Notes under the pieces: generated by a model | The model's input: only the letters and a program-made list of their open reading frames with translations | Database searches by the model: none | What the model was told of the DNA's origin: nothing | In this document: positions 1 to 64,000 of the stretch, piece by piece | Layout: each line of letters begins with the position of its first letter | Position numbering within the stretch: the first letter of the stretch is position 1 | Position numbers and translations under genes: made by a program | DNA from: Candidatus Omnitrophota bacterium | GTDB taxonomy: Bacteria; Omnitrophota; Gorgyraeia; Gygaellales; Profunditerraquicolaceae | Direction of reading: 5' to 3' | Assembly: GCA_026416665.1 (NCBI GenBank) | Contig: JAOAET010000044.1 | Location: 2,491 to 66,490, forward strand | DNA length: 64,000 nucleotides

Positions 1-3000
1 GTAATTATCATCACTTAAACGACTAAGATATTCCACTACTTCCTCAAAATCTTTTTTCAGATTTTCAGATTCTCCTTTCATCCGGGCAGCGAGAAATTTT
101 TTTAACTTTTCGTTTTTAGCTAAGTTCAATAACGACTTTCCACAGTCAGGAACACCTGTAGCATTAAAATCTTGAGAAGCAATCTCCCAACTCCTTCCAT
201 CATCAGTTCCCGCTAAAATTATCTGTATATTCACACCATCAACCTTGTTAAGCAAAGTGGTTAAATCTGCTGCCCCTCTTCCACCGCGGAAAATAACAAC
301 GTTTATTCCTTTATTTGTTCCTTCTTTTAACAATTTTGGTAAATTATCTTGGTCAAAAACTGCTGTAAACAACCATTCTGCCGTTTTCTCATCATCTACT
401 AGTTCAGGTAAAGGGTCACCAGTGATTAAACTAACCTTTGCTTGTAAAATCGTCTTAATATCTTTTGCATTCTGCAGAACACTTGTGTCTTGAATAAAAC
501 GAACAAAATCATCAGACAATAATTTTTTTGCCTTATCGCTTAATGAATGGCCGGCTACTTTGGGATCAAAACCTTGACTAGATAAAAAATTAATCATTGC
601 CACGATACTGTCAGCATCTGTTTGTGAGTTGGATACTTTTTTTACCTCTGGAGCTTGCTCTAATGAAACCTTAATATTTTTTATAATCCATTTTTTTAGT
701 TTACCAATTTCTTCCTCATTAAGTTGCTTATACCAAGACAATAATTTATCCGCTCCCATTACATTATCAGGTCCCTTTATCCATGTAATTGCTGGAGCTT
801 CTGGCGTTGTCTTAAATAATTTTATTTCTCCGTAGAACCATCCCGCAGTATATGGTGCGGCTTGAAGTTTATTCTTTGTAATTGCTTCACTAATTTTTTC
901 TTCTGCTTCCCAAAATACATAAGGACTAATCTGACGTGCTTCTTTAGATTCTAACTTTAAACTAATATCATTAAAACGCAATCCTCCCAAGTTAACCATA
1001 TAATCAACATAGCCGGGTAAGGCATAACACCAGCTTCCCTTACTTACGTATTGTGCTTTTACTTCTTGGATTATTCCCTCTTCATTATAACGAACATTAA
1101 ATTGAATACCTTCTCCTTCGGTTACATGCTTAATATCCAAATTCTTACCTTGGAAATGCCCAATACCAGTAGAAGTAGTTTGATAAGAACCTGGTAAAAA
1201 ATCTTGTAGGAAAACAGTGTCGTGTATTGGGGTAACCTGGCCATTTTCCGTTAATTTTTTTAATCCGTCAGGAACAGGCAAAAATCCGTGATTCATTATA
1301 TAAAAAACGACGGGGGTCGTTTCCAAAAGCTTTTTATTGTAAATAAGCTCCTGAAGTATTGTCTCCTCTAGTTTTTCCTGTGTTTCATATCCTCTCCAAT
1401 AGAAGCCAGGTTTACCTTCCTCTTCCGCGATTCCTATACTCTTTTCTATATCCTTTTTACTTAGATAACTACCTAAGGGATATTTATCATTTTTACTTTT
1501 TAGCATCTCGTTTTCATCAGTAGTTAAAGTAATTGCGTTCTTTTCAATTACTTGCTTTTCCTCCCAATATTTAAGATTAATCTTCTGTCCTAATAAAATC
1601 TGCAGTCGTTCGAGGTCATCATGGTTAACCTCTTCATATTTACCTTTAGCAATGTCTTTTAGAATATCTCTAATATCTTTTTCTGAGTCAATAGACAACG
1701 GATTTGTTCTAAAAATCCTAATAAATTTAGCCTCTTTTTCTGTTCCATTTTCTAATTTTAAGCTGGTTGTACGAGAGGCAGGCATAATGAGTGCATCAGA
1801 AAGATCAATTTCTTCTTTTTTTCCATTTTTTTCATAACTTATCGTTCCACTAATAGGGGCTATAATAGTTGGTCCGTACCAGGCGGGAGAAACTTCTTTT
1901 GATTCCCCCGAAGGAATACTTATTATTTCGTAAGTAAAATTTGCTTCTTTCTTATGATAATTACTTAGATATTCGTAAAGAGCTTGGCCACGTAAAGGAT
2001 TACCTTCGGTATCTTTAAATAGCTCGTCATTTTTTTGAATAATCGGCTTTCCTATCTTATCAAACTCATCTTTATTAAATTCACGCTCAAGATCTCGATA
2101 TAACACAGTAATTGTCTTATTCGAAGTCTGCTGCGGTTCTACTACCCAAAAACCAATCGTTTTTCCATTTTTATCTTTTATTAAAAAATTTTCACCGGTA
2201 ATCCAAGCCTCATCTTTTTCAAGCCGAGCCCTGTTTTTTATCGCCTCTATCTGTTGCTCTTTTTTAGAAAAAATATCTCTGTTTGGTATGTGCAGTTGTA
2301 AAGATAACCCTTCACCTGCAGCATGAATAATTCCTGAACGAATATAAAGGTTAACATCTTTATAATTTTCTTTTCCAACCTCAATACGGTGCAAATATCC
2401 ATTACAAAATTTATCAACTAATTCTAAATAATATTCTAGAAGTTTTTTTTCATCATATCCGTTATTGCTTAATATCTCTATGGATTTTTTCATCTCTTGT
2501 GCAGAAACACTATCGTTTTCTTCTTTTAGAAATTTATTTGCAAATTCATTTAATTCTTTTGATACCCTATCAGGAAAATTAGAATCGGCACTTTTTGATC
2601 TTATTTCTTTAACTTTTTTATAAAGGGGCATATATATTTTTTCCCGTAACTTATTCAGTTTTTCAATTTCAGTAATTACTTCTTTAATGTCTACTTTATC
2701 CTTCAATCCTACCCAAATTACAGGTTTACCTTTTAAGAATAAAAGTTTTACGTAAAAAGGCATTTGGTGGTGGCTATATCCCTTATCTTTTTGTTCTTTC
2801 ATAATTATTTTTCCAAGAATCTCCTCTGCTTCCTTATAAACCAAAACGTTTAATGAATCTTCCCCAACATAAGAAGTCAAATCATCAACCTCTGGATACC
2901 CCTCCTTAGTAGTTTTTATATTATCATTTTCCTCTGCGCTTAAACCACTGGCACGCACGATGGTGCCCACATACTTAACTTTCTTTTTTCTTAACTGTTG

Positions 3001-4326
3001 GTAAGCGTCATCAGGTAAAATTCCCTTTAATTCTTCTAGTGGCATCCCCCAAGCTTCTTTTTCTTCAATCGTAGGTGGATTCTGGGCATAGAACTTTTCT
3101 GAATGTAATACGTCAGCAATACCACCATCTTTTTGTTCATTATCTGTTTTTATCCCAGGATTATTTTTATTTTCCAATAAGGAAATTTTTTCTTCCGGAC
3201 TTAATTCTACGAGTTGCTCTGTAGACGGAAATAAAATTCTTGGGATCTTTATAACATTTACTTTTTCTAAGCTTAAGCTATTAAATATTTGTCTTCCATC
3301 AAATCCACCACTAAAATATCTTTGAACAACTACGCCATGAGGACTGCTAATTAATTCCTCTTTATCATACTCACCTTTCAGAAAAGAACTACGGTACATA
3401 TTAAAATAATAAAACTTCGACCATGGCTGTAAAGAAGTAAGTCCATTTAAATCTTTACTGTCTATTAAAGCCGCCAATTTTGTGTGAGAGTTGAGGTATT
3501 TTTGCTTATACCACTGTGCTAGAATAAGAGAATAATAAACTTGCCGAAGTTGTGCATATCTTTTGCTAGAATTAACTATTCTTGTTAATTTGGGAATAAT
3601 TATTTCGCGAACTAAGTTGCTGGCATACTCATTTAATACCTTTTGACGGCAGTCTCCAGAAACATTTACGGTTGAATTCTGTATTTCCTCAAGATAATCT
3701 TGTTCTAACATTACTTTAAGCGTTGCCTTATAGATATACACGCCATCCCTATTCTGGCCGAGAATAATTTCTCCCGGTACTATCCATGGGCGGATATAAG
3801 TAGGTATTTCTATTTCCGTCTCTTCTCCAAATAACTCATTGATCTTACGATAAAGTCTATCCCAATACGTGCGACCTTCATGACAGTTAGGAGAAGTTAG
3901 AAAAGCCATGTCTTTTTTCAATTGTAAGTCGGCCTCTAGTAAAATCTTACCAATATCTGTTCTTTCCAAATAATAGTCAATAATATTTTGGGTATCATCC
4001 GGCCTTAAATTCACCCAAAACGCACTATTTGGTAAAACTAACCCAATTTTGAAGTAGTTAAATAAGATTTTGCTTGTTTCCGCAATCTCTTCTTGTGAAA
4101 CTTGTTCGGAATTCCCCTTATCTATACTTAATCTAAAACTATTTTCTTTCGGGTTATAACTCAAAAATCGCAAGTGCAGAGGACGAAAGTTTTCTCCTTC
4201 TAATACCTGCTGTAAATAATAAGGAATTGAAATAGAAGGAATAACCTGAGCAAATCCTACTGAATTAACAATCTGTCCGAATATTAGACTAACCACCAAC
4301 AAAACAGATAGAACTTTTCTCAACAT
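1..4326 (-). CDS. Large secreted hypothetical protein, N-terminal 1442 aa only; the 3' end lies beyond the window start. It begins MLRKVLSVLLVVSLIFGQIVNSVGFAQV (Sec signal peptide). Its C-terminal region in the window carries a Gly-rich motif and a DDG motif, faintly CofD/YvcK-like.
   Basis: I translated the minus strand by hand from the ATG at 4326-4324 down to position 1 and met no stop. The ORF track shows no competing minus-strand ORF in 1-4330, which fits an edge-truncated ORF the track excluded. The N-terminus is hydrophobic; I recognised no catalytic motif. Confidence 0.6.
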   Translation of the reverse strand, partial: MLRKVLSVLLVVSLIFGQIVNSVGFAQVIPSISIPYYLQQVLEGENFRPLHLRFLSYNPKENSFRLSIDKGNSEQVSQEEIAETSKILFNYFKIGLVLPNSAFWVNLRPDDTQNIIDYYLERTDIGKILLEADLQLKKDMAFLTSPNCHEGRTYWDRLYRKINELFGEETEIEIPTYIRPWIVPGEIILGQNRDGVYIYKATLKVMLEQDYLEEIQNSTVNVSGDCRQKVLNEYASNLVREIIIPKLTRIVNSSKRYAQLRQVYYSLILAQWYKQKYLNSHTKLAALIDSKDLNGLTSLQPWSKFYYFNMYRSSFLKGEYDKEELISSPHGVVVQRYFSGGFDGRQIFNSLSLEKVNVIKIPRILFPSTEQLVELSPEEKISLLENKNNPGIKTDNEQKDGGIADVLHSEKFYAQNPPTIEEKEAWGMPLEELKGILPDDAYQQLRKKKVKYVGTIVRASGLSAEENDNIKTTKEGYPEVDDLTSYVGEDSLNVLVYKEAEEILGKIIMKEQKDKGYSHHQMPFYVKLLFLKGKPVIWVGLKDKVDIKEVITEIEKLNKLREKIYMPLYKKVKEIRSKSADSNFPDRVSKELNEFANKFLKEENDSVSAQEMKKSIEILSNNGYDEKKLLEYYLELVDKFCNGYLHRIEVGKENYKDVNLYIRSGIIHAAGEGLSLQLHIPNRDIFSKKEQQIEAIKNRARLEKDEAWITGENFLIKDKNGKTIGFWVVEPQQTSNKTITVLYRDLEREFNKDEFDKIGKPIIQKNDELFKDTEGNPLRGQALYEYLSNYHKKEANFTYEIISIPSGESKEVSPAWYGPTIIAPISGTISYEKNGKKEEIDLSDALIMPASRTTSLKLENGTEKEAKFIRIFRTNPLSIDSEKDIRDILKDIAKGKYEEVNHDDLERLQILLGQKINLKYWEEKQVIEKNAITLTTDENEMLKSKNDKYPLGSYLSKKDIEKSIGIAEEEGKPGFYWRGYETQEKLEETILQELIYNKKLLETTPVVFYIMNHGFLPVPDGLKKLTENGQVTPIHDTVFLQDFLPGSYQTTSTGIGHFQGKNLDIKHVTEGEGIQFNVRYNEEGIIQEVKAQYVSKGSWCYALPGYVDYMVNLGGLRFNDISLKLESKEARQISPYVFWEAEEKISEAITKNKLQAAPYTAGWFYGEIKLFKTTPEAPAITWIKGPDNVMGADKLLSWYKQLNEEEIGKLKKWIIKNIKVSLEQAPEVKKVSNSQTDADSIVAMINFLSSQGFDPKVAGHSLSDKAKKLLSDDFVRFIQDTSVLQNAKDIKTILQAKVSLITGDPLPELVDDEKTAEWLFTAVFDQDNLPKLLKEGTNKGINVVIFRGGRGAADLTTLLNKVDGVNIQIILAGTDDGRSWEIASQDFNATGVPDCGKSLLNLAKNEKLKKFLAARMKGESENLKKDFEEVVEYLSRLSDDNY

Positions 4327-4390
4327 AACCACCTCTCCTTTCTTTACTGAAAACTAAACATTTTAATTAGCTTTTATTAATTCATTTTGT

Positions 4391-4480
4391 TGTTTTTTTC
4401 TTTTAATAAAAAAGGCCACGATCTGGCAAAATCTGGTATTTTGCCAAGAACCGTGGCCAAATAATTTTTTTCTTTTTAGT
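4391..4480 (-). terminator. Bidirectional intrinsic terminator downstream of oppF. The stem is GGCCACG...CGTGGCC at 4414-4458 with an inner TGGCAAAAT/ATTTTGCCA extension, and it is flanked by T-runs on both strands.
   Basis: Inverted repeat read directly from the sequence, with T/A tracts on both sides. It sits between the oppF stop (4550) and the start of the 1..4326 gene. Confidence 0.55.
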
Positions 4481-4549
4481 TTAGCTCAAAACCTACAATA
4501 AAAATATAATATATATTTGTTCTGAAGTCAAGCTACCAATAAAAAATTT

Positions 4550-5317
4550 TTATTTCATTAACTCTTTACAACCTGCGCAAGCAATTAGATTTTTGGTGTA
4601 GGTTTCTTGGGGATGTTCAAAGATGTCTTTTAGATTACCTTCTTCTACTATCCTACCCTCTTTCATTACTATCACAGAATCAGCAACATATTTTATCACT
4701 GCTAAATTATGGCTGATAAAAAGATAAGTTAATCTTAATTTTTCTTTAAGTTGCACAAACAAATCTAGCATCTTTACCTGGACAGTTAAATCTAAGGAAG
4801 AAATTGGTTCATCTAGAATCAACACCTTAGGTTCTACCGCCAACGCCCTTGCTATACAAACCCGTTGACGCTGTCCTCCAGATAACTGATGAGGATAACG
4901 ATAAAACAAATTATTTTCAAGACCAACCAGTTTTAATAACTCTAAAACCTTTTCTTCTTCTTCATTCCTTTTCACCAAACGATGAATTAACAACGGCTCT
5001 CTCAAAGTATCACATACCCGCATCTTCGGATTAAGACTACTGAGAGGATTTTGAAAAATTATCTGGACATCTTTGCGAAAATCTTGTATGTAAACAGGAT
5101 TGACCTTAATACAACCAGAAGTTGGTTCAAGCAAACGCGCAATAATCTTAGCAAGTGTAGTCTTACCCGAACCAGATTCACCAACAATACCCAGAGTGGT
5201 AAATTCTTTAACAATAAAACTAACTTTATCTATGGCTTGGATAGTAATTTTTTTACTTCCTAAAATTCCTCTTTCCAAAGTATATACTTTACTTATATTG
5301 TCTGCCTGAATAATCAT
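4550..5317 (-). CDS. oppF: Oligopeptide ABC transporter ATP-binding protein (OppF-like)
   Basis: 255-aa ORF with Walker A GESGSGKTT, the LSGGQRQR signature and Walker B ILDEP. It is the last gene of the opp operon and overlaps oppD by 4 nt. Confidence 0.85.
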   Translation of the reverse strand: MIIQADNISKVYTLERGILGSKKITIQAIDKVSFIVKEFTTLGIVGESGSGKTTLAKIIARLLEPTSGCIKVNPVYIQDFRKDVQIIFQNPLSSLNPKMRVCDTLREPLLIHRLVKRNEEEEKVLELLKLVGLENNLFYRYPHQLSGGQRQRVCIARALAVEPKVLILDEPISSLDLTVQVKMLDLFVQLKEKLRLTYLFISHNLAVIKYVADSVIVMKEGRIVEEGNLKDIFEHPQETYTKNLIACAGCKELMK

Positions 5318-6111
5318 ATCTTACCAATCTTCTCGTAAGCTGCAATTAGTTCTTTGGCATGTTGATGCTCAGGATTACTAAAAAGTTCTTCTGTCTTTTT
5401 TTCCTCTACTATTAAACCCTGATGCATAATATAGACACGTTGAGCAATCTTTCGGGCAATGGCTAAGTTATGGGTAATAAAAAGTAGTGCAAAGTTATAC
5501 TCTTTTTTTAAGTCCATAAGAAGTTTTAAAATTTCCTGCTCAATAGTCACATCTAAAGCTGTAGTGGGCTCATCCGCAATAAATAGTTCAGGCCTGCCTG
5601 CCAGCCCCATAGCCAAAAACACTCTTTGGTTCATTCCACCTGACAGTTGATGGGGGTAACTGGTTAATACCCGCAAAGGTTCTTTTATTTTTACCTGTTC
5701 CAACAGATGAATGGCATAATTCCGTGCCTGTTTTCCTTTAATATGTTGGCAAAACCAAAGAACCTCTTTTATCTGCTCTTCAATTGTGTAAACAGGATTA
5801 AGATAACTGGTTGGTTCTTGAAAACAGTAGGCGATTTTTGAGCCACGAATTGCCTGAAGTGCTTGCTCGGAAAAAGACACTAAATTCCTGCCCCGGAATA
5901 ACACTTCACCACAACGAATATGAGCATTGGCTGGTAACAATTTTGTTAATGCCAGACAACTAACTGTTTTTCCTGAACCAGACTCTCCAGCAATAACTAC
6001 GGTCTCCTGGGCAAAAACAGAAAAACTTATCTTCTTTACCGCCTCAATCTTTTGACCAGAAACGATAAAATCTACTGCTAAATCTTTTACTTCTAACAAT
6101 GGCCTTTGCAC
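5314..6111 (-). CDS. oppD: Oligopeptide ABC transporter ATP-binding protein (OppD-like)
   Basis: 265-aa ORF with GESGSGKT, LSGGMNQR and a DEPTTALD Walker B. Confidence 0.85.
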   Translation of the reverse strand: MQRPLLEVKDLAVDFIVSGQKIEAVKKISFSVFAQETVVIAGESGSGKTVSCLALTKLLPANAHIRCGEVLFRGRNLVSFSEQALQAIRGSKIAYCFQEPTSYLNPVYTIEEQIKEVLWFCQHIKGKQARNYAIHLLEQVKIKEPLRVLTSYPHQLSGGMNQRVFLAMGLAGRPELFIADEPTTALDVTIEQEILKLLMDLKKEYNFALLFITHNLAIARKIAQRVYIMHQGLIVEEKKTEELFSNPEHQHAKELIAAYEKIGKI

Positions 6112-6230
6112 AGTTCTATTGCTTCTCTTTTGTCAATTTCTTTAAACTAAGTTTTCTTAAACAGATATTTACTCTTATGCTAAATCCTAAATAAAATCTT
6201 ACCACTTATCAAACAACCAATTTACAAATT

Positions 6231-7022
6231 TTATCCCAATTTCTTTTTTAACCCTTCAGCAATAAAATAAAATCCTAATATAGTCACCAGTATCGCCAAA
6301 CCGGGAAAAACCGTAATCCACCAAGCAACCCCCAAAGTTGACTTTGCCTCTATAAGAATATTCCCCCAACTAGGCGTGGGTGGCTGAACACCTAGACCTA
6401 AAAAACTTAAACCTGACTCTAAAAGAATTGCCGAGGCAATACCTAAAGTAGCATGAACTAATACTGGGGCTAATGCATTTGGTAAAAGATGTCGAAAAAT
6501 AATACGTAACTGGCTAGCCCCAAGAGCAACTGCTGCTTGTATAAACTGGCGTTCCTTAAGAGAAAGTATTTCTGAACGAACTAACCGTGCTGCGGACATC
6601 CAACTGGTAAGACCAATAATAATCATAATGTTATAAAGAGACGGCTCAAGTACAGATACTACTGCCAAAATCAAAAAGAAAGTGGGAAAACATAACATAA
6701 TATCTACCAGACGCATGATTAAAGAATCAAGCCTGCCACCATAAAAGCCTGCTACCGAACCTAAGAAAATACCTATCACAGTAGAAATACCTACAGCAAT
6801 AATGCCAATACTTAAAGAAATACGTGTACCCCAAATAAGACGACTCAATAAGTCACGGCCTAAACTGTCTGTGCCTAATAAATGCTGTCTTGACGGTGGT
6901 GATAATAGCTGTGCGTTATCCATCACTGTCGGCTCATAAGGGCTAATTAATGGGGCAAGCAAAGCAACCACCGCCAAAAAAGAAATTATAACTAATCCTG
7001 CTGGCAAATAAAAATCTCTCAT
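6231..7022 (-). CDS. oppC: Oligopeptide ABC transporter permease (OppC/DppC family)
   Basis: 263-aa polytopic membrane ORF typical of BPD_transp_1 permeases, placed in the operon between oppB and oppD. Confidence 0.8.
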   Translation of the reverse strand: MRDFYLPAGLVIISFLAVVALLAPLISPYEPTVMDNAQLLSPPSRQHLLGTDSLGRDLLSRLIWGTRISLSIGIIAVGISTVIGIFLGSVAGFYGGRLDSLIMRLVDIMLCFPTFFLILAVVSVLEPSLYNIMIIIGLTSWMSAARLVRSEILSLKERQFIQAAVALGASQLRIIFRHLLPNALAPVLVHATLGIASAILLESGLSFLGLGVQPPTPSWGNILIEAKSTLGVAWWITVFPGLAILVTILGFYFIAEGLKKKLG

Positions 7023-7202
7023 ATTCGTATTCTTATTTAAACAAAACTTCTGTTTATGCTACTTAGTTCTAAAAACTCTGTTTGATAAACTACTTTTTTA
7101 CTTTATACTCTTTCTATTCTATCTATCTTACCTGTATTGTGTTTCTCGGACATTTCCAAAATCTGTTGTTCTTCAGTTAATTATTCTTATTCCTTACTTC
7201 TT

Positions 7203-8177
7203 CTATTTTTTATAACGAATGCGTGGGTCAACTAAGGCGTAACTTATGTCGGCAATTAAATTCCCCAAGAGTGTCAGAACCGCACTTAAAACTACCTCTG
7301 CCATAATTAAAGGATAATCGCGAGTAACTACTGCCTCATAAAAAAGCCTTCCCAAACCAGGCAAGGCAAATAAAGATTCAAAAATAACACTGCCACCCAA
7401 AAGGCCAGGTATAGATAAACCAACCAGTGTAACAATTGGCAGAATAGCGTTACGCAAAGCGTGTTTATAAATAACTATTTTATGCGGTAGACCCTTTGCC
7501 TTTGCGGCTAAAATGTATGGCTGATTTAATACTTCTATCATACTTGAGCGCATATATCTTGATATACCCGCAAGACCGCTTAAAGTAGTCACAAAAATCG
7601 GCAAGATAAGATGTCTTGTTATATCTTGTATTTTTTGCCACCAGTTGAGATACTCAAAATCAAGTGAGGTAACCCCAGATATAGGCAACCAACCCCAGTG
7701 GATACAAATAAGTTGCATCAGTAAAAGAGCAATCCAGAAAGTAGGTGCAGCAAAGAATATAAAGACAATTATGGTAGTTAAGTTATCAAAAACCCCACCT
7801 GGTTTTTGGGCAGAACAAATACCCAATGGTAAAGCAATTGCAAACATACAAATAAGCGATATTAAATTAATACCTACGGTCAAAGGAATCCGCTCCAGAA
7901 TTTTTTCTGTAACTGGTCTTCCATCTACAAAAGAATTTCCAAAATCAATACGCAACATTCGCTTTAACCACAAATAATACTGGATAGGAAGTGGTTTATC
8001 TAACCCATATAGAGTATAGAGTTTTTGTCTTACTTCAGGAGAAATTTTAGGGTTTAATTCTCCATCAATAGTTGTAGGTTTACCAGGGGCAATACGGATA
8101 ATAAAAAAACTTATTAAAGTAATACCAAACACTACAGGAATTGCTCCAATTAATCTACGGAAAATATAACCAATCAT
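7203..8177 (-). CDS. oppB: Oligopeptide ABC transporter permease (OppB/DppB family)
   Basis: 324-aa membrane ORF with an N-terminal IRIAPGKPT-type segment. It overlaps the oppA stop by 4 nt. Confidence 0.8.
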   Translation of the reverse strand: MIGYIFRRLIGAIPVVFGITLISFFIIRIAPGKPTTIDGELNPKISPEVRQKLYTLYGLDKPLPIQYYLWLKRMLRIDFGNSFVDGRPVTEKILERIPLTVGINLISLICMFAIALPLGICSAQKPGGVFDNLTTIIVFIFFAAPTFWIALLLMQLICIHWGWLPISGVTSLDFEYLNWWQKIQDITRHLILPIFVTTLSGLAGISRYMRSSMIEVLNQPYILAAKAKGLPHKIVIYKHALRNAILPIVTLVGLSIPGLLGGSVIFESLFALPGLGRLFYEAVVTRDYPLIMAEVVLSAVLTLLGNLIADISYALVDPRIRYKK

Positions 8178-9811
8178 GGCAAGATACGGTATCTCTGTTC
8201 CTTTTTAGGAACCCACCAGTCAATAAAGTTGTAGCCAATGCCTATAGAAGCTGGCTCTACCCCTTGAAACCGTTTATGTAAACATAACAAAGCATCCTGA
8301 GAAAACAAAAACATATACGGCTGCTCTTCGTAGATTATCTGATGAATTCTTCTATAACACTGAGCACGCTGGTTTTGATCAAAGGTTCTGCGTGCCTGCT
8401 CCAGTAAATCATCAACCTCTGTATTCTGATAACCTATAAAATTAAACTCTCCTGGTCTGGTCTTTGAGGAATGCCATATATCAAAGATATCTGGCTCCCG
8501 TGGCACTGACCAACCTAATAAAACTGCATCAAAATTCCGCGCATCCACAACTTCATTTAGAAATACACTCCATTCTGCAACTCGGATTTTAACTTTTATT
8601 CCAATATCTTTTAATCGGCGCTGGATAATTTGTGCAACTTTTAGACGCTCTTCGTTTCCTTGATTAGTAACGATGGTAAATTCAAACACCTTTTTGTCTT
8701 TATCCAACCAGCCGTCATTATCAGTGTCTTGCCAACCCAAGTCATTAAGTATTCTCTTGGCTTCTTGGGGATTAAACTCTTTTGGCTTAATATTGTTATT
8801 ATACGCCCAAGATTGCGGCACAAACGGACCAGTACAGATGCTTCCAAAACCTAAAAGCACCATATCAATAATCTCTTTTTTATCTACTGCTAGATTAAGG
8901 GCCTGACGAACACGTACATCGTTAAAAAGTGGTCTTCTTAGATTATAACCTAGATAGGTATAATTAAAACCGGGTAGTCTAAACTTTCGGTAGTATTTCT
9001 TAAAGAAATTAGTATCGGTCTGACGGCTGAATTGAAGGGGAGATAATCCCGAGGTATCTATTGCCTGCGTCTGTAACTCCAAAAAAATAGTTGAACTATC
9101 AGGAATAACCCTGGTTATACTGCGACTAATAAATGGTTTATGTTCAAAATAATCTTCGTTAGCGATTAATTCAATTTTTTCTTGTGTCTTCCACTTCTTT
9201 AATTTGTAAGGACCAGTCCCAATAGGATGGCGGCTAAATGAGGTATTGTTTATGTCTTGTTTTTCTAAAATATGTTTAGGGATAATAGACATTCCCCAAC
9301 TAGCAAGTCCAGGAGCAAAAGGTTGTTTATACCTTATTTTTACCGTGTATTTATCAATTATCTCTAACGACTCTATCTCCTTAAAATCACCACTATAAGG
9401 AGTTCTAACTTGCGGGTCAATTAACTTTTCAAAAGTAAATTTTACATCTTCTGCAGTAAACTCTACACCATCATGCCAACGCACACCTTTTCTTAGATAA
9501 AAAATAATCACCCGACCACCTTCAGATATATCCCATTTTTCTGCCAAATCTCCTACTAAATTGATGTCTTTATCGTATTTAACCAGCCCATTAAAAATTA
9601 AGCTGGTTATGTCAGAAGAGGCAGAATCCGAGGCCAAAATAGGCATTAATGTGCGAGCATCAGCAATAGAGGCACTAACAATAGCATCACCGTAATCTAC
9701 TGCTTCTGCAGTGCCGAATAAAAACAAAAGCGCTACCAGTAATGCTGGTAGCGTATATTGAAGCAAATTTTTATCTTTCATTTTTTGCGCTGCTTTTTTA
9801 ATGTGCAGCAT
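8174..9811 (-). CDS. oppA: Peptide ABC transporter substrate-binding protein (SBP family 5, OppA-like). The likely true start is the internal Met at ~9781 (MKDKNLL...), which gives a K-rich signal peptide.
   Basis: 545-aa ORF with a signal peptide (LPALLVALLFLFGTAEA) and SBP_bac_5-type sequence. It is the first gene of oppABCDF. Confidence 0.8.
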   Translation of the reverse strand: MLHIKKAAQKMKDKNLLQYTLPALLVALLFLFGTAEAVDYGDAIVSASIADARTLMPILASDSASSDITSLIFNGLVKYDKDINLVGDLAEKWDISEGGRVIIFYLRKGVRWHDGVEFTAEDVKFTFEKLIDPQVRTPYSGDFKEIESLEIIDKYTVKIRYKQPFAPGLASWGMSIIPKHILEKQDINNTSFSRHPIGTGPYKLKKWKTQEKIELIANEDYFEHKPFISRSITRVIPDSSTIFLELQTQAIDTSGLSPLQFSRQTDTNFFKKYYRKFRLPGFNYTYLGYNLRRPLFNDVRVRQALNLAVDKKEIIDMVLLGFGSICTGPFVPQSWAYNNNIKPKEFNPQEAKRILNDLGWQDTDNDGWLDKDKKVFEFTIVTNQGNEERLKVAQIIQRRLKDIGIKVKIRVAEWSVFLNEVVDARNFDAVLLGWSVPREPDIFDIWHSSKTRPGEFNFIGYQNTEVDDLLEQARRTFDQNQRAQCYRRIHQIIYEEQPYMFLFSQDALLCLHKRFQGVEPASIGIGYNFIDWWVPKKEQRYRILP

Positions 9812-9857
9812 AAATCCACAATTTTGGCCGAAAACCTGATTTATTACAAATTAAGTT

Positions 9858-10301
9858 CTAATTTTGATTCGGCACCTGCTGATTTGCTTTCATTGGATTA
9901 CCTGGTGAAGAAGTAGCAGTCTTGGTTGCATTAATTTCTTGATTTCCTTGCGTTACATTACCAGTCGTAGTGGTTGGAACAGAAGATTGGGGCTTCTCTG
10001 TCCTTTGTGGTTGCACGTCAGTTGCGTTTTGAGTAGTTATAATCTTCTGTGGCTTAACTGAACGCATCAAGGATCTGCTTTCCCGTAGGGACAAAAATGC
10101 AAGATTCAAACAACTTAAAAAGAACAAAACTGCCAACACAGAAGTAAGTTTTGAAAGAAATGTGCTTGTCTTTGTCCCTAACATTGACTCAAGTCCTGAA
10201 AACGCCTCTACAAAACCTCCACCCCTGCCCCGCTGAACTAAGATAATTGCAATAAGGATAATACAAACCAAGACGTGAAAAGTTACTGCTAAAGCCATCA
10301 T
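9858..10301 (-). CDS. secG: Preprotein translocase subunit SecG with an extended T/Q/N-rich C-terminal tail
   Basis: 147-aa ORF with two TM helices and the SecG signature LVQRGRGGGF. It follows tpiA immediately, with a 4-nt overlap. Confidence 0.75.
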   Translation of the reverse strand: MMALAVTFHVLVCIILIAIILVQRGRGGGFVEAFSGLESMLGTKTSTFLSKLTSVLAVLFFLSCLNLAFLSLRESRSLMRSVKPQKIITTQNATDVQPQRTEKPQSSVPTTTTGNVTQGNQEINATKTATSSPGNPMKANQQVPNQN

Positions 10302-11077
10302 TTTTTCACCTTCACTTTCATTGCTCGAATTACTATATCCGAGAAAGAATCTACTTTTAGGCTTGCTCCTCCTACTAAAGCCCCGTCTACATCTGGCTGT
10401 TGCATAATCTCTTCAATATTATCAGGTTTTACACTACCACCATATTGAATGCGTATATTATTGGCTATTTCCTTATTAAACATCTCTGTCAACAGCTTAC
10501 GAATAAACTGATGTGCTTCTTGGGCCTGCTGACTGGTAGCATTCTTACCTGTTCCAATTGCCCATACTGGTTCATAAGCAATGACGATGTCAGAAACCTC
10601 TTGAGCTGTTAACCCAGTTAAACCATTTTGGATATGGTCTTTTAAAACCTCGAAGGTCTTTTCTTCTTGTCGTTCCTTAAGTGTCTCGCCCACGCACATA
10701 ATAGGAATCAAACCGTTTTGTAACGCTGCTTTTACTTTTTTATTGACGGTCTGGTTTGTTTCTCCAAAATATTGTCTTCGCTCAGAATGACCAATAATTA
10801 CGTATTTGCAACCTACATCTTTAAGCATTAGTGGTGATACTTCCCCAGTAAAGGCACCTTCTTGCTGCCAGAAGACATCTTGTGCACCTAACTGCATTGG
10901 TGAACCGCTAATTACCTCATTTACTTCGGAAAGAGCAGTAAACACAGGACACAATACAATGTCAATAGCCTCTGCATCAAGGTCATAAAACGCCCGTTTT
11001 AACCCATTGGCTAACTCAATTGCCTGACTAATGGTTTTATACATCTTCCAGTTTCCAGCAATAATTGGCTTTCTCAT
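10298..11077 (-). CDS. tpiA: Triosephosphate isomerase
   Basis: 259-aa ORF with an IIAGNWKM N-terminus and the GHSERR and IAYEPVWAIGTG TIM signatures. Confidence 0.9.
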   Translation of the reverse strand: MRKPIIAGNWKMYKTISQAIELANGLKRAFYDLDAEAIDIVLCPVFTALSEVNEVISGSPMQLGAQDVFWQQEGAFTGEVSPLMLKDVGCKYVIIGHSERRQYFGETNQTVNKKVKAALQNGLIPIMCVGETLKERQEEKTFEVLKDHIQNGLTGLTAQEVSDIVIAYEPVWAIGTGKNATSQQAQEAHQFIRKLLTEMFNKEIANNIRIQYGGSVKPDNIEEIMQQPDVDGALVGGASLKVDSFSDIVIRAMKVKVKK

Positions 11078-11151
11078 ATCTGTCTTGTCCTGTTGAAAAA
11101 CCTCTTCAAATTATCCATAATTGCATATGTCTGGCAAAACATTACCTAATT

Positions 11152-12333
11152 TTATTTATCACTTAAAGCAGCAATACCTGGTAAAACTTTTCCTTCCAAA
11201 AATTCTAAACTTGCCCCTCCACCAGTTGAAATATGCGTCATTTTATCTTGTAACTTAAACTTAGCCACTGCAGCTGCTGAATCACCACCACCTATAATGG
11301 TGGTTGCCTTCAAATTCGCCAGACACTTGCAGATTGCCTCAGTCCCTTTGGCAAAAGGCTCCATCTCAAATACTCCCATTGGTCCGTTCCAGACCACTGT
11401 CTTGGCGTTCTTTAACTTAGATTCAAACAAGGCAATAGTCTTAGGTCCTATATCCACGGCAATCTTACCCTCAGGAACCTCTGGGCCAACTATGGCGGTG
11501 TTGGCATTAGCGTCAATGGTATCTACCACTACGTGGTCACAAGGCAAAACTATTTCTTTTTTTAGTTGTCTTGCCTTCTCAAGTATAGAGTTTGCTGTCT
11601 CAATTTTATCTTTTTCTAGTTTGGAGTTTCCTACTCCTATGCCTTGTGCCTTCAGAAAGGTGTAAGCCATACCACCACCAATCAGAATAGTATCGCACTT
11701 CGGCAAAAGATTCTCTATTACCGCAATTTTATCAGAGACCTTTGCTCCACCTAAAATCACAATAAACGGACGTGCAGGATTAGCCACTGCCTCACCTAAG
11801 TACTTAATCTCTTTCTCTAAGAGAAAACCTGCTGCTGAGGGTAAATATTTATTTACTCCTGCAGTGGATGCATGGGCACGATGTGCTGTTCCAAAGGCGT
11901 CGTTTACGAAAACATCACCTAAAGAAGCAAGTTCTTTAGCGAATGCCGGATCATTTGCCTCTTCTTCGGCATGAAAACGTAGATTCTCCAGCAAAACCAC
12001 TTTACTGTTTGCTTTCTGAACAGCCTCTTTGAGACCCGGGCCAACACAATCATTCATTAAATCTACTGGTTCTCCCAATAATTCGGCAAGTTTTACTGCT
12101 ACTGGCTTTAAACTATACTTATCTACGCGCTTGCCATCAGGTCTTCCTAAGTGGCTCATCAAAACAAGTTTCTTTGCCCCTTGTTCTAGAATGTATTTGA
12201 TAGTAGGAAGCGTCTCTCTTATACGAGTATCGTCAGTAACTTGAAGATTTGCATCAAGTGGCACATTAAAGTCCGCACGCATCAAAACAATTTTGTCTTT
12301 AAGTTTAAGGTCACGAACAGTTAGTTTTGCCAT
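11152..12333 (-). CDS. pgk: Phosphoglycerate kinase
   Basis: 393-aa ORF with RADFNVP, LGRPDG and GGGASLE PGK motifs. It heads a pgk-tpiA-secG arrangement. Confidence 0.9.
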   Translation of the reverse strand: MAKLTVRDLKLKDKIVLMRADFNVPLDANLQVTDDTRIRETLPTIKYILEQGAKKLVLMSHLGRPDGKRVDKYSLKPVAVKLAELLGEPVDLMNDCVGPGLKEAVQKANSKVVLLENLRFHAEEEANDPAFAKELASLGDVFVNDAFGTAHRAHASTAGVNKYLPSAAGFLLEKEIKYLGEAVANPARPFIVILGGAKVSDKIAVIENLLPKCDTILIGGGMAYTFLKAQGIGVGNSKLEKDKIETANSILEKARQLKKEIVLPCDHVVVDTIDANANTAIVGPEVPEGKIAVDIGPKTIALFESKLKNAKTVVWNGPMGVFEMEPFAKGTEAICKCLANLKATTIIGGGDSAAAVAKFKLQDKMTHISTGGGASLEFLEGKVLPGIAALSDK

Positions 12334-12601
12334 ATTTGCCCCCCTTTGCCTATAATCTTTTTAAGAGAAAATAATATATACTATTTTATTGAAGTTGTCA
12401 AAGATTTTCCTATCATACGCATAAAACTAAATTCCCACAAACAATCTCGTTATTAAACTTAATTCTATTTTCACCAAGAAAAATAATGGCAAAAATTGTG
12501 GAGATTTATTTAACTTATTCTTATGGGTGATTAACTTAAGAGAGAAATTAGCTTACCTAACTACAAGAGATTTTTTGCTAGTGATTAATAACCATATAAA
12601 A

Positions 12602-15600
12602 TTACTGTCTTATATCCCAGTTAACATTGCCGCCCAAATCTTGGGAACGAATGGCAATGATGGTTTTGCCGTCTGCCTGGTGGGAATAGCCAATTTTTAA
12701 ATAAGAAAGGGTTGTTTGCGGAGCACTCAGATACCACATCATTTCAGGAACAATTGGTGCAAGTTCAATAAGCCGACCTGCTGAACCTGACACATTAAAA
12801 CCTGTAGTTATTGTATGCGGTGCAGACGCAGAAGCAGCGGAAAAAGATAATTTCTTTACCCCAGGACCAGCGTTTAAGTAGGCAGTAACCAGACGGTCAA
12901 CAAATGCCACTCCACCTTCATAGGTGTTAGTAATAGTCAAGATATTAAAACTGCTTCCTCCTGACCTTACTGTCTGGGTTTGAGTACTGGAATTAAGAAT
13001 TACCTTGCCTGTACCAGGATCAAACAAACCACCAAGATTAGTCCAGTTCCCTGAGACAGTAAGAGTATAAGAACCAGCACGAAGTATAGCATTTTCTTCA
13101 ATAATCAAATTCCCTGCGATAAAGGTATTACCACTTAACCAATAATTTGCCTGATACCTATTTGAGATGGTTAAATTTGTATAATTGGTTGAGGCAAGAT
13201 AAATATTAATGGTTGCAGTCTGATTAACTAAAGTTCCAGTTATTACGATTTGAATTACCGGCCCGACTTGCGAGCCAGCAAGCACACGAATTTGTTCTAC
13301 TGCACTGACGGTAAAATCGCCTTTACCCAACTGACCATTAGCGTTATTACCGCAATTAAATACTGGTCGTGCCTGACTTAAGGCAACAGTCTGTGCACCA
13401 CCTGCTGCTATAGCCACAATATCGTGAAGATAAGTTTCACTTCCTTGTTCTCCTGCCAAAACTTTGACTGGGGTATATCTATTTATGGTGGTTCCATCAC
13501 CAAGTTGACCCCAAGGTTCATTGTTAGGACCTTGGTTTTGCCCCCAACTATAAACATAACCACCGTCAGCAATTGCTAAACTGTGTGCACCACCTGCTGC
13601 TATATCAGTAACATTTCTTAAATAAGTACCTCCTTGTACTCCTGCCAAGACTCGAACAGCAGTTAAACGCGTAAAAGTAGTCCCGTCCCCTAACTGACCA
13701 TAGTTATTATATCCCCAGCTAAAAACATAACCGTCTGAAGAAAGTGCTAAACTGTGTGAATCGCCTGCAGAGATTCGTGTTATATTATGTAAGTAAGTAC
13801 CTGCTCCTTGTTCACCAGAAAGCACTCTGACCGCTGTTGCACTATTTATAGTTGATCCATTTCCTAACTGTCCGTCTTCATTAAATCCCCAAGCATAAAC
13901 ATAACCATCAGTTGTAAGCGCAAGCATATGCGCACCACCTACAGCAACTGTTGCTATATCGTGTAGATATGTGCCACCTCCTTGTTCACCAGAAAGAACT
14001 TGCACAGGATAATAACTATCTTGGGTTGTTCCATTACCTAACTCTCCTTCACCGTTGTAACCCCAGGTATAAACGAAACCTGTTGAGGATACAGCTGCAC
14101 TATTAAAACCACCGGCTGCTATCTTTGAGATATTACTAAGCACCCCCTCGTTATTTAATCCATGCACCTGAACTGGGGTTGCACTATTTTCCGTTGAGCC
14201 GTTACCTAACTGACCAAACTCATTATATCCCCAAGCAAATACTGTTCCATCTTCTGCCAAGGCGATACTGTGATAACCACCTGCTGCTATGCGAATAATA
14301 TTATGTAAATAGGTTCCTCCTCCCTGCTCACCCGAAAGTACCTGCACAGGTCTTGAGGCATCATCAGTTGTGTTATCCCCTAATTGACCAAAGAAATTGC
14401 ATCCCCAAGCAAAGACATAACCGTCTTGGGTTAACGCAATAGTGTGATCATAACCTGAAGCAATTGCTCGGATATTAACCAGATAACTCTTCCATACCAA
14501 ATTCCAAGTAGTAGCATTTCCTGCCTGCAAGGTGTGATTAAATTTTACTTCTAGTGTTCCATTTACATTTATCGTATTTGTTCCTGTCTTGGTAGTTGTA
14601 GCTACTGTTGAACCATCACCAAAGGTAAGATTAAAAAAGTTCCAGGCATTAGATGAACCGCCAAAGTTACCTGTACCTTGTACAGTAAATGTGCCACCGG
14701 TTACATTGATAATCCCTACGCCAGAGCTGGTGACACTGCCTCCTTTTACGGTGATGTTGTAATCGCTAGCAAGAGTACCTACATCAACCTGTAAGACATT
14801 ATTAATCACTACTGGCCCAGCAAATGTCTTTGTTCCCGTAGCATTAATAATTACCTTATAAAAATCACGACCATTACCCGTTCCACCAGTATCAACGGTT
14901 GCTGAACTACCGCTAAAAATCACTGTACTTGTTCCGCAATTGAAAGTAGCTTTGTTTAACCAATCACCACTTACTGTTAAGGTATTATTTGTCAAAGTAA
15001 GCGCACCAGCTAAAATAGATACACTTCCTTCAAAATTAACTGTACCACTAAAAGTCAAAGTACCTGTGCCTAACTTATCCAAACTTCCTGCTCCACCGCC
15101 ACCAGTATCAGTAAAAGTATTTGAAATAATCGTGTTTCCTGTTCCATCAACAGTTAAACGATATCCACCATTGTTTATGGTTCCAGAAAGACTAAGCTGT
15201 GCCCCTTTTACTTCAATAGTGCTTGTTCCTGTCATAGTAATAGCACCAGCAAAACTACTTGTGCCCGTGCTACAAATAAGCTTACTGTCTGCAGCTAAAA
15301 TAAGCGGCTCAGTGGTAGAATAACTAACATTACGAAAATCAATGGTTGCATTATTTACCGTGGTATTACCAGCATTTGTGCCAAGGGCGTTATTTACCGT
15401 TACTGCTAATGTGCCTCCATTAATTACATTTGCTCCTGTATAAGTATTATTGCCACTTAATACTAAAGTCCCTAAACCTGCCTTAGTAATACCAAAACCA
15501 GTGCCACTAATCACTACGCTAATAGTTAAGTCATCATTTGCACTGCCGTCTTCAACAGTTATAACTCGCGATGCACCCAAAGCAATACTTCCACTACTAG

Positions 15601-18600
15601 AAGTGGTTATTGTAGAACCCACTGCCCCCAGACCATTGACAAACAAATTAATGCTACCTGCACCTGTAGAAAGAAGTGTCAAGGTGCCTGCTCCCAAAAC
15701 AACATCCGCAGCGTTAGTGCTTCCGCTATAGAGATTTAAAGTAGTAATAGTCAAAGCAACATTCCCTAAGGTAAAAGTAGCGTTCGGTGCAACTGTAATT
15801 ACACTGGTGTTGGCAATAGCATTGGCAAGGTTTATGGTTAAGCCACCTTCGTTAATAGTAGTAACTGCTGTGTAACTTTTAACTGCTCCGTAGTAACTGG
15901 CAGCACTTGTTGGAAATTCTACTGTACCTGAACCACTAATAGTTAAACCACCTGAACCAGCAATAGCTGGAGATATATAAAATGAACCTATAGCAAAAAT
16001 AATTCCTTCGGCATAACCAAATTGTAAAATACGAGAAGTGCTTGAAGCAGTGGCTCCAATATTACCTGTAGAAACTCGACCAACTGCACCTGAAGTAACC
16101 GTTAATGTACAGTTTGCACTGTAACTTAAGTCTGCACCGTTAATTAAAATAGAGTTAATCGTTACACTACTTGCGGCATTAGTAGCAGAAGTAATTCTTA
16201 CATTTGTGCCTGCGGTCAAGGTGTTTTGAGTATATTCTGTAGCAAGGTCAAGTAGACGAATTCCATTACTGTTAGGCCCATTATCTGTTATATTTATGTT
16301 ATAAGTGACAAATCCTGTACCTAAACCACTTACAGAATTATCTCCAAAGGCATAAGGAACAATCGGCTTGTTCGTCGCAGAGGTATTTGCACCGACCAAA
16401 TATAAACCTGAGGGATCAACAAAAATAATATTGGTGTTTCCTGCTGCAGGGTTGCTACCTATATTATTACCTCTAAACAACACAGTAGCTCCTGTATCTC
16501 TTGTAATCGCACCAAAAGTAAGAACAGTTGAACCACCTGTTCCTGAAAAGACCGTTACCTTAGAAGCTCCTTGTGCGACTTCCAGCATTCCAATAGTTTC
16601 CGCGGCATTGGTAGCAGATACATTGGTTCCCTTGAACACAAATTCTCCACCTCTTAGAATAATAGAACTACTGTTGCCAATACGGTTGGTGTTGTTGGCA
16701 GCGCTATTGTCAACAATTACACTACCACTAGAATTTATAACAAAAGACACACAATTAAGGGCAGTGCCATTACTTCCGGATAAAGTAAGTGTTCCTCTGT
16801 TAATAGTGGTAGTGCCCAAATAGCTATTAACACCAGTTAAAGTAAGCGAACCGGCGTTTACCGTAAGGTCTGCCACAAAAGAATTGTTACCTCCAAGAAG
16901 AAGCGAGCCATCACCATCTTTTATTAAAGAACCTTCACCAGTAATAATTCCGTTATAAGTAAGGGTAGTTCCTGTATCGGTGTATATGGTTCCTGTTCCT
17001 GATAAAAAAATTCCCCGATTAGCGTTTAAGGTAAAAGAAGAACTTGTTCTTAGTGTTCCAGCAAAAAGATTAAGGTAACTGTCACCTGTACCTGCTCCTA
17101 GTGCTTGGTCTTCAGATATTCTAATAATTGCCTCAGTTATTCTAATACCACCAGTAAAGTTATTTGTAGAGTTGCTTAAGGTGACTAATCCTGCACCTGC
17201 TACTGTTAATCCACCACTTCCTGTTATCTGACTTGAAATATTAAGGTTTCCTAAGGCGTAGATAACCGCAGAACTTGTCCCAAATGCCAGAACTGTAGAG
17301 GCATTTATTCCTGCATTTCCTTCTAGGGCTAAGACATTTCCGCTGGTAATTGTTAAGGTATAGGAAGAATTAGCTATAGCTGCTGAGGAAGTAAGAATAA
17401 GAGAATTGATAGTGATATTGGCAACCGGTGCAACTGCAGAGGTAAGCTTTACATTAGCATTAGGAACAGATAGACTTGTAGCATACTCGTTGCTATAGCC
17501 GCCGCTGTTTAACAGTCGCAAACCAAAAGGATTGTCATCAAAATTATAAGTTACCATATCCGTAGCAGCAGAGGACAAAGAATCGCTACCAAAGGCACCT
17601 TTAATGATACTTACAGTTGGTGTCCCTGCAGCGCCACCTGCGCCACTTAAAACAGGTGCATTAGTAAACATAATGGTAGCCACATTCGCCCCTGAAGCAC
17701 TACCTAAGTTTTTACCACGAAAAACCACTATTGCGCCTTCGGTGCGTGCTAAAGAGGCAAAGGTAATTACTGTTGCTCCTTTTGTAGAATCCCTGACGTT
17801 CACATAGTTAAGCCCAGACTGAATCTGAAGCGGTCCAACGGTTTCAAAAACAGCAGAGGTATTTGAACCAATAAGTGTGAAACTACCTCCATACATCTTA
17901 ATAGTGGCAGTATCGGCAATACGGTTTAAGTTACTGGCTGAACTATTATCAAGAATTAATGTCGCCTCATCATGGATGGTAAAAGAAGTAGAATCAAGTG
18001 CTGAGCCATTTGCTGCACTAAAAACTAAAGTGCCTTGTTTGACAGTTGTTTCACCAGAATAAGTATTTACACCCTGCAATATTAGAGTGCCTTGACCGTG
18101 TTTTTCTAGAGAATTTGCTCCCGCAATAACACCGGCGTAAGTTAAAGTAGTACCTGGCTCTACATAAATAGCACCTGTTTTTGATAGCAAAATTCCTCGG
18201 TTTGCATTTAAAGTAAAATCTGATAGAGTTCTCAGTGAACCACCATTTAAAATAAGGTGACTTGGCGTTGGTGTTACCGGAGCTGTCCCTAAACCGCTAT
18301 CTGCCTTAATCTTTAAGGCCCCTTCATTTATTATGGTTGTTCCGGTGTAAGTGTTGACAGCAGTAAAAAACCAAGTGCCAGAACCATTTTTTACTACACT
18401 GGTTACTCCTGTTCCATTATCAGTAATAACCGGGCTAAACACACCAGAACCTGTTCCCGTAAATATTAAGGTTCTAGATACGTTTGTACCACTTAAATTA
18501 ATGGAAGTTCCTGTGAAAGTAAGAGTTCCTTCTCCTGAAACATCTAGGGTAGTTCCAGAAGTTCCGACAGTAAAAAGTCTATCCGTAGAGGTGGACGGAC

Positions 18601-21600
18601 CAGTATATTTAAATGTTCCTGCATTTAATACAAGGTTAGTTGCAGCGTTAGAAGAGGCACCAATACTACTTGCAACTCCACCATTACGTAATATTGTAGT
18701 AACCATTGTACCCTCATTAACAGTTGTAACACCAGTGTAGGTATTAGCTGCATCCAGTGTCCATATTCCTATCCCATTTTTTGTAATGGAACCCGTAGTA
18801 ATAGCAATTACTCCACTTCTAAAGATTCCTTCTCCTGAACCATCTAGAATCAAGTTGTAAGTAGAACCAGTGACACCTCCAGTAAAAATAATCGGACCAG
18901 TTCCATCTGCGACAATAGTAACCCCTGAACCAGTCAAAGTGATACTACGATCAGTAGTTCCACCTGTTCCGATGTATCTAAGCACAGTTGAAGCAGCCAT
19001 ACTAATTGCAGAGGTGCCAGTTCCTAAAGAACTGGCTGAACCTGTGTTAGCCAAACTGTTTACCACTACCGTGCCTGCGTTAATAGTTACAGCACCAGTA
19101 AAAGTATTTAATCCCGTCAAAGTTAAGGTCCCATTTCCTGCTTTTGTAAGTCCACCTGCTCCACTAATTACTGCAGAAATTGTCAAACCGTCTGTAGAGT
19201 TAGTCAAAGTAAATGTCCTGGTTGCAGCCATAATGAGATTGCCACTAATCAAAGCATTGCTACTGCCACCAGTAGATGTAACATTTCCGTTTAATTGTAA
19301 ACTTCCTTGCCCTGTGGCCACTACTCCACCACCATTTGGACCGCTATTGATAGCCAGAGAAGTAACTGTCAAAGTAGCGCCATTACCACTGCAACGAACA
19401 ATGCCTCCATCATTTACGGTAAGCGCACCAATAGTATCTGAGAAACTGTTCCAGTCAAATACTGCACCGTTATTTACCGTCACATTTCCAGAAGACAATG
19501 TATCTGTTATGCCGTAAAGCAGTTTACCTGCATTTATTGCGGTAAGTCCAGTATAAGTATTTGCTTTGGAAAGTAACAAGGTTCCTGTGCCTTCTTTGGT
19601 AACACCATAACCTGTTCCACTTATTACTACCGCAATGGTTAAATCGTTTTCTGCTAATCCATCGGCAACAGTTACTGTTCTTGAAGCACTAAGGGCTATA
19701 CTACCAGTGCTTGCTGTGTAAATTGTTGAACCTACTGCCCCAGTCCCATTTAAGTTTACAGTTATATTCCCACCAAGGGTTAAAGCATTAATACCCAAAA
19801 CTACCTGAGCACCTGCAGTATTGCCACTATACAGATTTAGGGAAGCAATTGTCAAGGATACATCGCCTTTAGTAAAAGTAGCAGGAGCTGCAACGGTGAT
19901 AACGCTAGAGGTAGCAATACCACTGGCAAGGTTAACAGTTAATCCGCCTTCATTTATCGTAGTCGTTCCAGTGTAGGTCTTGGCAGCAGCATTAGAAGAA
20001 GGAAAAGTAACTGTGCCTCCTCCACTGATAGTAATTCCAGCTGTGCCAGAGATAACTGGAGCAAAATTAAATGACCCAATTGCCCAGATTACGCCTTCAA
20101 CATTACCAAACGCTAGAATACGGGAGGTAGCAGTAGAGCTTGCAATATCACCATTAGAAACTCTGGCAACCGCACCTGAGGAAACAGTTAAAGTACGAGT
20201 ATTGGTATTAAAAGTCAGTGTATTTCCGTCTATGAGCAGCGAGTTGATTGTAGCGTTCGTAGTAAAATTGGTAGCAACAGTAATCCGTACATTAGTGTTC
20301 GTAGTAAAAGCATTCTGGGTGTATTCAGTAGTTAGGTTCAGCGGTCTGATTCCATTGGTATTACCATTAGTGTCCACATTGTGGGTGACAAAACTTATTC
20401 CCGTGCCTGTGGCAGAGGTATCACCAAAAGCATAAGGGATGATGTTAATACTAGTAGTTCCGGCAGCGCCTCCTGCGCCCGTAAGGTTTAAACCTGCGGC
20501 ATTAGTGAAACGGATATTTGTGTTGCCTGCTTGAGGGTTTGCTCCAAGATTGGTTCCGCGAAAAAGCACAGTGGCTCCTGCGCTTCGGGAAGCGCCCGCA
20601 AAAGTGAGAATGGTTTGTCCACCTGTGCCAGAGAAAACCGTTACTTTGGACGCTCCAGAAGGAAGAGTTAACATACCCACTATCTCAGTGGCATTAGTAG
20701 AAGGCGTGTTTGTTCCGCGAAAGATAAGTTCTCCACCACTAAGAGTAAAGGCGTTAGAATCACTTAAACGGTTTGTGTTGTTAGTGCCACTGGTTGAGTT
20801 ATCTAAGTTCAGGATAGCACCTTGATTAACAATAAAAGTTGCACTGGTCATTGTGCCATTGGCACCGCTTAAAGTAAATATTCCCCCGTTTAAGGTAACG
20901 GTAGAAGAATTAGTGTTTACCCCCTGCAAAACAATTTCTCCGCCACCACGCTTCTCTAAAGGATTTGCACCTGCAATTACACCTGCATAAGTAAGCACAG
21001 TTGAACTGGTAACATCGATAATTCCACCACCAGAGGAAAGTGCAATACCACGGTTGGCATTAAGGGTAAAACTTGCAGTAGTTAAAAGTGTTCCTCCACC
21101 AAAAGTAAGATGGCCTGGAGTAGCTGAAGCAGGAGGTTGTCCTAAAGCTGAATCAGCCCAGATACGTAATGTCCCTGAATTAATAGTGGTTGCTCCCTGA
21201 TAGGTGTTTGTTGCACCTAAAACTAAAGTCCCCTGACCTTGCTTAATAAGTCCTCTGCCTGCACTGCCACTTATCACGCCACTTATGGTCAATGTCTCGT
21301 TACTATTAGTTACTGTAACTGTCCTTGTTTCTGATAAAGTAATATTTAAACTTATGGTATTTGTTCCACCACTTATATTAGTGGTAATTCCTCCTGCACC
21401 AAGAGTAATTGGATTTCCTGCCAGAGTATAACCGCTTCCAGTAATAGTAATAGAATTAAAACTTGTGTTTGCAGTCAAATCATTATAGGTATTTAATCTA
21501 GAAACCCCTGAAGGAAAAACAAGGTCATCTCCTGCGCCAGGAGTTGCACCACCTAATCCTGTCCAGTTTCCCGCAACTGACCAAAATTCACTGATTGCAC

Positions 21601-23935
21601 CTGTCCAAGTAGCAGTAGGATCCCAGTTATAACAATTACCCCGATTAGTAGATTCAGTCATCTTTACGATAAGTGAATTAAGATTATAGGAGTCCTCAAC
21701 CCAAGTATAAGTAATCAGCCGAACCCCTTTGGGGTCAATATACCAGTATTTTCCTTTCTCTTGCGAAAGTAACTTTATGTGTTTACCATAGGCACCTTCT
21801 AATTCCAAGATGTTCATAATAGTGGTAACCGAACCAGGCTCAAAAAGAAGTTCTTTAGAAGGGCTGGTACAAGTTAAGTTATAAAAACTATTATTTCCAA
21901 AAATAAAAGATGGTCTTGTAGAATCAAAAAATATAACTGTTGACTTCCCTGCCTCAAAAATTCCACCAGTATTTATCCAGCTACCGGCTATGGAAAGTAG
22001 CTGGTTTGTCGCTTGCAAACAGCCGCTACTAAGCAAAATATCTCCATTTATCGCAAGCGAGCGACCAAGAGTAATTATTCCACGATAACCATCAATTACT
22101 AAACCTGCTATTTGGTCTTTGAAATTAGGGTCAACAAAAGAATCTTTGTGAGAGTTTAAAGTAGAAAGGCCGTTAAAGAAAACTACATCAAATGCACTGG
22201 GAACAGTACCCGTATCCCAGTTTGCAGGATCTGACCAAAAATAAGTTTCTCCTTCTCCGATCCAGGAGATTCTAATATCAACATTAGTGTTATTACCAAC
22301 AGAAGTTGAATGCCTTACAATAAGAGGTGGTCCACGTGCATTAAAACAATCTCCAATCTGTGCATAAGCAATATCTGTATCTGCCAAAGGTAAGATTTTC
22401 CATTGTTTACCCGGCTCAGTAGAGACTAAGGTTACAAGATTAGCATAACAACCTTGAATGGTCAAACTTCCCATTACAGTAACTGTCTTGTCTGCCTCTA
22501 CCGTAATCTTTTTTCCTGGAGCGATCACTTGCAAGTTATAAAAAACATTATCTCCACTGATGATACTGGGAAGTTCAGAAATAAATTCCACTGATGACTG
22601 TTGAGCATTAAAATTACCAAAATTAACCCAGTTACGCGCAATATGATAAATGGAATTAGCAGCGTTTAGAGTAACACCCTGACCAATAATTAAAGAACCA
22701 CCTGCAGTTAAATGCGAACCATAATACTGGGTAAAATATGCAGGTTGTGCAGATTGTTTTAAAATGATATCGCCAGCACTATTAACATTGGCAAGTAAAC
22801 CTTTGCCCGAGCTTTGGATAAGAATGTTACCAAACCCACAAGTAGAAATGGTAGTACCTATTGCCTGCAAAAAAGACCCAATTCCATCAAAATCAGCATC
22901 GGCTAAAAATGATAAATTCCCGTTTACTGTGGTAACATCAGCATAAACTTCCACATTCTTGTTTGCTTTAAGTTCAGTATTACCAAATGTTTTCAATTCT
23001 CTATCAATTTTTATAGTCTGACCCGAAAATACTTCTATATTTCCTCTTCGAGCATCTAAGATTCCTGAGATCTCTACATTACGGTTGGCTTTAATTTTTA
23101 TTTTACCACCTTCTTCTACTAAAGTACTGGCTTTTACGATGCCTTTTTGATTAACTGCCTTTTCAAAAATCTGCTCAGCAACTTGGGCGGTCATATACAC
23201 TTGGTGGGCTTCAATTGTTGCTGTATTTAAAACTGCTTCGTTTAGTGGTTTACCATCAAAACCAAATACCTGATTTATAGTTTCTGCGTTAACCTCAAGT
23301 TGGATAAGACCTTTTGTGTCAAAACTAATAGTAACTTTGTTACCTGAAGCAAGTTGCACCGAACCCGCCTGTGCAAAAATAAAACCGTGGTTTTGAACAG
23401 CACTGCCTACTAAAGCAACATTACTTGCTGTAATTTTGCCCTGATTAAGAATTGCCGAAAAGACATTGCTATTTTCAAGAATGTAATTTGCGTTAAGAAA
23501 ATTATTAGTAGCAATATCTAACGTAGAAGCAACTAAGGTTTCTACATGAACCTGCGAAGTAGGGCTAAAACATATACCTTGGGGGTTTATTAAAAAAAGC
23601 GTTCCATTTGCGCTTAAAATTCCTGCAATTTCAGTAGGACTTTGACCTATTACCCGACTTAAAACTCTTGCGTTTTCTGATGGTTGAATAAAATGTACTG
23701 CTTCATTTGAAGCAATGGAGAAAGAATTGAAATTAATTACACAACCATCATCAGCAAAAATTCTCAAAGTAAAAATATTATTGGTAGTTGCAGGGTCTGG
23801 CCGTTCAAAAGTGGCACTGCCATACTCCACTGACTCACCTTCTGGCAGACAATTACCCGAGTGTGCTGTTAGCACTACTAACAGAATAGTCAAAATATTA
23901 AGTAGAACTAACTTTCGTTTTCTTTTAGGTTTCAT
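12602..23935 (-). CDS. Giant two-partner-secretion exoprotein (TpsA), 3777 aa. It has a signal peptide, a TPS (hemagglutination-activity) secretion domain, beta-helical PATR-rich modules, a 7-bladed RCC1 beta-propeller and a ~215-aa C-terminal domain of unknown function.
   Basis: Single 11,334-nt ORF. Residues ~40-140 match the TPS domain consensus (...[19 protein letters not shown]...[32 protein letters not shown]...VASTLDI). The cognate TpsB gene lies immediately upstream. Confidence 0.85.
   Translation of the reverse strand: [3777 protein letters not shown]
13301..14455 (-). repeat. Seven RCC1-type repeats (aa ~3161-3545) forming a predicted 7-bladed beta-propeller near the TpsA C-terminus
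   Basis: Seven ~55-aa blades, each with AAGG.HSLAL..DG.V..WG.N..GQLG (e.g. [46 protein letters not shown]...WGQLG). Confidence 0.75.
15386..21568 (-). repeat. Three tandem, diverged protein-level modules within tpsA (aa ~790-2850; the middle copy is partial). Each is anchored by ...[10 protein letters not shown]... and holds several PATR units (G.GTL.L.G.NTYTG.T.IN.GTL).
   Basis: TLNANRGI recurs at aa ~957, ~1908 and ~2302 (DNA ~21067, ~18214, ~17032) with collinear flanking similarity. The DNA copies are only ~65-75% identical: ACCCTTAATGCCAACCGTGGT vs ACTTTAAATGCAAACCGAGGA vs ACCTTAAACGCTAATCGGGGA. Confidence 0.6.
23036..23848 (-). other. TPS secretion domain of TpsA (aa ~30-300), FhaB/ShlA/HMW1 Haemagg_act-type
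   Basis: Conserved NPNG-like motif (NPQG) preceded by SANGTLFLI and followed by VASTLDI; hydrophobic signal peptide aa 1-27. Confidence 0.8.
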
Positions 23936-24225
23936 TTTATTTTTAAAATAAAAAATCCAGGCAAAGCCTGGTTTGTTGCATAGTCACTTCGGTAGCCTGC
24001 CTCTGCCCTAAGCCGCACGGCTTTGCGCGAACTACTTAAAAAGTAGCCTTGCCCTTTCGGTTGCTATGCTTGATATTATAATATGATTTTTTCTTTAATT
24101 CAAGTATAACATATATTTATATAGAATACCATCTTATACAAGATAAAATTTTAATTATATTATGTTGGGTCTTTGCGTTTAGCTACAATAGGTTAAGAAA
24201 AGTAACTTAAGTTCTGCAAGGTCTT

Positions 24226-25974
24226 TTATAATTCAAAGTGTAAACTAAAATGGAAGGTAGAAGACCCTTGGCTAGGGCTGGGACGATCACCAACGTGTTC
24301 TGCCCAATCAAGCCGTAAGAAAAAATTGCGGTTAAATTGGAAACGCAAACCCATTCCTGCTGCCGCTAAAAACTTTTGGGACTTTTCTACTTCGTCAGTA
24401 TGCTTTAGTTTTCCCGCACCTATATCACAAAAAATCAGTGGTTGTAACTGGTTACGTAAAGGCATACGTGCACCTTTTAATCGAATGTCATCAGGAATAA
24501 AAGGGAAAAAGAACAACCATTCTAAGTTAAGATATGCTCCTATGTCTGCTAAGTAATCACCTTCGGGATATCCTCTTACTGAATAAACACCCCCTAATTG
24601 AAATTGTTCTGAAGAAGGTAAAGTTCGGCTGGCCCATTGTGCTTTTGAACGCAACCATAAATATGTCTGTGCAGAAGTCTTTTGAACCCTCTGTAACGAC
24701 TGCTCATACTTGAGAAAACTACCTGCCGAAGAGGGCCTACTTGCGCTGGCGTGACCGCGTTCTGAAGCGCCCAAAATATCTTCTAGACTTACTGTCAATC
24801 GTGGTGAAAAACTAGTTTGCCCCCCTGGCCCAAAACGGTCAATCTTTGATAAATCTAGTGAAAAAAACAAAAGGCGCAATTGGTCATTAATAGTAGTTTC
24901 TTTTTGTTCTTTTTTCTTTACTGAGACAATGTCCATACCTACATCAAAATACCCTTCGGTTTCGGCAGTAAGAATGATTTCCTTTGTAATATGCGGTGTG
25001 CCTATTCGTGTGGAAGAAGTAATATCCTGATAACGATACTCCTTGCCAACTTTACTGTCAAACACCGTTAAATCTAAACCCGCTCTTGTTCCATAGGAAT
25101 CAGTAGGAAAAACATAACTTACAAAATAACCTTTGGCATCTTTAGACGACATTACATTGAAAGCGCAAGAATCAAATTTTCCAGTTAGGTTTGTGCTTCG
25201 CGCAAAAAAAGAACGACGATACTTACCACTTAAACGCGTTCCATGATTATCAAAACTTGTTCCTATATGATAAGGAAATTGCTCTTTTACTTTTAAAGTA
25301 ATATCGGTTGTCTGAGGTTGTTGCCCTGAACTTAAAACAGCAGTAACTTCTAAATCAGGATTTTGATTTAACCTTAGTAGATCTTGCTGCAGGGTGAAAA
25401 CATTAAGTAACTGGTTTTCTTTTAGATGGATATATTTTCTAATGAGAGCAGAAGAAAACCATCTGTCTGCCTCAATGGTTATTTTACCTAATTTGCCTTC
25501 AATGACTCTTAATTCTATTCTACCCTCAATAACATCCTGTTCTGGAATATAAACGTCTGTGGTTAAATACCCTTTTTTTCTATACAGGGCCTTTATCTGC
25601 TCAACTATCTCTTCTAATTCACTAAAAGTTACTTCTTTTCCTAAGTATTTTTCATAGTTAGGATAAAAATCTTCCTTTGAAAAAATAGTAGAGCCAGTGA
25701 TGATTACTTCTTTAAGAAGAAAAACTACCCCCTCCTTTTTCAGGACAGGTCTTTCTTCAACCTTAATTGACGGGCTCATCGGTTTTTCTCTCTCAATACG
25801 TTTCTTTTCTTCTTCAATCTCTTTTTTAAAACGGCTTGCCTCTGACCCTGCTTTTGTTGAGACAGGTAAATTTTGCGCAATTACTGGACAAGAAAAAAAA
25901 CTGAAAATAAGAAAGCCGACAATTAATATATTTTTGGTGTAACTATTTCTAAACCAAATAAGTGTTTGAGACAT
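24226..25974 (-). CDS. TpsB outer-membrane transporter of the two-partner secretion system (ShlB/FhaC/HecB family; POTRA domains plus a 16-strand beta-barrel)
   Basis: 582-aa ORF with a signal peptide (FLIFSFFSCPVIAQ), a POTRA-like region (GRIELRVIEGKLGKI) and a beta-barrel ending in an aromatic residue (...FHFSLHFEL). It sits directly upstream of and co-oriented with tpsA. Confidence 0.8.
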   Translation of the reverse strand: MSQTLIWFRNSYTKNILIVGFLIFSFFSCPVIAQNLPVSTKAGSEASRFKKEIEEEKKRIEREKPMSPSIKVEERPVLKKEGVVFLLKEVIITGSTIFSKEDFYPNYEKYLGKEVTFSELEEIVEQIKALYRKKGYLTTDVYIPEQDVIEGRIELRVIEGKLGKITIEADRWFSSALIRKYIHLKENQLLNVFTLQQDLLRLNQNPDLEVTAVLSSGQQPQTTDITLKVKEQFPYHIGTSFDNHGTRLSGKYRRSFFARSTNLTGKFDSCAFNVMSSKDAKGYFVSYVFPTDSYGTRAGLDLTVFDSKVGKEYRYQDITSSTRIGTPHITKEIILTAETEGYFDVGMDIVSVKKKEQKETTINDQLRLLFFSLDLSKIDRFGPGGQTSFSPRLTVSLEDILGASERGHASASRPSSAGSFLKYEQSLQRVQKTSAQTYLWLRSKAQWASRTLPSSEQFQLGGVYSVRGYPEGDYLADIGAYLNLEWLFFFPFIPDDIRLKGARMPLRNQLQPLIFCDIGAGKLKHTDEVEKSQKFLAAAGMGLRFQFNRNFFLRLDWAEHVGDRPSPSQGSSTFHFSLHFEL

Positions 25975-26067
25975 TATCTTAATAACGCACGTAAAAAGTT
26001 CATCTTTCTTGAGTGGATTATTATCTTAAAATTTTCTACCTGAGAATTGTTCAAATAATTTGGTTCT

Positions 26068-26073
26068 ATTATA
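26068..26073 (-). promoter_or_regulatory. Candidate -10 hexamer (TATAAT on the minus strand) ~95 nt upstream of the tpsB start, with a weak extended -10 context (cGg)
   Basis: ATTATA on the plus strand at 26068-26073 is TATAAT on the minus strand. No good -35 lies at 17-nt spacing, so the call is weak. Confidence 0.25.
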
Positions 26074-26100
26074 CCGCTTGACAACAATTCTTCATAGGAA

Positions 26101-26937
26101 TTATTTATGGTGGTTAACAATGTTAATCTTTTCTTGGTTAAGCATACCTAAAAGACAAATAAACTGCTCGAGAGAAACCTGTTCTGCACGAATAGAAGAG
26201 GAAAGTTTTTCTTGTTTAAAAAATTCATCTAAGGTTTCTTCAGGGACAACTTTTTTTAAGGAATTTTTTAACATCTTTCTGCGTTGTTGAAATGCCTGAC
26301 GAATAATAAAGAAAAGATTATCCTCATTTATAGCAGTCTGCCATTTTTTTTGCACTGGCTTAAGATGCACAAAACATGAATCCACTTTAGGTACAGGAAA
26401 AAAACAACTTCTTTTTATGGTAAATAAAATCTTTGGATTACTGTAATATTGCACAAAACAACTAAATGCCCCGTAAAGCCGACTACCAGGAATAGCTTGC
26501 ATGCGTTGGGCAAACTCTTTTTGTACAGTTAAAAATATGTCTTTAATACAATCTCTGGCTAAAAATAGTTTTTCTATAATTGGGCTGGTAATATAGTAAG
26601 GGATATTGCCTACCACAATCAGAGGTCTTTTCAACTTTTGGGAGAAATTTTTAATATCAAAACCCAAAATATCTGCTTGAATGACTTTAACGTTTGTGTT
26701 ATCCTTGAACTCCTCTTCAAGCAACAAAGCCAATTGCTTATCTATTTCTACAGCAAAAAGCTCAACTTTTTTTTTGGCAAGCAACCGTGTTAATACCCCT
26801 TGGCCTGCTCCTATCTCCAAAATGGCCTGGCCCTCTTCAACTGGTATAAAGGAAAGCATTTTCTGCAGGATATTTTTATCCACTAGAAAATGCTGACCTA
26901 AGCTCTTTTTAGGTTTTGGCAACAAGTAATTGCGCAT
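26101..26937 (-). CDS. rsmA: 16S rRNA (adenine1518/1519-N6)-dimethyltransferase
   Basis: 278-aa ORF with LGQHFL and ILEIGAGQGVLT SAM-binding motifs. It overlaps pdxA by 40 nt, conserving the surA-pdxA-ksgA synteny. Confidence 0.9.
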   Translation of the reverse strand: MRNYLLPKPKKSLGQHFLVDKNILQKMLSFIPVEEGQAILEIGAGQGVLTRLLAKKKVELFAVEIDKQLALLLEEEFKDNTNVKVIQADILGFDIKNFSQKLKRPLIVVGNIPYYITSPIIEKLFLARDCIKDIFLTVQKEFAQRMQAIPGSRLYGAFSCFVQYYSNPKILFTIKRSCFFPVPKVDSCFVHLKPVQKKWQTAINEDNLFFIIRQAFQQRRKMLKNSLKKVVPEETLDEFFKQEKLSSSIRAEQVSLEQFICLLGMLNQEKINIVNHHK

Positions 26938-27845
26938 AGAATAGCAGAAATCATTGAGGAAGGATTAGCTTTATTTTTACCGGCAATATCAAAGGCGGTT
27001 CCATGTAAAGGACTGGTGCGCACAAAATCAAGCCCTAAAGTAAGATTAACTCCTTTCTGAGCCCCCAATACCTTAAGAGGAATTAACGCCTGGTCATGAT
27101 ACATAGCAATTACCGCGTCAAAATTTTTATGTAATGCTTCACTTATGGCAATGTCTGCTCCCAAAGGACCTTTAAGGCCAGGAAATTTTTTTCGTAGTTT
27201 ACAAACCACTGGATGAATAATCCTATTCTCTTCTGTGCCAATAAGACCATTATCTGAACCATGGGGATTTATCCCACAAACCACCACACGTGGATTGTTA
27301 ATAGCAAACATTTTAATTAGTGCCTGGTAGGTTTTAATTATAGTGTATTGAATCAACTCAAAGGATAAAACTTTAGAAACCTCTGATAAAGGAATATGTC
27401 GGGTAACTAAACTAAAACGGATTTTTTCATTAAGCAGCAACATTATAGGTTTTTTGTTAGTCTTTTGAGCAAAATATTCTGTGTGTCCGCTATAACAATA
27501 ACCTGCCTTATTAATTGCCTCTTTAGATATGGGGGCAGTAACTAAACAATCAATCTTCTGGCAAGATAATAGTTCCATTGCCTTATCCAAATATAACACA
27601 GATGCCTTTCCATATTCTGCACTTACCTTGCCAAAACTAAAGTTTTTCTTATTTATTACTTTTAAATCAATAAACTCTACATTCTCCAATCTAAAGCGTC
27701 CTGTAAACTGCTGCCACACCCAGGCATCTCCAATAACCACAAACCTGGCTTTATGAGAAAGTCTTTTTATCGCCTCAAAACTTACCTCAGGACCAATACC
27801 TGAGGGGTCTCCCATAGTAATACCTACACACAATTTCTTTTGCAT
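26898..27845 (-). CDS. pdxA: 4-hydroxythreonine-4-phosphate dehydrogenase
   Basis: 315-aa ORF with GITMGDPSGIGPEV, HTEY and LHGTAFDIAGK motifs. Confidence 0.9.
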   Translation of the reverse strand: MQKKLCVGITMGDPSGIGPEVSFEAIKRLSHKARFVVIGDAWVWQQFTGRFRLENVEFIDLKVINKKNFSFGKVSAEYGKASVLYLDKAMELLSCQKIDCLVTAPISKEAINKAGYCYSGHTEYFAQKTNKKPIMLLLNEKIRFSLVTRHIPLSEVSKVLSFELIQYTIIKTYQALIKMFAINNPRVVVCGINPHGSDNGLIGTEENRIIHPVVCKLRKKFPGLKGPLGADIAISEALHKNFDAVIAMYHDQALIPLKVLGAQKGVNLTLGLDFVRTSPLHGTAFDIAGKNKANPSSMISAILCAITCCQNLKRA

Positions 27846-28769
27846 TTAATTTATTTCTATCCTCTTAATAAAAGCCTTTTTCTTTAACCCTTCAATCCAG
27901 CGCACCATCTCCTGTTGCATCTTCTTTTCATAAAGGATGTTGTGAATTGTTTCACTACTTTCAGCTAAACTCTTCTGGCGTGCAGGAATTATTTCTTTTA
28001 ACTTGAATATATAAAAATTCTCACCTACTTTTACAGGTTGAGATACCCCGCCTAATTTCATAGAAAATAAAACTTCCTCTACTTCTTTTTTCAGTTGTCC
28101 GTCGGCATATGCCTTGAAATCACTTAAAGTAAAACCTGTTATTTCTTTTGCCTTTTGTAGATTATCCGTTTCTGTTAAGATACGAAATGCCTCTTCTGCC
28201 TTTGTCTTATCTTGCCCAATCAAAGTATCAAAAATCCTTTGTTCGGGTATAAAAAAGTCCTGGATGTGATTATCATAGTATTCAGTTATCTCTGAAGGAC
28301 TAATTTTTATCTTTGAACGTACTTTTTTATCTATAATGCCAATCATTAAAAGCTGATTACGGATTTGTTCTTCTAAATCTGCAACTACCATCCCTTGACT
28401 AACTAGTGTCTTTTCAAAATCATCTTGGGAAGAAAATCTCTTCTTAAACTCTTCTTTTTTTGCACGCACACGTGTTTCATCAACATTAATCTTCTCTTTC
28501 TTTGCCTCTTGAAGAATTAATCGGTCTTCAATAAGCCGTTCAAGAATATCCTGGCGTATTTGAACAATCCTTTGTTCTACTTCATCTAAAGGATACTGGC
28601 GGACAAGTTGAACTTTCATAAAATTTAGAAATTGATCTAAATCGCGTTGGGTAATTACTTCCTGATTAACAATTGCGATAATTTTATCTTGTGCAAAAAC
28701 AAAGTGGTTAATTAGATAATTAGATATTATGGCAAAACCAATAAGTAAAAGAAGTTTATTTTTCTTCAT
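27846..28769 (-). CDS. surA: SurA-like periplasmic chaperone/peptidyl-prolyl isomerase
   Basis: 307-aa ORF with a signal peptide, a SurA N-terminal chaperone-like region and a PpiC-like C-terminus. Its position upstream of pdxA-ksgA matches the canonical operon. Confidence 0.7.
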   Translation of the reverse strand: MKKNKLLLLIGFAIISNYLINHFVFAQDKIIAIVNQEVITQRDLDQFLNFMKVQLVRQYPLDEVEQRIVQIRQDILERLIEDRLILQEAKKEKINVDETRVRAKKEEFKKRFSSQDDFEKTLVSQGMVVADLEEQIRNQLLMIGIIDKKVRSKIKISPSEITEYYDNHIQDFFIPEQRIFDTLIGQDKTKAEEAFRILTETDNLQKAKEITGFTLSDFKAYADGQLKKEVEEVLFSMKLGGVSQPVKVGENFYIFKLKEIIPARQKSLAESSETIHNILYEKKMQQEMVRWIEGLKKKAFIKRIEIN

Positions 28770-28773
28770 ATAA

Positions 28774-30663
28774 TTATCCTTGTTCTTTTTTTAAAGTCAC
28801 AATTGCCTCTCGCAAAAGACGACAATAAAGGTCAAACCCTACGGCATTGACAAAACCGTGTTGTTCTTCTCCTAGTAAATTACCTGCACCGCGAATCTGT
28901 AGATCCTCCATGGCTATTTTAAAACCTGCACCCAGTTGCGCATAATCTTGTATAGCAGACAGTCTTCTCCGAGCAACGGTAGAAAGGGTCTCCGCAGGTG
29001 GCGTTAAAAAATAAGCGTATGCTGAACGGTTAAACCTGCCAACCCTTCCCCGTAATTGGTGTAAATCCGATAAGCCAAAAGTATGAGCATTGTTGACAAT
29101 AATGGTATTTGCATTAGGTATATCTATCCCTGACTCTATAATCATTGTGCAAACAAAAACGTCAACCTTACCTGCCAAAAAATCTGCCATTACCGCCTCT
29201 AATTGCCGACTTGGCATCTTACCATGTCCAATAGCAATACGGCTATCTTCAGGGCTAAGACGTTTAACTATCTGAGCAATCTTCTCAATATCTTCAATGC
29301 AATTGTGTAAAAAGAAAACTTGACCTTTTCTTTTTAACTCGCGGGCTATGGCTTGACGAATAATTTCCTCATCATATTCTACCACGACTGTTTTAATGGG
29401 CAATCTATTTTCTGGAGGTGTATTTATTACAGAGAGATCTTTTGCTCCCATCAAACTCATATAAAGGGTTCTGGGAATAGGGGTTGCTGTCAAAGTTAAT
29501 ACATCGGTGGTTAAACGTAATTGCTTTAATTTCTCCTTTGCCCGAACTCCAAAACGTTGCTCTTCATCAATAATGACTAATCCCAAATCTTTAAAAACAA
29601 CATCGTCAGAAAGTAATCTGTGTGTTCCAATCACGATATCAACTTTACCCTCAGCAACACGCTTTAAAATATCCTGTTGTTGTTGTTGTGTCCTAAAACG
29701 GGAAAGCATTTCTACAAATATGGGAAAATCTTTTAGTCGGTTGATAAAATTATGATAATGCTGTTCTGCCAAAATAGTAGTAGGGACAAGGTAAGCAACT
29801 TGCTTTTTATCTAAAACCGCCTTAAAAGCAGCACGCATAGCCACCTCAGTTTTGCCATAACCAACGTCTCCACACAAAAGACGATCCATAGGTTTTGGCT
29901 TCTGCATATCCTCTTTAACCTGTAAGGTTGCGGTAATCTGGTCAGGGGTCTCTGTAAAGGGAAAACTCTTTTCAAATGCCTGTTGCAATTCATTGTCTTC
30001 GGAGAAAGCAAATCCTTTTGCGCTCATCCTTAGTGCCTGCAGAGATAAAAGCTCCCAGGCAAGTTTCTGAATACCCTTTTTTGCTTTATTTTTAATGCGT
30101 TGCCACTCTAATGAACCTAAACGGTTTAACTTTGGTCGGCGTGTTTGGAAAGCAATATATTTCTGCACAAGATGCATTGAGGTAATTGGCACATACAACT
30201 TTTCCTTACCCTCATACTCAATAACCAGATTATCAACATACTTATCGCCAAGTTTTACCTTCTGCATTCCCAGAAACCGACCAATTCCGTAATCAGTATG
30301 CACTACATAGTCTCCCACTGAGATATCCACGAAACTTTCTAAAGGATAACGTTCACTAAAGGTAGTGCGTCTAAAAGAAGAGACCTTTCTAAAAGGAAGA
30401 ATAATAACCATCTGATGAGCCCAAAGTAAACGGCCATCTTGGTAATCAAATGTCCTTATACTAGATATTTTGTCGTTATCAATCTCAATACGGATAGGTA
30501 GTTCAAAAGTATAAGCAAAGATATCAATTACCCCCCCACGCACAGCAAAATCCCCTTCTTCTACCACCTGCGTATGTCTTTGGTAAGAAAAACCCACCAA
30601 GTCCTCACTAAGTTCCTGAGGCTGTATAGTCTGACCCACATATAACTTTAGTGATTTAAACAT
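28774..30663 (-). CDS. mfd: Transcription-repair coupling factor, short form (629 aa). It has the RNAP-interacting CarD/TRCF domain plus both translocase RecA-like domains, but lacks the N-terminal UvrB-homology module (D1a/D2) and the C-terminal D7.
   Basis: CarD_TRCF motif DYVVHTDYGIGRFLG...EGKEKLYVPI, helicase motifs GDVGYGKTEVA, DEEQRFGV and TATPIPRTL, and a TRG-like region. Only 113 nt separate its start from the secDF stop, so no upstream coding space exists. Confidence 0.75.
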   Translation of the reverse strand: MFKSLKLYVGQTIQPQELSEDLVGFSYQRHTQVVEEGDFAVRGGVIDIFAYTFELPIRIEIDNDKISSIRTFDYQDGRLLWAHQMVIILPFRKVSSFRRTTFSERYPLESFVDISVGDYVVHTDYGIGRFLGMQKVKLGDKYVDNLVIEYEGKEKLYVPITSMHLVQKYIAFQTRRPKLNRLGSLEWQRIKNKAKKGIQKLAWELLSLQALRMSAKGFAFSEDNELQQAFEKSFPFTETPDQITATLQVKEDMQKPKPMDRLLCGDVGYGKTEVAMRAAFKAVLDKKQVAYLVPTTILAEQHYHNFINRLKDFPIFVEMLSRFRTQQQQQDILKRVAEGKVDIVIGTHRLLSDDVVFKDLGLVIIDEEQRFGVRAKEKLKQLRLTTDVLTLTATPIPRTLYMSLMGAKDLSVINTPPENRLPIKTVVVEYDEEIIRQAIARELKRKGQVFFLHNCIEDIEKIAQIVKRLSPEDSRIAIGHGKMPSRQLEAVMADFLAGKVDVFVCTMIIESGIDIPNANTIIVNNAHTFGLSDLHQLRGRVGRFNRSAYAYFLTPPAETLSTVARRRLSAIQDYAQLGAGFKIAMEDLQIRGAGNLLGEEQHGFVNAVGFDLYCRLLREAIVTLKKEQG

Positions 30664-30696
30664 TATCTTAACAAGAATTGATTTATCTTATTGCCA

Positions 30697-30745
30697 AGTA
30701 AAAACGTCTGCCCATCAAACTTAACTTAAAGCAGACGTTTTATAT
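30697..30745 (-). terminator. Intrinsic (bidirectional) terminator between secDF and mfd: an 11-bp perfect stem AAAACGTCTGC/GCAGACGTTTT with a 19-nt loop and A/T tracts
   Basis: Perfect inverted repeat at 30701-30711 and 30731-30741, read directly from the sequence. Confidence 0.55.
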
Positions 30746-30776
30746 TTAAACTTCTTATTTTTTAAACACCAAACAA

Positions 30777-32978
30777 TTATCTTTTTTTATCTTGGCTCCA
30801 GATAAATACAAGTGGCGTTGCGATAAAGATAGTCGAGTATACCCCTGAGACAAAGCCTACTAAAAGTGTAAAGGCAAAGTTATTGAGCACCTCTCCGCCA
30901 AATAAAAATAGTGCAATTACTGTCAAAAGAGTAACTACTGTAGTTAATAAGGTTCTGCTTAATGTCTGATTAACACTCATATTAAGTAAATCTTTCAAGG
31001 TATATTTACGAATTATCTGGCTATTTTCTCGCATACGGTCATAAATAACAATAGTGTCATTAATGGAATAACCTGCAATCGTCAAAAAAGCAGTAACTGA
31101 TAACAGGTCAACTTGTCTTCCTGTAACCGCTAAAGCCCCCAAGGAAACCAATACATCATGAAAGAGTGCGATAACACCGGCAGCAGCAAAATTAAAGTGC
31201 TTAAACCGAAACGCAACATAAATTAAAATACCCACTAATGACCAAAAAAGTGCCTTTTGTGCCTTGTGTTTAAGATGTCTTCCTGCGACAGGACCGACTC
31301 TTTCTACTTTAAGAATCTGAATATCTTGATTTGGAAAAGTTTGGATTAGTTTTTCGGTAATTTCTTTATTTTTGTCTTCAGTAGTTCGTATAGTAATTAC
31401 ATTGGGCTGGTCTTTAAACTGCTGAATAGAAGCGTCTGCAAGGGCTAATGCACGTAAAGCCTGTCGCACTTTGTCAATATCTACAGGTTCCTTAAAACGA
31501 TATTCCTGAAGTTGTCCACCTGCAAAATCAATCCCATAGACGGTCTTTTGTCTTGCAAAAAATGTCCCTAATCCTACCAAAATCACAAAAATAGAAATAG
31601 CAAAGAAAATTCTACGCCTTCCAATAAAATCAATCTTCGTTGGTTTTATAAGTTCTAACATTGGTAGGCTTTTAATAAGATTAGCTGATAATAACCACTC
31701 AAAAATAGCCCTAGTTACAACAATAGCAGTAAACATACTGCTTAAAAGACCAATAGTCAGTGTAACTGCAAATCCTCTAATAGGACCTGTTCCGAACTGA
31801 AAAAGTAAAAATGCAGCAATTAAAGTAGTAAGATTTGAGTCAAAAATTGCGCTAAATGCCTTATCGTAACCATTTAGTATAGCGAGGCGTAAATTCTTTC
31901 CTTGTTTTATTTCTTCTCGAATCCTCTCATTAATAAGAACATTAGCATCTACTGCCATACCTAAAGACAAAGCAATACCCGCAATACCAGGCAAGGTTAA
32001 AGTAGCGGAAATACCAGGAAAAAGTATAGGAAGCATGCCCAAAACTCCTAAAATCATCACAAAGTTTAAAATTAAGGCAATACAAGAAACCACCCCTGCC
32101 AAAAGATAATAACTTATCATTGCCACAAAGACCGCAACTACACCAATTAAACTTGCCTTAATTCCTTTAGAAATAGAATCCTGTCCTAAAAGTGGCCCTA
32201 TGGTGCGCTCTTCTTCCACCCGCATTGGTGCTGGCAAGGCCCCAACTCTTAATATAATCGCCAAATCCTGCGCCTGTTGCACAGTAAAACGACCGCTAAT
32301 AACTGCCTCACCACTTGGAATAGGTTCACGTATACGCGGGGCGGATTGAACCTTACCATCCAACACAATAGCCAACCTCCGACCAACATTAACAGAGGTC
32401 AACTCTGCAAACTTTTTCGTGCCTTCAGCATTAAACTTTAACGAAACCACCGGCTCATTAAAACCAGTAGTAGAAAACTGTACCTGTGCATCCACAAGGG
32501 AAGCACCTGTTAGTTGTGCTTGTTTCTCTAAAAGTATTGGTTCGTTTTCTTCCTCAGTATATTTTAATTCGTAACCTTCTGGGACATTACCAGCCAATGC
32601 CTGTTTTAGTTTTTCTTGGTCACTTTCAACTAATTTAAATTCTAGTAGAGCAGTTTTTCCTATCAACTCTAAAGCACGCTGTCGGTCAGTAATACCAGGA
32701 AGTTGTACTACTATCTCATCCTCTCCTTGTTTCTGTATTGACGGCTCACGCACACCAAATTCATCTATCCTGTTACGTAAAACCTCAATTGCTCTATCCG
32801 CAGCGTCTTTACGTGCAGCTTGATCTATCTTATCCGTCTCTACTTTCAATAACAAATGCATTCCACCTTTTAAGTCTAAACCAAAATTTATCCTTTTCTC
32901 TAAAGGAAAGGCATAATAAATACATAATGCTACCAGTCCAATAATTATGGCTGTTTTTAGAAGCAGTTTGTTATTCAT
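30777..32978 (-). CDS. secDF: Protein translocase subunit SecDF (fused SecD-SecF)
   Basis: 733-aa ORF with 12 predicted TM segments and two periplasmic domains, showing SecD/SecF conserved blocks. Confidence 0.85.
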   Translation of the reverse strand: MNNKLLLKTAIIIGLVALCIYYAFPLEKRINFGLDLKGGMHLLLKVETDKIDQAARKDAADRAIEVLRNRIDEFGVREPSIQKQGEDEIVVQLPGITDRQRALELIGKTALLEFKLVESDQEKLKQALAGNVPEGYELKYTEEENEPILLEKQAQLTGASLVDAQVQFSTTGFNEPVVSLKFNAEGTKKFAELTSVNVGRRLAIVLDGKVQSAPRIREPIPSGEAVISGRFTVQQAQDLAIILRVGALPAPMRVEEERTIGPLLGQDSISKGIKASLIGVVAVFVAMISYYLLAGVVSCIALILNFVMILGVLGMLPILFPGISATLTLPGIAGIALSLGMAVDANVLINERIREEIKQGKNLRLAILNGYDKAFSAIFDSNLTTLIAAFLLFQFGTGPIRGFAVTLTIGLLSSMFTAIVVTRAIFEWLLSANLIKSLPMLELIKPTKIDFIGRRRIFFAISIFVILVGLGTFFARQKTVYGIDFAGGQLQEYRFKEPVDIDKVRQALRALALADASIQQFKDQPNVITIRTTEDKNKEITEKLIQTFPNQDIQILKVERVGPVAGRHLKHKAQKALFWSLVGILIYVAFRFKHFNFAAAGVIALFHDVLVSLGALAVTGRQVDLLSVTAFLTIAGYSINDTIVIYDRMRENSQIIRKYTLKDLLNMSVNQTLSRTLLTTVVTLLTVIALFLFGGEVLNNFAFTLLVGFVSGVYSTIFIATPLVFIWSQDKKR

Positions 32979-33042
32979 TTAAGCAGTCCTTTTTTATTAT
33001 TTTTAACTTTTAGTTTTACTTTTTAAAATTTTAACCTAAGAA

Positions 33043-33333
33043 TCAATTGCTTTTATCTGTATCTTGCTTTTTTATATAGGCAACAGTTGCCTTTTCTATC
33101 TCTATCTTTACATTATCATCTATACGTAGAATCACCGTATTGTCTTTTACATTTACAATTGTTCCATGAATCCCACAGGAGGTAACTACCTCGTCATTCT
33201 TTTTTAAGCTCTTAAGCATCTGTTGATGCCTTCTCTCTTGCTGGCGTTGGGGACGAATCACTAAAAAATACATAATCCCAAACACCATAATAAGGGGCAC
33301 AAGTGGTGAAGCAAGAATTTGTTGGATATCCAT
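33043..33333 (-). CDS. yajC: Preprotein translocase subunit YajC
   Basis: 96-aa ORF with a single TM helix (VPLIMVFGIMYFLVIRPQRQQ) and the YajC signature. It lies upstream of secDF. Confidence 0.8.
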   Translation of the reverse strand: MDIQQILASPLVPLIMVFGIMYFLVIRPQRQQERRHQQMLKSLKKNDEVVTSCGIHGTIVNVKDNTVILRIDDNVKIEIEKATVAYIKKQDTDKSN

Positions 33334-33335
33334 CT

Positions 33336-33593
33336 TTATGCCTCCTTTTGAAGAACTTTTACAGACTTTTTAACAGCTAACTTTACTGCCGCAGTGGGTT
33401 GGGCACCTTTCTCTAACCAATAATTGTAACGTTCTAGGTTAACCCTGACTTGTTTAGAAATAGGATTATAAAACCCCAAATCCTCAATAAACCTTCCATC
33501 ACGGTTTCTTCGCTCATCAAAAACGGTGATGCGAAAATGTGGTCTTTTTTTAGGATTTTTTCCAATTCTGCGAAGCCGAATACGTACTGCCAT
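33336..33593 (-). CDS. rpsP: 30S ribosomal protein S16
   Basis: 85-aa ORF MAVRIRLRRIGKNPKKRPHFRI...GFYNP, the classic S16 sequence. Confidence 0.9.
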   Translation of the reverse strand: MAVRIRLRRIGKNPKKRPHFRITVFDERRNRDGRFIEDLGFYNPISKQVRVNLERYNYWLEKGAQPTAAVKLAVKKSVKVLQKEA

Positions 33594-33603
33594 TGTTTCC
33601 TCC

Positions 33604-35091
33604 TTAAGTTTGCCTTAGCGCTTCAAATAATGCATGCGCCTTATTTAAAGTTTCCTTATATTCTCTTTCCGGAATAGAATCTGAGACTATCCCTGCACCT
33701 GCTTGAACATAAGCATTTCCATCTTTAATTATAATAGTGCGAATGGTAATACAGGTATCAAGTGTTCCTGAGAAACTTACATATCCTACACAACCTGCAT
33801 AAGGACCACGGCGGACATTTTCTAATTCATCAATTATCTCCATTGCCCTTACCTTAGGGCTTCCGGTAACTGTGCCAGCAGGAAAACAAGCTGTTAATGC
33901 ATCAAAGGCGGTAAATTTTTTTGCAAGTTTTCCTGAGATATCGCTTACCAGATGCATCACATGGGAATAACGTTCTACCGCCATAAATGTATTTACTCTA
34001 ACTGTCCCTGGTATACTCACACGACCAATGTCATTTCTGCCTAAATCCACTAACATCAGATGTTCTGCCTTTTCTTTAACGCTTTGTAGAAGCTGATCCT
34101 CTAAAGTCTTATCTTCCTTTTCATTTATTCCGCGACGTCGAGTTCCTGCAATAGGCCGTGTCTGAACTACCCCATTTTCACAACGGACTAATAATTCTGG
34201 TGATGCACCAACAAGCGTTAAGTCCTTTAATTTTAGAAAGAACATATATGGCGATGGATTAAGACTACGCAGTCGTCGATAAATCACAAAAGGCTCTTGC
34301 CGAATTTTTGTTTTAAAACGCTGTGAGATAACCACCTGAATAATCTCACCACAGCGAATATATCTTTTTGCTTTATTAACTATATCACAAAAAGAAGATT
34401 TGTCAAAATTGGAGTTAAACTTTATTGGTCTTGGATGTCTACCAATTACTAAAGGTTCAGCGACCTTTTTATTGAATGCCTTTTCTACTGCATCAATCTT
34501 TTGGATTGCTTCTTTATAGAACTGTCTTTTTCTTAAAACACTTAATGGCTTATTTGGGGGTAATAGACAATTAGCTACGATTTTTATTGTATGTTTGACG
34601 TGGTCAAAAACAAGAACAGTATCTGCTAACATAAAGACCATATCATAAAAACCAAGCTCATCAGGATTTTTATCAGGAATATTTTCAAAGAAACGCACTA
34701 CATCATAACCAATAAATCCTACACAACCGCCGTAGAAACGCGGTAACCCTTTTATCTGGGCAGGTTTAAATTCCTGCATAAAAGATTCAAGTTCTTTTAA
34801 TGGAGTGGTTTGTGTTCTAAACAGGCGTTTTTTCTTCTCCTTGCGATTAATAATTTCTATCAAAGGACCTTTACTTTGAAAAATTATCGAGGGATTATTC
34901 CCCAGAAAAGAATACCTAGCTATTTTCTCTTGCCCTTCTACAGACTCCAATAAAAAAGCATAATCGTCTTTGTCTAATTTTAAGAAGCTTGAAACAGGTG
35001 TCTCTAAATCTGCGCTTATTTCTTTCACAACGGGAATAACATTAGCATATTGAGCGAATTCACAAAAATCTTTAAAGGTAGGGTAAATCAT
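33604..35091 (-). CDS. trpE: Anthranilate synthase component I family protein (TrpE/PabB chorismate-utilising enzyme)
   Basis: 495-aa ORF with the [15 protein letters not shown] (LLES/Trp-pocket-like) motif and the C-terminal chorismate-binding domain (GAGIVSDS). No trpG or trpD lies adjacent. Confidence 0.7.
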
Positions 35092-35094
35092 ACT

Positions 35095-35430
35095 CTAAGC
35101 AAGTCTTCTATAAAAACAAGAACGTTTTCCTGTATGACAAGCAACCCCGACTTGTCTAACCTTAATTAACAAGGCATCTTTATCACAATCATAGTAAATA
35201 CTTTTAACAAATTGGTAGTGCCCTGAAGTCATTCCTTTCACCCAATATTCCTTTCGTGAGCGTGACCAGAAACAGGTTTTTCCTGACAGAAGAGTTCGAC
35301 GTAAAGACTCTTTGTTCATATAAGCAACCATTAAGACCTCTTTGGTTTTATAATCCTGAATAATTGCGGGTATCAGTCCATTTTGGTCAAAAGTAAGTTC
35401 TGATAATCTTATTTTACTTTTTAATGCCAT
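35095..35430 (-). CDS. hisI: Phosphoribosyl-AMP cyclohydrolase (monofunctional, no HisE domain)
   Basis: 111-aa ORF; the motifs [19 protein letters not shown] and [10 protein letters not shown] are typical of HisI. Confidence 0.85.
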
Positions 35431-35451
35431 ATTAATTTTCTCCTTTTTTAC

Positions 35452-36219
35452 TTATCGTACCAAAACACCTTTTTCTCTTAAGTATTTCTTAATTTCAGGT
35501 ATGGTTAAAGTCTGATAATGAAATAGAGAAGCAGCTAACGCTGCGTCAGCGGCTGCTTTAGTTAATACATCGTAGAAATGCTCTTTCTTTCCTGCACCGC
35601 CAGAGGCAATTACGGGAATAGAAACAGCCCCAGTTACTGCAGAAGTTAACTCTAAATCATAACCGTTTTTTGTTCCATCTGCATCAATACTGGTTAAGAG
35701 GATCTCTCCTGCACCTAATCGTGCGACCTCTTTTGCCCATTCCACAGCCTCAAGTTCTGTAGGGGTTCTTCCTCCGTGAATAAACACCTGCCACTTAAGA
35801 CACTTACTTTTTGTGGTTATACGTTTTGCATCAATGGCTACTACAATACACTGGCTGCCGAACTTACCAGCTGCCTCAGAAATTAACTGCGGATACTTTA
35901 CTGCTTGGGTATTAATAGAAACCTTATCAGCTCCAGCATTTAAAAGGTCACGTATATCTTGTAAACCAGTAATACCCCCACCCACTGTAAATGGCATAAA
36001 GATATTCTGGGCAATCTTTTCTACTAAAGAAACCAAAGTCTTGCGCTTCTGGTAACTGGCAGTAATATCTAAAAAAACTAGCTCATCTGCTTGCTGTTGG
36101 TCATATACTTTGGCTACTTCTACAGGGTTTCCAGCATCACGCAGACCTTCAAACTTAACACCTTTTACTACTCTGCCATCTTTGATATCCAGGCAAGGAA
36201 TTATTCGTTTGGTAAGCAT
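35452..36219 (-). CDS. hisF: Imidazole glycerol phosphate synthase cyclase subunit
   Basis: 255-aa ORF with [15 protein letters not shown] and the (beta/alpha)8 HisF motifs. Confidence 0.9.
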
Positions 36220-36237
36220 AAATATCTTTTTTTAGCC

Positions 36238-36672
36238 TTATTCCTTAAGATAGGCAGATAATACTGCCCAGGTTTTTTTGCCCACCTTACCATCTACTAC
36301 TAATCCGTTTTGTCGTTGGAATTCTCTAATAGCTGAACGTGTCTTCTTACCCATTGTTCCATCTATTGGACCAGGGTCAAACCCAGCATTCTTTAAAGCT
36401 ATCTGAATCTGTTTGATAGTGGGCTTTTTATAACTTTGCGAGAGTCTTTCCTGGCGATAAAGATTATATTTTTCCTCAGTAGTCTGGCTTAACGACCTAC
36501 GCAGACTATCTATCTCAGCATCCTTCTGCTCAATGGTTTTCTCTAGATTCTGTACCTGCAGACGTAATGTCTCATTTTCCTGAGCAAGTTTTTTTTGCGA
36601 GGTAGTAGCACAACCACTGGTCAAAGCCATTATCAGTAAACCCAATCCTAGAAAAAATACCCTCTGTATCAT
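36238..36672 (-). CDS. Lipoprotein with a coiled-coil region and a C-terminal peptidoglycan-binding domain (PG_binding_1-like)
   Basis: 144-aa ORF with signal peptide plus lipobox-like LTSGC, a heptad-rich middle, and a C-terminal ALKNAGFDPGPIDGTMGKKTRSAIREFQRQNGLVVDGKVGKKTW. It overlaps the hisA stop by 4 nt. Confidence 0.6.
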   Translation of the reverse strand: MIQRVFFLGLGLLIMALTSGCATTSQKKLAQENETLRLQVQNLEKTIEQKDAEIDSLRRSLSQTTEEKYNLYRQERLSQSYKKPTIKQIQIALKNAGFDPGPIDGTMGKKTRSAIREFQRQNGLVVDGKVGKKTWAVLSAYLKE

Positions 36673-37424
36673 CTTCCCTCCTTTGATAATATGTGTTTGT
36701 TATTTTTTCTTTTGATCAAACCCACTGCCTCTTTGAGAGTAAATTTGTTTTCGTAAAGTGCTTTACCAATAATTACTGCCTCTACACCACAAATTAAACA
36801 AAGTTGCTGGATGTCATTGAGACTAGAAACTCCTCCTGAAGCAATCACCTTGAGAGCTGTTTGTTCAATGAATTCTTTTATTCCTCCAAAATTACATCCG
36901 CGAAGTGTCCCGTCCTTAGTAATATCCGTATATATAACTTTACAGATACCTATTTCCTTTAACCAGTAGGCAAACTCAATAGCTCCAATCGTAGAAATCT
37001 TTTGCCAACCATTTGTTGTAACTTTACCGTCTTTGACATCTATACTTACAATAACTTTATCACCGAATTTCTCAAATGCAGCCTTAAAGAATTCTTTATC
37101 CTCTATTGCCTTTGTGCCTAAAACAACGCGACTGACACCTTGCTTTAGTAAATTCTTAATAGTAATTATATCCCTTACCCCTCCACCAAATTCTACAGGT
37201 ATATCTACAGACTTAAGAATTTCTTTTAGACTGCCAATATTAACGATATTACCAGTTAATGCACCATCAAGGTCTACTACATGAATAAGCTGAGCACCCT
37301 GTTTCTGCCAGTGCTTTGCTATTACAGCGGCATTACGGCTATACACCTTTTGCGCACTAGGTCTGCCTTGAAACAACCGCACTACTTTTCCGTCTTTAAG
37401 ATCTATTGCTGGAATAATTAACAT
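36669..37424 (-). CDS. hisA: 1-(5-phosphoribosyl)-5-[(5-phosphoribosylamino)methylideneamino]imidazole-4-carboxamide isomerase
   Basis: 251-aa ORF beginning MLIIPAIDLKDGKVVRL, with HisA TIM-barrel motifs. Confidence 0.9.
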   Translation of the reverse strand: MLIIPAIDLKDGKVVRLFQGRPSAQKVYSRNAAVIAKHWQKQGAQLIHVVDLDGALTGNIVNIGSLKEILKSVDIPVEFGGGVRDIITIKNLLKQGVSRVVLGTKAIEDKEFFKAAFEKFGDKVIVSIDVKDGKVTTNGWQKISTIGAIEFAYWLKEIGICKVIYTDITKDGTLRGCNFGGIKEFIEQTALKVIASGGVSSLNDIQQLCLICGVEAVIIGKALYENKFTLKEAVGLIKRKNNKHILSKEGR

Positions 37425-37447
37425 ACCATTATAAAAAATTTTCTACA

Positions 37448-38062
37448 CTAAAGGGTAACAAAATTCTCTATTATTTTTAGCCCTACCTGCTGGCTCTTCT
37501 CTGGATGAAACTGAGTAGCAAAAATATTGTCTTTCCAGAGAATCGAACAAAATTCTATACCGTAATCTGTAGTTGCAGCTATAACCATATTATCTTTTGG
37601 TTGAGCAAAATAGGAGTGGCAAAAATACACACTACTTGCGTCGTCCACACCTTTAAAAAGGGGACAATTAAGTCTTCTAAAATTTATTTGATTCCACCCA
37701 ATATGCGGAACTTTTAAGTGTGAACTTGCCTCAAACTTTTTTACCACCCCTGGAATAATCCCTAAACCTGCAACTGCCTCTGATTCTTGGCTGGCCTCTA
37801 ATAAAATATGCATACCTAAACAAATTCCTAAAAAGGGCTTTTTTTCTTGGATGTGTTGATAAATAACCTCTTCTAATCCGTATTTACGCAGTGCCTGTAC
37901 AGCATCACCAAAAGAACCTACTCCAGGCAAGACGATTTTTTCTACTTTTTTTAACTCATTAGGGTGGTTGCTAATTATTGTTTCTGCCCCCATTCTTTCA
38001 AAGGCCTTGCGCACACTGTGTAGGTTACCCATACCATAATCTATAATTGCTATCATATTCAC
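37448..38062 (-). CDS. hisH: Imidazole glycerol phosphate synthase glutamine amidotransferase subunit
   Basis: 204-aa ORF with a class I GATase Cys-His-Glu triad context (GICLGMHIL, HPE). Confidence 0.9.
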   Translation of the reverse strand: MNMIAIIDYGMGNLHSVRKAFERMGAETIISNHPNELKKVEKIVLPGVGSFGDAVQALRKYGLEEVIYQHIQEKKPFLGICLGMHILLEASQESEAVAGLGIIPGVVKKFEASSHLKVPHIGWNQINFRRLNCPLFKGVDDASSVYFCHSYFAQPKDNMVIAATTDYGIEFCSILWKDNIFATQFHPEKSQQVGLKIIENFVTL

Positions 38063-38080
38063 CCTGTTAAAAAAATAAAA

Positions 38081-38677
38081 TTAATCGATTATTCCCTTGG
38101 TAGAAGGAACACCTTTTCTGCGTAGGTCTATCTGAGTAGCTTGATCCAATGCTATACCCAATGCCTTAAAAACTGGTTCTAATACTGTATGCAAGTCATT
38201 ATTTGCCTGCTCAATACTAATGTTTAAATTCATCCCTAAATGCTTGGCAAAACCATCAAAAAAATGTTTGGCATCTTCTATTTCATAACCTTCTTTAGCA
38301 GGTACAGAAGTACTTATCTTAAAATCAAGGAAACCGCGCCCATTAATATCTAAAACTACGGAAGCCAAAACTTCTTCCATAGGCACACGGGCATCACCAA
38401 AACGTCTTATTCCTTTTTTACTACCTAATGCCTTCTTAAAGGCCTCGCCTAGAACAATACCTATATCTTCGTTCGTATGATGAATATCAACGGCTAAATC
38501 TCCCTTGGCTTGAATTTCAAGGTCAAAAAAACCGTGAAAGGCAAATAACTCAAGCATATGATCCAAAAAGGCAATACCTGTTTTTATTCTTGTCTTACCC
38601 GAACCATCTATGGAAAGTTTTATAGTAATATCCGTCTCTTTGGTTTTTCTACGATAAATACAGTTTCTTTTTTTCAT
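38081..38677 (-). CDS. hisB: Imidazoleglycerol-phosphate dehydratase
   Basis: 198-aa ORF with IGPD motifs (FLDHMLELFAFHG, HHTNEDIGI). Confidence 0.9.
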   Translation of the reverse strand: MKKRNCIYRRKTKETDITIKLSIDGSGKTRIKTGIAFLDHMLELFAFHGFFDLEIQAKGDLAVDIHHTNEDIGIVLGEAFKKALGSKKGIRRFGDARVPMEEVLASVVLDINGRGFLDFKISTSVPAKEGYEIEDAKHFFDGFAKHLGMNLNISIEQANNDLHTVLEPVFKALGIALDQATQIDLRRKGVPSTKGIID

Positions 38678-38717
38678 AATTACCTCATACTTTTTAAGTT
38701 AGTCTTTATCTAATATA

Positions 38718-39944
38718 TTATAAAAAACGTGCCTTTACTGATTCAAGATGTTCAGTTAATCCTTCAATACTTGCTATTTTTTCTAATGGAAGACGAACTT
38801 TTTCTAATGCTTTTTTACTATAACCAATTATATGAATACTTTTAATAAAGTCATATACCGATAAACCAGAGAAGAATCGTGCAGTGCCTGCAGTAGGTAA
38901 AACATGGCTGGGACCTGCAACATAATCTCCCACGGCTGTTGGGCTGTAAGGACCCAAAAATACTGCACCTGCATTGTGTACAAACTTAAGCATACGCTGA
39001 GGATTTTTTACAAAAATCTCAAGGTGCTCTGGTGCAATAGTATTGGCAATTTCCATTGCCTGTCTGATGTTTTTGGTTAAGATAATTGCCCCATTTATAT
39101 TTAACTGTGCCTTTACTGTCTTTGCTAATGCCTTAGAATTAGTAATCAATACTGCCAAACCTCCCGCATGTTCTGCTTGCGCCTTAAGGTCAGCAATTAT
39201 AAACTTGGGGTCACTGAAGCGATTAGCTACAATCACAAGCTCTGTAGGTCCAGCAACCATATCAATATCTACATAACCAAAAACTTGTCTTTTTGCCTCG
39301 CTTACATATATATTACCTGGTCCAACTATTTTATCAACTTTAGGTATGGTCTTAGTCCCAAAGGCAAGGGCTGCTATTGCCTGTGCACCTCCTATACGAT
39401 ATACTCCATCAACTTTCAGCAAATCAGCAACCACCAATATATGAGGATTAATATTACCGTTTTTGTCTGGAGGACTAACTAATACTATTTTTTTTACTCC
39501 TGCAATTTTTGCTGGAAGAACAGTCATATATACTGTGGATACCAGAGGAGCTGTTCCAGCAGGCACATAAACACCTAAGCGTTCTAAGGGCTCATATTTC
39601 TCTCCTAAAATAAGTCCATCTGTATCCTTTATCCTCCAGGATTTCTTTAATTGTTTACGATAAAAACGATTAATATTTTCTATAATCACTTTAAGCTGCG
39701 TAACAAAATCACCAGAGATACTCTGGTAAGCACCACTAATCTCGCGTTCACTTATACGCAGTTGTTTAGCAGTAAGTTTGACTTTGTCAAACTTACGCAT
39801 ATAACGAAGAAGTGCCTCATCACCAAAGATACGCACATCTTCAATTATTCGCTTTACTTTTTCTTCAACACGGTGAGATTTTATAAATCCACGATTATAG
39901 ATTTTCTCCAGTTGCTTTGTGGCATTATAACGAATTATCTTCAT
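38718..39944 (-). CDS. hisD: Histidinol dehydrogenase
   Basis: 408-aa ORF with GPGNIYVSEAKR and AGPTE...AQAEH motifs. It overlaps the alaS stop by 4 nt. Confidence 0.9.
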   Translation of the reverse strand: MKIIRYNATKQLEKIYNRGFIKSHRVEEKVKRIIEDVRIFGDEALLRYMRKFDKVKLTAKQLRISEREISGAYQSISGDFVTQLKVIIENINRFYRKQLKKSWRIKDTDGLILGEKYEPLERLGVYVPAGTAPLVSTVYMTVLPAKIAGVKKIVLVSPPDKNGNINPHILVVADLLKVDGVYRIGGAQAIAALAFGTKTIPKVDKIVGPGNIYVSEAKRQVFGYVDIDMVAGPTELVIVANRFSDPKFIIADLKAQAEHAGGLAVLITNSKALAKTVKAQLNINGAIILTKNIRQAMEIANTIAPEHLEIFVKNPQRMLKFVHNAGAVFLGPYSPTAVGDYVAGPSHVLPTAGTARFFSGLSVYDFIKSIHIIGYSKKALEKVRLPLEKIASIEGLTEHLESVKARFL

Positions 39945-42553
39945 AGACTTTTTAATAATAGATCTTTTATTGAAGATAACGCCTGAGATAACTGTTCAGT
40001 TCGTGGGCCTCCTGCCTGTGCAAAATCTTTTCTGCCTCCACCAGAACCACCAATATAAGAAGCAATATCTTTTATTAGTTTTGAGGCATCCACCTGACCA
40101 GAGTTTGTAGCTATTACAATATTCGCCCGTCCATCTTTAGCTGAACCAACTGCAATTAAAATATTAGTTACTTTTTGCTTCAATAAATCCGCCACTTTCC
40201 GTAAGACCTCAAGGTCTGCCTCTGGCAAAGAAGTAGTAATGATATTTATTCCCTTTACCTGCTCTATTTTTTCTAAAAGTTTATCTAATGAAGATTCTAA
40301 CAGACGATCTTGGAGGGTAACCAATTTTTTTTCTAATTCTCTTATTTGCTTAACCCGCTTCTCAAGTTCTGTTATTAGTTTATCGTTACTTGTCTTTAAG
40401 ATTTCAGAAATCTGCCGAAGTAATTGCTCCTGCTGTTTTATTTTATTAAAAGCAATTTCTCCTGTGACTGCCTCAATACGACGAACACCGCTGGCAATAG
40501 AACTTTCACTGGTAATCTTAAACAACCCAATTTCTCCTGTAGCATCAAGGTGGGTGCCTCCACAAAGCTCTTTGGAAATATTCTCAATAGTTACTACACG
40601 CACAATTCCTTCATACTTCTCAGCAAAAAAAGCTAAGGCACCTTTTTTCCGTGCTTCTTCCAAATCCATCTGCTCTTTTTGAACTGGGGCATTCTCTCTA
40701 ATAAAACTATTTACCAATTCTTCTACTCGGTCAAGCTCGTCTTGAGTAAGACCTTTAAAATGGGTAAAATCAAAACGCAACCGTTCATCTGAAACAAAAG
40801 AGCCTTGCTGCTGTATATGATTACCCAAGACCTTGCGTAAGGCTGCCTGAAGTAAATGGGTAGCAGTGTGGTTACGCATAATTGCCTTACGCCGTGGGAT
40901 ATCAATTTTTGCTTCCACGGTATCTTTAACTTTTAACTTACCTGACCTTACCACTGCCTGATGTAAATGAAGTTTATTTAGTTTCTTAGTGTCTTTAACA
41001 ATAATTTTGGCAATAGATGACTGTAAACTTCCTGTGTCACCTACTTGTCCACCTGCTTCTGCGTAAAAAGGAGTTCTATCTAAAATGATAGTTACTTCTT
41101 CTCCTTCGCTTGCCTGTTCTATTTCCTTATTATTAAATAATATTTTAAGCACCTGGGCATTAGTAACGTAAGAATCGTAACCCACGAATACAGTTTCTGC
41201 TACATCTTTCAATTCCAATTCTTTTGTACTGAAGACATCTCCCTGCATGAAACTGGTGATCTTAGAACGCTCTTTTTGCCGTTGCAAAGCACGGTCAAAG
41301 GCCTCTTGTGAAAAAGTATAGCCATACTTATTAAGCCAATCTTGGGTAACTGCTAAGGGAATACCATATGTATCATAAAGTTGAAAAGCTATCTCGCCAA
41401 CAGTCTGCGCGTCTTGTTTGTTCTGTATTTTGCTATACCGTTCTTTTAATAATTCTTCGCTATTATCTAAGGTTGTATTAAAATTCTTTTCTTCCGCTAA
41501 AATTATCTGAGCAATTGTTTCTCTTTCTTTGTTTAGTTCTGGATAAGGATTACGCATCAGTTCTGATACAATGGGCACTAATCTATAAAGAAAAGGTTCC
41601 TTAATACCTATTTGTCGAAGATGTAAACAACTTTTACGAATAAGTTTGCGCACAACATAACCACGAGCTTCGTTTGAAGGAAGCACACCATCAAAAATAG
41701 CAAACACCACTGCACGCACATGGTCACTTATGGCATAGATAAAAGGGGTTAGACTTTCGTCTTTTTGTTCTGCAAAAGAGCGTATTTCTTTAACCAGTGG
41801 AATAAACAGGTCTGTCTGAAAATTACTGCGCACTTCTTGCATTACTGCGCTAATGCGTTCAAGACCCATACCTGTATCAATATTTTTTTGCGGAAGAGGC
41901 TCTAAAATACCAGAGTCTTTTCGATTAAACTGGGTAAAGACAAGGTTCCAAACCTCAACAAATCTACCACAGCCGCAGGCAGGACTACAATCTTTCTTAC
42001 CACAACCCGAAGTTTCACCTAAATCAAAAAATATTTCTGAACAAGGACCGCAAGGCCCATTAGGACCTTTTTCCTTGGCATCTGCCGGCCAAAAATTGTC
42101 ATGTTCACCTAATTTAACAATCTTATAAGAAGGCAGATCAATATCTTTATTCCAAATTTCATAAGCCTGCTTATCTTCCAAATAAACTGAAACCCACAAT
42201 TTCTCTTCAGGTATAGACAATTCCTTGGTTAAAAATTCCCAAGCCCAGGTAATTGCCTCTTTTTTAAAATAATCACCAAAAGAAAAATTCCCTAACATCT
42301 CAAAGAAGGTATGGTGGCAGTCAGTCTTTCCTACCTTTTCTAAATCATCAGTCCGCAGACACCTCTGACAAGAGGTTGCGCGAGTAAAATCAGTGATAAA
42401 ACCCAGGAATTGCTTCTTAAACTGGTTCATCCCTGCAGGAGTAAATAATACTGTAGGGTCATCTTTAGGAACCAATGAATCACTAGGAACAACCCGATGT
42501 CCTTTTTGCTGAAAAAATTCCAAAAATCTTTTTCTAATCTGATCAGCTTTCAT
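39941..42553 (-). CDS. alaS: Alanine--tRNA ligase
   Basis: 870-aa ORF with a class II aaRS catalytic core, an editing domain (HTATHLL...CGGTH) and a C-terminal DHHA1-like domain. Confidence 0.95.
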   Translation of the reverse strand: MKADQIRKRFLEFFQQKGHRVVPSDSLVPKDDPTVLFTPAGMNQFKKQFLGFITDFTRATSCQRCLRTDDLEKVGKTDCHHTFFEMLGNFSFGDYFKKEAITWAWEFLTKELSIPEEKLWVSVYLEDKQAYEIWNKDIDLPSYKIVKLGEHDNFWPADAKEKGPNGPCGPCSEIFFDLGETSGCGKKDCSPACGCGRFVEVWNLVFTQFNRKDSGILEPLPQKNIDTGMGLERISAVMQEVRSNFQTDLFIPLVKEIRSFAEQKDESLTPFIYAISDHVRAVVFAIFDGVLPSNEARGYVVRKLIRKSCLHLRQIGIKEPFLYRLVPIVSELMRNPYPELNKERETIAQIILAEEKNFNTTLDNSEELLKERYSKIQNKQDAQTVGEIAFQLYDTYGIPLAVTQDWLNKYGYTFSQEAFDRALQRQKERSKITSFMQGDVFSTKELELKDVAETVFVGYDSYVTNAQVLKILFNNKEIEQASEGEEVTIILDRTPFYAEAGGQVGDTGSLQSSIAKIIVKDTKKLNKLHLHQAVVRSGKLKVKDTVEAKIDIPRRKAIMRNHTATHLLQAALRKVLGNHIQQQGSFVSDERLRFDFTHFKGLTQDELDRVEELVNSFIRENAPVQKEQMDLEEARKKGALAFFAEKYEGIVRVVTIENISKELCGGTHLDATGEIGLFKITSESSIASGVRRIEAVTGEIAFNKIKQQEQLLRQISEILKTSNDKLITELEKRVKQIRELEKKLVTLQDRLLESSLDKLLEKIEQVKGINIITTSLPEADLEVLRKVADLLKQKVTNILIAVGSAKDGRANIVIATNSGQVDASKLIKDIASYIGGSGGGRKDFAQAGGPRTEQLSQALSSIKDLLLKSL

Positions 42554-43049
42554 ATATCTTCTGTTCTTTAAAAATACGCTCTAGACAGTCGATTACTTCT
42601 TCCTGAAGGAAACCTCTACGCATAAGGAAATTAAACAGTCTTCTTCTCATAGTTTTCTCATCTAATCCTCTCATACGACTTAACCGCTGTCTTGCTAATG
42701 TCTCAAGAACCTCCAAATTATTTGAAGGTTTTACTACCTTTTTCAAAACCTCTTCAATCAAATTATTCTCAATACCTTTTTGTTGCAGTTCTCTTCTTAT
42801 CCGGTGATATCCTACACCCTGCTTGAGCCGCCAATTAATCCAATTTTCTGCAAACAAGCGGTCATCTAAAAAATTTTTTTCCCTTAAGAAAGCAATGGTT
42901 TGGGCAATAACTTCAGGAGAAAACTTTTTTCTCTCAAGACGGCGTTTAATCTCGGCACAACTACGTTGCCGATATTTAAGCAATAAAAATGCATACTGTT
43001 TTGCCTGGTCAATACCAAGAAGATTATTTCTCACTCTTTTCTTTAACAA
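42543..43049 (-). CDS. recX: Recombination regulator RecX
   Basis: 168-aa helical-repeat ORF. Its position between recA and alaS is the classical synteny. It overlaps alaS by 11 nt and htrA by 26 nt. Confidence 0.8.
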   Translation of the reverse strand: MLKKRVRNNLLGIDQAKQYAFLLLKYRQRSCAEIKRRLERKKFSPEVIAQTIAFLREKNFLDDRLFAENWINWRLKQGVGYHRIRRELQQKGIENNLIEEVLKKVVKPSNNLEVLETLARQRLSRMRGLDEKTMRRRLFNFLMRRGFLQEEVIDCLERIFKEQKIYES

Positions 43050-44535
43050 TCACAAAACCCCTGGCAGTAGCTACTAAACAATCACCCTTAAGGAAGCGGG
43101 TAATACGGTTAAAATCATTTACCGAACTTATGCGCTGGTGATTAATCTCTAAAATTATATCTCCAGGCATAATTCCTGCATCTGCAGCAGGGCTATCTTC
43201 TTTTACTTTAACTACCACTACACCCTCTGTCTGACTCATTCCGAACTGCTTTGCTCTCGACGAACTAACTTCTGCTACTTCCATACCACGCCAAGTCCCT
43301 GATTGTTCTTTATCTTCGGGTAACTGCTCTTCTGTTATCTGTTGGCTGGCTACTTGCTCAGGACGAGAGCCAAGAACTACCTCTAAAGGAATTTCTTTTT
43401 TATCTCGTAAAACCAATATTCTTACCTTTTTACCCACATCGCTGTTATTCATAAAACTAAGAAGTTCTTTTACAGAATTAACTTTTTTGTTGTCAAATTC
43501 AATCAAGATATCACCTTTTTTCATCCCTGCCTTTTGTGCAGGACCACCAGCTAAAACTCCTGCTATTAAAACCCCTTTTTTTTCAGATAAACCAAAATAT
43601 GTAGCTAAATCCTCGGTCATGTCTTGAACCGTTACTCCCAACCAGCCATACTCTACTTTCTTTCCTTCAATAAGACGGGAAAGAATCCTGCGAGCACTAT
43701 TAATTGGGACAGCAAAACCTATTCCTTGATAGCCACCACTTGTACTATATATGGCCACGTTAATTCCAATGACCTCACCTTTAAGGTTTACCAAAGGCCC
43801 TCCTGAATTGCCCGGATTAATAGCAGCGTCAGTTTGGATTAAATCATTGTAATCTCGTTCACGGGCCAAAGTTCTACCTAAACTACGATGCAAAGCACTA
43901 ATAACTCCTATTGTAACAGTAGGCTCAGGATTTTGCATAGCTAATCCAAAAGGATTACCAATTGCCACTACCCACTGACCAATTTTAAGCTTATCTGAAT
44001 CACCCAAAACTGCCACAGGTAAATTTCGCGCATTAATCTTAATTACTGCCAAGTCTGAGCGCACGTCCTGACCTTTTAGTTCTGCCTTAAACTCACGGCC
44101 ATCGGGAAGAATAACTTTAATCTTTTCGGCACCTTCTACTACGTGTTGATTGGTCAGAATATAACCTTGAGGGTCAATGATTACCCCTGAACCAACACCT
44201 ATTCTGCGGTATTCGCGCTGAGGAATCTCACCAAAAAAATCTTCAAAAAACCGACGAAACGGGTCATCGCTTCCAAAAGGTGAATCCTCTGGAAACCCAA
44301 AGTAAAATCTTCTGACTCCCCCTACTCTCTGAACTTGCTCTACTGTAATTGCTACCACTGCTTTACCAGTAGTTTCAGCTACACGAATAACTGCATCTTC
44401 CATGGGATAACCTTCAAAAGTCTCCGACCTAGATAATTGCTGTGCCGTTAATTTATCTGAAAACAAAGCTATCCCAAATAAATAACCAACGTTTAGAATA
44501 ACAAGAATAAAGAGTAATTGCTTACTTTTATACAT
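43024..44535 (-). CDS. htrA: Periplasmic serine endoprotease DegP/HtrA (trypsin-like domain plus two PDZ domains)
   Basis: 503-aa ORF with an N-terminal TM/signal sequence, a catalytic triad context (TNQHVV...D...GNSGGPL) and two PDZ-like C-terminal segments. Confidence 0.85.
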   Translation of the reverse strand: MYKSKQLLFILVILNVGYLFGIALFSDKLTAQQLSRSETFEGYPMEDAVIRVAETTGKAVVAITVEQVQRVGGVRRFYFGFPEDSPFGSDDPFRRFFEDFFGEIPQREYRRIGVGSGVIIDPQGYILTNQHVVEGAEKIKVILPDGREFKAELKGQDVRSDLAVIKINARNLPVAVLGDSDKLKIGQWVVAIGNPFGLAMQNPEPTVTIGVISALHRSLGRTLARERDYNDLIQTDAAINPGNSGGPLVNLKGEVIGINVAIYSTSGGYQGIGFAVPINSARRILSRLIEGKKVEYGWLGVTVQDMTEDLATYFGLSEKKGVLIAGVLAGGPAQKAGMKKGDILIEFDNKKVNSVKELLSFMNNSDVGKKVRILVLRDKKEIPLEVVLGSRPEQVASQQITEEQLPEDKEQSGTWRGMEVAEVSSSRAKQFGMSQTEGVVVVKVKEDSPAADAGIMPGDIILEINHQRISSVNDFNRITRFLKGDCLVATARGFVIVKEKSEK

Positions 44536-44574
44536 AGTAACCCTCCTTTAGTTATAGCCCTTTTGATTTTATCT

Positions 44575-45636
44575 TTAAGAAACCATGGAGAGTTTTTTTC
44601 TTACTTCTTTCTCAATTGCCTCTGCAAGTTTAGTATTTTCTCTGATTGCTTTTATTGCCGCATCCCTCCCTTGGGCAATCTTATTGTCACCAAAAGAAAG
44701 CCAAGTTCCTGATTTTTGAATTACCCCTATATTTAGACCAGCATCTATTATACTTGCTGCCTTATCAATACCTGCCTCATGCAAGATATCAAACTCTGCT
44801 TCTTTGAAAGGAGGGGCAACCTTGTTTTTTACTACGCGCACCCGTACATGACCACCGATTACTTGCTCTCCTTCTTTTATGGAATTAACCCTACGCACAT
44901 CTAAACGCACAGAGGCATAAAATTTTAATGCCCTTCCTCCAGGCGTCGTTTCCGGATTACCGAACATCACCCCTATTTTTTCTCTCAACTGATTAATGAA
45001 AATAACGCACGAACGGGATTTACTAATAGCAGCGGTCAATTTTCGTAAGGCCTGAGACATAAGACGCGCCTGTAAGCCTACATGTGAATCACCCATCTCA
45101 CCCTCAATCTCAGCACGTGGTGTTAAGGCTGCCACTGAATCAATAACAATAATATCTACGGCATTAGACCGCACCAACGTCTCAGCTATCTCTAAAGCCT
45201 GCTCTCCTGTATCAGGCTGGGAAATCAGTAAATCTTCTAAGTTTACCCCGATTTTAGAAGCATAAGTAGAATCAAAGGCATGTTCTGCATCAATAAAAGC
45301 AGCCACCCCGCCTTGTTTTTGTGTCTCCCGAATTGCAGTTAAAGAAAGGGTAGTCTTACCTGAGGCCTCTGGACCAAATATTTCAATTACTCTTCCTCTA
45401 GGCAATCCACCTACCCCTAAGGCACAATCTAAAGTAAGTGCGCCTGTGGGAATAACATCTACTTCGGTTTTTATCTTTGAACCCAATTTCATAATTGAAC
45501 CCTTACCAAATTGTTTCTCAATATGACTAAGGGCTAACTCCAAGGCCTTAAGCCTTTCAGTAGAATCTTTTCTTAGGGAATTAGAGACTGAGTCATTCTG
45601 AGCTTCTTTTTGAGTTGTTTTTTCGTGCTTAACCAT
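44575..45636 (-). CDS. recA: Recombinase A
   Basis: 353-aa ORF with Walker [10 protein letters not shown], the L1/L2 loops and [31 protein letters not shown] lies 4 nt upstream. Confidence 0.95.
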
Positions 45637-45699
45637 AATGCCTCCCGCTAGTTTTATTCCGCTTTAAAACGGCTGTTTAAGTATTTTGTTAGACCACTT

Positions 45700-45729
45700 A
45701 TTATATCCCAGATATAGGAAAACTGTCAA
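45700..45729 (-). promoter_or_regulatory. Perfect-consensus sigma70 promoter for recA: -35 TTGACA (45724-45729), 18-nt spacer, -10 TATAAT (45700-45705); the 5' UTR would be ~57 nt
   Basis: Both hexamers read directly from the minus strand (plus-strand TGTCAA and ATTATA). Confidence 0.6.
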
Positions 45730-46177
45730 CAAAAATGCCCTCCTTTCTTTTAAGGTTTTTGTGTTTCTGTATTTTCTAAAAATCTGCTATTTTAAAAAGA
45801 CGTATAGTTTCTTATTCTCTCACTAAGTTTTACTGTATTGTCTGGGCTGATAAGCCAATGGAAGTCTATAGAGGTTAGTATAAGATTACTTCTTTATCCT
45901 GTGGTAAATGAATTTAGTTTAAAACCAAAGTTGTATTTATTTAAAGCAAAGAATATATCTTAAAAAAGCCTGTTCTTTTAATCTTTCTTTTAATCTGTCT
46001 CAAATAGAGCTTGGGATAGCTGGTAGTTTTTCTTATCACTTAATCTATAGCCACAAAGCTTATAATCTGAGAATTACTGCTGTTCTTCTGTTATCTTTTT
46101 GCTTTACATATTTTTATATGTTGTTTATCAACGGGGTAGAATTGACACTATCTAGTTTTTATGTTACATTTTTAGGT

Positions 46178-47362
46178 ATGGACGAATTGACCAAGATAAA
46201 ACAAGAACTTGAACGCACCCGCTCTGAATTAACCATTCTCTATGAAATTTCTAATGCCATGCGTACAACACTCAAGTTAGATGAGATTCTTTATATTATA
46301 CTTACGGGTGTAACTGCGCATATTGGATTAGGTTTTAACCGAGCAGTTCTATTTTTAGTTAATGAAAAAGAAAACCTTATTGAGGGTAAAATGGCAATTG
46401 GGCCAGAATCGGCTGAAGAGGCAGGGCGCATTTGGCGTTATATTGAGCAGGAAAAATTAGATATGGAAGATATGATTAATGCCTATAAGGTCTCAGGTAA
46501 GGTCAAAGAAAGTGCCTTTAACCGTCAGGTTCAACAAATAAAAATCCCACTTTCTGAGACGAAAGAAAATCTACTTGCCCTTTGCGCCTTAGAAGGAATG
46601 CCTTTACATCTTACTAAAGAGACAATTCAAAATTATGCTCAAGATAAAATCATTCAGTTTCTTCGTTCAGAGGAATTAGTGATAGTTCCGCTTAAGGCAA
46701 AAGACAAGGTCAACGGTATAATTCTGGCAGATAACTTTGTTACCAAAAAACCAATTACTAAAGACGATGTGCGAATGCTTATAATGTTGGCAAACCAAGC
46801 TGGCCTTGCTATAGAAAACTCTCAGCTTTATGAAAAAACACTCATTACTGCTCATCAAGATTCACTAACTTCCCTATGGAATCACGGCTATTTCCAGTAT
46901 CTTTTGAATATGGAGTTAGAACGTTCGCGTGCAACCTTTTCACCATTATCCCTTATCTTACTTGACTTAGATGATTTTAAGGCATACAATGACGCGCTCG
47001 GACATCAAGCAGGAGATATGCTCTTACGTGAGATAGCTCTGCTACTTAAGAATCATTCTAGAAAAATGGACCACGTCTGTCGTTACGGTGGAGAAGAATT
47101 TGCAATTATCCTTCCTTCTACTGATAAACGCGAAGCAGCTCTTATTGCTGAACGGCTAAGAGAAAATATAGAAAAACATCACTTTAACAAGGAACAAATC
47201 CTACCTAACAAAATACTTACCGCCAGCTTAGGGATCGCTTCATTCCCTGATGATAGCTCTACTACTTCTGAACTCATTAGTCACGCGGATGCTGCCCTTT
47301 ATCAAGCAAAACACAAAGGAAAAAATGTGGTGGTTACCTACCATAACAGCGAAATTCACTGA
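46178..47362 (+). CDS. GAF domain-containing diguanylate cyclase (GGDEF); the ORF could instead start at 46118
   Basis: The C-terminal GGDEF domain carries an intact RYGGEEF active site and DxLT...NDxxGH motifs. The N-terminal ~180 aa resemble a GAF domain. This is the only plus-strand gene in the window. Confidence 0.8.
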   Translation: MDELTKIKQELERTRSELTILYEISNAMRTTLKLDEILYIILTGVTAHIGLGFNRAVLFLVNEKENLIEGKMAIGPESAEEAGRIWRYIEQEKLDMEDMINAYKVSGKVKESAFNRQVQQIKIPLSETKENLLALCALEGMPLHLTKETIQNYAQDKIIQFLRSEELVIVPLKAKDKVNGIILADNFVTKKPITKDDVRMLIMLANQAGLAIENSQLYEKTLITAHQDSLTSLWNHGYFQYLLNMELERSRATFSPLSLILLDLDDFKAYNDALGHQAGDMLLREIALLLKNHSRKMDHVCRYGGEEFAIILPSTDKREAALIAERLRENIEKHHFNKEQILPNKILTASLGIASFPDDSSTTSELISHADAALYQAKHKGKNVVVTYHNSEIH

Positions 47363-47420
47363 AATAGACTTTATAAATAATTTTTCTTAACGAAGTCTTT
47401 TTACTTGTTAGAGAATAAGA

Positions 47421-47449
47421 CAGGGCGAGAAGACTCGCCCTGTTTCCTC
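47421..47449. terminator. Bidirectional intrinsic terminator between the convergent GGDEF and smc genes: stem CAGGGCGAG/CTCGCCCTG, loop AAGA, T-rich on both strands
   Basis: 9-bp GC-rich perfect stem at 47421-47442, followed by TTTCCTCC on the plus strand and TCTTATTCTCT on the minus strand. Confidence 0.55.
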
Positions 47450-47476
47450 CGGACAACTACTTCTAAAGGATTAGTT

Positions 47477-50400
47477 TTATGCAGCAACAGGCTGAGGTAA
47501 TTTTTCCTCTTTTTGTTTTTTACTATCAGAGAACTTAACTGAAACAATTTTAGAGACCCCAGATTCTTGCATAGTAATACCATACATTACATCGGCATTG
47601 GCAATTGTGCGTTTATTATGGGTAATTACAATAAACTGCGAGGTTTTAACAAACTCTTGAAGGAGTCTGCCAAAACGATCGACATTTGCCTCATCCAGTG
47701 CAGCATCAATCTCATCTAGAACACAGAATGGTGCTGGTTTTACTTTAAAGATAGCAAAGATAAGTGCAATAGCTGCCAAAGACTTCTCCCCACCGGAAAG
47801 TAACATAACATTTTGTAATTTCTTTCCCGGTGGTCTGCAGATAATCTCAATACCACTATCAAGTGGTTGGTTTTCGTCAATAAGATATATCTGGGCATCC
47901 CCGCCACCAAAAAGTAATTTAAAATAGTTACGGAATTCTTGGCGAACCCGTTCAAAGGTCTCCAGAAACATCTTACGACTAGTAGAGTTCATTTTACGAA
48001 TTGCCTCTTGTAGAGAATCCTTTGCTTTGATTAAATCCTGTTGTTGTTGATTTAAAAAGTCATACCGTTTTTTAAGTTCGTCATATTCCTCAATAGCTAT
48101 CAGATTCACGTTACCATAGGAGGCAACCTTTTCTTTTAATGCGGAAATTTCACAGAGTAGATTATTCTCATCAATTGTCTCTATATTTAATTCGTTAGAT
48201 AGAAACGGTAAAGCTAGATACTTAGGCTTTGGCATAATTAGCTCAATTAATAATATTTCGTTAGATAAAGTGTATAAGTTATTGTTTATGTGTTTATCTA
48301 ACTGCTGTGTATCTTTATTGCTCTCATATGAACTAGTAATTTTGAACAAATTTTTATTGGATTCATCCTGTACGAAACCATTTCTCTGTTCTTGCAGAAC
48401 TAAGGAATAGTTCAGTTCATCTAGATTAAGTTTATAGCAATTATATAACCTATCCCTCATCGTTTGATATTGATAATCAATGTCTTTTTCTTTCATTTGC
48501 AGCTGATATATCCGGTCGTTCATTTCTTCTACTTGGCGTCGCCGGTGTTCTATACTATTTACAATATCCTGAATGCTAGCAGAGAGTAAAGAATATTTTT
48601 CTTGATTTTCTTTTAACTGTTGATTTTTCTGGGTAATCTGTATTTCTATTCTTTTTATATTTTCTTCTAACTCGGTAATTTGCCTAAGTAAACCTTGCTG
48701 GCGATATTCTGTCTCTCGACTTTTGTTCTCTAAATTAGTAATATTTGCTTTAGTAATAGAGACAGCATCTTCTGCCATACGAACATTTGCCTCTTCATTC
48801 TGCAGACGCATACGATAATTTTCCAGCTCAGTTTTTATCTGGGCAATCTCTACAAGTGTATTTTCTCTTTTTTGAGTATTAATACCAATGATTTCTTGTC
48901 TGCGGTTAATCTCCTGCTCCAAAAATTTATTTTCCTGTTGTATTTCTTCTAAACGCCTCTGGACTAGTTTTATTCTATCAGTAAAATCTTTTATTTCTTT
49001 ATGCACATCCTCTAACTCCCAGGCTAATAGTTCTTCTTCTTTCTTGACCTTCTCAAATTGCTCAATAATAGTTTGGGCAATTGTCCGTTTATTGGCCACC
49101 ATTAGGTCTTGTTCTTGCCGTTTTTGTTTTATAATTTCTATTACCTCTTGAAGCTCTTTTATTGCCTGTTTTAAGAAATCTTTTTCCTTGTGCCTTTGTT
49201 CTAACTCTACATAGACTTTTTGTAAGCGCTGAGAAACCACATGTGCATCTAGGTCTATAGGTTTTGCCTCACCTTTCACCTGATAACCAATTGCTTCTTG
49301 GTGGACAATTTGGTTAATTTCTTCAGAATTAATCTTTACTACCAAACCATTTATTTTATCTTGAGGCAGTCTATCTAGAATTATTAAAGCATTTAAGGAC
49401 TCGTGGATATCTTCGTATTGATGTTTTAATTTCTCAAGGAATTCTTTTTGTGACTCTAAAGACAAACGTTGTCTTTCCAATTCTTCTATTTTCTGCGCTA
49501 TTTCGGTTAAAATGATCTGCTTATTATTCTGCTGTGTAGTTAAGGCAATTATTTGTGCATCTAAATCTTGGAGCAATATCTCTAACTGAGTAATTTCCTG
49601 ATTTGCTTGGGCTAAATTCTTTTCTATCTGCAGTCGCTCTTCGGCAATCTTTGTTTTCTCTATCTCTAGACGTTTCTGACGAGCAAGCAAAATATTGTTT
49701 TTTGAAGACAGCTCTAATAATTCGTTTTTTACTGTTGCCTCTTGGGCTGCTAAATCAATAATTTGCTGTTTTGCCTTGCTAATGGTTTCGGTTGCCTGGC
49801 GAATTTCAAATATTAAATTATCTAATTCTTGTTGTTTGGTTTTAAGCTTCTCGGTTTTTTCTATCAAAGCAGTTTTTACTTGATCAAGACGTTCTCTAAA
49901 CTCTATTAGGGTTGCCTCTTCTTGAACAAGACGAGCACTGGATTCCTGAACTTGCGCACTTAGGTATGCCTTGGTATTCTCTAACTCGCGTATACGTTCC
50001 TGGTTAAAACTGATATGTTGTTGGCTTTGTCTTAAGTCATTATCCTCCTCTATTAACTGCTTGTTTAGCGCATCTATATTTATTTCAAGCTGTTTTATCT
50101 GCTCTTTTCGCTGGGCAATAGCGTCTTCTTCTTGCTGAATTGTCTGCTGTAATCTTTCTTTATTAAACCTTAAATTTTCTAGTTCTAGAATTATTTTTTC
50201 CTTCTGTGCTACCAGCCGTTTTTTCTGAATAAAAGCAAGCAAAACCTCCTTTGCCCTTAATTGGCCAAAAACCTGCTGATACCTTCTTGCCTTGTTTGCC
50301 TGCCGCTCAAGATACCCAATAGAACGTTTGACCTCGCCAATAATATCATTTATACGTAATAGATTCTGTTCTGTTTCTTCCAAACGACGTAATGCCTCTT

Positions 50401-50923
50401 TTTTTTGAGCTTTATACTTGGTTATACCTGATGCCTCATCAAAAACTTCTCTTCTTTCTTCAGGCCGGGCAGAAAGAATAAGGTCAACTTTACCCTGTGC
50501 AATAATAGAATAGCTTTCTGCGCCAATACCTGTACCTAAAAGAAGGTCTTGTATGTCTTTGAGCCGACATTGTGCTTTATTAAGAAGATACTCGCTTTCT
50601 CCTGAGCGGAAAATCCTTCGCGTAATTAACACCTCATCGTGGTCAACAGGAAAAACCCGTTCTTTATTGTCAAAAGTTAAACTCACCTCTGCCATACCCA
50701 AGGGTTGCTGTGAATCTGTACCATTGAAAATAACATCTTCCATATTTGAGCCACGTAAGGACTTAGCTGATTGCTCCCCTAATACCCAACGTATGGCATC
50801 AAAAATATTAGATTTACCACAACCATTAGGTCCTACAATCGCGGTGATACCAGGTTCAAAGTCCAAAACAGTTTTGTTCATAAAGGATTTAAATCCAATA
50901 AGCTCAAGCCGTTTAAAGTACAT
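47477..50923 (-). CDS. smc: Chromosome partition protein SMC
   Basis: 1148-aa ORF with N-terminal Walker A GPNGCGKSN, long coiled coils, a hinge, and C-terminal LSGGEKSL plus Walker B VLDEIDAALD. A GGGGG SD lies upstream. Confidence 0.9.
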   Translation of the reverse strand: MYFKRLELIGFKSFMNKTVLDFEPGITAIVGPNGCGKSNIFDAIRWVLGEQSAKSLRGSNMEDVIFNGTDSQQPLGMAEVSLTFDNKERVFPVDHDEVLITRRIFRSGESEYLLNKAQCRLKDIQDLLLGTGIGAESYSIIAQGKVDLILSARPEERREVFDEASGITKYKAQKKEALRRLEETEQNLLRINDIIGEVKRSIGYLERQANKARRYQQVFGQLRAKEVLLAFIQKKRLVAQKEKIILELENLRFNKERLQQTIQQEEDAIAQRKEQIKQLEINIDALNKQLIEEDNDLRQSQQHISFNQERIRELENTKAYLSAQVQESSARLVQEEATLIEFRERLDQVKTALIEKTEKLKTKQQELDNLIFEIRQATETISKAKQQIIDLAAQEATVKNELLELSSKNNILLARQKRLEIEKTKIAEERLQIEKNLAQANQEITQLEILLQDLDAQIIALTTQQNNKQIILTEIAQKIEELERQRLSLESQKEFLEKLKHQYEDIHESLNALIILDRLPQDKINGLVVKINSEEINQIVHQEAIGYQVKGEAKPIDLDAHVVSQRLQKVYVELEQRHKEKDFLKQAIKELQEVIEIIKQKRQEQDLMVANKRTIAQTIIEQFEKVKKEEELLAWELEDVHKEIKDFTDRIKLVQRRLEEIQQENKFLEQEINRRQEIIGINTQKRENTLVEIAQIKTELENYRMRLQNEEANVRMAEDAVSITKANITNLENKSRETEYRQQGLLRQITELEENIKRIEIQITQKNQQLKENQEKYSLLSASIQDIVNSIEHRRRQVEEMNDRIYQLQMKEKDIDYQYQTMRDRLYNCYKLNLDELNYSLVLQEQRNGFVQDESNKNLFKITSSYESNKDTQQLDKHINNNLYTLSNEILLIELIMPKPKYLALPFLSNELNIETIDENNLLCEISALKEKVASYGNVNLIAIEEYDELKKRYDFLNQQQQDLIKAKDSLQEAIRKMNSTSRKMFLETFERVRQEFRNYFKLLFGGGDAQIYLIDENQPLDSGIEIICRPPGKKLQNVMLLSGGEKSLAAIALIFAIFKVKPAPFCVLDEIDAALDEANVDRFGRLLQEFVKTSQFIVITHNKRTIANADVMYGITMQESGVSKIVSVKFSDSKKQKEEKLPQPVAA

Positions 50924-51020
50924 CCTACCCCCTATCTTTAGAGAACCTGTAAATTAAATAACCTTAATATAACTTGGTGATTTTGTAATTTTACCATTTT
51001 AAAAAACTAAATACAAAAAA

Positions 51021-51197
51021 TCAGGCATGTGTCTGTTTCTCTATCCATTCATCGATCTTTTCTTTCTTGAATCTCCATTGACCAACCACTTTAAGCGCAG
51101 GAATTTTATTGTGTTTAAGCCACTCATAAATAGTCCTACGACTTACTTTTAAGTAATTGGCTAAATCCTCTATAGTCATCAATTCGTTCACAAACAT
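51021..51197 (-). CDS. Small helix-turn-helix DNA-binding protein (excisionase/AlpA-like, MerR-superfamily winged HTH). The track's TTG start at 51230 overlaps the -10 element, so the real start is probably the ATG at 51197 or 51179.
   Basis: The sequence ...MTIEDLANYLKVSRRTIYEWLKHNKIPALKVVGQWRFKKEKIDEWIEKQ matches the Xis/AlpA HTH_17 pattern. A perfect promoter lies immediately upstream. Confidence 0.55.
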   Translation of the reverse strand: MFVNELMTIEDLANYLKVSRRTIYEWLKHNKIPALKVVGQWRFKKEKIDEWIEKQTHA

Positions 51198-51229
51198 AGT
51201 AAAAAGATAATTTTTCTGATGATGGCTCA

Positions 51230-51258
51230 ATTATAAATATCTTTTTTTTCGCTGTCAA
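51230..51258 (-). promoter_or_regulatory. Perfect-consensus sigma70 promoter: -35 TTGACA (51253-51258), 17-nt spacer (GCGAAAAAAAAGATATT), -10 TATAAT (51230-51235), driving the small HTH gene and possibly smc
   Basis: Read directly from the minus strand. It lies within a 198-bp AT-rich intergenic region. Confidence 0.6.
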
Positions 51259-51428
51259 GGAATTTTTTAACATTAATATTCATTAATTTTCTATTTAAAT
51301 CAATTTTGATTATAAATTACCAATAAAATTCATTTTTTTATTTTTTAAATCATTGAGTATAAAATTTATGCTAAATTATGCAAAATTATACATACCCCAG
51401 GTAAGATTTGCCTGAATTTTTTAACTGA

Positions 51429-51674
51429 CTATTTTAGTGATTCTACTTCTTGAAGTTGTTGGTAGGTTTTAGAGGTTAGTTTTTGAATATCCTCTTTTGC
51501 TTTTTCAACAATGGAAGTACTAGGCTGGACATTATTTGCTACTGAATTTGTGTTTCTGTGGGTTCCAAAAAAGGTATTAACTAAATAATAGAATGCCAAA
51601 AGTAATAAACTTAATCCCAAAAGTAGCCCTATGAGATTGATAAATCCCCTCTTACTGTTCAGATAACTTACCAT
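51429..51674 (-). CDS. Small hypothetical membrane protein (one TM helix)
   Basis: 81-aa ORF with a hydrophobic segment INLIGLLLGLSLLLLAFYYLV, 62 nt downstream of etfA. No homology recognised. Confidence 0.4.
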   Translation of the reverse strand: MVSYLNSKRGFINLIGLLLGLSLLLLAFYYLVNTFFGTHRNTNSVANNVQPSTSIVEKAKEDIQKLTSKTYQQLQEVESLK

Positions 51675-51736
51675 TTTGGCTTAACAAACTTTTAATTTTA
51701 TAATTAAAGAAAAAGCAGGGATAAAGAAAAGAATAA

Positions 51737-52939
51737 TTATTTCTTAAGTACCTGGCGAAATTTTTTAGTTAGTAAAGGAACAATCTCAAATAAGTCACCC
51801 ACTATACCGTAAGTAGCCACTTTAAAAATAGGTGCGTCGGGATCCTTATTTATTGCTACAATTATTTTTGAAGACTGCATTCCTACTAAGTGTTGAATTT
51901 GCCCTGAAATACCACAGGCAATATAGATTTTAGGGGCAACGGTTCTACCCGTTTGACCTACTTGATGAGAATAAGAAATCCAACCCGCATCTACCGCAGC
52001 ACGTGAAGCGCCCACCGCCCCACCTAAAACTTCTGCTAACTCATGTAAGAGCTTAAAGTTCTCTGGTTTCTGTAAACCCCTTCCTCCTGATACAATTATA
52101 TCTGCTTCTGCAAGATTAACTAAATTCTCTACCTCTTCTACTACGTCTAACAAGGTAGTTTGTGAAGAAAGGTCCTCTAAAGGAAAATTTTCCTTAATTA
52201 TCTTACCTTTTCTTCTTTTGTCCAGTTCAGGCTGAGGAAATACTTTATGCCGAACAGTAGCCATTTGTGGCCGATAATTTGGAGAAATAATTGTGGCCAT
52301 GATATTACCACCAAAGGCAGGACGTGTCTGTAAAAGAATCTTTTTTTCAGGATCAATATCTAAACCTGTACAATCAGCAGTTAAACCACAATCCACTTTA
52401 ACTGCTACCCGTGAAACTAAAGATCTGCCAATAAAAGTAGCACCTGCCAGAACAATCTCAGGTTTATATTTATGAATTAATTTTATCAGCACATTTGCAT
52501 ATGGCTGGTCAAGAAAATTAGCTAATTGTGGTGCCTCTACCAAATAAACTGTATCTGCACCTGTACAAATAAGCGACTGTGCCTCTATTTCTACATTATG
52601 TCCAATAAGTACTGCTCCTACATAAGTGTTTAGTTTCTCTGCTAACTGGCGTGCCTTGCCCAATAATTCATAAACTACTGGCTGAACTTTGCCCTTTTTT
52701 TGTTCAGCAAAGACCCAAACCCCCTTATATTGACTGAAGTCTTTGGCTTGGGGCTGTTGAAGCGGTCTTTCTAAAAGAATAGCTTTAAATTTACAAACTG
52801 GAACACAAGCACCACAGAGATTGCATTTGCCCAAATCAATTACTGCCTTTTTATTAATAATGGAGATGGCTCCAAAAGGACATGCCTTCACACACAAAGT
52901 GCAACCTGTGCATTTTTCATTAATAATTTGTATAGACAT
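51737..52939 (-). CDS. etfA: Electron transfer flavoprotein alpha subunit with an N-terminal 2x[4Fe-4S] ferredoxin domain (CarE/FixB-like)
   Basis: 400-aa ORF. The N-terminus has two CxxCxxCxxxCP motifs (CTGCTLCVKACP; CNLCGACVPVC), followed by the Etf alpha FAD-binding domain (SGQIQHLVGM...IVAINKD). Confidence 0.85.
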   Translation of the reverse strand: MSIQIINEKCTGCTLCVKACPFGAISIINKKAVIDLGKCNLCGACVPVCKFKAILLERPLQQPQAKDFSQYKGVWVFAEQKKGKVQPVVYELLGKARQLAEKLNTYVGAVLIGHNVEIEAQSLICTGADTVYLVEAPQLANFLDQPYANVLIKLIHKYKPEIVLAGATFIGRSLVSRVAVKVDCGLTADCTGLDIDPEKKILLQTRPAFGGNIMATIISPNYRPQMATVRHKVFPQPELDKRRKGKIIKENFPLEDLSSQTTLLDVVEEVENLVNLAEADIIVSGGRGLQKPENFKLLHELAEVLGGAVGASRAAVDAGWISYSHQVGQTGRTVAPKIYIACGISGQIQHLVGMQSSKIIVAINKDPDAPIFKVATYGIVGDLFEIVPLLTKKFRQVLKK

Positions 52940-52957
52940 AAAATTTTCCTTACCTAG

Positions 52958-53752
52958 TTAGACAATATCCGATTTAAGCAACTCTACCAATTTATCAACT
53001 ACCTCTGCTGGCTCACCGACAAGTTTCTGTCCTCCACTTCGCTGAGGTGGATGAAATATCTTTACTACAGTTGTGCGTGAACCTGCTAATCCTACCTGTT
53101 GTGCGTCAACACCAATATCTTTAGCTGTCCAGGTAATTATCTTTGCGCTTTTTGCACGCATCATTCCTTTTAAAGAAGGAAGGCGCGGTTCGTTGATTTC
53201 TTTTACTACAGTAAAAAGACAAGGAAGCGGGGTCTCTAAAATATCAAAACCCTCCTCGGTCATTCTCTCCACACGTGCCTTTTGGTTTTTTATCTCTTCA
53301 ATCTTTTTAACATAAGTTACCTGAGGCAGGTCTAAAAAAGCAGCAATCCCAGGTCCGACCTGAGCAGTGTCACCATCAGAAGCCTGCTTTCCGCAAAGAA
53401 TGATATCAAAAGAACCTTTTTCTTTAGCAATCTTCTGGATAGCATGAGACAGAGTATTTGCAGTGGCCCAGGTATCTCCACCAGCAAATGCCTTATCCGA
53501 AATAAGAATTGCTTCATCCGCACCCATAGAAATTGCTTCACGTAATGCTGACTCTGCTTGGGGCGGACCCATAGTAATTACTGTAACTGTTCCGCCAAAA
53601 CGCTCTTTTAAACGAACTGCCTCCTCAATGGCATACATATCAAAGGGATTGATAATAGATTTTACACCATCACGAATTAAGGTATTTGTTTCCGGATTAA
53701 TCCGCACATCCGTTGTTTCAGGAACCTGTTTTATACAAACTATAATATTCAT
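52958..53752 (-). CDS. etfB: Electron transfer flavoprotein beta subunit
   Basis: 264-aa ORF MNIIVCIKQVPET... with typical EtfB motifs (DILCGKQASDGDTAQVGP). Confidence 0.85.
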   Translation of the reverse strand: MNIIVCIKQVPETTDVRINPETNTLIRDGVKSIINPFDMYAIEEAVRLKERFGGTVTVITMGPPQAESALREAISMGADEAILISDKAFAGGDTWATANTLSHAIQKIAKEKGSFDIILCGKQASDGDTAQVGPGIAAFLDLPQVTYVKKIEEIKNQKARVERMTEEGFDILETPLPCLFTVVKEINEPRLPSLKGMMRAKSAKIITWTAKDIGVDAQQVGLAGSRTTVVKIFHPPQRSGGQKLVGEPAEVVDKLVELLKSDIV

Positions 53753-53755
53753 TTT

Positions 53756-54112
53756 TTACTGTTGTTTATAAAAAAGATATTTTTGTATACGTTGAAAGGT
53801 CTCGTCGTTTATACCAATAAACTCTAATCCCAATTCATAGCGTTTAATCTCTGAACCTGAAATACTCTCCAGTGGTTTTATCCAAACCACTTTGCCAATA
53901 GCAGTTATTTCTTCGTCTACATCAGGTAAATGAAGCTTAAGATTAAGTAACTCTCCTAATGAATATGGCTCAGTTGAGATAATACAAACTCCACCCTGGC
54001 TAATATTCTTTGTGTTAAGAATTTTCTCAGGTGCACCTTCTTGACGTTTGCTTACTTTAGCCTCAACCAAGATGTTAAACCGCGCAAAACGCCTTCTCTC
54101 TTGCTCAGACAT
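53756..54112 (-). CDS. PilZ domain protein (predicted c-di-GMP receptor)
   Basis: 118-aa ORF with RRRFAR (RxxxR) and NISQGG (D/NxSxxG) motifs at canonical spacing. It is embedded between acd and etfB. Confidence 0.7.
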   Translation of the reverse strand: MSEQERRRFARFNILVEAKVSKRQEGAPEKILNTKNISQGGVCIISTEPYSLGELLNLKLHLPDVDEEITAIGKVVWIKPLESISGSEIKRYELGLEFIGINDETFQRIQKYLFYKQQ

Positions 54113-54125
54113 AACTGCCGCCTTT

Positions 54126-55283
54126 CTATTTTACTAACTCCTTAATCATACTAAGACCAATAATGTTTCTCTGTATCTGATTGGTCCCTTCATAAATCTG
54201 TGTAATTTTGGCATCACGTAGGTATTTTTCAATAGGATAATCTTTCATATAACCATATCCACCGTGAATTTGTAAGGCATTATCACAGACACGAAAGGCT
54301 ACATCTGAAGCAAAAAGCTTAGCCATTGCAGAGGCACTACCTATGTCTTTTTCTCCAGCATCAATAGCACGGGCAACTGCATAAACAAGTGCCCTGGCTG
54401 CTTCTATCTCAGTGGCCATATCCGCCAACATCCACTGTATTCCTTGGAAACTTGAAATAGGTTTCCCAAATTGCTGGCGTTGCCGAGCATACCTTATAGC
54501 CAATTCCAAAGCCCCTTGAGCAATACCCAATGCCTGTGCAGCTACACCAGGCCGCGACATATCAAAAGTCTTCATTGTGATAATAAAACCCATTCCTTCC
54601 TTTCCAAGTAAGTTTTCTGCAGGAACTTTGCAGTTATCAAAAATAAGCTCCATCGTAGTAGATGCTCGGATACCCAGCTTATCTTCTTTCTTACCAAAAC
54701 TAAATCCCTTCATTCCTTTTTCTACAATAAAAGCTGAAGCACCTCGTGCACCTTTGGACTTATCCGTCATTGCAATAATAGTATAAATTTCTGCCTCTCC
54801 ACCATTGGTAATAAAATGCTTTGTTCCGTTTAAGACATAATAGTTTCCTTCTTTACGCGCAGTAGTCTTTATAGCACTTGCATCTGAACCTGCCTCTGGT
54901 TCAGTTAAACCGAAAGCAGCAACTTTTTTCCCCTTAGCTAAATCGGGTAGATATTTTTTCTTTTGCGCATCATTGCCATAAAGAATAATCGGAAATGTTC
55001 CTAGAGCAGAGGCAGCATAACAAACTGCAATACCGCCACATGCTCGAGAAAGCTCCTCAGTAGCAAGACACAGATTCATTACACTGGTCCCTAAACCACC
55101 GTATTCTTCCGGGATAAAAAGTCCAAATAAATCTGCCTCAGCAAGCACTTTTATAATCTCCCAAGGGTATTCCTCTGTCTTATCATAATGAGCTGCCACT
55201 GGACGAATTTTTTCTTCAGCTATTTTGTGAGCTAATTCCTTTATCATCTTCTGTTCTTCAGTCAACAAATAATTCATACACAC
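54126..55283 (-). CDS. Short-chain acyl-CoA dehydrogenase (butyryl-CoA dehydrogenase-like)
   Basis: 385-aa ORF with ACAD N/M/C domains and a C-terminal catalytic-Glu context IYEGTNQIQR. An AAGGAG SD sits 5 nt upstream. Confidence 0.85.
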   Translation of the reverse strand: MCMNYLLTEEQKMIKELAHKIAEEKIRPVAAHYDKTEEYPWEIIKVLAEADLFGLFIPEEYGGLGTSVMNLCLATEELSRACGGIAVCYAASALGTFPIILYGNDAQKKKYLPDLAKGKKVAAFGLTEPEAGSDASAIKTTARKEGNYYVLNGTKHFITNGGEAEIYTIIAMTDKSKGARGASAFIVEKGMKGFSFGKKEDKLGIRASTTMELIFDNCKVPAENLLGKEGMGFIITMKTFDMSRPGVAAQALGIAQGALELAIRYARQRQQFGKPISSFQGIQWMLADMATEIEAARALVYAVARAIDAGEKDIGSASAMAKLFASDVAFRVCDNALQIHGGYGYMKDYPIEKYLRDAKITQIYEGTNQIQRNIIGLSMIKELVK

Positions 55284-55385
55284 TCCTTGTTTTTTAAAAG
55301 TAAGTTAAGTAAGTCTTTTCTTATTTTAAATGTAACGAAAATTTTTTCAGATAAAATAAAAAATGTGAAAGTCTATTATACAGAA

Positions 55386-55862
55386 TTATTTCTGTTTTGC
55401 AATATTTTTTATCAGGGCAATTTCTTTACAATTAGGAAATTTTGGACAGTTAATACAATCAGCCCAAACTTTGTGCGGTAATAAAGAGTGTTTAATTTTA
55501 CGAAACCCAAATCTGATAAAAAAATTCGGCACATAAGTCAACACAAATACCTTTTTTGCTCCTAATTCTTTGGCCTCTTTTAAACACTCTTCAATAAGCT
55601 GACTACCAATTCCCTGGTGTTGATAGCTTTTCTCTACTGCTAGGGATTTTATTTCAATAAGGTCTTGCCAAGCAACATGAACAGCCGCACAACCGATGAT
55701 CTCTTTCTCAGCTAAACAAACCCAGAAATCACGGACATTTTCATATAGTTCGTTTAGAGAACGCGCAATCATTAAACCCTGTTTGGCGTAATTATTAATT
55801 AAATTTTGAATTTTGGGAACATCTGAAATAACAGCTTTACGGATTTTATAATCCTTCTTCAT
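55386..55862 (-). CDS. GNAT family N-acetyltransferase (short ArgA-like), with a C-terminal CxxC...C cluster
   Basis: 158-aa ORF with the acetyl-CoA-binding motif HQGIGSQLIEE. It overlaps glgC by 17 nt. Confidence 0.7.
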   Translation of the reverse strand: MKKDYKIRKAVISDVPKIQNLINNYAKQGLMIARSLNELYENVRDFWVCLAEKEIIGCAAVHVAWQDLIEIKSLAVEKSYQHQGIGSQLIEECLKEAKELGAKKVFVLTYVPNFFIRFGFRKIKHSLLPHKVWADCINCPKFPNCKEIALIKNIAKQK

Positions 55863-57090
55863 CTCTTCTTATCTCTGTTTTTTTAGCTACTACTACAATA
55901 CCTGAATCAGTTACCATAAAATGTTTTCGATCCTCATCTAAATCATAACCAATTACTGTTCCAGGAGGGATATTTACATCCTTATCAATAATTGCCCGTC
56001 TAATCTTGGCGTAACGACCTACATTTACTCCTTCCATTAAAATCGATTCGGTCACTTGGGAATAGCTGTTAATGCGCACATTATAAGAAAGAATTGAACG
56101 TTTAACTTGCCCACCTGAAATGATACAGCCGTTAGAGACCAGTGAATCTAAAGCCAAACCAATTCTTCCTGTAATCTCATCTCCGGCAAATACTGTCTTT
56201 GCGGGAGGAAACTGTTCTTGGTAAGTCCGTATCGGCCAATTTTTGTCGTATAAATTAAAGAGTGGATCCACTTGTACAAGGTCCATATTCGCTTCATAAT
56301 AAGCATCTAGTGTTCCGATATCGCGCCAATACATCGCCTCTTTTTTGTTCTCATCTATAAAATTATAAGAAACCACCTGAAAACCTGCCTTTACCATGGC
56401 GGGAATTATATCTTTACCAAAGTCATGAGAGGAACTAGAGTTATTAGCGTCCTGACAAAGTTGCTCAACAAGAACATTACGTTTAAATACATAAATACCC
56501 ATAGAGGCATAAATCTTATCAGGCTTGTTAGGAATGGTTTTAGGCACTTGCGGTTTTTCCAAGAAATCTTTTACCCTGCCTTTTTTATCTACCTCAATGA
56601 CCCCAAATTGTGAACACATTGATTTATCTACTTCCACCACCCCCACGGTCATATCTGCACCTACTTGGCGGTGATAGGAAATCATTGTTGCATAATTCAT
56701 CTTATAAACATGGTCTCCAGCAAGAATAAGCACATCTTCAGGAGGGTCAATTTCAAGGGTGTTTAAATTTTGATAAATTGCATCTGCTGTCCCCAGATAC
56801 CAAGTCTCCCTTACCCGTTGCTGTGCAGGTAATAACTCAATATATTCGTTTAACTCAGAAGAAAGAATATTCCATCCTAAACGTATATGCCTTTGTAAGG
56901 ACGCAGATTTATACTGGGTTAAGACATAGATTTTTCTTAGTCCAGAATTTATACAGTTACTTAGAGTAAAATCAATAATCCGATAAATCCCCCCAAAGGG
57001 AACCGCAGGCTTTGTGCGGTCCTTGGTAAGTGGCCAAAGCCGTTCACCTTTTCCTCCTGCCATTATAAAGGTAATAACATCAGAAACCAT
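55846..57090 (-). CDS. glgC: Glucose-1-phosphate adenylyltransferase
   Basis: 414-aa ORF with an AGGKGERLWPLT...KPAVPFGG N-terminus and a left-handed beta-helix C-terminus. Confidence 0.9.
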   Translation of the reverse strand: MVSDVITFIMAGGKGERLWPLTKDRTKPAVPFGGIYRIIDFTLSNCINSGLRKIYVLTQYKSASLQRHIRLGWNILSSELNEYIELLPAQQRVRETWYLGTADAIYQNLNTLEIDPPEDVLILAGDHVYKMNYATMISYHRQVGADMTVGVVEVDKSMCSQFGVIEVDKKGRVKDFLEKPQVPKTIPNKPDKIYASMGIYVFKRNVLVEQLCQDANNSSSSHDFGKDIIPAMVKAGFQVVSYNFIDENKKEAMYWRDIGTLDAYYEANMDLVQVDPLFNLYDKNWPIRTYQEQFPPAKTVFAGDEITGRIGLALDSLVSNGCIISGGQVKRSILSYNVRINSYSQVTESILMEGVNVGRYAKIRRAIIDKDVNIPPGTVIGYDLDEDRKHFMVTDSGIVVVAKKTEIRRDEEGL

Positions 57091-57724
57091 GGCTTGTTAC
57101 CTTTCTGGTTATAGAATCTATTATCGTAGTCATCCCTCTCCGAACCATCATCACTCCAATTGCAGCTAACAAAATATACATTACTTTGGCAATGGCACGC
57201 ATACCTCCTTTCCCGAACAGACGATTGAAAAAATCTGTATGTGAAAGTGCAAACCAAACAATAATCATATTTACAACTAAAGCAATAAAGGTCACCAAAG
57301 TTCCGTAACGGTCAACCATAAGAAGTGTGGTAGTTAAAACCGCTGGACCAGTAATAAGAGGGGTACCTAAAGGAAACACCCCCAAATCCTTATCGTGAGA
57401 ATCAACCATCAATCCTTTTGTGTTTGCAGGAAGCAGAAGTCGCGCTGCGATAATAAATAAAAGAGCTCCACCCCCAATTTGAAAATCTGCGATACTAATC
57501 CCAATAAAACGTAGAAGCCATTTTCCTAAAAACATAAACCCAAAAGCTAAAAGGGTAGCAGTAGCCACTGAATCATTAATAATTTTACGGCGCTCTTTTT
57601 TCGTTAAACCTTCTTCAAAGGCCATAAAAATGGGGATATTACCAATTATATCTACTGCAACAAAGAGGGCAATAAATGCAAGAAAATAAGGTTCAAGAAT
57701 TTGTTTTAAAGATGTATTGAACAT
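57080..57724 (-). CDS. marC: MarC family (UPF0056) integral membrane protein
   Basis: 214-aa ORF with 6 TM helices and the VDIIGNIPIF signature. Confidence 0.75.
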   Translation of the reverse strand: MFNTSLKQILEPYFLAFIALFVAVDIIGNIPIFMAFEEGLTKKERRKIINDSVATATLLAFGFMFLGKWLLRFIGISIADFQIGGGALLFIIAARLLLPANTKGLMVDSHDKDLGVFPLGTPLITGPAVLTTTLLMVDRYGTLVTFIALVVNMIIVWFALSHTDFFNRLFGKGGMRAIAKVMYILLAAIGVMMVRRGMTTIIDSITRKVTSHGF

Positions 57725-57730
57725 AGGGCT

Positions 57731-57759
57731 ATTATACCTGTATACTTACTAAAAAACAA
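57731..57759 (-). promoter_or_regulatory. Candidate promoter for marC: -35 TTGTTT, 17-nt spacer, -10 TATAAT. The -10 lies only 6 nt from the ATG, so the mRNA may be leaderless.
   Basis: Plus-strand ATTATA at 57731-57736 and AAACAA at 57754-57759. The marC start codon is at 57724. Confidence 0.3.
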
Positions 57760-57774
57760 GAGAAAAGCTGACTT

Positions 57775-58515
57775 TTAATAATCAATTCTTAAGAGACAAA
57801 GACCTTTGGCTGGTGCAGTTGGTCCAGCCAAACAACGATTCCGTTTTTCAAGAATATGCTGTATCTGTCCGGGTAAAATCTTTCCCCTTCCTACCTCAAT
57901 AAGCGTACCGACAATAGAGCGAACCATAGTATAAAGAAAACCTGAACCCGTAATATCTATATAGATACGGCTGTCTTTTCTTTTTATATTTATCTTTTTA
58001 ATCTGCCTGTGCTTAGAACGCACATTTTTTTTATTATTGCTACAGAAGGAACTAAAATCATGTCTACCAATTAGAAAACGCGCAGCCTTTTTCATTTTCC
58101 TTATATCTAAAGGAAATGGATAAAAATATTCAAAGTTACGCATAAATACACAAGGATAATCACGGTTAAGAATTACATAGCGATAGGTCTTTTCTTTTAC
58201 TTGATAACGGCTGTGAAAATCTGCTGAAACCTGTTCTATCTTTGCTATTTTAATGTCATCGGGCAGTAAACTATTGATACCTAGTTTTAATTTTTTTAGG
58301 TCAATGCCAGAATTAGTCTTAAAGTGTGCTACCTGCATCAATGCATGAACCCCACTGTCGGTTCTGCCGGCAGCAATAAGTTTTACTTTGTGACGAAGAA
58401 TACGCCTTAGATTTTTCTCAATTATTGTCTGGATAGTATAAGAAGTGTTTTTCTGCGCTTGCCAACCATGATAGTTGGTTCCATCATACTGAATGGTCAG
58501 CTTAAGCGTGCGCAT
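57775..58515 (-). CDS. truA: tRNA pseudouridine(38-40) synthase
   Basis: 246-aa ORF with the catalytic-Asp motif GRTDSGVHA. Confidence 0.9.
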   Translation of the reverse strand: MRTLKLTIQYDGTNYHGWQAQKNTSYTIQTIIEKNLRRILRHKVKLIAAGRTDSGVHALMQVAHFKTNSGIDLKKLKLGINSLLPDDIKIAKIEQVSADFHSRYQVKEKTYRYVILNRDYPCVFMRNFEYFYPFPLDIRKMKKAARFLIGRHDFSSFCSNNKKNVRSKHRQIKKINIKRKDSRIYIDITGSGFLYTMVRSIVGTLIEVGRGKILPGQIQHILEKRNRCLAGPTAPAKGLCLLRIDY

Positions 58516-58542
58516 GAAGGATATTTAATAAAACAAATAAGT

Positions 58543-59568
58543 TTATTTAATAAGTTCCAAGGCAATCTGCACAGCGTTTGAGGCAGCGCCTTTTAAAAGA
58601 TTATCGGCAACTACCCATAACCATAAGCCATTCTTGACAAAAGGGTCCTTACGAATACGCCCAACAAAAACCTCTGTTTTTCCTTCTACATCTTTAGGCA
58701 TAGGATATAAAGCCTTTGCTGGGTCATCTACTACAATAACCCCTGGAGCATTTTTAAGTATTTTTCTTACCTTTTCAACAGAAATATATTCCTTCGTCTC
58801 AATATAGACTGCTTCAGAATGGCCAGTACGCACAGGAACGCGCACAGTGGTCGCAGAAATTTTTATTTTCGAGTCGCCAATTATTTTGTGTGTCTCTTTA
58901 ACCAGTTTCCATTCTTCAGAAGTATAGTCATCATCGGAAAAACTTCCGATATGCGGAAAGACATTATAAGCAAGCTGCTGGGGCATTGCACGATTAGGTA
59001 GGTCTACGTGAACATTTTGAAAGTTACTTTTGGCAATTATTTCTAACTCTTGACGTAGTTGTTCCACTGCTTGCTTTCCTGCACCAGAAGCGGCTTGAAA
59101 AGTTGTTACAATCACACGTTTAAGACCAACTGCTTTATATATAGGATATAAAGCAACCACCATCTGAATAGTGGAACAATTAGGGTTAGCAATTATCCCT
59201 TTATGTTTTTTGATTTGTTTGGCATTGACTTCAGGAACTACTAAAGGCACAGTCGGTTCCATTCTAAAATCAGCACCATTATCAATGACTACTGCACCTC
59301 GCTTTACTGCCTCAGGTGCGTATTGAACAGCTGCTCCTTTTTCTCCTTCTGTGCCAGCAAAAAGAGCAATATCTATACCATCAAATGCCTCACCAGAAAT
59401 AGCCCAGACATCGTATTTATATTCGTCTACTTCTATCTGACGACTAGAACGTGCTAAAACACATAATTTACCTATAGGAAAATTAAAACGTCTTAAACAA
59501 CGCAGCATCTCTATACCTACTGCTCCCACACCTACCACTGCTACATTATAAGCTGATTTCTTTTGCAT
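58543..59568 (-). CDS. asd: Aspartate-semialdehyde dehydrogenase
   Basis: 341-aa ORF with a Rossmann N-terminus VAVVGVGAVG and the active-site Cys context NPNCSTIQM. Confidence 0.9.
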   Translation of the reverse strand: MQKKSAYNVAVVGVGAVGIEMLRCLRRFNFPIGKLCVLARSSRQIEVDEYKYDVWAISGEAFDGIDIALFAGTEGEKGAAVQYAPEAVKRGAVVIDNGADFRMEPTVPLVVPEVNAKQIKKHKGIIANPNCSTIQMVVALYPIYKAVGLKRVIVTTFQAASGAGKQAVEQLRQELEIIAKSNFQNVHVDLPNRAMPQQLAYNVFPHIGSFSDDDYTSEEWKLVKETHKIIGDSKIKISATTVRVPVRTGHSEAVYIETKEYISVEKVRKILKNAPGVIVVDDPAKALYPMPKDVEGKTEVFVGRIRKDPFVKNGLWLWVVADNLLKGAASNAVQIALELIK

Positions 59569-59602
59569 AATCTGTTTCCTCCCTACTCTAATAATCGGAT
59601 AA

Positions 59603-60679
59603 TCAGAGATTATTTACTACTAAATCCCCTACCTCTTCAGTAGAATAGCCCATTTTCCCTGCAGCAAGCGACTTTAATTTTGTTCTACATACAGTAATCA
59701 CTGACTGCTCAATTGCTTGTGCAGCTTGTTTTTCACCGATATTTTCGAGCAACATCCCTAATGCACAAATAGCTGCTAAAGGATTAATTACATGTTGACC
59801 TGTGTACTTTGGTGCAGAACCGCCAATAGGCTCAAACATTGAAACACCTTGGGGATTAATATTACCACCTGCAGCAATACCCATACCGCCTTGAATCATT
59901 GCTCCTAAATCTGTGATAATGTCACCAAACATATTATCAGTAACAATCACATCAAACCACTCTGGGTTTTTTACAAACCACATAGTAGTAGCATCTACGT
60001 GGGCATAATCCGTAGTAATATCTGGATATTCCTTGGCCACTTCGTAGAATGTCCTTTCCCAAAGGTCCCACGCATAGGTTAAGACATTGGTCTTACCACA
60101 AAGAGTAAGCTTCTTCTTTTTATTACGTTTACGGCAAAATTCAAAGGCAAAACGAATACAACGTTCCACACCCTTTCTTGTGTTGTAAGAAATCTGTATT
60201 GCTATTTCATCTGGAGTGCCTTTGTTTTTAAACTCTCCCATTCCTTTATATAACCCCTCAGAATTTTCACGTACTACCACAAAATCAATATCCTGGGGTT
60301 TCTTGTCTTTTAAAGGACAAAATTCTTCGTTATACAAGCGAACAGGCCTCAGATTTATATATTGGTCAAGCGAAAACCGTAGTTTCAAAAGAATCCCAGT
60401 CTCAAGAATACCTGGTTTTACTTGTGGATGACCAATTGCACCCAGAAGGATTGCATCAAACTTTTTTAATTCTTCTATATCTTTATCTTCTAAAGTGTTA
60501 CCTGTTTTCAAATAGCGCTCTCCACCAAAATCAAATACTGTTTTAACATAGTCAAAACCAAATTTTTTTGAAGCGGCCTCTAAAACCTTTAGTGCCTGTT
60601 GCACTACCTCTGGACCGGTTCCATCGCCTGGGATAACTGCTATTTTATATTTCTTATTTTCTTTTTTTGGACTTAACAT
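59603..60679 (-). CDS. leuB: 3-isopropylmalate dehydrogenase
   Basis: 358-aa ORF with [13 protein letters not shown] and the [12 protein letters not shown] isocitrate/IPM-DH motifs. Confidence 0.9.
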
Positions 60680-61169
60680 AGTTCATCAAACCTCCGCGTT
60701 GAACAATCTCTTGTAAAAATAAAGGAAAAGGTTCAGTAGTATATACTTGATTCTTGGTAATATTCTTAATAGTTCCTTTTACCAGATCTATTTCCAGTTC
60801 ATCATCTTGACTGATAGCCGATACCTCTTTTAATTCCAAAAAAGGTAAACCGATGTTAATGGCGTTGCGATAAAAAATAGCAGCAAAACTGACTGCAATC
60901 ACTGCGGAAATACCACAACCTTTAATAGCTAAAGGAGCATGCTCGCGGGATGAACCGCATCCGAAATTTTTTCCTGCTACAATTATATCACCAACTTTTA
61001 CCTTCTTAGCAAAATCTGGCTGAATATTTTCCATACAGTGGCTACCTAACTCGTTAGGATCAGTAGAAACCAAATATTTAGCCGCAATAATGTCGTCGGT
61101 ATTAATGTTATCCCCAAAGATATGGGCTCTACCCTTTAAGATAAGTGAGGTGATTGTCTGATTTAACAT
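60654..61169 (-). CDS. leuD: 3-isopropylmalate dehydratase small subunit (type 2, short LeuD)
   Basis: 171-aa ORF showing the aconitase swivel domain ([10 protein letters not shown]...[13 protein letters not shown]). Confidence 0.85.
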
Positions 61170-61177
61170 AAACTATC

Positions 61178-62464
61178 CTATTTTGTTAAAACTTCCGGGG
61201 AAATAATTACCCCTGCTACCGCTGAAGCTGCAGCTACCGCAGGACTTGCTAAATACACAAAAGACTTAGGCGAACCCATTCTACCAATAAAATTACGGTT
61301 AGTAGTGGCTAAAGCTGTTTCTCCCTCGGTCAAGATACCAATATGCCCACCCAAACAAGGACCACAAGTTGGTGTTGAAACTACTGCTCCGGCCTTAACA
61401 AATATTTCTATTAATTTCTCTTTTATTGCTTGACGGTATATTTGCTGGGTTGCAGGAATTATAATTAGACGTAATTTTGACTTTACTTTTTTCCCTTTTA
61501 GAATTTTAGCAGCTATTCTTAAATCAGAGATACGACCATTAGTACAAGAACCTATAACTACCTGGTCTAATTTTACCGAACCCAGTTCTGAAACAGGCTT
61601 AACATTACTGGGAAGATGTGGACAGGCAACCTGAGGTTCTAAATCGGATATATCCCATTCATAAACCTTAGCAAATTGTGCATCGCTGTCAGAACGTAAT
61701 TTTTTCCATTCTTCTTTATACTTAGACCACATACTCTTGTTTGTTGTCTTAACATAATCTAATGTAATCTGGTCTACCGCAATTATTCCTGCCCTAGCTC
61801 CTGCTTCAATAGCCATATTTGCCATTGTGAATCTTGAATCCATATCCAAATTATCAACTACAGATCCTGAAAACTCCATCACCGAATATAAAGCACCATC
61901 TACACCAATTTGCCCAATAGTAAACAAAATAATATCTTTACCAGAAATCCACTTATTTGGTCTGCCTTTATAGACAAAACGAATAGTAGACGGAACCTTA
62001 AACCAACACATCCCATCCACAAACGAACGAGCAAGATCTGTTGAACCTACACCAGTAGAATAACATCCCAATGCACCATAAGTGCATGTATGTGAATCGG
62101 CACCAATTACTAATAACCCCGGATAAACAATGCCCTGTTCAGGTAAAAGTGCATGCTCAATACCCATACAGCCCACTTCAAAATAATGAACAAGTTTTTG
62201 TTCTTTAGCAAAGTCTGCTAATATCTTTGCTTGATTAGCACTTTTTCTATCTTTAGCAGGAGTAAAGTGGTCAGGTACAAGAACAACTTTTTTGCGGTCA
62301 AAAACTCTTTTAAAACCTGCCTTTTTAAATTCCTCTATTGCTAAAGGAGCAGTAATATCATTTCCAAGGCACAAGTCAATTTTTGCCTCAATAAACTCTC
62401 CTGGCCGAACCTGTTTTTTTCCACAATGGCGTGCTAATATTTTTTCTGATAGCGTCTGTCCCAT
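61178..62464 (-). CDS. leuC: 3-isopropylmalate dehydratase large subunit (type 2)
   Basis: 428-aa ORF with the aconitase-family Fe-S ligands ([11 protein letters not shown]; SCTNGR; PTCGPCLG). Confidence 0.9.
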
Positions 62465-62533
62465 ATTAAGTTAATTATCATTTTAATTTGTTTTTTTGTT
62501 TAAGAAACAAAACCTGTTATGGGAGGAAGAAAT

Positions 62534-63775
62534 TTATTTAAATTTTTTGACTACTACCGTAGCATTATGCCCACCAAACCCCAAGGAATTGGAAGCGGCT
62601 GCATTTACTGTAACCTTTCTTGCCACATTAGGAACATAGTCAAGGTCACATTCTGGATCAGGATTATCATAATTAATTGTCGGTGGAACCACATCGTTTT
62701 TCACCGCAAGGCAAGTAGCTACAAATTCAATTCCTCCAGCTGCACCTAATAAATGGCCAGTCATAGATTTGGTTGAAGAAACCATTACTTTCTTGGCATA
62801 CTCTCCCAATGCACGTTTAATTGCCATTGTCTCTACAATATCATTTAATTTCGTGGAAGTACCGTGGGCATTAATGTAAGTTAGTTCTTCTGGATTCATC
62901 CGCGCATCACGCAAAGCCCACTGCATTGCCAAAGCAGCACCGTGTCCATCTGGGTCAGGAGCAGTAATATGGTAAGCATCACAAGAAGCACCGTATCCTA
63001 CTAATTCACAATAAATATTTGCCTTTCTTTTTTGGGCATGCTCTAGTGTCTCTAAAACCACAATACCACTTCCTTCGCCCATCACAAATCCATCACGGTC
63101 CCGTTCAAAAGGCCTTGATGCCTTTTCAGGTTCGTCGTTTCGCGTAGAAAGTGCCTTTAGGGCACAAAAACCACCGATTCCTAAGGCGGTAATACAACTT
63201 TCTGTTCCTCCGGCAATCATTACCTCTGCGTCACCTCGTTGCAGAATACGGAATGCATCTCCTATTGAATGTGTTGCTGAAGCACAAGCAGTAGTTACAC
63301 AAAGATTTGGACCATAAAAACGCCAACGGATAGCAATTTGGCCTGCTGCCTCATTGACAATTAAAGAAGGAATAAGAAAAGGAGTAAGTCGACTTGGTCC
63401 ACTTTTATAACATAAAAGTGTCTGCTCCTCCATAATTCGCAAAGACCCTATACCTGAGCCAACCACTACCCCTACTTTTTCTCTGTTTATTTTTTCCAGA
63501 TCTAATCCTGCATCGTTAATTGCCTCTAAAGTAGCAGCAATAGCAAAATGCACAAACCGCTCAGTGCGATGTAGGTCTTTTTTAGTAAAACCGTATTGTA
63601 GAGGGTCAAAATCTTTTACTTCTGCAGCTATTTTAGAATCAAAATTAGTAGGGTCAATTGCAGTCAGACGACCAACCCCACTTTTCCCTGCAATTAAATT
63701 TTTCCAAAAGCTGTCTACATCATTACCTAAAGGAGTAATTGCACCTAATCCTGTAACCACAACCCTATTTTCCAT
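62534..63775 (-). CDS. fabF: 3-oxoacyl-[acyl-carrier-protein] synthase II
   Basis: 413-aa ORF with the active-site Cys in TTACASATHS, His residues in INAHGTSTKLND and GHLLGAAG, and a KAS II C-terminus. Confidence 0.9.
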   Translation of the reverse strand: MENRVVVTGLGAITPLGNDVDSFWKNLIAGKSGVGRLTAIDPTNFDSKIAAEVKDFDPLQYGFTKKDLHRTERFVHFAIAATLEAINDAGLDLEKINREKVGVVVGSGIGSLRIMEEQTLLCYKSGPSRLTPFLIPSLIVNEAAGQIAIRWRFYGPNLCVTTACASATHSIGDAFRILQRGDAEVMIAGGTESCITALGIGGFCALKALSTRNDEPEKASRPFERDRDGFVMGEGSGIVVLETLEHAQKRKANIYCELVGYGASCDAYHITAPDPDGHGAALAMQWALRDARMNPEELTYINAHGTSTKLNDIVETMAIKRALGEYAKKVMVSSTKSMTGHLLGAAGGIEFVATCLAVKNDVVPPTINYDNPDPECDLDYVPNVARKVTVNAAASNSLGFGGHNATVVVKKFK

Positions 63776-63799
63776 AGCAGATTTACCTAATTAAAAGTT

Positions 63800-63823
63800 A
63801 CCCCGCCACAAGCAAAGGGCGGG
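63800..63823 (-). terminator. Hairpin (CCCCGCC, 10-nt loop, GGCGGGG) in the acpP-fabF intergenic region. It is a likely partial terminator/attenuator downstream of acpP.
   Basis: 7-bp GC stem read from the sequence, followed on the minus strand by TAACTTTTAATT. An attenuator-type hairpin at this spot is common in fab clusters. Confidence 0.4.
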
Positions 63824-63854
63824 GTAGGATAAACATTTTTATAAAAAACCTGCC

Positions 63855-64000
63855 TATTTGCTAGCAGTTTTTTCTTCAATATACTTAATTGCTTCGCCGA
63901 CAGTAGTAATTTTTTCGGCATCCTCATCGGGGATTTCAATTGAAAATTCTTCTTCAAACGCCATTACTAACTCCACGGTGTCCAAAGAGTCAGCCCCCAA
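63855..64000 (-). CDS. acpP: Acyl carrier protein, C-terminal part (5' end beyond the window)
   Basis: Minus-strand translation gives ...[47 protein letters not shown] with a TAG stop at 63857-63855. DSLD is the phosphopantetheine-attachment motif. Confidence 0.85.

Follow-up and report, generated by a model that had tools for sequence, protein, structure and literature searches.

A two-partner secretion locus of Candidatus Omnitrophota encoding a PATR-repeat exoprotein with an RCC1-like propeller and a c-di-GMP-I-like leader

What a 3777-residue exoprotein with an RCC1-like propeller might do, how it would leave the cell and what might control its production are the questions raised by a locus of a Candidatus Omnitrophota bacterium. 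The source organism is an uncultured MAG, and the locus is known from sequence alone. We analysed the 64-kb stretch of DNA that contains it (the window), counting positions from the first letter.

Secretion class and genome setting

Two open reading frames were found on the minus strand, exactly where an earlier note on this DNA had placed a TpsB gene and its exoprotein. The features that bear on secretion are:

24226..25974, minus strand: tpsB, Omp85-family TpsB transporter of 582 aa, with signal peptide, charged N-terminal segment, POTRA domains and ShlB-type barrel
12602..23935, minus strand: tpsA, exoprotein of 3777 aa, coding sequence including the stop codon
23849..23935, minus strand: Sec-type signal peptide of TpsA, aa 1-29, MKPKRKRKLVLL...AHSGNC/LPEG cleavage, read from the sequence
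23036..23848, minus strand: TPS secretion domain of TpsA, aa 30-300, EtpA/HMW1-like subtype

The TpsB product scored above cut-off with the POTRA_2 (PF08479, 2.9e-19) and ShlB (PF03865, 1.5e-19) profiles and matched Omp85 at 1.7e-11. When the PDB was searched, the closest solved TpsB was CdiB (7e-17), and FhaC matched at 8.5e-6. The L6 VRGY and (F/G)xDxG barrel motifs, which are conserved in the TpsB class, are represented by VRGY at aa 466 and FCDIG at aa 515. These profiles and motifs bear out the assignment of a ShlB/FhaC-type TpsB gene next to tpsA. The two genes lie on the same strand, adjacent as in other type Vb pairs and separated by a spacer of 290 bp. In 17 related loci tpsB likewise precedes tpsA, with 41-51% identity in 15 of them and ~24% in two.

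The TPS domain is the element recognised by the POTRA domain of TpsB. In TpsA it was matched by TIGR01901 (6e-20, 70.9 bits against a cut-off of 29.1) and, when the N-terminal 774 aa were scanned alone, by PF05860 (1.3e-21, 78 bits against 33.5); PF05860 was not among the matches of the whole-protein Pfam scan. A PDB profile search returned EtpA (6e-46), HMW1 (1e-34) and HxuA (2e-29). Together with NPQG at aa 117 and VASTLDI at aa 135, the two profiles uphold the TPS domain previously proposed for this N-terminus, and the mature start (A)LP(Q/E)G is kept among TpsA homologues. Judged by the TpsB family, the signal peptide and TPS domain of TpsA, and the adjacency of the genes, the locus is a genuine type Vb (two-partner) pair, as had been suggested.

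In NCBI the tpsA product has an identical entry, MCX7927480.1, from a Candidatus Omnitrophota MAG; its name there refers only to autotransporter repeats. The tpsB product is MCX7927481.1. A classical type Va autotransporter, as the NCBI name implies, was considered and rejected: the autotransporter barrel PF03797 was absent from TpsA in Pfam and NCBIfam scans, and the C-terminal 212 aa are beta-helix. The name thus points to the wrong secretion class, because TpsA has no C-terminal autotransporter barrel and is served by a separate TpsB.

The locus is flanked by secG, tpiA and pgk on one side and by rsmA, pdxA, a SurA-like PPIase gene and mfd on the other, as reported earlier. The description 'wedged between core operons' suits the present genome, but not the orthologous loci, whose neighbours differ and include secretin, TPR, AAA, HD-domain (PF13487/PF01966) and polysaccharide-export genes. 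GC3 and synonymous codon usage of the locus were native, and the region upstream of pgk differs from relative to relative. Neither insertion nor recent transfer is therefore shown. The genome is not established as streamlined either: his and trp biosynthesis, ETF and a GGDEF cyclase are all encoded in the window. The cyclase, a GAF-GGDEF diguanylate cyclase, lies 20 kb from the locus.

Shaft, propeller and C-terminus of TpsA

The ~3450 residues beyond the TPS domain are beta-helix, built from family-specific ~190-aa modules and PATR supermodules. A conserved linker (aa 301-404) precedes the first of the following features:

21476..22723, minus strand: two tandem ~190-aa beta-helix modules, aa 405-598 and 620-820 (self-comparison, HMM)
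15236..21478, minus strand: PATR-bearing beta-helix shaft, aa 820-2900 (PF12951, TIGR02601, internal duplication)
14549..15235, minus strand: pre-propeller beta-rich segment, aa 2901-3129 (HMM, AF2)
13241..14548, minus strand: seven-bladed RCC1-like beta-propeller, aa 3130-3565 (PF25390, PF00415, PF13540, blade motifs)
12605..13240, minus strand: ~190-aa module at the C-terminus, aa 3566-3777, the last part of the protein and a right-handed parallel beta-helix

Self-comparison aligned the tandem modules at 36% identity (HMM 1e-101 and 3e-103), and the pair was found in most related TpsAs. The C-terminal ~215 aa, in which the earlier note saw no recognisable motif, are homologous to both and represent the last copy of a widespread repeated beta-helix module. 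TpsA holds three full copies of this right-handed module and a partial one at aa 2966-3034 (HMM 7e-6); the module was found in about 14,800 protein clusters, and the C-terminal copy most resembles the beta-helices of adhesins and passengers. An AF2 model of the TpsA tip had a pLDDT of 50 overall, with 73-91 for about aa 2960-3100, in blocks of 74-91, 60-78 beyond to ~3140 and poor values for the rest.

PATR repeats were detected as nine stretches by PF12951 (140 bits) and ten by TIGR02601 (153 bits), in agreement with the claim of at least nine units, and lie near aa 900, 1449, 1600, 1721, 1851, 1947, 2247 and 2820. The shaft divides into supermodules A1 (aa 820-1500), A2 (1760-2159) and A3 (2160-2900), with an extra segment at 1501-1759. 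Residues 820-1500 resemble 2160-2870 at 57-60% identity, and 1760-2160 resemble 844-1250 at ~45%. Of the three tandemly duplicated modules proposed before, the large duplicated blocks are present, but they are not strictly tandem, because the less similar aa 1500-1760 segment separates the first two. This segment has no colinear counterpart in two orthologues, L001 and L026.

TpsA could in principle be a CdiA-like exoprotein for contact-dependent toxin delivery or a ShlA-like cytolysin, as toxin delivery is frequent among TPS systems and CdiB is the nearest solved relative of the transporter. We regard this as very improbable. No VENN or pre-toxin motif, Pfam toxin match or FHA-type shaft repeat (PF05594/PF13332; Pfam, E<=0.01) was found in TpsA. 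Its C-terminus is a beta-helix module with internal copies, 57-58% identical across orthologues rather than polymorphic, and the 268-bp spacer between tpsA and pgk holds no immunity gene, its longest ORF being 57 aa.

The propeller gave 318 bits with PF25390 (cut-off 150) and six matches each to PF00415 and PF13540. Seven [WC]GxN...G[QE]LG blade motifs were located at aa 3177-3537, and in the PDB UVR8 matched at 6e-57, and UVR8 and the HERC2 RLD at 1e-56. By these profiles, motifs and matches, TpsA contains a complete seven-bladed RLD, as the earlier note had stated, which stands 212 residues ahead of the C-terminus. RLD matches at E<=1e-30 numbered 6903, and their partners were of the dockerin, Ig, LPXTG or RHS type. 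A TPS domain was absent from all of the 120 best short propeller homologues.

At least four further Omnitrophota assemblies (L001, L026, P0134 and P0133) contain colinear full-length orthologues of 58-70% identity. Propeller identity was 68-69% in the first three and 65% in P0133, and the C-terminal module was 58% identical in L001 and L026. This colinear conservation, which extends to the propeller (69%) and the C-terminal module (58%), argues that the whole TpsA architecture is under selection. Related TpsAs include proteins with TPS and PATR without RCC1 (L006, P0030) and with TPS and RCC1 without PATR (L018), and their heads include the RCC1 propeller, triple propellers and DUF2341. Thus TPS, PATR and RCC1 are indeed combined in TpsA, but the combination is not a one-off: it belongs to a conserved Omnitrophota family. 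The searchable literature yielded no characterised homologue of the same architecture, and TpsA is best read as a variant, so far uncharacterised, of a kind already known.

The tpsB-tpsA spacer

The earlier note had overlooked a riboswitch-like leader in the spacer between the two genes. Its elements, in the direction of transcription, are:

24075..24103, minus strand: promoter-like site TTGAAT-17-TATAAT, putative (consensus scan, 10 of 12 matches)
23978..24069, minus strand: divergent c-di-GMP-I-like aptamer, core 23988-24063 (RF01051, lineage model)
23947..23971, minus strand: terminator-like hairpin CCAGGC-UUU-GCCUGG with U tract, putative expression platform

Transcription from the spacer site would begin a few bases ahead of the aptamer closing helix (GCAUAG/CUAUGC, 24064-24069 and 23978-23983), and the U tract that follows the hairpin stops 12 nt ahead of the tpsA ATG. 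The aptamer scored 25.7 bits with RF01051 in a 361-nt search (gathering 35, E 0.0043), and a scan of the whole window at gathering gave no match. A lineage model from which the window was left out gave the aptamer as its sole match in 64 kb (30 bits, E ~9e-7); other lineage members reached 64-87 bits, far above the window copy. It could be aligned with the above-threshold aptamers of L001 (54 bits) and L026 (52 bits), base for base at the junction motifs AGGGCAA, CGCAAAGCC and GGCUACCGAA, and its closing helix is compensatory with respect to both. The conserved RF01051 junction nucleotides GGCAAA, CGCAAAGC and ACC and the outer helices are present; the GNRA tetraloop is absent and the second hairpin is truncated, with most of it lost.

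Of 32 related loci, 10 carry an RF01051 match above gathering (39-72 bits) immediately before tpsA. Both full-length orthologous loci retrieved are among them, and one locus (L013) has two such matches in tandem. Among related loci only, 13 of 20 aptamer helix pairs showed covariation. The L001 and L026 leaders also carry an equivalent hairpin and U run. A promoter-like site of its own, a c-di-GMP-I-type aptamer and a terminator-like hairpin precede tpsA in that order, so its production is most likely gated by c-di-GMP at transcription elongation, separately from tpsB. The diguanylate cyclase encoded in the window and an HD-domain gene near the orthologous loci also speak for a riboswitch. The searchable literature gave no instance of a c-di-GMP riboswitch placed between the tpsB and tpsA genes of a T5bSS. 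We lean weakly towards an OFF switch: the terminator stands free, and GCAAAGCC in the aptamer core is complementary over 8 nt to GGCUUUGC in the terminator; the proposed antiterminator pairing is not kept in L001 or L026.

It is quite conceivable, although we do not think it probable, that the window element is a non-functional relic and that tpsA is simply transcribed from the spacer promoter or together with tpsB. Decay would fit the missing tetraloop and second hairpin, the scores below gathering and below the rest of the lineage, and MFE folding, in which the energy of the window aptamer was no better than that of shuffles. On the other hand, junction nucleotides, compensatory closing helix and terminator have all been kept, and the lineage model picks out this site alone in the window. 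The joint loss of tetraloop and receptor helix would also fit a 'type 2' form of the class, which reportedly lacks both.

Proposed function and relation to known systems

Our best explanation is that TpsA is probably a fibrous adhesin, exported by the TPS route and controlled by c-di-GMP, in which the RCC1 propeller serves as the binding head. After Sec export it would be threaded through TpsB and fold outside as a rod of, very roughly, 60-70 nm, if each beta-helix coil takes up about 22 residues and 0.48 nm. In the FHA model the C-terminal end is distal from the cell. By analogy, that of TpsA would point away from the cell, and the propeller and terminal beta-helix cap would form a distal ligand-binding head. 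The ligand could be a host or prey cell surface, or a matrix polysaccharide.

CdrA/CdrB of Pseudomonas aeruginosa is likewise a TPS-secreted beta-helical adhesin with production tied to c-di-GMP, features that are predicted for the window locus. CdrAB is under a transcription factor instead of a riboswitch, cdrA precedes cdrB, and PATR and RCC1 are missing. Instead of an adhesin for host or prey, TpsA might similarly be a c-di-GMP-regulated biofilm or matrix scaffold that tethers the cell's own exopolysaccharide, with the propeller as a glycan-binding head. Riboswitch control would parallel that of CdrAB, and the gene directly upstream of tpsB in L001 and L026 encodes a Wza-like polysaccharide export protein (Poly_export + SLBB), with a secretin gene and an HD-domain gene (PF13487 HD_5/PF01966), possibly a c-di-GMP phosphodiesterase, nearby. 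We nevertheless consider a scaffold unlikely: the polysaccharide-export neighbourhood is missing from the window, similarity to CdrA is limited to the TPS domain and the beta-helix class, the glycan-binding role of the propeller is putative, and regulation would run opposite to that of CdrA if the switch is of the OFF type. An extracellular cell-wall- or polysaccharide-degrading effector with lyase- or depolymerase-like beta-helix segments would accord with the hypothesis that giant proteins of Omnitrophota serve in predation, and seems improbable to us.

Extending the adhesin reading to the phylum is speculative, and we offer it tentatively. Omnitrophota may use type Vb secretion, gated by c-di-GMP riboswitches between tpsB and tpsA, as a modular system that exports fibres of several thousand residues with exchangeable heads; an RCC1-tipped fibre would let a host-dependent or predatory nanobacterium recognise and hold a partner cell. 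If true, this would bring in a secretion route and a regulatory input so far not considered in the giant-gene literature on Omnitrophota.

Among the closest systems are the adhesins EtpA/EtpB of ETEC and HMW1/HMW1B of Haemophilus, whose TPS subtype TpsA shares. The window locus has no glycosyltransferase gene (etpC or hmw1C) and has riboswitch-like control, and it belongs to the phylum Omnitrophota; compared with EtpA, the passenger is 2.4 times longer, with PATR and family-specific modules and an RCC1 propeller. In common with the T5bSS prototype, FHA/FhaC of Bordetella, are the POTRA domains, barrel and VRGY loop of TpsB, an NPNG-type TPS motif, a long beta-helical shaft and a proposed distal C-terminal functional region. 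Unlike FHA, TpsA has no detected PF13332/PF05594 repeats and no evident C-terminal prodomain, and its TPS domain falls into the HMW1/EtpA subtype, to which that of FHA does not belong. PATR-type type Va autotransporters such as IcsA share with TpsA the 30-32-residue beta-strand repeat, of which TpsA has 9-10 copies; TpsA differs in having no C-terminal barrel and a separate TpsB. The seven-bladed RLD is also found in bacterial RCC1-like propeller proteins, and is very common in secreted and surface proteins of environmental bacteria, whereas that of TpsA is embedded near the end of its shaft.

The aptamer resembles c-di-GMP-I riboswitches (GEMM-I, RF01051; for example Vc2, Cd1) in its junction motifs and in a predicted two-hairpin form, the second hairpin being truncated. 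The terminator-like hairpin downstream parallels the intrinsic terminator of Cd1, and control of a surface or adhesion gene is a further, putative parallel. The window copy differs in its lack of tetraloop and receptor and in its score below gathering.

Giant proteins of Omnitrophota have been described as beta-helix-rich multi-kAA surface proteins with PATR in up to 38 copies, and their T2SS and type IV pilus neighbourhoods have been treated (West-Roberts et al. 2023 bioRxiv; 2026 bioRxiv complete-genome survey). Two-partner secretion, TpsA, Omnitrophota RCC1 and c-di-GMP riboswitches are unmentioned in those two papers. TpsA comes from the same phylum and at 3.8 kAA is small by that standard, and secretin neighbours like those of the giant proteins are also seen at orthologous tpsBA loci.

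The tpsB-tpsA gene pair

Two open reading frames were found on the minus strand, at exactly the coordinates proposed in the earlier note.

24226-25974, minus strand: tpsB, 582 aa, matching POTRA_2 (2.9e-19) and ShlB (1.5e-19) in a profile search
12602-23935, minus strand: tpsA, 3777 aa

TpsB contains a VRGY motif at aa 466 and the FxDxG motif, in the form FCDIG, at aa 515, and the nearest solved structures in a PDB search were CdiB and FhaC. The same gene order, with tpsB upstream of tpsA, was observed in 17 related loci. At its N-terminus TpsA has a Sec-type signal peptide, after which comes a TPS domain that includes the motifs NPQG (aa 117) and VASTLDI (aa 135). This domain was detected by TIGR01901 in an NCBIfam scan (6e-20) and by PF05860 when the N-terminal fragment was scanned alone (1.3e-21), the latter family being unlisted in the scan of the whole protein. 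Compared with solved structures, the TPS-domain profile matched EtpA (6e-46), and also HMW1 and HxuA; the domain was therefore assigned to the EtpA/HMW1 subtype. PATR repeats were found nine times by Pfam and ten times by TIGR02601. The RCC1 region (aa 3130-3565) scored 318 bits on the RCC1-like-domain model and contains seven blade motifs. This propeller is placed 212 residues before the C-terminus and matches the propellers of UVR8 and HERC2 at about 1e-56. An AF2 model of the tip (aa 2940-3777) had a pLDDT of 50, and gave no usable geometry for the propeller or its junctions. The TPS, PATR, RCC1, ShlB and POTRA_2 assignments made in the earlier note were each backed by profile searches, and by every feature testable from sequence the gene pair is of the type Vb secretion class.

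TpsA is identical to NCBI MCX7927480.1, titled as "autotransporter-associated repeat protein", and TpsB is MCX7927481.1, titled "BamA/TamA family outer membrane protein"; both are on an 81 kb Candidatus Omnitrophota MAG contig. These names hide the two-partner system, which flags a database naming problem. Pfam, NCBIfam and motif scans of TpsA detected no autotransporter barrel, FHA repeats, VENN motif or toxin, and no immunity ORF was found at the locus. Despite its database name, TpsA was rejected as a type Va autotransporter because the barrel is absent. That it is instead a CDI or cytolysin exoprotein is highly improbable, since VENN motif, toxin and immunity ORF are all lacking.

Self-comparison of TpsA revealed two kinds of internal repetition. 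The first consists of blocks of the PATR shaft: aa 820-1500 resemble aa 2160-2870 with 57-60% identity, and aa 1760-2160 resemble aa 844-1250 with about 45% identity. At the DNA level the repeats in tpsA are at most 72% identical. The duplications are therefore old, and recent tandem duplication or repeat-driven phase variation was rejected on these values and the 45-60% protein identity of the modules. The second kind is a module of about 190 aa, copies of which were located by self-comparison and HMM:

aa 405-598 of TpsA: module copy
aa 620-820: module copy
aa 2966-3034: partial copy
aa 3602-3777: C-terminal copy

The C-terminal domain had been described earlier as having no recognisable motif. 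It is homologous to aa 405-598 and 620-820, and is therefore a further copy of the module found after the TPS domain. No Pfam family covers this module. When 1.84 billion cluster representatives were searched with its profile, 14,795 proteins matched, 2,367 of them at E<=1e-30. Lengths of 3-7.7 kAA are frequent among these, with up to 60 matched stretches, and a TPS domain stands at the start of 42 of the 147 best. TpsA passengers are built of a previously unnamed beta-helix module that is present in thousands of giant proteins.

Related loci and genomic setting

With a TPS alignment as query, GTDB species genomes yielded 32 loci, nearly all from Omnitrophota. TpsA architectures were taken from these loci and from an exhaustive search of representatives; the word-indexed protein search seems to be blind above about 1450 aa. 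Complete colinear orthologues were found at two loci, L001 (3520-3559 aa, depending on the choice of start codon) and L026 (3547 aa). In both, each segment has 58-70% identity to the window TpsA (propeller 69%, C-terminal module 58%), and the L001 ORF has the same Pfam architecture. Relative to both, the window protein has an extra segment of about 260 residues (aa 1500-1760). The representative search added two family members, P0134 (3482 aa) and P0133 (5712 aa).

Other TpsAs mix the modules differently. At locus L018 (159-6119) a 1986-aa TpsA combines a TPS domain, one copy of the ~190-aa module and about 18 RCC1 repeats, making three propellers, and is devoid of PATR. At L006 (9983-20890) a TpsA of more than 3636 aa contains a TPS domain, six PATR units and DUF2341 near its end, and a fragment from a Rhodanobacter-like MAG contains TPS and PATR. 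Bacterial RCC1 propellers are abundant among secreted proteins; none of the 120 best short RCC1-propeller homologues had a TPS domain. With four homologues of this kind and variously mixed TpsAs, the TPS-PATR-RCC1 combination does not stand alone: it defines a conserved family, as yet uncharacterised, in the modular TpsA repertoire of Omnitrophota.

Some features of individual loci were recorded separately. The RCC1 region of the L018 protein gave a weak GDPD-family match. Two contigs carrying tpsA homologues contain intron sequences, namely group II intron domains in L005 (1-256) and a group I intron in L020 (3421-3681). The L005 ORF at the start of the tblastn match is only 12 aa long, and this homologue may be disrupted or in another frame. 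tRNA genes lie directly upstream of tpsB in L017 (7212-7482) and L019 (7424-7623), possibly as integration hot spots for the TPS cassette there.

In the window, the pair is flanked on one side by an oppA-like gene, secG, tpiA and pgk, and on the other by rsmA, pdxA, a gene for a SurA-like PPIase and mfd, in agreement with the earlier description. The SecG (9858-10301, minus strand) is 147 aa long; residues 5-71 match the 73-position model, and the remaining C-terminal stretch of about 75 residues is an unexplained extension. The Mfd homologue (28774-30663, minus strand) has 629 aa compared with a typical length of about 1150 aa. Its match to the 907-position model covers positions 294-822, and there is also a short UvrB-like stretch. 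One further element was found in the 268-bp spacer between tpsA and pgk:

12373-12401, minus strand: strong promoter-like site TTGACA-17-TATATT, 11/12 matches

The pgk-tpiA-secG genes therefore probably have their own promoter, with no read-through from tpsA.

Beyond tpsB-tpsA the wider context is not conserved among related loci. L001 (119-8003) and L026 (1-5435, partly cut by the contig start) share an upstream block encoding a secretin, a TPR protein, a 195-aa unknown, an AAA_22 ATPase, an HD_5/HD protein (PF13487/PF01966), a 559-aa coiled-coil protein and a Wza-like Poly_export/SLBB protein, possibly a neighbourhood for surface assembly. In relatives whose Pgk is 64-77% identical, pgk-tpiA-secG(-oppA) is retained, and the gene upstream of pgk is gap or one for an ABC transporter.

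The locus had been viewed as an insert among core operons. The GC3 of tpsA (0.257) and tpsB (0.278) falls within the window range of 0.24-0.33, their raised overall GC arises at codon position 2 from a Gly/Thr/Ser/Ala-rich composition, and in synonymous codon usage they lie no farther from the pooled genes than any other gene does. Neither long DNA repeats nor direct repeats at the flanks were found, and the search for an uninterrupted rsmA-pgk junction among relatives gave none for comparison. GC3 and codon usage being native, there is no sign of recent horizontal transfer, and an insertion is not demonstrable. Nor is the genome established as streamlined, as had been stated, since the window holds his and trp biosynthesis genes, ETF and a GGDEF cyclase.

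The leader between tpsB and tpsA

The spacer between tpsB and tpsA is 290 bp long and AT-rich except for a GC-rich core. It contains:

24103-24075, minus strand: promoter-like TTGAAT-17-TATAAT
23971-23947, minus strand: hairpin CCAGGCUUUGCCUGG with a U tract, ending 12 nt before the tpsA ATG

At gathering thresholds, Rfam gave no match in the whole window. An E-value scan of the spacer gave an end-to-end alignment of 23988-24063 (minus strand) to the c-di-GMP-I model, with a score of 25.7 bits against a gathering value of 35 (E 0.0043). Matches to STnc50 and BSnc120 were discarded as simply the terminator hairpin.

Directly upstream of tpsA in 10 of the 32 related loci, c-di-GMP-I matches were above gathering (39-72 bits), including those at the orthologues L001 (54 bits) and L026 (52 bits). 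L013 has tandem aptamers of this class upstream of its tpsA homologue (8880-8961 and 9044-9125; 65 and 68 bits), one of which best fits the GGC variant model RF03167. In L006 the aptamer (9922-10001, 72 bits) reaches the start codon, a placement suggestive of control at translation and not at transcription in this locus. Compensatory changes were observed at 13 of 20 predicted pairs among 11 aptamers of related loci. A covariance model built from these 11, with the window left out, had a single match in 64 kb, again at 23988-24063 (30 bits; E about 9e-7, the calibration of such a home-made RNA model being rough). Across the leaders of the window, L001 and L026 the alignment runs through the junction motifs AGGGCAA, CGCAAAGCC and GGCUACCGAA, and in all three a hairpin and U run follow the aptamer. 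Compensatory change has preserved the closing helix, which reads GCAUAG/CUAUGC in the window and AAUUAAC/GUUAAUU in L001. For the aptamer, MFE folding of the leaders gave no information.

The evidence favours, with some reserve, a working c-di-GMP sensor. The window aptamer is without a GNRA tetraloop and has a truncated second hairpin, the pattern of "type 2" GEMM-I RNAs. The same two features could also represent decay, and they make it conceivable, if somewhat doubtful, that the element is a relic. For the putative sensor, an 8-nt complementarity between aptamer core and terminator suggests a ligand-free antiterminator, and hence an OFF switch; in energy the pairing lies about 10 kcal/mol above the MFE structure, and it is unconserved in the orthologues. 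A cyclase gene lies 20 kb from the leader:

46118-47362, plus strand: GAF-GGDEF diguanylate cyclase (GGDEF 8e-47)

No other plus-strand gene was confirmed in the window among ORFs of at least 200 aa. The predicted cyclase shows that c-di-GMP signalling is present in this genome.

Proposed export and control, and comparison with known systems

All conclusions on the locus rest on sequence and prediction. The T5bSS pair is shown by its predicted domains to be complete, with a passenger consisting of a beta-helix with a propeller. By analogy with FHA/FhaC, HMW1 and EtpA, TpsA would be exported by Sec, recognised at its TPS domain by the POTRA domains, passed through the barrel and folded outside the cell into a rod. 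Taking each coil as about 22 residues and 0.48 nm gives a predicted rod length of roughly 60-70 nm. Its C-terminal end would face away from the cell, which would make the RCC1 propeller and the terminal cap a binding head. Among the rival readings of the protein, a matrix scaffold like CdrA is unlikely and an enzymatic effector more unlikely still. Transcription of tpsA would be gated by c-di-GMP separately from that of tpsB.

Omnitrophota are uncultured and often ultra-small, and host dependence or predation is suspected. The locus bears on the export and control of their very large surface proteins: it shows that a well-understood exporter, TpsB, pairs with passengers of 3.5-5.7 kAA in this phylum. 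The Omnitrophota giant-protein papers (West-Roberts et al. 2023 bioRxiv; 2026 bioRxiv complete-genome survey) make no mention of two-partner secretion, TpsA or c-di-GMP riboswitches. Searchable full text gave nothing relevant that pairs c-di-GMP riboswitches with two-partner secretion or filamentous hemagglutinin, or c-di-GMP with Omnitrophota. The TPS-PATR-RCC1 architecture by itself is a modest curiosity; the more useful leads are the recurrent tpsB-tpsA riboswitch and the very widespread unnamed beta-helix module. In a third of sampled loci the riboswitch stands ahead of the passenger gene alone, and a small RNA with a defined ligand offers a concrete, testable handle on the timing of attachment-fibre deployment. 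The closest characterised relatives of the TPS domain of TpsA are EtpA and HMW1, and for c-di-GMP control of a TPS adhesin the nearest functional counterpart is CdrAB.

What the first reader, a model, noticed from the sequence alone, without database searches (positions are those of the whole stretch)
12605..14455. RCC1 seven-bladed propeller plus an unannotatable C-terminal domain at the distal end of TpsA
In TpsA/CdiA-type proteins the extreme C-terminus is usually the functional tip (a toxin or adhesin). Here aa 3161-3545 are seven regular RCC1 blades (AAGG.HSLAL..DG.V..WG.N..GQLG). aa ~3560-3777 (…YLKIGYSHQADGKTIIAIRSQDLGGNVNWDIRQ) match nothing I recognise. There is no VENN/pretoxin motif and no immunity-like small ORF downstream, since pgk follows. 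A receptor-binding role is plausible but undemonstrated.
Basis: partly seen in the sequence, partly recalled or inferred. Interest (0 to 1): 0.55.

Follow-up and report, generated by a model that had tools for sequence, protein, structure and literature searches.

The report
RCC1 propeller ending a secreted fibre
The last 630 residues of a giant secreted fibre protein from an uncultured Omnitrophota bacterium are a genuine seven-bladed RCC1 propeller followed by a reused beta-helix building block, not a toxin, so this is most likely the binding end of an adhesin and only moderately unusual.

Summary
Window 12602-23935 (-) encodes a 3,777-aa TpsA, with a TpsB gene directly upstream.

- **RCC1 domain.** Residues 3155-3555 are seven RCC1 repeats of 56-64 aa. 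Pfam gives E 8.7e-95. The AlphaFold model has pLDDT above 90 and 28 strands. Its best PDB match is UVR8 (TM 0.91).
- **C-terminal domain.** The last ~195 aa match no Pfam, NCBIfam or PDB entry, but they are not an orphan domain.
  - They are the third full copy of a module found at aa 380-556 and 608-775 of the same protein (hhalign 99.7%, E 1.5e-25).
  - An exhaustive profile search finds 6,562 cluster representatives, mostly giant surface proteins with up to 52 matched stretches; 34 of the top 149 start with a TPS domain.
  - The model (pLDDT 92) is an all-beta solenoid. Its only solved-structure resemblances are weak ones to right-handed beta-helices.
- **No toxin signature.** There is no VENN motif, no immunity-like ORF, no C-terminal cysteine loop and no DGR template.
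- **Relatives.** The RCC1-plus-module end is conserved at 57-66% identity in the few known relatives (three full-length proteins and two fragments), and both relatives whose upstream gene could be seen have tpsB there.

Most likely this is a two-partner-secreted beta-helical adhesin fibre. The propeller would be the ligand-binding head and the last module a structural end-piece. The organism is a Candidatus Omnitrophota MAG. I rate it a new variant of a known kind, of modest interest.

The parts
12602..23935 (-). TpsA-type exoprotein gene, 3,777 aa. The identical protein is NCBI MCX7927480.1, from a Candidatus Omnitrophota MAG, annotated 'autotransporter-associated beta strand repeat-containing protein'.
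   Evidence: ORF list and translation. Pfam gives 11 PATR stretches plus RCC1. NCBIfam gives TIGR01901 and TIGR02601. Exact-sequence cluster look-up.
23024..23854 (-). TPS (two-partner secretion) domain, aa 28-304. It follows an apparent signal-peptide-like N-terminus (MKPKRKRKLVLLNILTILLVVLTAHSG; read by eye, no signal-peptide predictor was run).
   Evidence: TIGR01901 matches aa 67-141 at E 6e-20. A local HMM built from five related N-termini matches aa 28-304 and 34 of the 149 top module-family representatives.
22268..22798 (-). Internal copy A of the beta-solenoid module, aa 380-556.
   Evidence: phmmer of the C-terminus against the protein. Alignment A1. hmmsearch scores it as a full module. 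Copy A against copy B is 35% identical over 206 aa, E 1.5e-25.
21611..22114 (-). Internal copy B of the beta-solenoid module, aa 608-775.
   Evidence: It is the first sequence of profile A6, which matches the C-terminal profile A5 at 99.7% probability.
14696..15037 (-). Weak partial copy (N-terminal half only) of the module, just before the propeller, aa ~2967-3080.
   Evidence: phmmer domain 17, i-Evalue 0.0028. It is probably the fourth hmmsearch stretch in P0016, whose coordinates were not printed. This is weak evidence.
13271..14491 (-). Seven-bladed RCC1-like beta-propeller, aa 3149-3555.
   Evidence: Pfam PF25390 at E 8.7e-95, plus PF00415 and PF13540 with six stretches each. Seven motif repeats with 56-64 aa periods. 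AF2 pLDDT above 90 with 28 strands. Foldseek to UVR8, TM 0.91, E 5.5e-35.
13187..13270 (-). Linker between the propeller and the last module, aa 3556-3583. It is poorly conserved and modelled with low confidence over its first ~20 residues (aa ~3546-3575).
   Evidence: pLDDT is below 50-66 in both models. The sequence varies among relatives.
12605..13186 (-). C-terminal beta-solenoid module, aa 3584-3777. It is the third full copy and carries one extra ~21-aa rung. The protein ends 4 residues after the module's last conserved Trp.
   Evidence: hmmsearch places a full module at 3584-3777. AF2 with an 86-sequence alignment gives pLDDT 92 and pTM 0.87, all short strands. hhalign to the internal modules gives 99.7%, E 1.5e-25. 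No Pfam, NCBIfam or PDB name.
24226..25974 (-). TpsB outer-membrane transporter gene, 582 aa, directly upstream of tpsA.
   Evidence: Pfam gives ShlB (E 1.5e-19), POTRA_2 (E 2.9e-19) and Omp85. It is 51% identical to the TpsB upstream of relative P0022.
12334..12601 (.). Intergenic gap between the tpsA stop and the pgk start. It holds no immunity-like ORF. A sigma-70-like site for pgk lies at 12401-12373 (-).
   Evidence: ORF list at a 20-aa minimum. Promoter/terminator scan. PGK Pfam hit at E 7e-164.

Best explanation
This is the far end of a two-partner-secreted, roughly 3,800-residue beta-helical fibre made by an uncultured Candidatus Omnitrophota bacterium.

Proposed pathway:
1. The protein is exported by Sec.
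2. Its TPS domain is recognised by the adjacent TpsB pore.
3. The chain is threaded out and folds outside the cell into a long beta-helix made of PATR-type repeats and module units.
4. The last parts to emerge are a canonical seven-bladed RCC1-like propeller (aa 3149-3555) and a ~195-aa beta-solenoid module (aa 3584-3777).

The propeller is the most probable ligand-binding head, acting as a protein- or glycan-binding platform as in other extracellular bacterial RCC1 proteins. The final module is a structural end-piece. It is the same building block used twice just after the TPS domain and in thousands of other giant surface proteins. It probably terminates and stabilises the fibre rather than acting as a toxin, enzyme or anchor.

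Shown here: the domain identities, the fold predictions, the homology of the module copies, the conserved tpsB-tpsA pairing and the absence of toxin/immunity features. Inferred, not shown: secretion, the orientation of this end relative to the cell, the adhesin function and the ligand.
For: TPS system:
- TIGR01901 matches aa 67-141.
- ShlB/POTRA_2 TpsB lies directly upstream, and also in the two relatives whose upstream gene could be seen.

Beta-helical body:
- Eleven PATR stretches.
- Three ~650-aa super-repeats.

Propeller:
- Pfam E 8.7e-95 and seven repeats.
- AF2 pLDDT above 90 and Foldseek to UVR8 at TM 0.91.
- Its nearest sequence relatives are bacterial multidomain proteins carrying PKD, Big, dockerin, SLH, FN3, RHS or T9SS-tail domains, which are extracellular display contexts.

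Last module as a reused structural unit:
- Internal copies within the same protein.
- hhalign 99.7%, E 1.5e-25.
- 6,562 representative proteins, with up to 52 matched stretches per protein. In most of the top hits the module lies internally, and 34 of 149 are TPS proteins.
- The nearly invariant positions are F, V, F, F, G, L, W and W, which are core-type residues.
- The confident all-beta solenoid model resembles only right-handed beta-helices, and only weakly.

Conservation:
- The RCC1-plus-module end is conserved at 57-66% identity in P0022, P0023, P0252, P0001 and L059.

Context from the literature:
- Omnitrophota are ultra-small cells with host-dependent traits, and their large surface proteins have been proposed as adhesins (PMC10066038; bioRxiv 10.1101/2023.11.21.568195).
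Against: - No experiment or ligand exists, and propeller function cannot be read from the fold.
- The C-terminal subfamily of the module has an extra rung whose sequence (DRLVTAYLNAG-GVKKLSFSAAS) is invariant in seven sequences that are 54-71% identical. That rung could be a functional surface rather than mere scaffold.
- TpsA topology varies among known systems, so the propeller could lie near the cell surface rather than at the tip.
- The second model gives no reliable relative orientation of the propeller and the module. pTM is 0.65 and the linker and final residues have low confidence.
- Fold libraries other than the PDB and BFVD were unavailable.
Confidence: 0.6

Rival explanations
1. The C-terminal ~215 aa are a CdiA-CT-like toxin or effector delivered to neighbouring cells.
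For: The domain sits at the extreme C-terminus of a TpsA, where contact-dependent inhibition toxins sit (established knowledge). It has no database annotation.
Against: - There is no VENN or related pretoxin motif and no PT-VENN Pfam hit.
- No FHA-1 or FHA-2 repeat families were hit.
- The window has no downstream ORF longer than 21 aa on the same strand. In relatives, the small downstream ORF is a PqqD-family protein.
- The domain is conserved, not polymorphic, among relatives at 52-72% identity.
- It is homologous to internal repeats of the same protein and of thousands of others.
- It is predicted to be a beta-solenoid.
Confidence: 0.03
2. The last module is a retention or anchoring element that keeps the fibre attached to TpsB or the outer membrane, as the C-terminus of HMW1 does. 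The propeller would then sit next to the cell surface.
For: About 17 of the 149 top family members end with the module within 25 residues of the C-terminus. Six of them, including this protein, end exactly at the module's end. The terminal 'NW-I-P' ending is conserved in TpsA proteins of two different architectures, P0022/P0023 and P0043/P0064.
Against: - The same module occurs internally in most carriers and twice near the N-terminus here.
- There is no cysteine after aa 3528, so no HMW1-like disulfide loop is possible.
- No hydrophobic or lipid-anchor signal is visible at the end.
Confidence: 0.12
3. The last module is itself a carbohydrate-binding or polysaccharide-degrading beta-helix (pectate/alginate-lyase-like) that attacks a target cell envelope.
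For: The weak Foldseek matches are to PL6 alginate lyases, PL3 pectate lyases and tapirins. One of the 86 module copies hits PF20585, a pectate-lyase-like adhesive domain, at E 4e-4. Cell-wall degradation has been proposed for Omnitrophota giant proteins (bioRxiv 10.1101/2023.11.21.568195). The invariant charged rung in the C-terminal subfamily could be an active or binding surface.
Against: - All PDB matches have E>=0.1 and TM<=0.35.
- No Pfam lyase or hydrolase family is matched consistently across the 86 copies.
- The family-wide conserved positions are hydrophobic or glycine, with no conserved catalytic acid/base pattern.
Confidence: 0.1
4. The RCC1 domain is a eukaryote-directed effector (a Ran-GEF mimic like the Legionella RCC1-repeat effectors) rather than an adhesin head.
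For: Bacterial RCC1-repeat effectors that act inside eukaryotic hosts are known (cited in bioRxiv 10.1101/2023.11.21.568195). The best structural matches are eukaryotic RCC1-like domains.
Against: - The domain is embedded near the end of a 3,777-aa TPS-secreted beta-helix with no translocation apparatus.
- Its closest sequence relatives are bacterial extracellular multidomain proteins at 35-47% identity.
- Identity to RCC1 itself is only 24%.
Confidence: 0.04

Closest known systems
TpsA adhesins of two-partner secretion (FhaB/FHA of Bordetella, HMW1 of Haemophilus)
   Same: It has an N-terminal TPS domain and an adjacent Omp85-family TpsB with POTRA domains. It is a very long beta-helical exoprotein whose functional determinants lie away from the TPS domain.
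   Different: The body is built from PATR/autotransporter-type repeats and an unnamed module, not FHA-1/FHA-2 repeats. It ends in an RCC1 propeller plus a module. No C-terminal prodomain or cysteine-loop anchor was recognised. The organism belongs to phylum Omnitrophota.
CdiA contact-dependent inhibition toxins
   Same: Both are giant TpsA proteins encoded next to a TpsB.
   Different: Here there is no VENN motif, no polymorphic C-terminal toxin and no immunity gene. The C-terminus is a conserved repeat unit.
RCC1-like domains (RCC1, UVR8, HERC2 RLDs, RPGR) and bacterial extracellular RCC1 proteins (COG5184 'alpha-tubulin suppressor-like RCC1 family', BLIP-II)
   Same: It is a seven-bladed propeller of 51-68-aa repeats. 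TM is 0.91 to UVR8 and 0.72-0.82 to HERC2, RPGR and RCC1. It is 35-47% identical to bacterial surface-protein propellers.
   Different: It is embedded in a TpsA between a beta-helical stalk and a beta-solenoid module. I found no description of that combination; only two unrelated papers in the library mention both RCC1 and two-partner secretion. No Ran or UV-B function is implied.
Fap2 of Fusobacterium nucleatum (type Va autotransporter; PMC12397386) and the Bap1/RbmC beta-propeller adhesins of Vibrio cholerae (PMC10102183)
   Same: These are functional analogues only: Fap2 is a large autotransporter adhesin that binds host receptors, and Bap1/RbmC use a beta-propeller as a glycan- or matrix-binding adhesin domain.
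   Different: The secretion systems differ (type Va and type II against type Vb). The propeller families differ. No sequence relationship was tested or claimed.
Giant surface proteins of Omnitrophota (PMC10066038; bioRxiv 10.1101/2023.11.21.568195)
   Same: Same phylum. Both are very large, repeat-rich, mostly unannotated extracellular proteins proposed to mediate attachment to or attack on other cells.
   Different: Those proteins exceed 20 kb, carry transmembrane helices and use other domain sets (SecA-like, dockerin, discoidin). Neither paper mentions two-partner secretion or haemagglutinin-type proteins, and RCC1 is discussed only for Oscillospiraceae proteins.

Membership tests
Two-partner secretion exoprotein (TpsA, type Vb) | N-terminal TPS domain after an N-terminal Sec signal sequence | tested here: met
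   TIGR01901 matches aa 67-141 at E 6e-20, above its cutoff. A local TPS HMM matches aa 28-304. The hydrophobic N-terminus is visible in the translation. Pfam PF05860 itself did not report a hit.
Two-partner secretion exoprotein (TpsA, type Vb) | Cognate TpsB (Omp85 family with POTRA domains) encoded alongside | tested here: met
   Window 24226-25974 (-) carries ShlB, POTRA_2 and Omp85 domains. The same arrangement holds in the two relatives' loci where the upstream gene was visible.
Two-partner secretion exoprotein (TpsA, type Vb) | Actual TpsB-dependent secretion and extracellular folding | not testable with these tools
   This needs heterologous expression or proteomics.
CdiA / polymorphic toxin | Pretoxin (VENN or equivalent) motif demarcating a variable C-terminal toxin | tested here: not met
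   No VENN, VDNN, ELYN or similar string is present. Pfam PT-VENN gave no hit at E<=0.1. The C-terminus is conserved at 52-72% identity among relatives.
CdiA / polymorphic toxin | Immunity gene immediately downstream | tested here: not met
   The 268-bp gap has no same-strand ORF longer than 21 aa, and pgk follows. In relatives the downstream ORF is a PqqD-family protein that begins a radical-SAM cluster.
RCC1-like domain (seven-bladed propeller) | Seven tandem RCC1 repeats of ~50-65 aa with the family's sequence signature | tested here: met
   PF25390 at E 8.7e-95, PF00415 at 2.2e-66 and PF13540 at 1e-60. Seven G[QE]LG and seven AAGG-H-S-AL motifs occur with periods of 56-64 aa.
RCC1-like domain (seven-bladed propeller) | Closed seven-bladed, four-stranded-per-blade propeller fold | tested here: met
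   The AF2 model has 28 strands and pLDDT above 90 over aa 3149-3554. Foldseek gives UVR8 TM 0.91 with rmsd 2.8 Å, HERC2 RLD TM 0.82 and RCC1 TM 0.72. This is a prediction, not a solved structure.
Unnamed beta-solenoid module family (this protein's aa 380-556, 608-775 and 3584-3777) | Significant profile-level homology between the C-terminal domain and the internal copies | tested here: met
   hhalign of A5 against A6 gives 99.7% probability, E 1.5e-25, over 166 columns, with one 21-aa insertion. hmmsearch scores three full copies in P0016.
Unnamed beta-solenoid module family (this protein's aa 380-556, 608-775 and 3584-3777) | Membership of any curated family (Pfam-A, NCBIfam) or a solved structure | tested here: not met
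   Pfam finds nothing for the domain and no consistent family among the 86 copies. NCBIfam finds nothing. The PDB gives nothing by sequence or by fold below E 0.1.
HMW1-type C-terminal anchor | Disulfide-bonded cysteine pair in the last ~20 residues | tested here: not met
   The last cysteine is at aa 3528, inside blade 7.
Diversity-generating retroelement target (variable C-terminal ligand-binding domain) | A template-repeat copy of the gene's 3' end nearby | tested here: not met
   blastn (word size 7) of 12301-14600 against the whole window finds only blade-to-blade similarity and no second copy of the 3' end. Only this 64-kb window was searched. No reverse-transcriptase gene was looked for.

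The most novel reading that the evidence does not exclude
The RCC1 propeller plus terminal module could be the host- or prey-recognition tip of an Omnitrophota-specific type Vb fibre. I estimate the fibre at about 60-70 nm, assuming ~22 residues and 0.48 nm per rung. It would give these ultra-small, host-dependent bacteria their first attachment to a partner cell. On this reading the invariant charged rung of the terminal module forms part of the binding surface. The PqqD/radical-SAM cluster that follows the gene in three related loci would then modify the fibre or supply a co-factor for it.
Probability: 0.2. Interest if true: 0.6.

Novelty: new variant of a known kind. Interest (0 to 1): 0.3.

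Why it matters
If the propeller is the binding head, this protein and its few relatives are concrete, clonable candidates for how Omnitrophota nanobacteria attach to other cells. The literature on the phylum leaves that question open (PMC10066038).

The work also shows that a domain which looks unannotatable is a member of a very large module family that Pfam, NCBIfam and the PDB do not cover. The family has 6,562 representatives at 50% clustering and occurs in TPS, T9SS and other giant surface proteins, and apparently in some phage proteins. Defining it as a family would improve annotation of many giant genes.

The finding does not reveal a new mechanism. It is a new domain combination on a familiar secretion scaffold.

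Tried and rejected
- **Toxin/immunity reading.** Rejected: no motif, no immunity ORF, and the C-terminus is conserved and repeated.
- **DGR variable region at the 3' end.** Rejected: no template-like copy exists in the window.
- **HMW1-like cysteine anchor.** Rejected.
- **Chlamydial Pmp, FHA-1/2 and T5SS-PEPC repeats as the identity of the module.** None was reported by Pfam or NCBIfam at E<=0.1.
- **Word-index search with the C-terminus alone.** It gave only 3 hits. Using the A1 profile gave 14. The exhaustive search was needed to see the family.
- **Exact look-up of the window protein in the contig index.** Not on record. The cluster look-up gave the NCBI accession instead.
- **Alignment A3 (anchors, RCC1 homologues and module copies).** MAFFT stretched the RCC1 rows over the C-terminal module, so I discarded it. 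A4, without module-only rows, was used for model 2. As a result the last ~65 residues are poorly modelled there, and model 1 is the reference for the module.
- **Genome scan with alignment A1.** I repeated it with the single sequence.
- **The PqqD/radical-SAM cluster that follows the gene in three related loci.** Searched for in the window and absent.
- **Self-BLAST of the whole protein.** It returned only the identity hit, so I replaced it with chunked queries.
Full report
**What is there.** The finding's coordinates (12605-14455, minus strand) are residues 3161-3777 of a single 3,777-aa ORF at 12602-23935 (-). NCBIfam places a filamentous-haemagglutinin-type TPS domain at aa 67-141 (TIGR01901, E 6e-20) and finds 11 autotransporter-type beta-strand repeats. 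Pfam finds the same PATR repeats plus RCC1. The gene directly upstream (24226-25974, -) encodes a 582-aa protein with ShlB, POTRA_2 and Omp85 domains, which is a TpsB. The genes downstream are pgk, tpiA and secG. The identical protein is NCBI MCX7927480.1 from a Candidatus Omnitrophota metagenome-assembled genome, where it is annotated only as an 'autotransporter-associated beta strand repeat-containing protein'.

**The propeller is real and has seven blades.**
- Pfam reports the RCC1-like domain PF25390 at E 8.7e-95. PF00415 and PF13540 each match six stretches.
- The G[QE]LG motif occurs exactly seven times (aa 3183-3534). The AAGG-H-S-AL motif also occurs seven times, with periods of 56-64 aa.
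- The blades are 65-80% identical to each other at the DNA level.
- An AlphaFold2 model of aa 3100-3777 used an alignment of three relatives' tails, five fragments and 25 bacterial RCC1 propellers. It has pLDDT above 90 across aa 3149-3554 and 28 strands, which is 7 blades of 4.
- Foldseek against the PDB returns UVR8 (E 5.5e-35, target TM 0.91, rmsd 2.8 Å), then HERC2 and HERC1 RLDs, RPGR and RCC1 itself.
- The nearest sequence relatives (35-47% identity) are bacterial multidomain proteins. Their other domains are PKD, Big, cadherin-like, FN3, dockerin, SLH, RHS and T9SS sorting tails, which are all extracellular display contexts.

**The C-terminal domain has no name but is not an orphan.**
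- The last 232 aa have no Pfam hit at E<=1 and no NCBIfam hit. They have no PDB sequence relative, whether searched with a shallow or a deep profile.
- phmmer of this segment against the protein itself finds two earlier copies, at aa 380-556 and 608-775. These align with shared F, V, G, F, L, K, T, G, L, W, S and N columns (A1).
- The two internal copies are 35% identical to each other over 206 aa (E 1.5e-25).
- I compared a profile of the C-terminal subfamily (A5) with a profile of internal-type copies from this and other proteins (A6). hhalign gave 99.7% probability, E 1.5e-25, over 166 columns. The only large difference is a 21-residue insertion in the C-terminal type, about the length of one extra solenoid rung.

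**The module belongs to a very large family.** An exhaustive HMMER search of 1.84 billion cluster representatives with the A1 profile finds 6,562 proteins at E<=1e-3, 2,964 at E<=1e-10 and 506 at E<=1e-30. Nearly all of the top 150 are 1,000-7,700 aa long, and individual proteins have up to 52 matched stretches.

Local re-analysis of the top 149 gave the following picture.
- The N-terminal half of the profile is a generic beta-helix rung that can repeat dozens of times. The C-terminal ~90 aa form a distinctive unit (consensus TFYNLT...K.L.F.AGSTQTI.G.LTL.G..GN.I.L.S...G..W.I.P.G.....Y..V.DS.N...S...GNN.NW).
- In most of these proteins the complete module lies internally.
- About 17 proteins have it within 25 residues of the C-terminus. 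Six, including this one, end exactly at the module's end.
- Thirty-four of the 149 start with a TPS domain and six carry RCC1.
- Others that contain only the rung half are T9SS cargo with Por_Secre_tail domains.
- Genome hits span Omnitrophota, Bacteroidota, Acidobacteriota, Fibrobacterota, Gammaproteobacteria, Ignavibacteria and several Patescibacteria.
- Scanning all 86 module copies of alignment A2 against Pfam gave only nine scattered single hits and no consistent family.

**Predicted fold of the module.**
- With the 86-sequence alignment, AlphaFold2 gives pLDDT 92 and pTM 0.87 for aa 3546-3777. The ordered part runs from about aa 3575 to the end and consists entirely of short strands, as expected for a beta-solenoid.
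- Foldseek against the PDB finds nothing below E 0.1. All weak matches (TM<=0.35) are right-handed parallel beta-helices: PL6 alginate lyases, PL3 pectate lyases, tapirins and the FHA TPS domain.
- Against predicted viral structures, three uncharacterised proteins of uncultured Caudovirales match at query TM 0.52-0.65 with probability 0.99-1.00 but marginal E-values (0.04-0.12). This suggests the same module occurs in some phage proteins.
- The nearly invariant positions across the family are F, V, F, F, G, L, W and W. That is a core-packing pattern, not a catalytic one.

**No toxin, anchor or variability signature.**
- The protein has no VENN-like string. The last cysteine is at aa 3528, inside blade 7.
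- Pfam finds neither PT-VENN nor FHA-1/2 repeats.
- The 268-bp gap before pgk has no same-strand ORF above 21 aa. It contains a promoter-like site for pgk.
- No second copy of the gene's 3' end exists in the window, so a diversity-generating retroelement is not indicated.

**Relatives.**
- The same architecture (TPS, two modules, PATR body, seven RCC1 blades, terminal module) is present in P0022 (3,482 aa, an Omnitrophota MAG) and P0023 (5,712 aa). For a third contig, L059, only the C-terminal 1,264 aa (beta-helical body, propeller, module) were seen.
- The fragments P0001 and P0252 carry the RCC1-to-module junction.
- Identity to the window protein over the last 680 aa is 57-66%.
- A scan of 241 million metagenome records for the junction found only two contigs with it, so this particular ending is rare.
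- tpsB lies directly upstream in both relatives' loci where it could be seen, and it is 51% identical to the window's TpsB. Flanking genes otherwise differ.

**How it most likely works.** The shown facts fit a type Vb (two-partner) exoprotein. It would undergo Sec export, TPS-domain recognition by TpsB and outward threading, and would fold into a long beta-helix. Assuming about 22 residues and 0.48 nm per rung, the ~3,100-aa body would be roughly 60-70 nm long; this is my estimate, not a measurement. The propeller and last module emerge last.

Propellers are binding platforms, and this propeller's relatives sit in surface-display proteins. The last module is a reused unit conserved mainly at core positions. 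For these reasons I assign the binding role to the propeller and a fibre-terminating, stabilising role to the module. Omnitrophota are reported to be ultra-small cells with host-dependent traits, whose large surface proteins are suspected adhesins (PMC10066038; bioRxiv 10.1101/2023.11.21.568195). A TPS fibre with a propeller head fits that lifestyle.

Functional analogues are the autotransporter adhesin Fap2, which binds host receptors (PMC12397386), and the beta-propeller adhesins Bap1 and RbmC (PMC10102183). Secretion, orientation and ligand are all inferred.

**Caveats.**
- The C-terminal subfamily of the module has an extra rung whose sequence, DRLVTAYLNAG-GVKKLSFSAAS, is invariant in seven sequences that are otherwise 54-71% identical. 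That degree of conservation of charged residues could mark a functional surface, so a binding role for the module cannot be excluded.
- TpsA topology differs among known systems, so 'distal end' is an assumption.
- Model 2 gives no trustworthy relative orientation of the propeller and the module (pTM 0.65).
- Only the PDB and BFVD fold libraries were available.

**Comparison and novelty.** Membership of the TpsA class and of the RCC1-like domain family is met on every feature I could test. Membership of CdiA-type toxins, HMW1-type anchors and DGR targets fails on tested defining features. I found no description of an RCC1 propeller inside a TpsA. Only two unrelated papers in the library mention both terms, and the Omnitrophota giant-protein papers do not mention two-partner secretion. 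The protein sequence itself is already public with a generic name.

I therefore rate this a new variant of a known kind. It is a familiar secretion scaffold with an unreported head, plus a very common but uncurated building block. Interest is modest (0.3).

Noticed in passing
L058 15499-20353; P0023 locus; L059 3933-5967: In three related loci the RCC1-type tpsA is followed within ~50-60 bp by a PqqD-like 93-aa ORF and a B12-binding radical-SAM enzyme. In the two loci that extend further, a TPR/FlmR_OhkR_N protein, a second PqqD and a second radical-SAM follow in the same order. The genes upstream of tpsB differ between the two loci where they are visible. The cluster is absent from this 64-kb window, where pgk follows instead. 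It could be simple synteny or a functional link such as a RiPP-like maturation system.
   Followed up: partly
window 1-4353 (-): A second very large ORF runs off the left end of the window. At least 1,451 aa are visible, with a signal-peptide-like start (MLRKVLSVLLVVSLIFGQIVNSVGFAQ). It has no significant Pfam domain apart from a sub-threshold CofD match near its truncated end.
   Followed up: partly
window 12602-23935 (-), aa ~880-2890: The TpsA body contains three ~650-aa super-repeats, at aa ~880-1530, ~1850-2400 and ~2230-2890. They are 40-57% identical to each other, showing recent internal duplication of blocks of PATR repeats.
   Followed up: partly
window 14492-15037 (-), aa ~2967-3148: Just before the propeller there is a partial module. 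Read by eye, its sequence (…WNFFNLTFGDGS…TINVNGTLEV…AGNATTWNLVW) follows the module consensus up to the conserved Trp, and then the first RCC1 blade begins. It looks as if the propeller replaced the last ~45 aa of a module. The phmmer match is weak (i-Evalue 0.0028), and this stretch was modelled with low confidence.
   Followed up: no
BFVD entries A0A6J5KUB8_2, A0A6J7X413, A0A6J5QXQ6: Uncharacterised 800-1,250-aa proteins of uncultured Caudovirales match the module model at query TM 0.52-0.65 and probability 0.99-1.00 with 17-19% identity. The module may therefore also be used in phage proteins, possibly tail or receptor-binding proteins.
   Followed up: no
P0015 and P0017 (module-family representatives, 6,191 and 4,480 aa): These giant proteins consist of dozens of the generic rung repeats and end in a PQQ/BamB-like beta-propeller. 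This is an analogous 'beta-helix fibre plus terminal propeller' design that uses a different propeller family.
   Followed up: no
window 24226-33333 and 9858-12333 (-): The tpsB-tpsA pair is embedded among housekeeping genes. On the tpsB side are ksgA, pdxA, a SurA-like chaperone, an Mfd-like helicase, secDF and yajC. After tpsA come pgk, tpiA and secG. In relatives the pair sits in entirely different neighbourhoods, so the two genes appear to move as a unit.
   Followed up: partly
window 23024-23854 (-), aa 28-304: Pfam-A did not report its own TPS model (PF05860) for this protein at E<=0.1, although NCBIfam TIGR01901 matches clearly. Omnitrophota-type TPS domains may be under-detected by Pfam-based annotation.
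   Followed up: no

Follow-up and report, generated by a model that had tools for sequence, protein, structure and literature searches.

Proteins that consist of a single PilZ domain are well established as adaptors that act on enzymes in trans (PMC11250160). The fields in which such adaptors are known are motility, secretion, polysaccharide synthesis, methyltransferases, and transcription factors, and the partners described for them are chemotaxis, two-component, methyltransferase, or transcription-factor proteins. In the searchable literature, Etf/Bcd-type bifurcating complexes are regarded as having no regulation at the protein level. The described complexes closest to the locus reported here are CarCDE of Acetobacterium woodii (6FAH) and the bifurcating Bcd/EtfAB of C. 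difficile and A. fermentans (5OL2, 4L1F/4KPU; PMC5691135). We found no publication on a PilZ protein in an acd-etf operon, and PilZ, Etf, and c-di-GMP go unmentioned in the main genomic surveys of Omnitrophota. Here, we analyzed a 64-kb stretch of an Omnitrophota MAG (the window), in which a gene for a small PilZ protein lies between acd and etfB, and compared it with related loci. Among the readable genomic contexts, the PilZ subfamily to which this protein belongs is associated exclusively with this operon.

Layout of the acd-pilZ-etfB-etfA operon

The four genes lie on the minus strand in the order acd (54126..55277), pilZ (53756..54112), etfB (52958..53752), and etfA (51737..52939), with spacers of 13 nt (acd/pilZ), 3 nt (pilZ/etfB), and 18 nt (etfB/etfA) that each contain a Shine-Dalgarno-like purine run; thus, the gene order, coordinates, and 3-18 nt spacers given in an earlier sequence-only reading are all in place. 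The ATG at 55277 is a more likely start for acd than the GTG at 55283 of the mechanically called ORF, because it yields a protein of 383 aa, as in every homologue, and is preceded by AAGGAG 5 nt upstream. No terminator-like site was found at the gene junctions within the operon. A consensus scan identified a candidate operon promoter, TTGCAA-16-TATAAT, at 55375..55402 on the minus strand, within the 102-nt gap upstream of acd (10/12 matches), which is weak evidence because such sites are no more numerous than in shuffled sequences. Riboswitch control of the operon was considered and rejected, as an Rfam scan of 45000-58000 returned no c-di-GMP riboswitch and nothing else above the gathering score.

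The neighborhood is of a housekeeping kind (glgC, a GNAT gene, smc, recA, and leu genes). The next ORF begins 62 nt from etfA, with no REC gene between them, and no crotonase, hbd, or thiolase genes were found in the 64-kb window. A GAF-GGDEF gene (46118-47362, plus strand; GGDEF E=8e-47) is located 6 kb from the operon; its GGEEF motif is intact, and an RxxD site lies five residues upstream. The sequence-only reading had tied this gene to the operon, a link that finds no support here; the gene is on the opposite strand and lies beyond an HTH_17 gene and smc.

Acd and Etf subunits

Acd has the three Pfam domains Acyl-CoA_dh_N, _M, and _1, as well as the YEGT motif with the catalytic Glu, and its relatives are 83-88% identical to it. 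Its best solved relatives are the Bcd proteins of C. difficile (5OL2_C, 4e-127) and A. fermentans (4L1F, 3e-126), whereas CarC (6FAH_C, 1.7e-97) ranks 17th, behind Bcd, SCAD, and MCAD enzymes. It reaches no NCBIfam equivalog cut-off (for AcrC, the score is 488 and the cut-off 640). By sequence comparison, then, Bcd is a closer relative of the dehydrogenase than CarC is.

EtfB (264 aa; Pfam ETF) has as its best PDB matches CarD (6FAH_B, 7e-74), T. maritima EtfB (7KOE_A), C. difficile 5OL2_B, A. fermentans 4KPU_B, and LctB (7QH2_B). All five are bifurcating or confurcating Etfs, with E-values from 7e-74 to 1e-64, whereas non-bifurcating ETFs match at 1e-36 (human ETF) or weaker. The same separation is seen for EtfA (400 aa; Pfam Fer4 x2, ETF, and ETF_alpha), which matches bifurcating Etfs at 3e-131 to 3e-89 and canonical ones at 8e-50. 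Similarity thus places both subunits in the bifurcating type (group 2 Etf), where they are CarDE-like. The N-terminal ferredoxin domain of EtfA (residues 1 to ~57; 52769..52939, minus strand), delimited from the translation and the two Fer4 stretches, contains two complete CxxCxxCxxxC motifs, C10xxC13xxC16xxxC20 (residues 10-20) and C39xxC42xxC45xxxC49 (residues 39-49), and both motifs are present in 65/66 full-length EtfA proteins of our sample. Moreover, the alignment with CarE (6FAH_A; E=3e-131) spans residues 1-395, which is full length and includes the ferredoxin domain, so that the two-[4Fe-4S] ferredoxin domain proposed for EtfA by likeness to CarE is borne out. The description of the whole operon as CarCDE-like holds for the Etf subunits, for which CarD and CarE are the best matches, but not for the dehydrogenase.

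A single-domain PilZ protein with both c-di-GMP motifs

The 118-aa product of pilZ (MCX7927506.1), which we place in PilZ family A, is a single-domain protein and a putative c-di-GMP receptor or adaptor. The Pfam PilZ model (PF07238) matches it at E=1.2e-16 and 61.4 bits, above the cut-off of 22.5 bits, over profile positions 1-101 of 102; the PilZ proteins of lineages L019, L031, L035, L030, and L059 pass the same threshold. TIGR02266, a Myxococcus paralogous PilZ-type domain, is the sole NCBIfam model to match (E=7e-11), but the match is partial and its 42.1 bits fall below the cut-off of 68.7 bits; hence, the protein is not a member of that family. Both c-di-GMP motifs can be read from the sequence: RxxxR (R7-R-F-A-R11; 54080..54094, minus strand) and (D/N)xSxxG in the form NxSxxG (N36-I-S-Q-G-G41; 53990..54007, minus strand). 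In an alignment of 18 family-A sequences with 33-58% identity, R7, F9, and R11 are invariant, as are N36, I37, and G41, and S38 is present in 17 of them; the motif Ser is replaced by Gly in the PilZ of three lineages (L019, L106, and L112). A degenerate, non-binding PilZ is therefore unlikely, because the residues of the binding motifs are invariant or nearly so. The pilZ gene has a dN/dS of 0.15-0.28 (about 0.2), that is, it is under purifying selection and thus maintained.

The AF2 model of the protein (pLDDT 79.9) predicts a six-strand barrel and a helix at 103-115; residues 1-5, with pLDDT below 50, would form a disordered N-terminal arm. The top Foldseek matches of this model are c-di-GMP-bound PilZ domains. 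The PilZ domains of MotI, Alg44, MrkH, YcgR, and BcsA match with a probability of 1.00 and TM of 0.65-0.78, and MapZ in its complex with CheR1 (5y4r_D) is also among the matches. In a sequence comparison, the solved chains nearest to it are those of PilZ proteins from Xanthomonas type IV pili (3dsg, 3cnr), at E ~2e-4 and over the barrel region only, and identity to any solved PilZ is 12-28%.

Conservation and distribution of the PilZ subfamily

With E<1e-35 as the limit, family A comprises at least 120 sequence clusters, whose lengths all fall within 112-128 aa, and it was found only in Omnitrophota when GTDB species genomes were scanned with the PilZ alignment. In all 16 lineages with readable context, the gene lies between acd and etfB, and this slot is kept even among PilZ members that are only 24-35% identical to each other. 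The pilZ stop codon overlaps the etfB start codon by 1 or 4 nt in 10/16 lineages; the window, as noted, has a short gap there. More distant PilZ matches (26-34% identity; L012-L018) are located away from etf genes. With a broad PilZ HMM, we detected just this one PilZ in the 64-kb window and, in ~700 kb of related loci, no PilZ beyond the two etf-adjacent slots. Chance adjacency of pilZ to the operon was rejected, because the window holds a single PilZ, the flanks outside the etf-adjacent slots hold none, and all 16 contexts show the same slot. With its position conserved and its motifs correctly placed on alignment, the PilZ gene embedded in this operon, as first proposed from the sequence, withstands both comparison with relatives and domain analysis.

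On the one hand, the association of this subfamily with the operon is strict in the readable contexts. On the other hand, the operon does not depend on it: among 54 more distant syntenic Omnitrophota operons, acd is joined directly to etfB in 47 and family-A PilZ is present in four, and two lineages (L024 and L025) are without PilZ in the operon despite 75% EtfB identity. PilZ is thus accessory and dispensable to the operon. In some lineages, the acd/etfB slot holds unrelated genes (for an ABC substrate-binding protein or an Rce1-like protease), which indicates that the slot tolerates insertions.

The acd-etf operon also attracts other PilZ genes independently. A tandem pilZ duplicate is found in the L027 operon, a family-A-like copy lies 3' of etfA in L112 and L113, and a distinct PilZ family, B, occurs after etfA, in the interval between etfA and the HTH_17 gene, in L030, L031, L034, L035, and L068. 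A stand-alone REC protein of 122-124 aa is encoded after etfA in L001, L003, L004, L007, L022, and L024. The two kinds of genes occur separately as well: PilZ is found in the absence of a REC gene in L019, L021, L106, and L109, and the reverse holds for L024.

Possible function of the PilZ protein

Gene order leads us to propose, tentatively and at somewhat less than even confidence, that the PilZ protein serves as a c-di-GMP-dependent adaptor for the Acd/Etf complex encoded with it. The four genes would form one operon, with PilZ translated together with EtfB; PilZ would bind c-di-GMP through RxxxR and NxSxxG and, either with its ligand or without it, would dock in trans on the Acd/Etf complex. 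Docking may then adjust the flow of electrons linked to NADH, acyl-CoA, and ferredoxin according to the cellular c-di-GMP level, in whichever direction, by analogy with the action of MapZ on CheR1 and of N5MapZ on HemK. A stronger version, in which c-di-GMP directly gates flavin-based electron bifurcation and PilZ, as a regulatory subunit able to dissociate, locks the Bcd-like/EtfB/Fd-EtfA complex or releases it in a messenger-dependent manner, appears doubtful to us. In a profile search of 1.84 billion representatives, the best 150 matches were only stand-alone or tandem PilZ proteins, and no PilZ-Acd or PilZ-Etf fusion was among them.

Alternatively, PilZ may be a co-expressed passenger: a true c-di-GMP receptor that acts on some other target (e.g., pili, secretion, or the giant surface proteins that are characteristic of Omnitrophota) and to which the acd-etf operon merely supplies steady or condition-matched expression. 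The accessory status and patchy distribution of PilZ agree with such a role, as does a slot that also takes unrelated genes. So does the weak co-variation between PilZ and the enzyme: in a mirror-tree comparison, PilZ distances correlate with those of EtfB, EtfA, and Acd at r=0.27-0.44, with no co-evolution signal beyond this, whereas the enzyme subunits correlate among themselves at 0.66-0.78. Likewise, a docking signature was not found in Acd, EtfB, or EtfA, where no residue cleanly separates PilZ-plus from PilZ-minus operons (the best frequency difference is 0.68). In addition, many small pilZ genes are located elsewhere in Omnitrophota, for example downstream of giant genes (10.1101/2023.11.21.568195). 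However, a passenger would be expected to relocate in the genome over such evolutionary distances, whereas the whole subfamily is confined to one slot across deep divergence, duplicates and the second PilZ family also stay beside etf genes, and the pilZ/etfB stop/start overlap is conserved. We therefore regard a passenger as unlikely, although it has to be taken seriously.

Two further explanations appear considerably less probable. The Xanthomonas PilZ that bridges PilB and FimX does not bind c-di-GMP and lacks the c-di-GMP motifs; it sets a precedent for a structural or assembly subunit, or a chaperone, of the Etf complex that senses no second messenger. The closest solved chains by sequence are of this non-binding kind, the motif Ser has changed to Gly in a few lineages, and the overlap with etfB suggests coupled and roughly equal production of PilZ and EtfB. 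Nevertheless, both c-di-GMP motifs are present, R7, R11, N36, and G41 do not vary across family A, the structure-based best matches are ligand-bound canonical PilZ domains, and absence from most related operons is not expected of an essential subunit; of all the explanations, we consider this the most improbable. Only slightly more credible is a HapZ/SagS-like pair, in which PilZ and the REC protein encoded after etfA pass on signals from c-di-GMP and phosphorylation; the output would not have to be the enzyme and could be the adjacent HTH_17-smc genes. HapZ, a single-domain PilZ, is described as binding a REC domain (PMC11250160), a REC gene 3' of etfA recurs in six lineages, and family-B PilZ fills the same etfA/HTH_17 interval in others. 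Yet the window has no REC in the 62 nt available there, and the separate occurrence of the two genes shows that such a pairing is not obligate.

Returning to the proposed adaptor on Acd/Etf, the confinement of a PilZ subfamily to such an operon yields a concrete and cheaply testable hypothesis, namely, that the reach of c-di-GMP extends into the core of redox and energy metabolism. The four proteins, all of them small and soluble, lend themselves to expression in E. coli or an anaerobic host. If true, PilZ gating would be the first case in which a second messenger controls an electron-bifurcating enzyme. It would also link energy metabolism to attachment state in these Omnitrophota, which are ultra-small and may be host-attached, and provide a first functional handle on c-di-GMP signalling in this uncultured phylum. 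Even if PilZ is a passenger, the locus remains a clear-cut case of a lineage-specific insertion into an operon.

Comparison with known systems

The operon resembles CarCDE in the order of its dehydrogenase, etfB, and etfA genes and in both Etf subunits, EtfA matching CarE over its full length and EtfB matching CarD. It differs in its dehydrogenase, which resembles butyryl-CoA dehydrogenases more closely than CarC, and in that caffeate-activation genes are absent near it. We know of no PilZ or other signalling protein in CarCDE. The bifurcating Bcd/EtfAB complexes include the best solved relatives of Acd, and the window EtfB and EtfA are, by sequence, far closer to their Etf subunits than to non-bifurcating Etfs. 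In contrast to these complexes, the window EtfA carries an extra ferredoxin domain, crotonase, hbd, and thiolase are not adjacent to the operon, and pilZ is inserted between acd and etfB.

The PilZ protein itself is most like the adaptors of the MapZ-CheR1, HapZ-SagS, and N5MapZ-HemK pairs (PMC11250160): these, too, are proteins of ~120 aa that consist of PilZ alone and carry RxxxR and (D/N)xSxxG. The predicted architecture, with a disordered N-terminal arm, a six-strand barrel, and a C-terminal helix, is also shared, and the model matches MapZ. Unlike those adaptors, the Omnitrophota PilZ is both embedded in and confined to a flavin-based electron-transfer operon.

Operon organization and genomic neighborhood

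Four tightly packed ORFs occupy positions 51737-55283 on the minus strand: acd, encoding an acyl-CoA dehydrogenase with three Pfam ACAD domains (54126-55277/55283, 383/385 aa); pilZ (53756-54112, 118 aa, Pfam PilZ); etfB (52958-53752, Pfam ETF); and etfA (51737-52939, 400 aa), whose product carries two Fer4 stretches plus ETF and ETF_alpha domains. The spacers measure 13 nt (acd-pilZ), 3 nt (pilZ-etfB) and 18 nt (etfB-etfA), each with a purine-rich ribosome-binding site; thus, the gene order and 3-18 nt spacing claimed in the sequence-only reading are borne out by ORF coordinates and Pfam. For acd, ATG 55277 is a more probable start than GTG 55283 of the mechanical ORF call: it has AAGGAG 5 nt upstream and gives 383 aa, the length common to all homologs. 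The 102-nt gap upstream of acd contains a candidate promoter-like site (TTGCAA-16-TATAAT), no terminator-like sites were detected at the gene junctions of the operon, and no riboswitch was detected in positions 45000-58000.

The neighborhood is housekeeping, with leuCD, leuB, asd, truA, marC, glgC and a GNAT gene upstream and an 81-aa membrane ORF, an HTH_17 gene, smc, a convergent GAF-GGDEF gene and recA downstream. The gene content of the window includes no crotonase, 3-hydroxyacyl-CoA dehydrogenase or thiolase nearby, so the Acd substrate cannot be read from context. The HTH_17 gene (51021-51230, minus strand, 58-69 aa) precedes smc, a pair kept in nearly all Omnitrophota loci examined, and is itself directly preceded by a perfect sigma-70 consensus (TTGACA-17-TATAAT, 12/12; 51230-51258, minus strand). 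Elsewhere in the window, a 3777-aa ORF with PATR and RCC1 repeats (12602-25974 region, minus strand) adjoins a ShlB/FhaC-type POTRA outer-membrane transporter (24226-25974, minus strand); together they resemble a two-partner secretion system serving a giant surface protein. Another very long gene (1-4353, minus strand) is cut by the window start, its open frame spanning at least 1451 aa.

The Acd/Etf complex

Among solved structures, Acd comes closest to the bifurcating butyryl-CoA dehydrogenases (Bcd) of C. difficile (5OL2_C, 4e-127) and A. fermentans (4L1F, 3e-126), whereas CarC of caffeyl-CoA reductase matches at only 1.7e-97. EtfB has CarD as its nearest match, followed by the EtfB proteins of T. 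maritima, C. difficile and A. fermentans and by LctB (7e-74 to 1e-64), with canonical ETFs at 1e-36 at best. Residues 1-395 of EtfA align to CarE, ferredoxin domain included (3e-131). Thus, the earlier label "CarCDE-like" holds for EtfB and EtfA but not for the dehydrogenase. The proposed N-terminal two-[4Fe-4S] ferredoxin domain of EtfA is confirmed by two complete CxxCxxCxxxC motifs (residues 10-20 and 39-49) together with the Fer4 and CarE matches, and it is kept in 65 of 66 full-length EtfA sequences of the EtfB-fished sample. By these PDB matches, the predicted complex combines a Bcd-like dehydrogenase with an Etf of the bifurcating type whose ferredoxin domain resembles that of CarE. Its extraordinary conservation (80-88% amino-acid identity among relatives where SMC has 50-64%; dN/dS 0.02 in acd and 0.03-0.06 in etfB) speaks for a core role.

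The PilZ protein

The 118-aa ORF aligns to the complete Pfam PilZ profile (E=1.2e-16, 61.4 bits versus a cut-off of 22.5), and the canonical motifs ascribed to it are correctly placed on alignment: R7-R-F-A-R11 (RxxxR) and N36-I-S-Q-G-G41 ((D/N)xSxxG). The protein is identical to MCX7927506.1 from a Candidatus Omnitrophota MAG (81-kb contig). In its AlphaFold model (pLDDT 79.9), a disordered N-terminal arm leads into six strands followed by a C-terminal helix; the best structural matches are the c-di-GMP-bound PilZ domains of MotI/DgrA, Alg44, MrkH, YcgR and BcsA, and the adaptor MapZ bound to CheR1 is also among the matches. In an alignment of 18 orthologs (33-58% identity), there is no variation at R7, F9, R11, N36, I37 and G41, and 17 sequences have S38; three lineages (L019, L106 and L112) have Gly at the motif Ser position. 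The dN/dS of pilZ (0.15-0.28) shows purifying selection, although the gene evolves at a rate several-fold above that of its neighbors.

Conservation of the acd-pilZ-etfB arrangement

The first PilZ search returned eight homologs, and all those with readable context lie between acd and etfB. Since the sequence of EtfB has changed far less than that of PilZ, EtfB served as a probe for more distant loci. PilZ is present in five of six contexts of close EtfB relatives (75-84% identity); the remaining lineage (L024/L025) joins acd directly to etfB. The smc of these two PilZ-less loci (7826-10798) contains an intein (Intein_splicing and LAGLIDADG_3; product 1694 aa). A profile of 18 PilZ sequences detected at least 120 clusters (E<1e-35; length 112-128 aa throughout), and the three most divergent clusters on long contigs again occupy the acd/etfB slot. 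In total, PilZ was found in this slot in 16/16 PilZ-bearing lineages with readable context, some mutually only 24-35% identical, so the arrangement is conserved among the relatives of this PilZ. In 10 of these 16 lineages, the stop codon of pilZ and the start codon of etfB overlap (ATGA or 1 nt). One locus, L019, has a 114-nt acd-pilZ spacer (L019:4516-4629) with a GC-rich hairpin (CCCGCAG-GGA-CTGCGGG), which hints at uncoupled or attenuated pilZ-etfBA expression.

In a wider sample, gathered by EtfB similarity alone (63-78% identity; 54 loci with acd upstream of etfB), acd and etfB are joined directly in 47 loci, PilZ is present in 4 and another gene fills the slot in 3. The PilZ of the operon is accessory. 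On a rough EtfB tree, PilZ-positive loci form one main clade plus scattered tips, a pattern that implies several losses or transfers. The other genes found in the slot encode an ABC_sub_bind periplasmic binding protein (325 aa) or an Rce1-like CAAX protease (539 aa) (L029:2950-3927, L034:1448-2425 and L078:2385-4004); thus, the junction tolerates insertions.

Other signaling genes at the operon

Some loci carry additional PilZ genes. L027 has tandem copies of the in-operon PilZ (3176-3535 and 3636-4004; 61% identical), and L112/L113 have a second copy resembling this subfamily (family A) 9 nt after etfA (L112:6371-6730). A distinct family B (107-128 aa, RxxxR and DxSxxG, passing Pfam) lies between etfA and the HTH_17 gene in five loci (L030:2824-3147 and 3498-3884; L031:2704-3045; L034:5026-5391; L035:6116-6466; L068:6130-6468), and L068 has both families. 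With a broad PilZ HMM, the 64-kb window yielded no further PilZ, and ~700 kb of related loci yielded none outside etf-adjacent slots.

Many close relatives have a stand-alone CheY-like receiver (122-124 aa, Pfam Response_reg) right after etfA (L001:3277-3651; L004:8417-8791; L007:4991-5365; L022:8175-8549; L024:7044-7412). In the window, the corresponding gap is just 62 nt (51675-51736) and holds no receiver gene; therefore, this genome lost the gene or never had it. The GAF-GGDEF gene (46118-47362, plus strand), whose suggested partnership with PilZ is purely hypothetical, lies beyond smc, on the strand opposite to the operon. Its product looks catalytically competent, judging by an intact GGEEF active-site motif, which an RxxD inhibitory site precedes by five residues. 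Between the ends of smc and the GGDEF gene, Termite-leu RNA of Rfam matches weakly (47369-47447, minus strand; 32.8 bits, below the gathering score of 51; E=6e-4); the match is probably due to chance.

Possible role of PilZ

The most economical reading is a functional link from PilZ to the Acd/Etf complex, because their association is exclusive, deep and repeatedly reinforced, with translational coupling to etfB. PilZ would be a c-di-GMP-dependent adaptor that binds the co-encoded complex and modulates electron flow through it, much as other single-domain PilZ proteins do with enzymes, for example CheR1 and HemK (PMC11250160). We propose this adaptor role tentatively, from gene order, and with caution: PilZ is accessory and its slot takes unrelated insertions; no fusion of PilZ to Acd or Etf was found among the best 150 representatives of 1.84 billion; distance-matrix correlations of PilZ with the enzyme subunits are weak (0.27-0.44, versus 0.66-0.78 among the subunits); and no residue tracking PilZ presence was found when Acd, EtfB and EtfA were compared between PilZ-plus and PilZ-minus loci.

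Most of these cautions give room to the main rival, in which PilZ is a co-expressed passenger with its target elsewhere; given the exclusive association, we consider it rather unlikely. That PilZ pairs with the receiver is improbable: although the two genes flank the Etf genes in many close relatives, the window has PilZ without a receiver. It is highly doubtful that PilZ is a non-sensing subunit, a role to which the Gly substitution in three lineages might point and against which the invariant motif residues speak.

The arrangement had been described as not textbook, and full-text literature searches for PilZ or c-di-GMP together with Etf, Bcd or electron bifurcation indeed returned nothing relevant. 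A large survey of the PilZ superfamily makes no mention of a flavoprotein or dehydrogenase context, and two phylum-wide Omnitrophota studies make none of PilZ, Etf or c-di-GMP; the small pilZ genes downstream of giant genes (preprint 10.1101/2023.11.21.568195) represent a different context. The PilZ protein itself is of a known kind; what is new is the arrangement, in which one PilZ subfamily belongs specifically to the operon of a bifurcating-type Etf.
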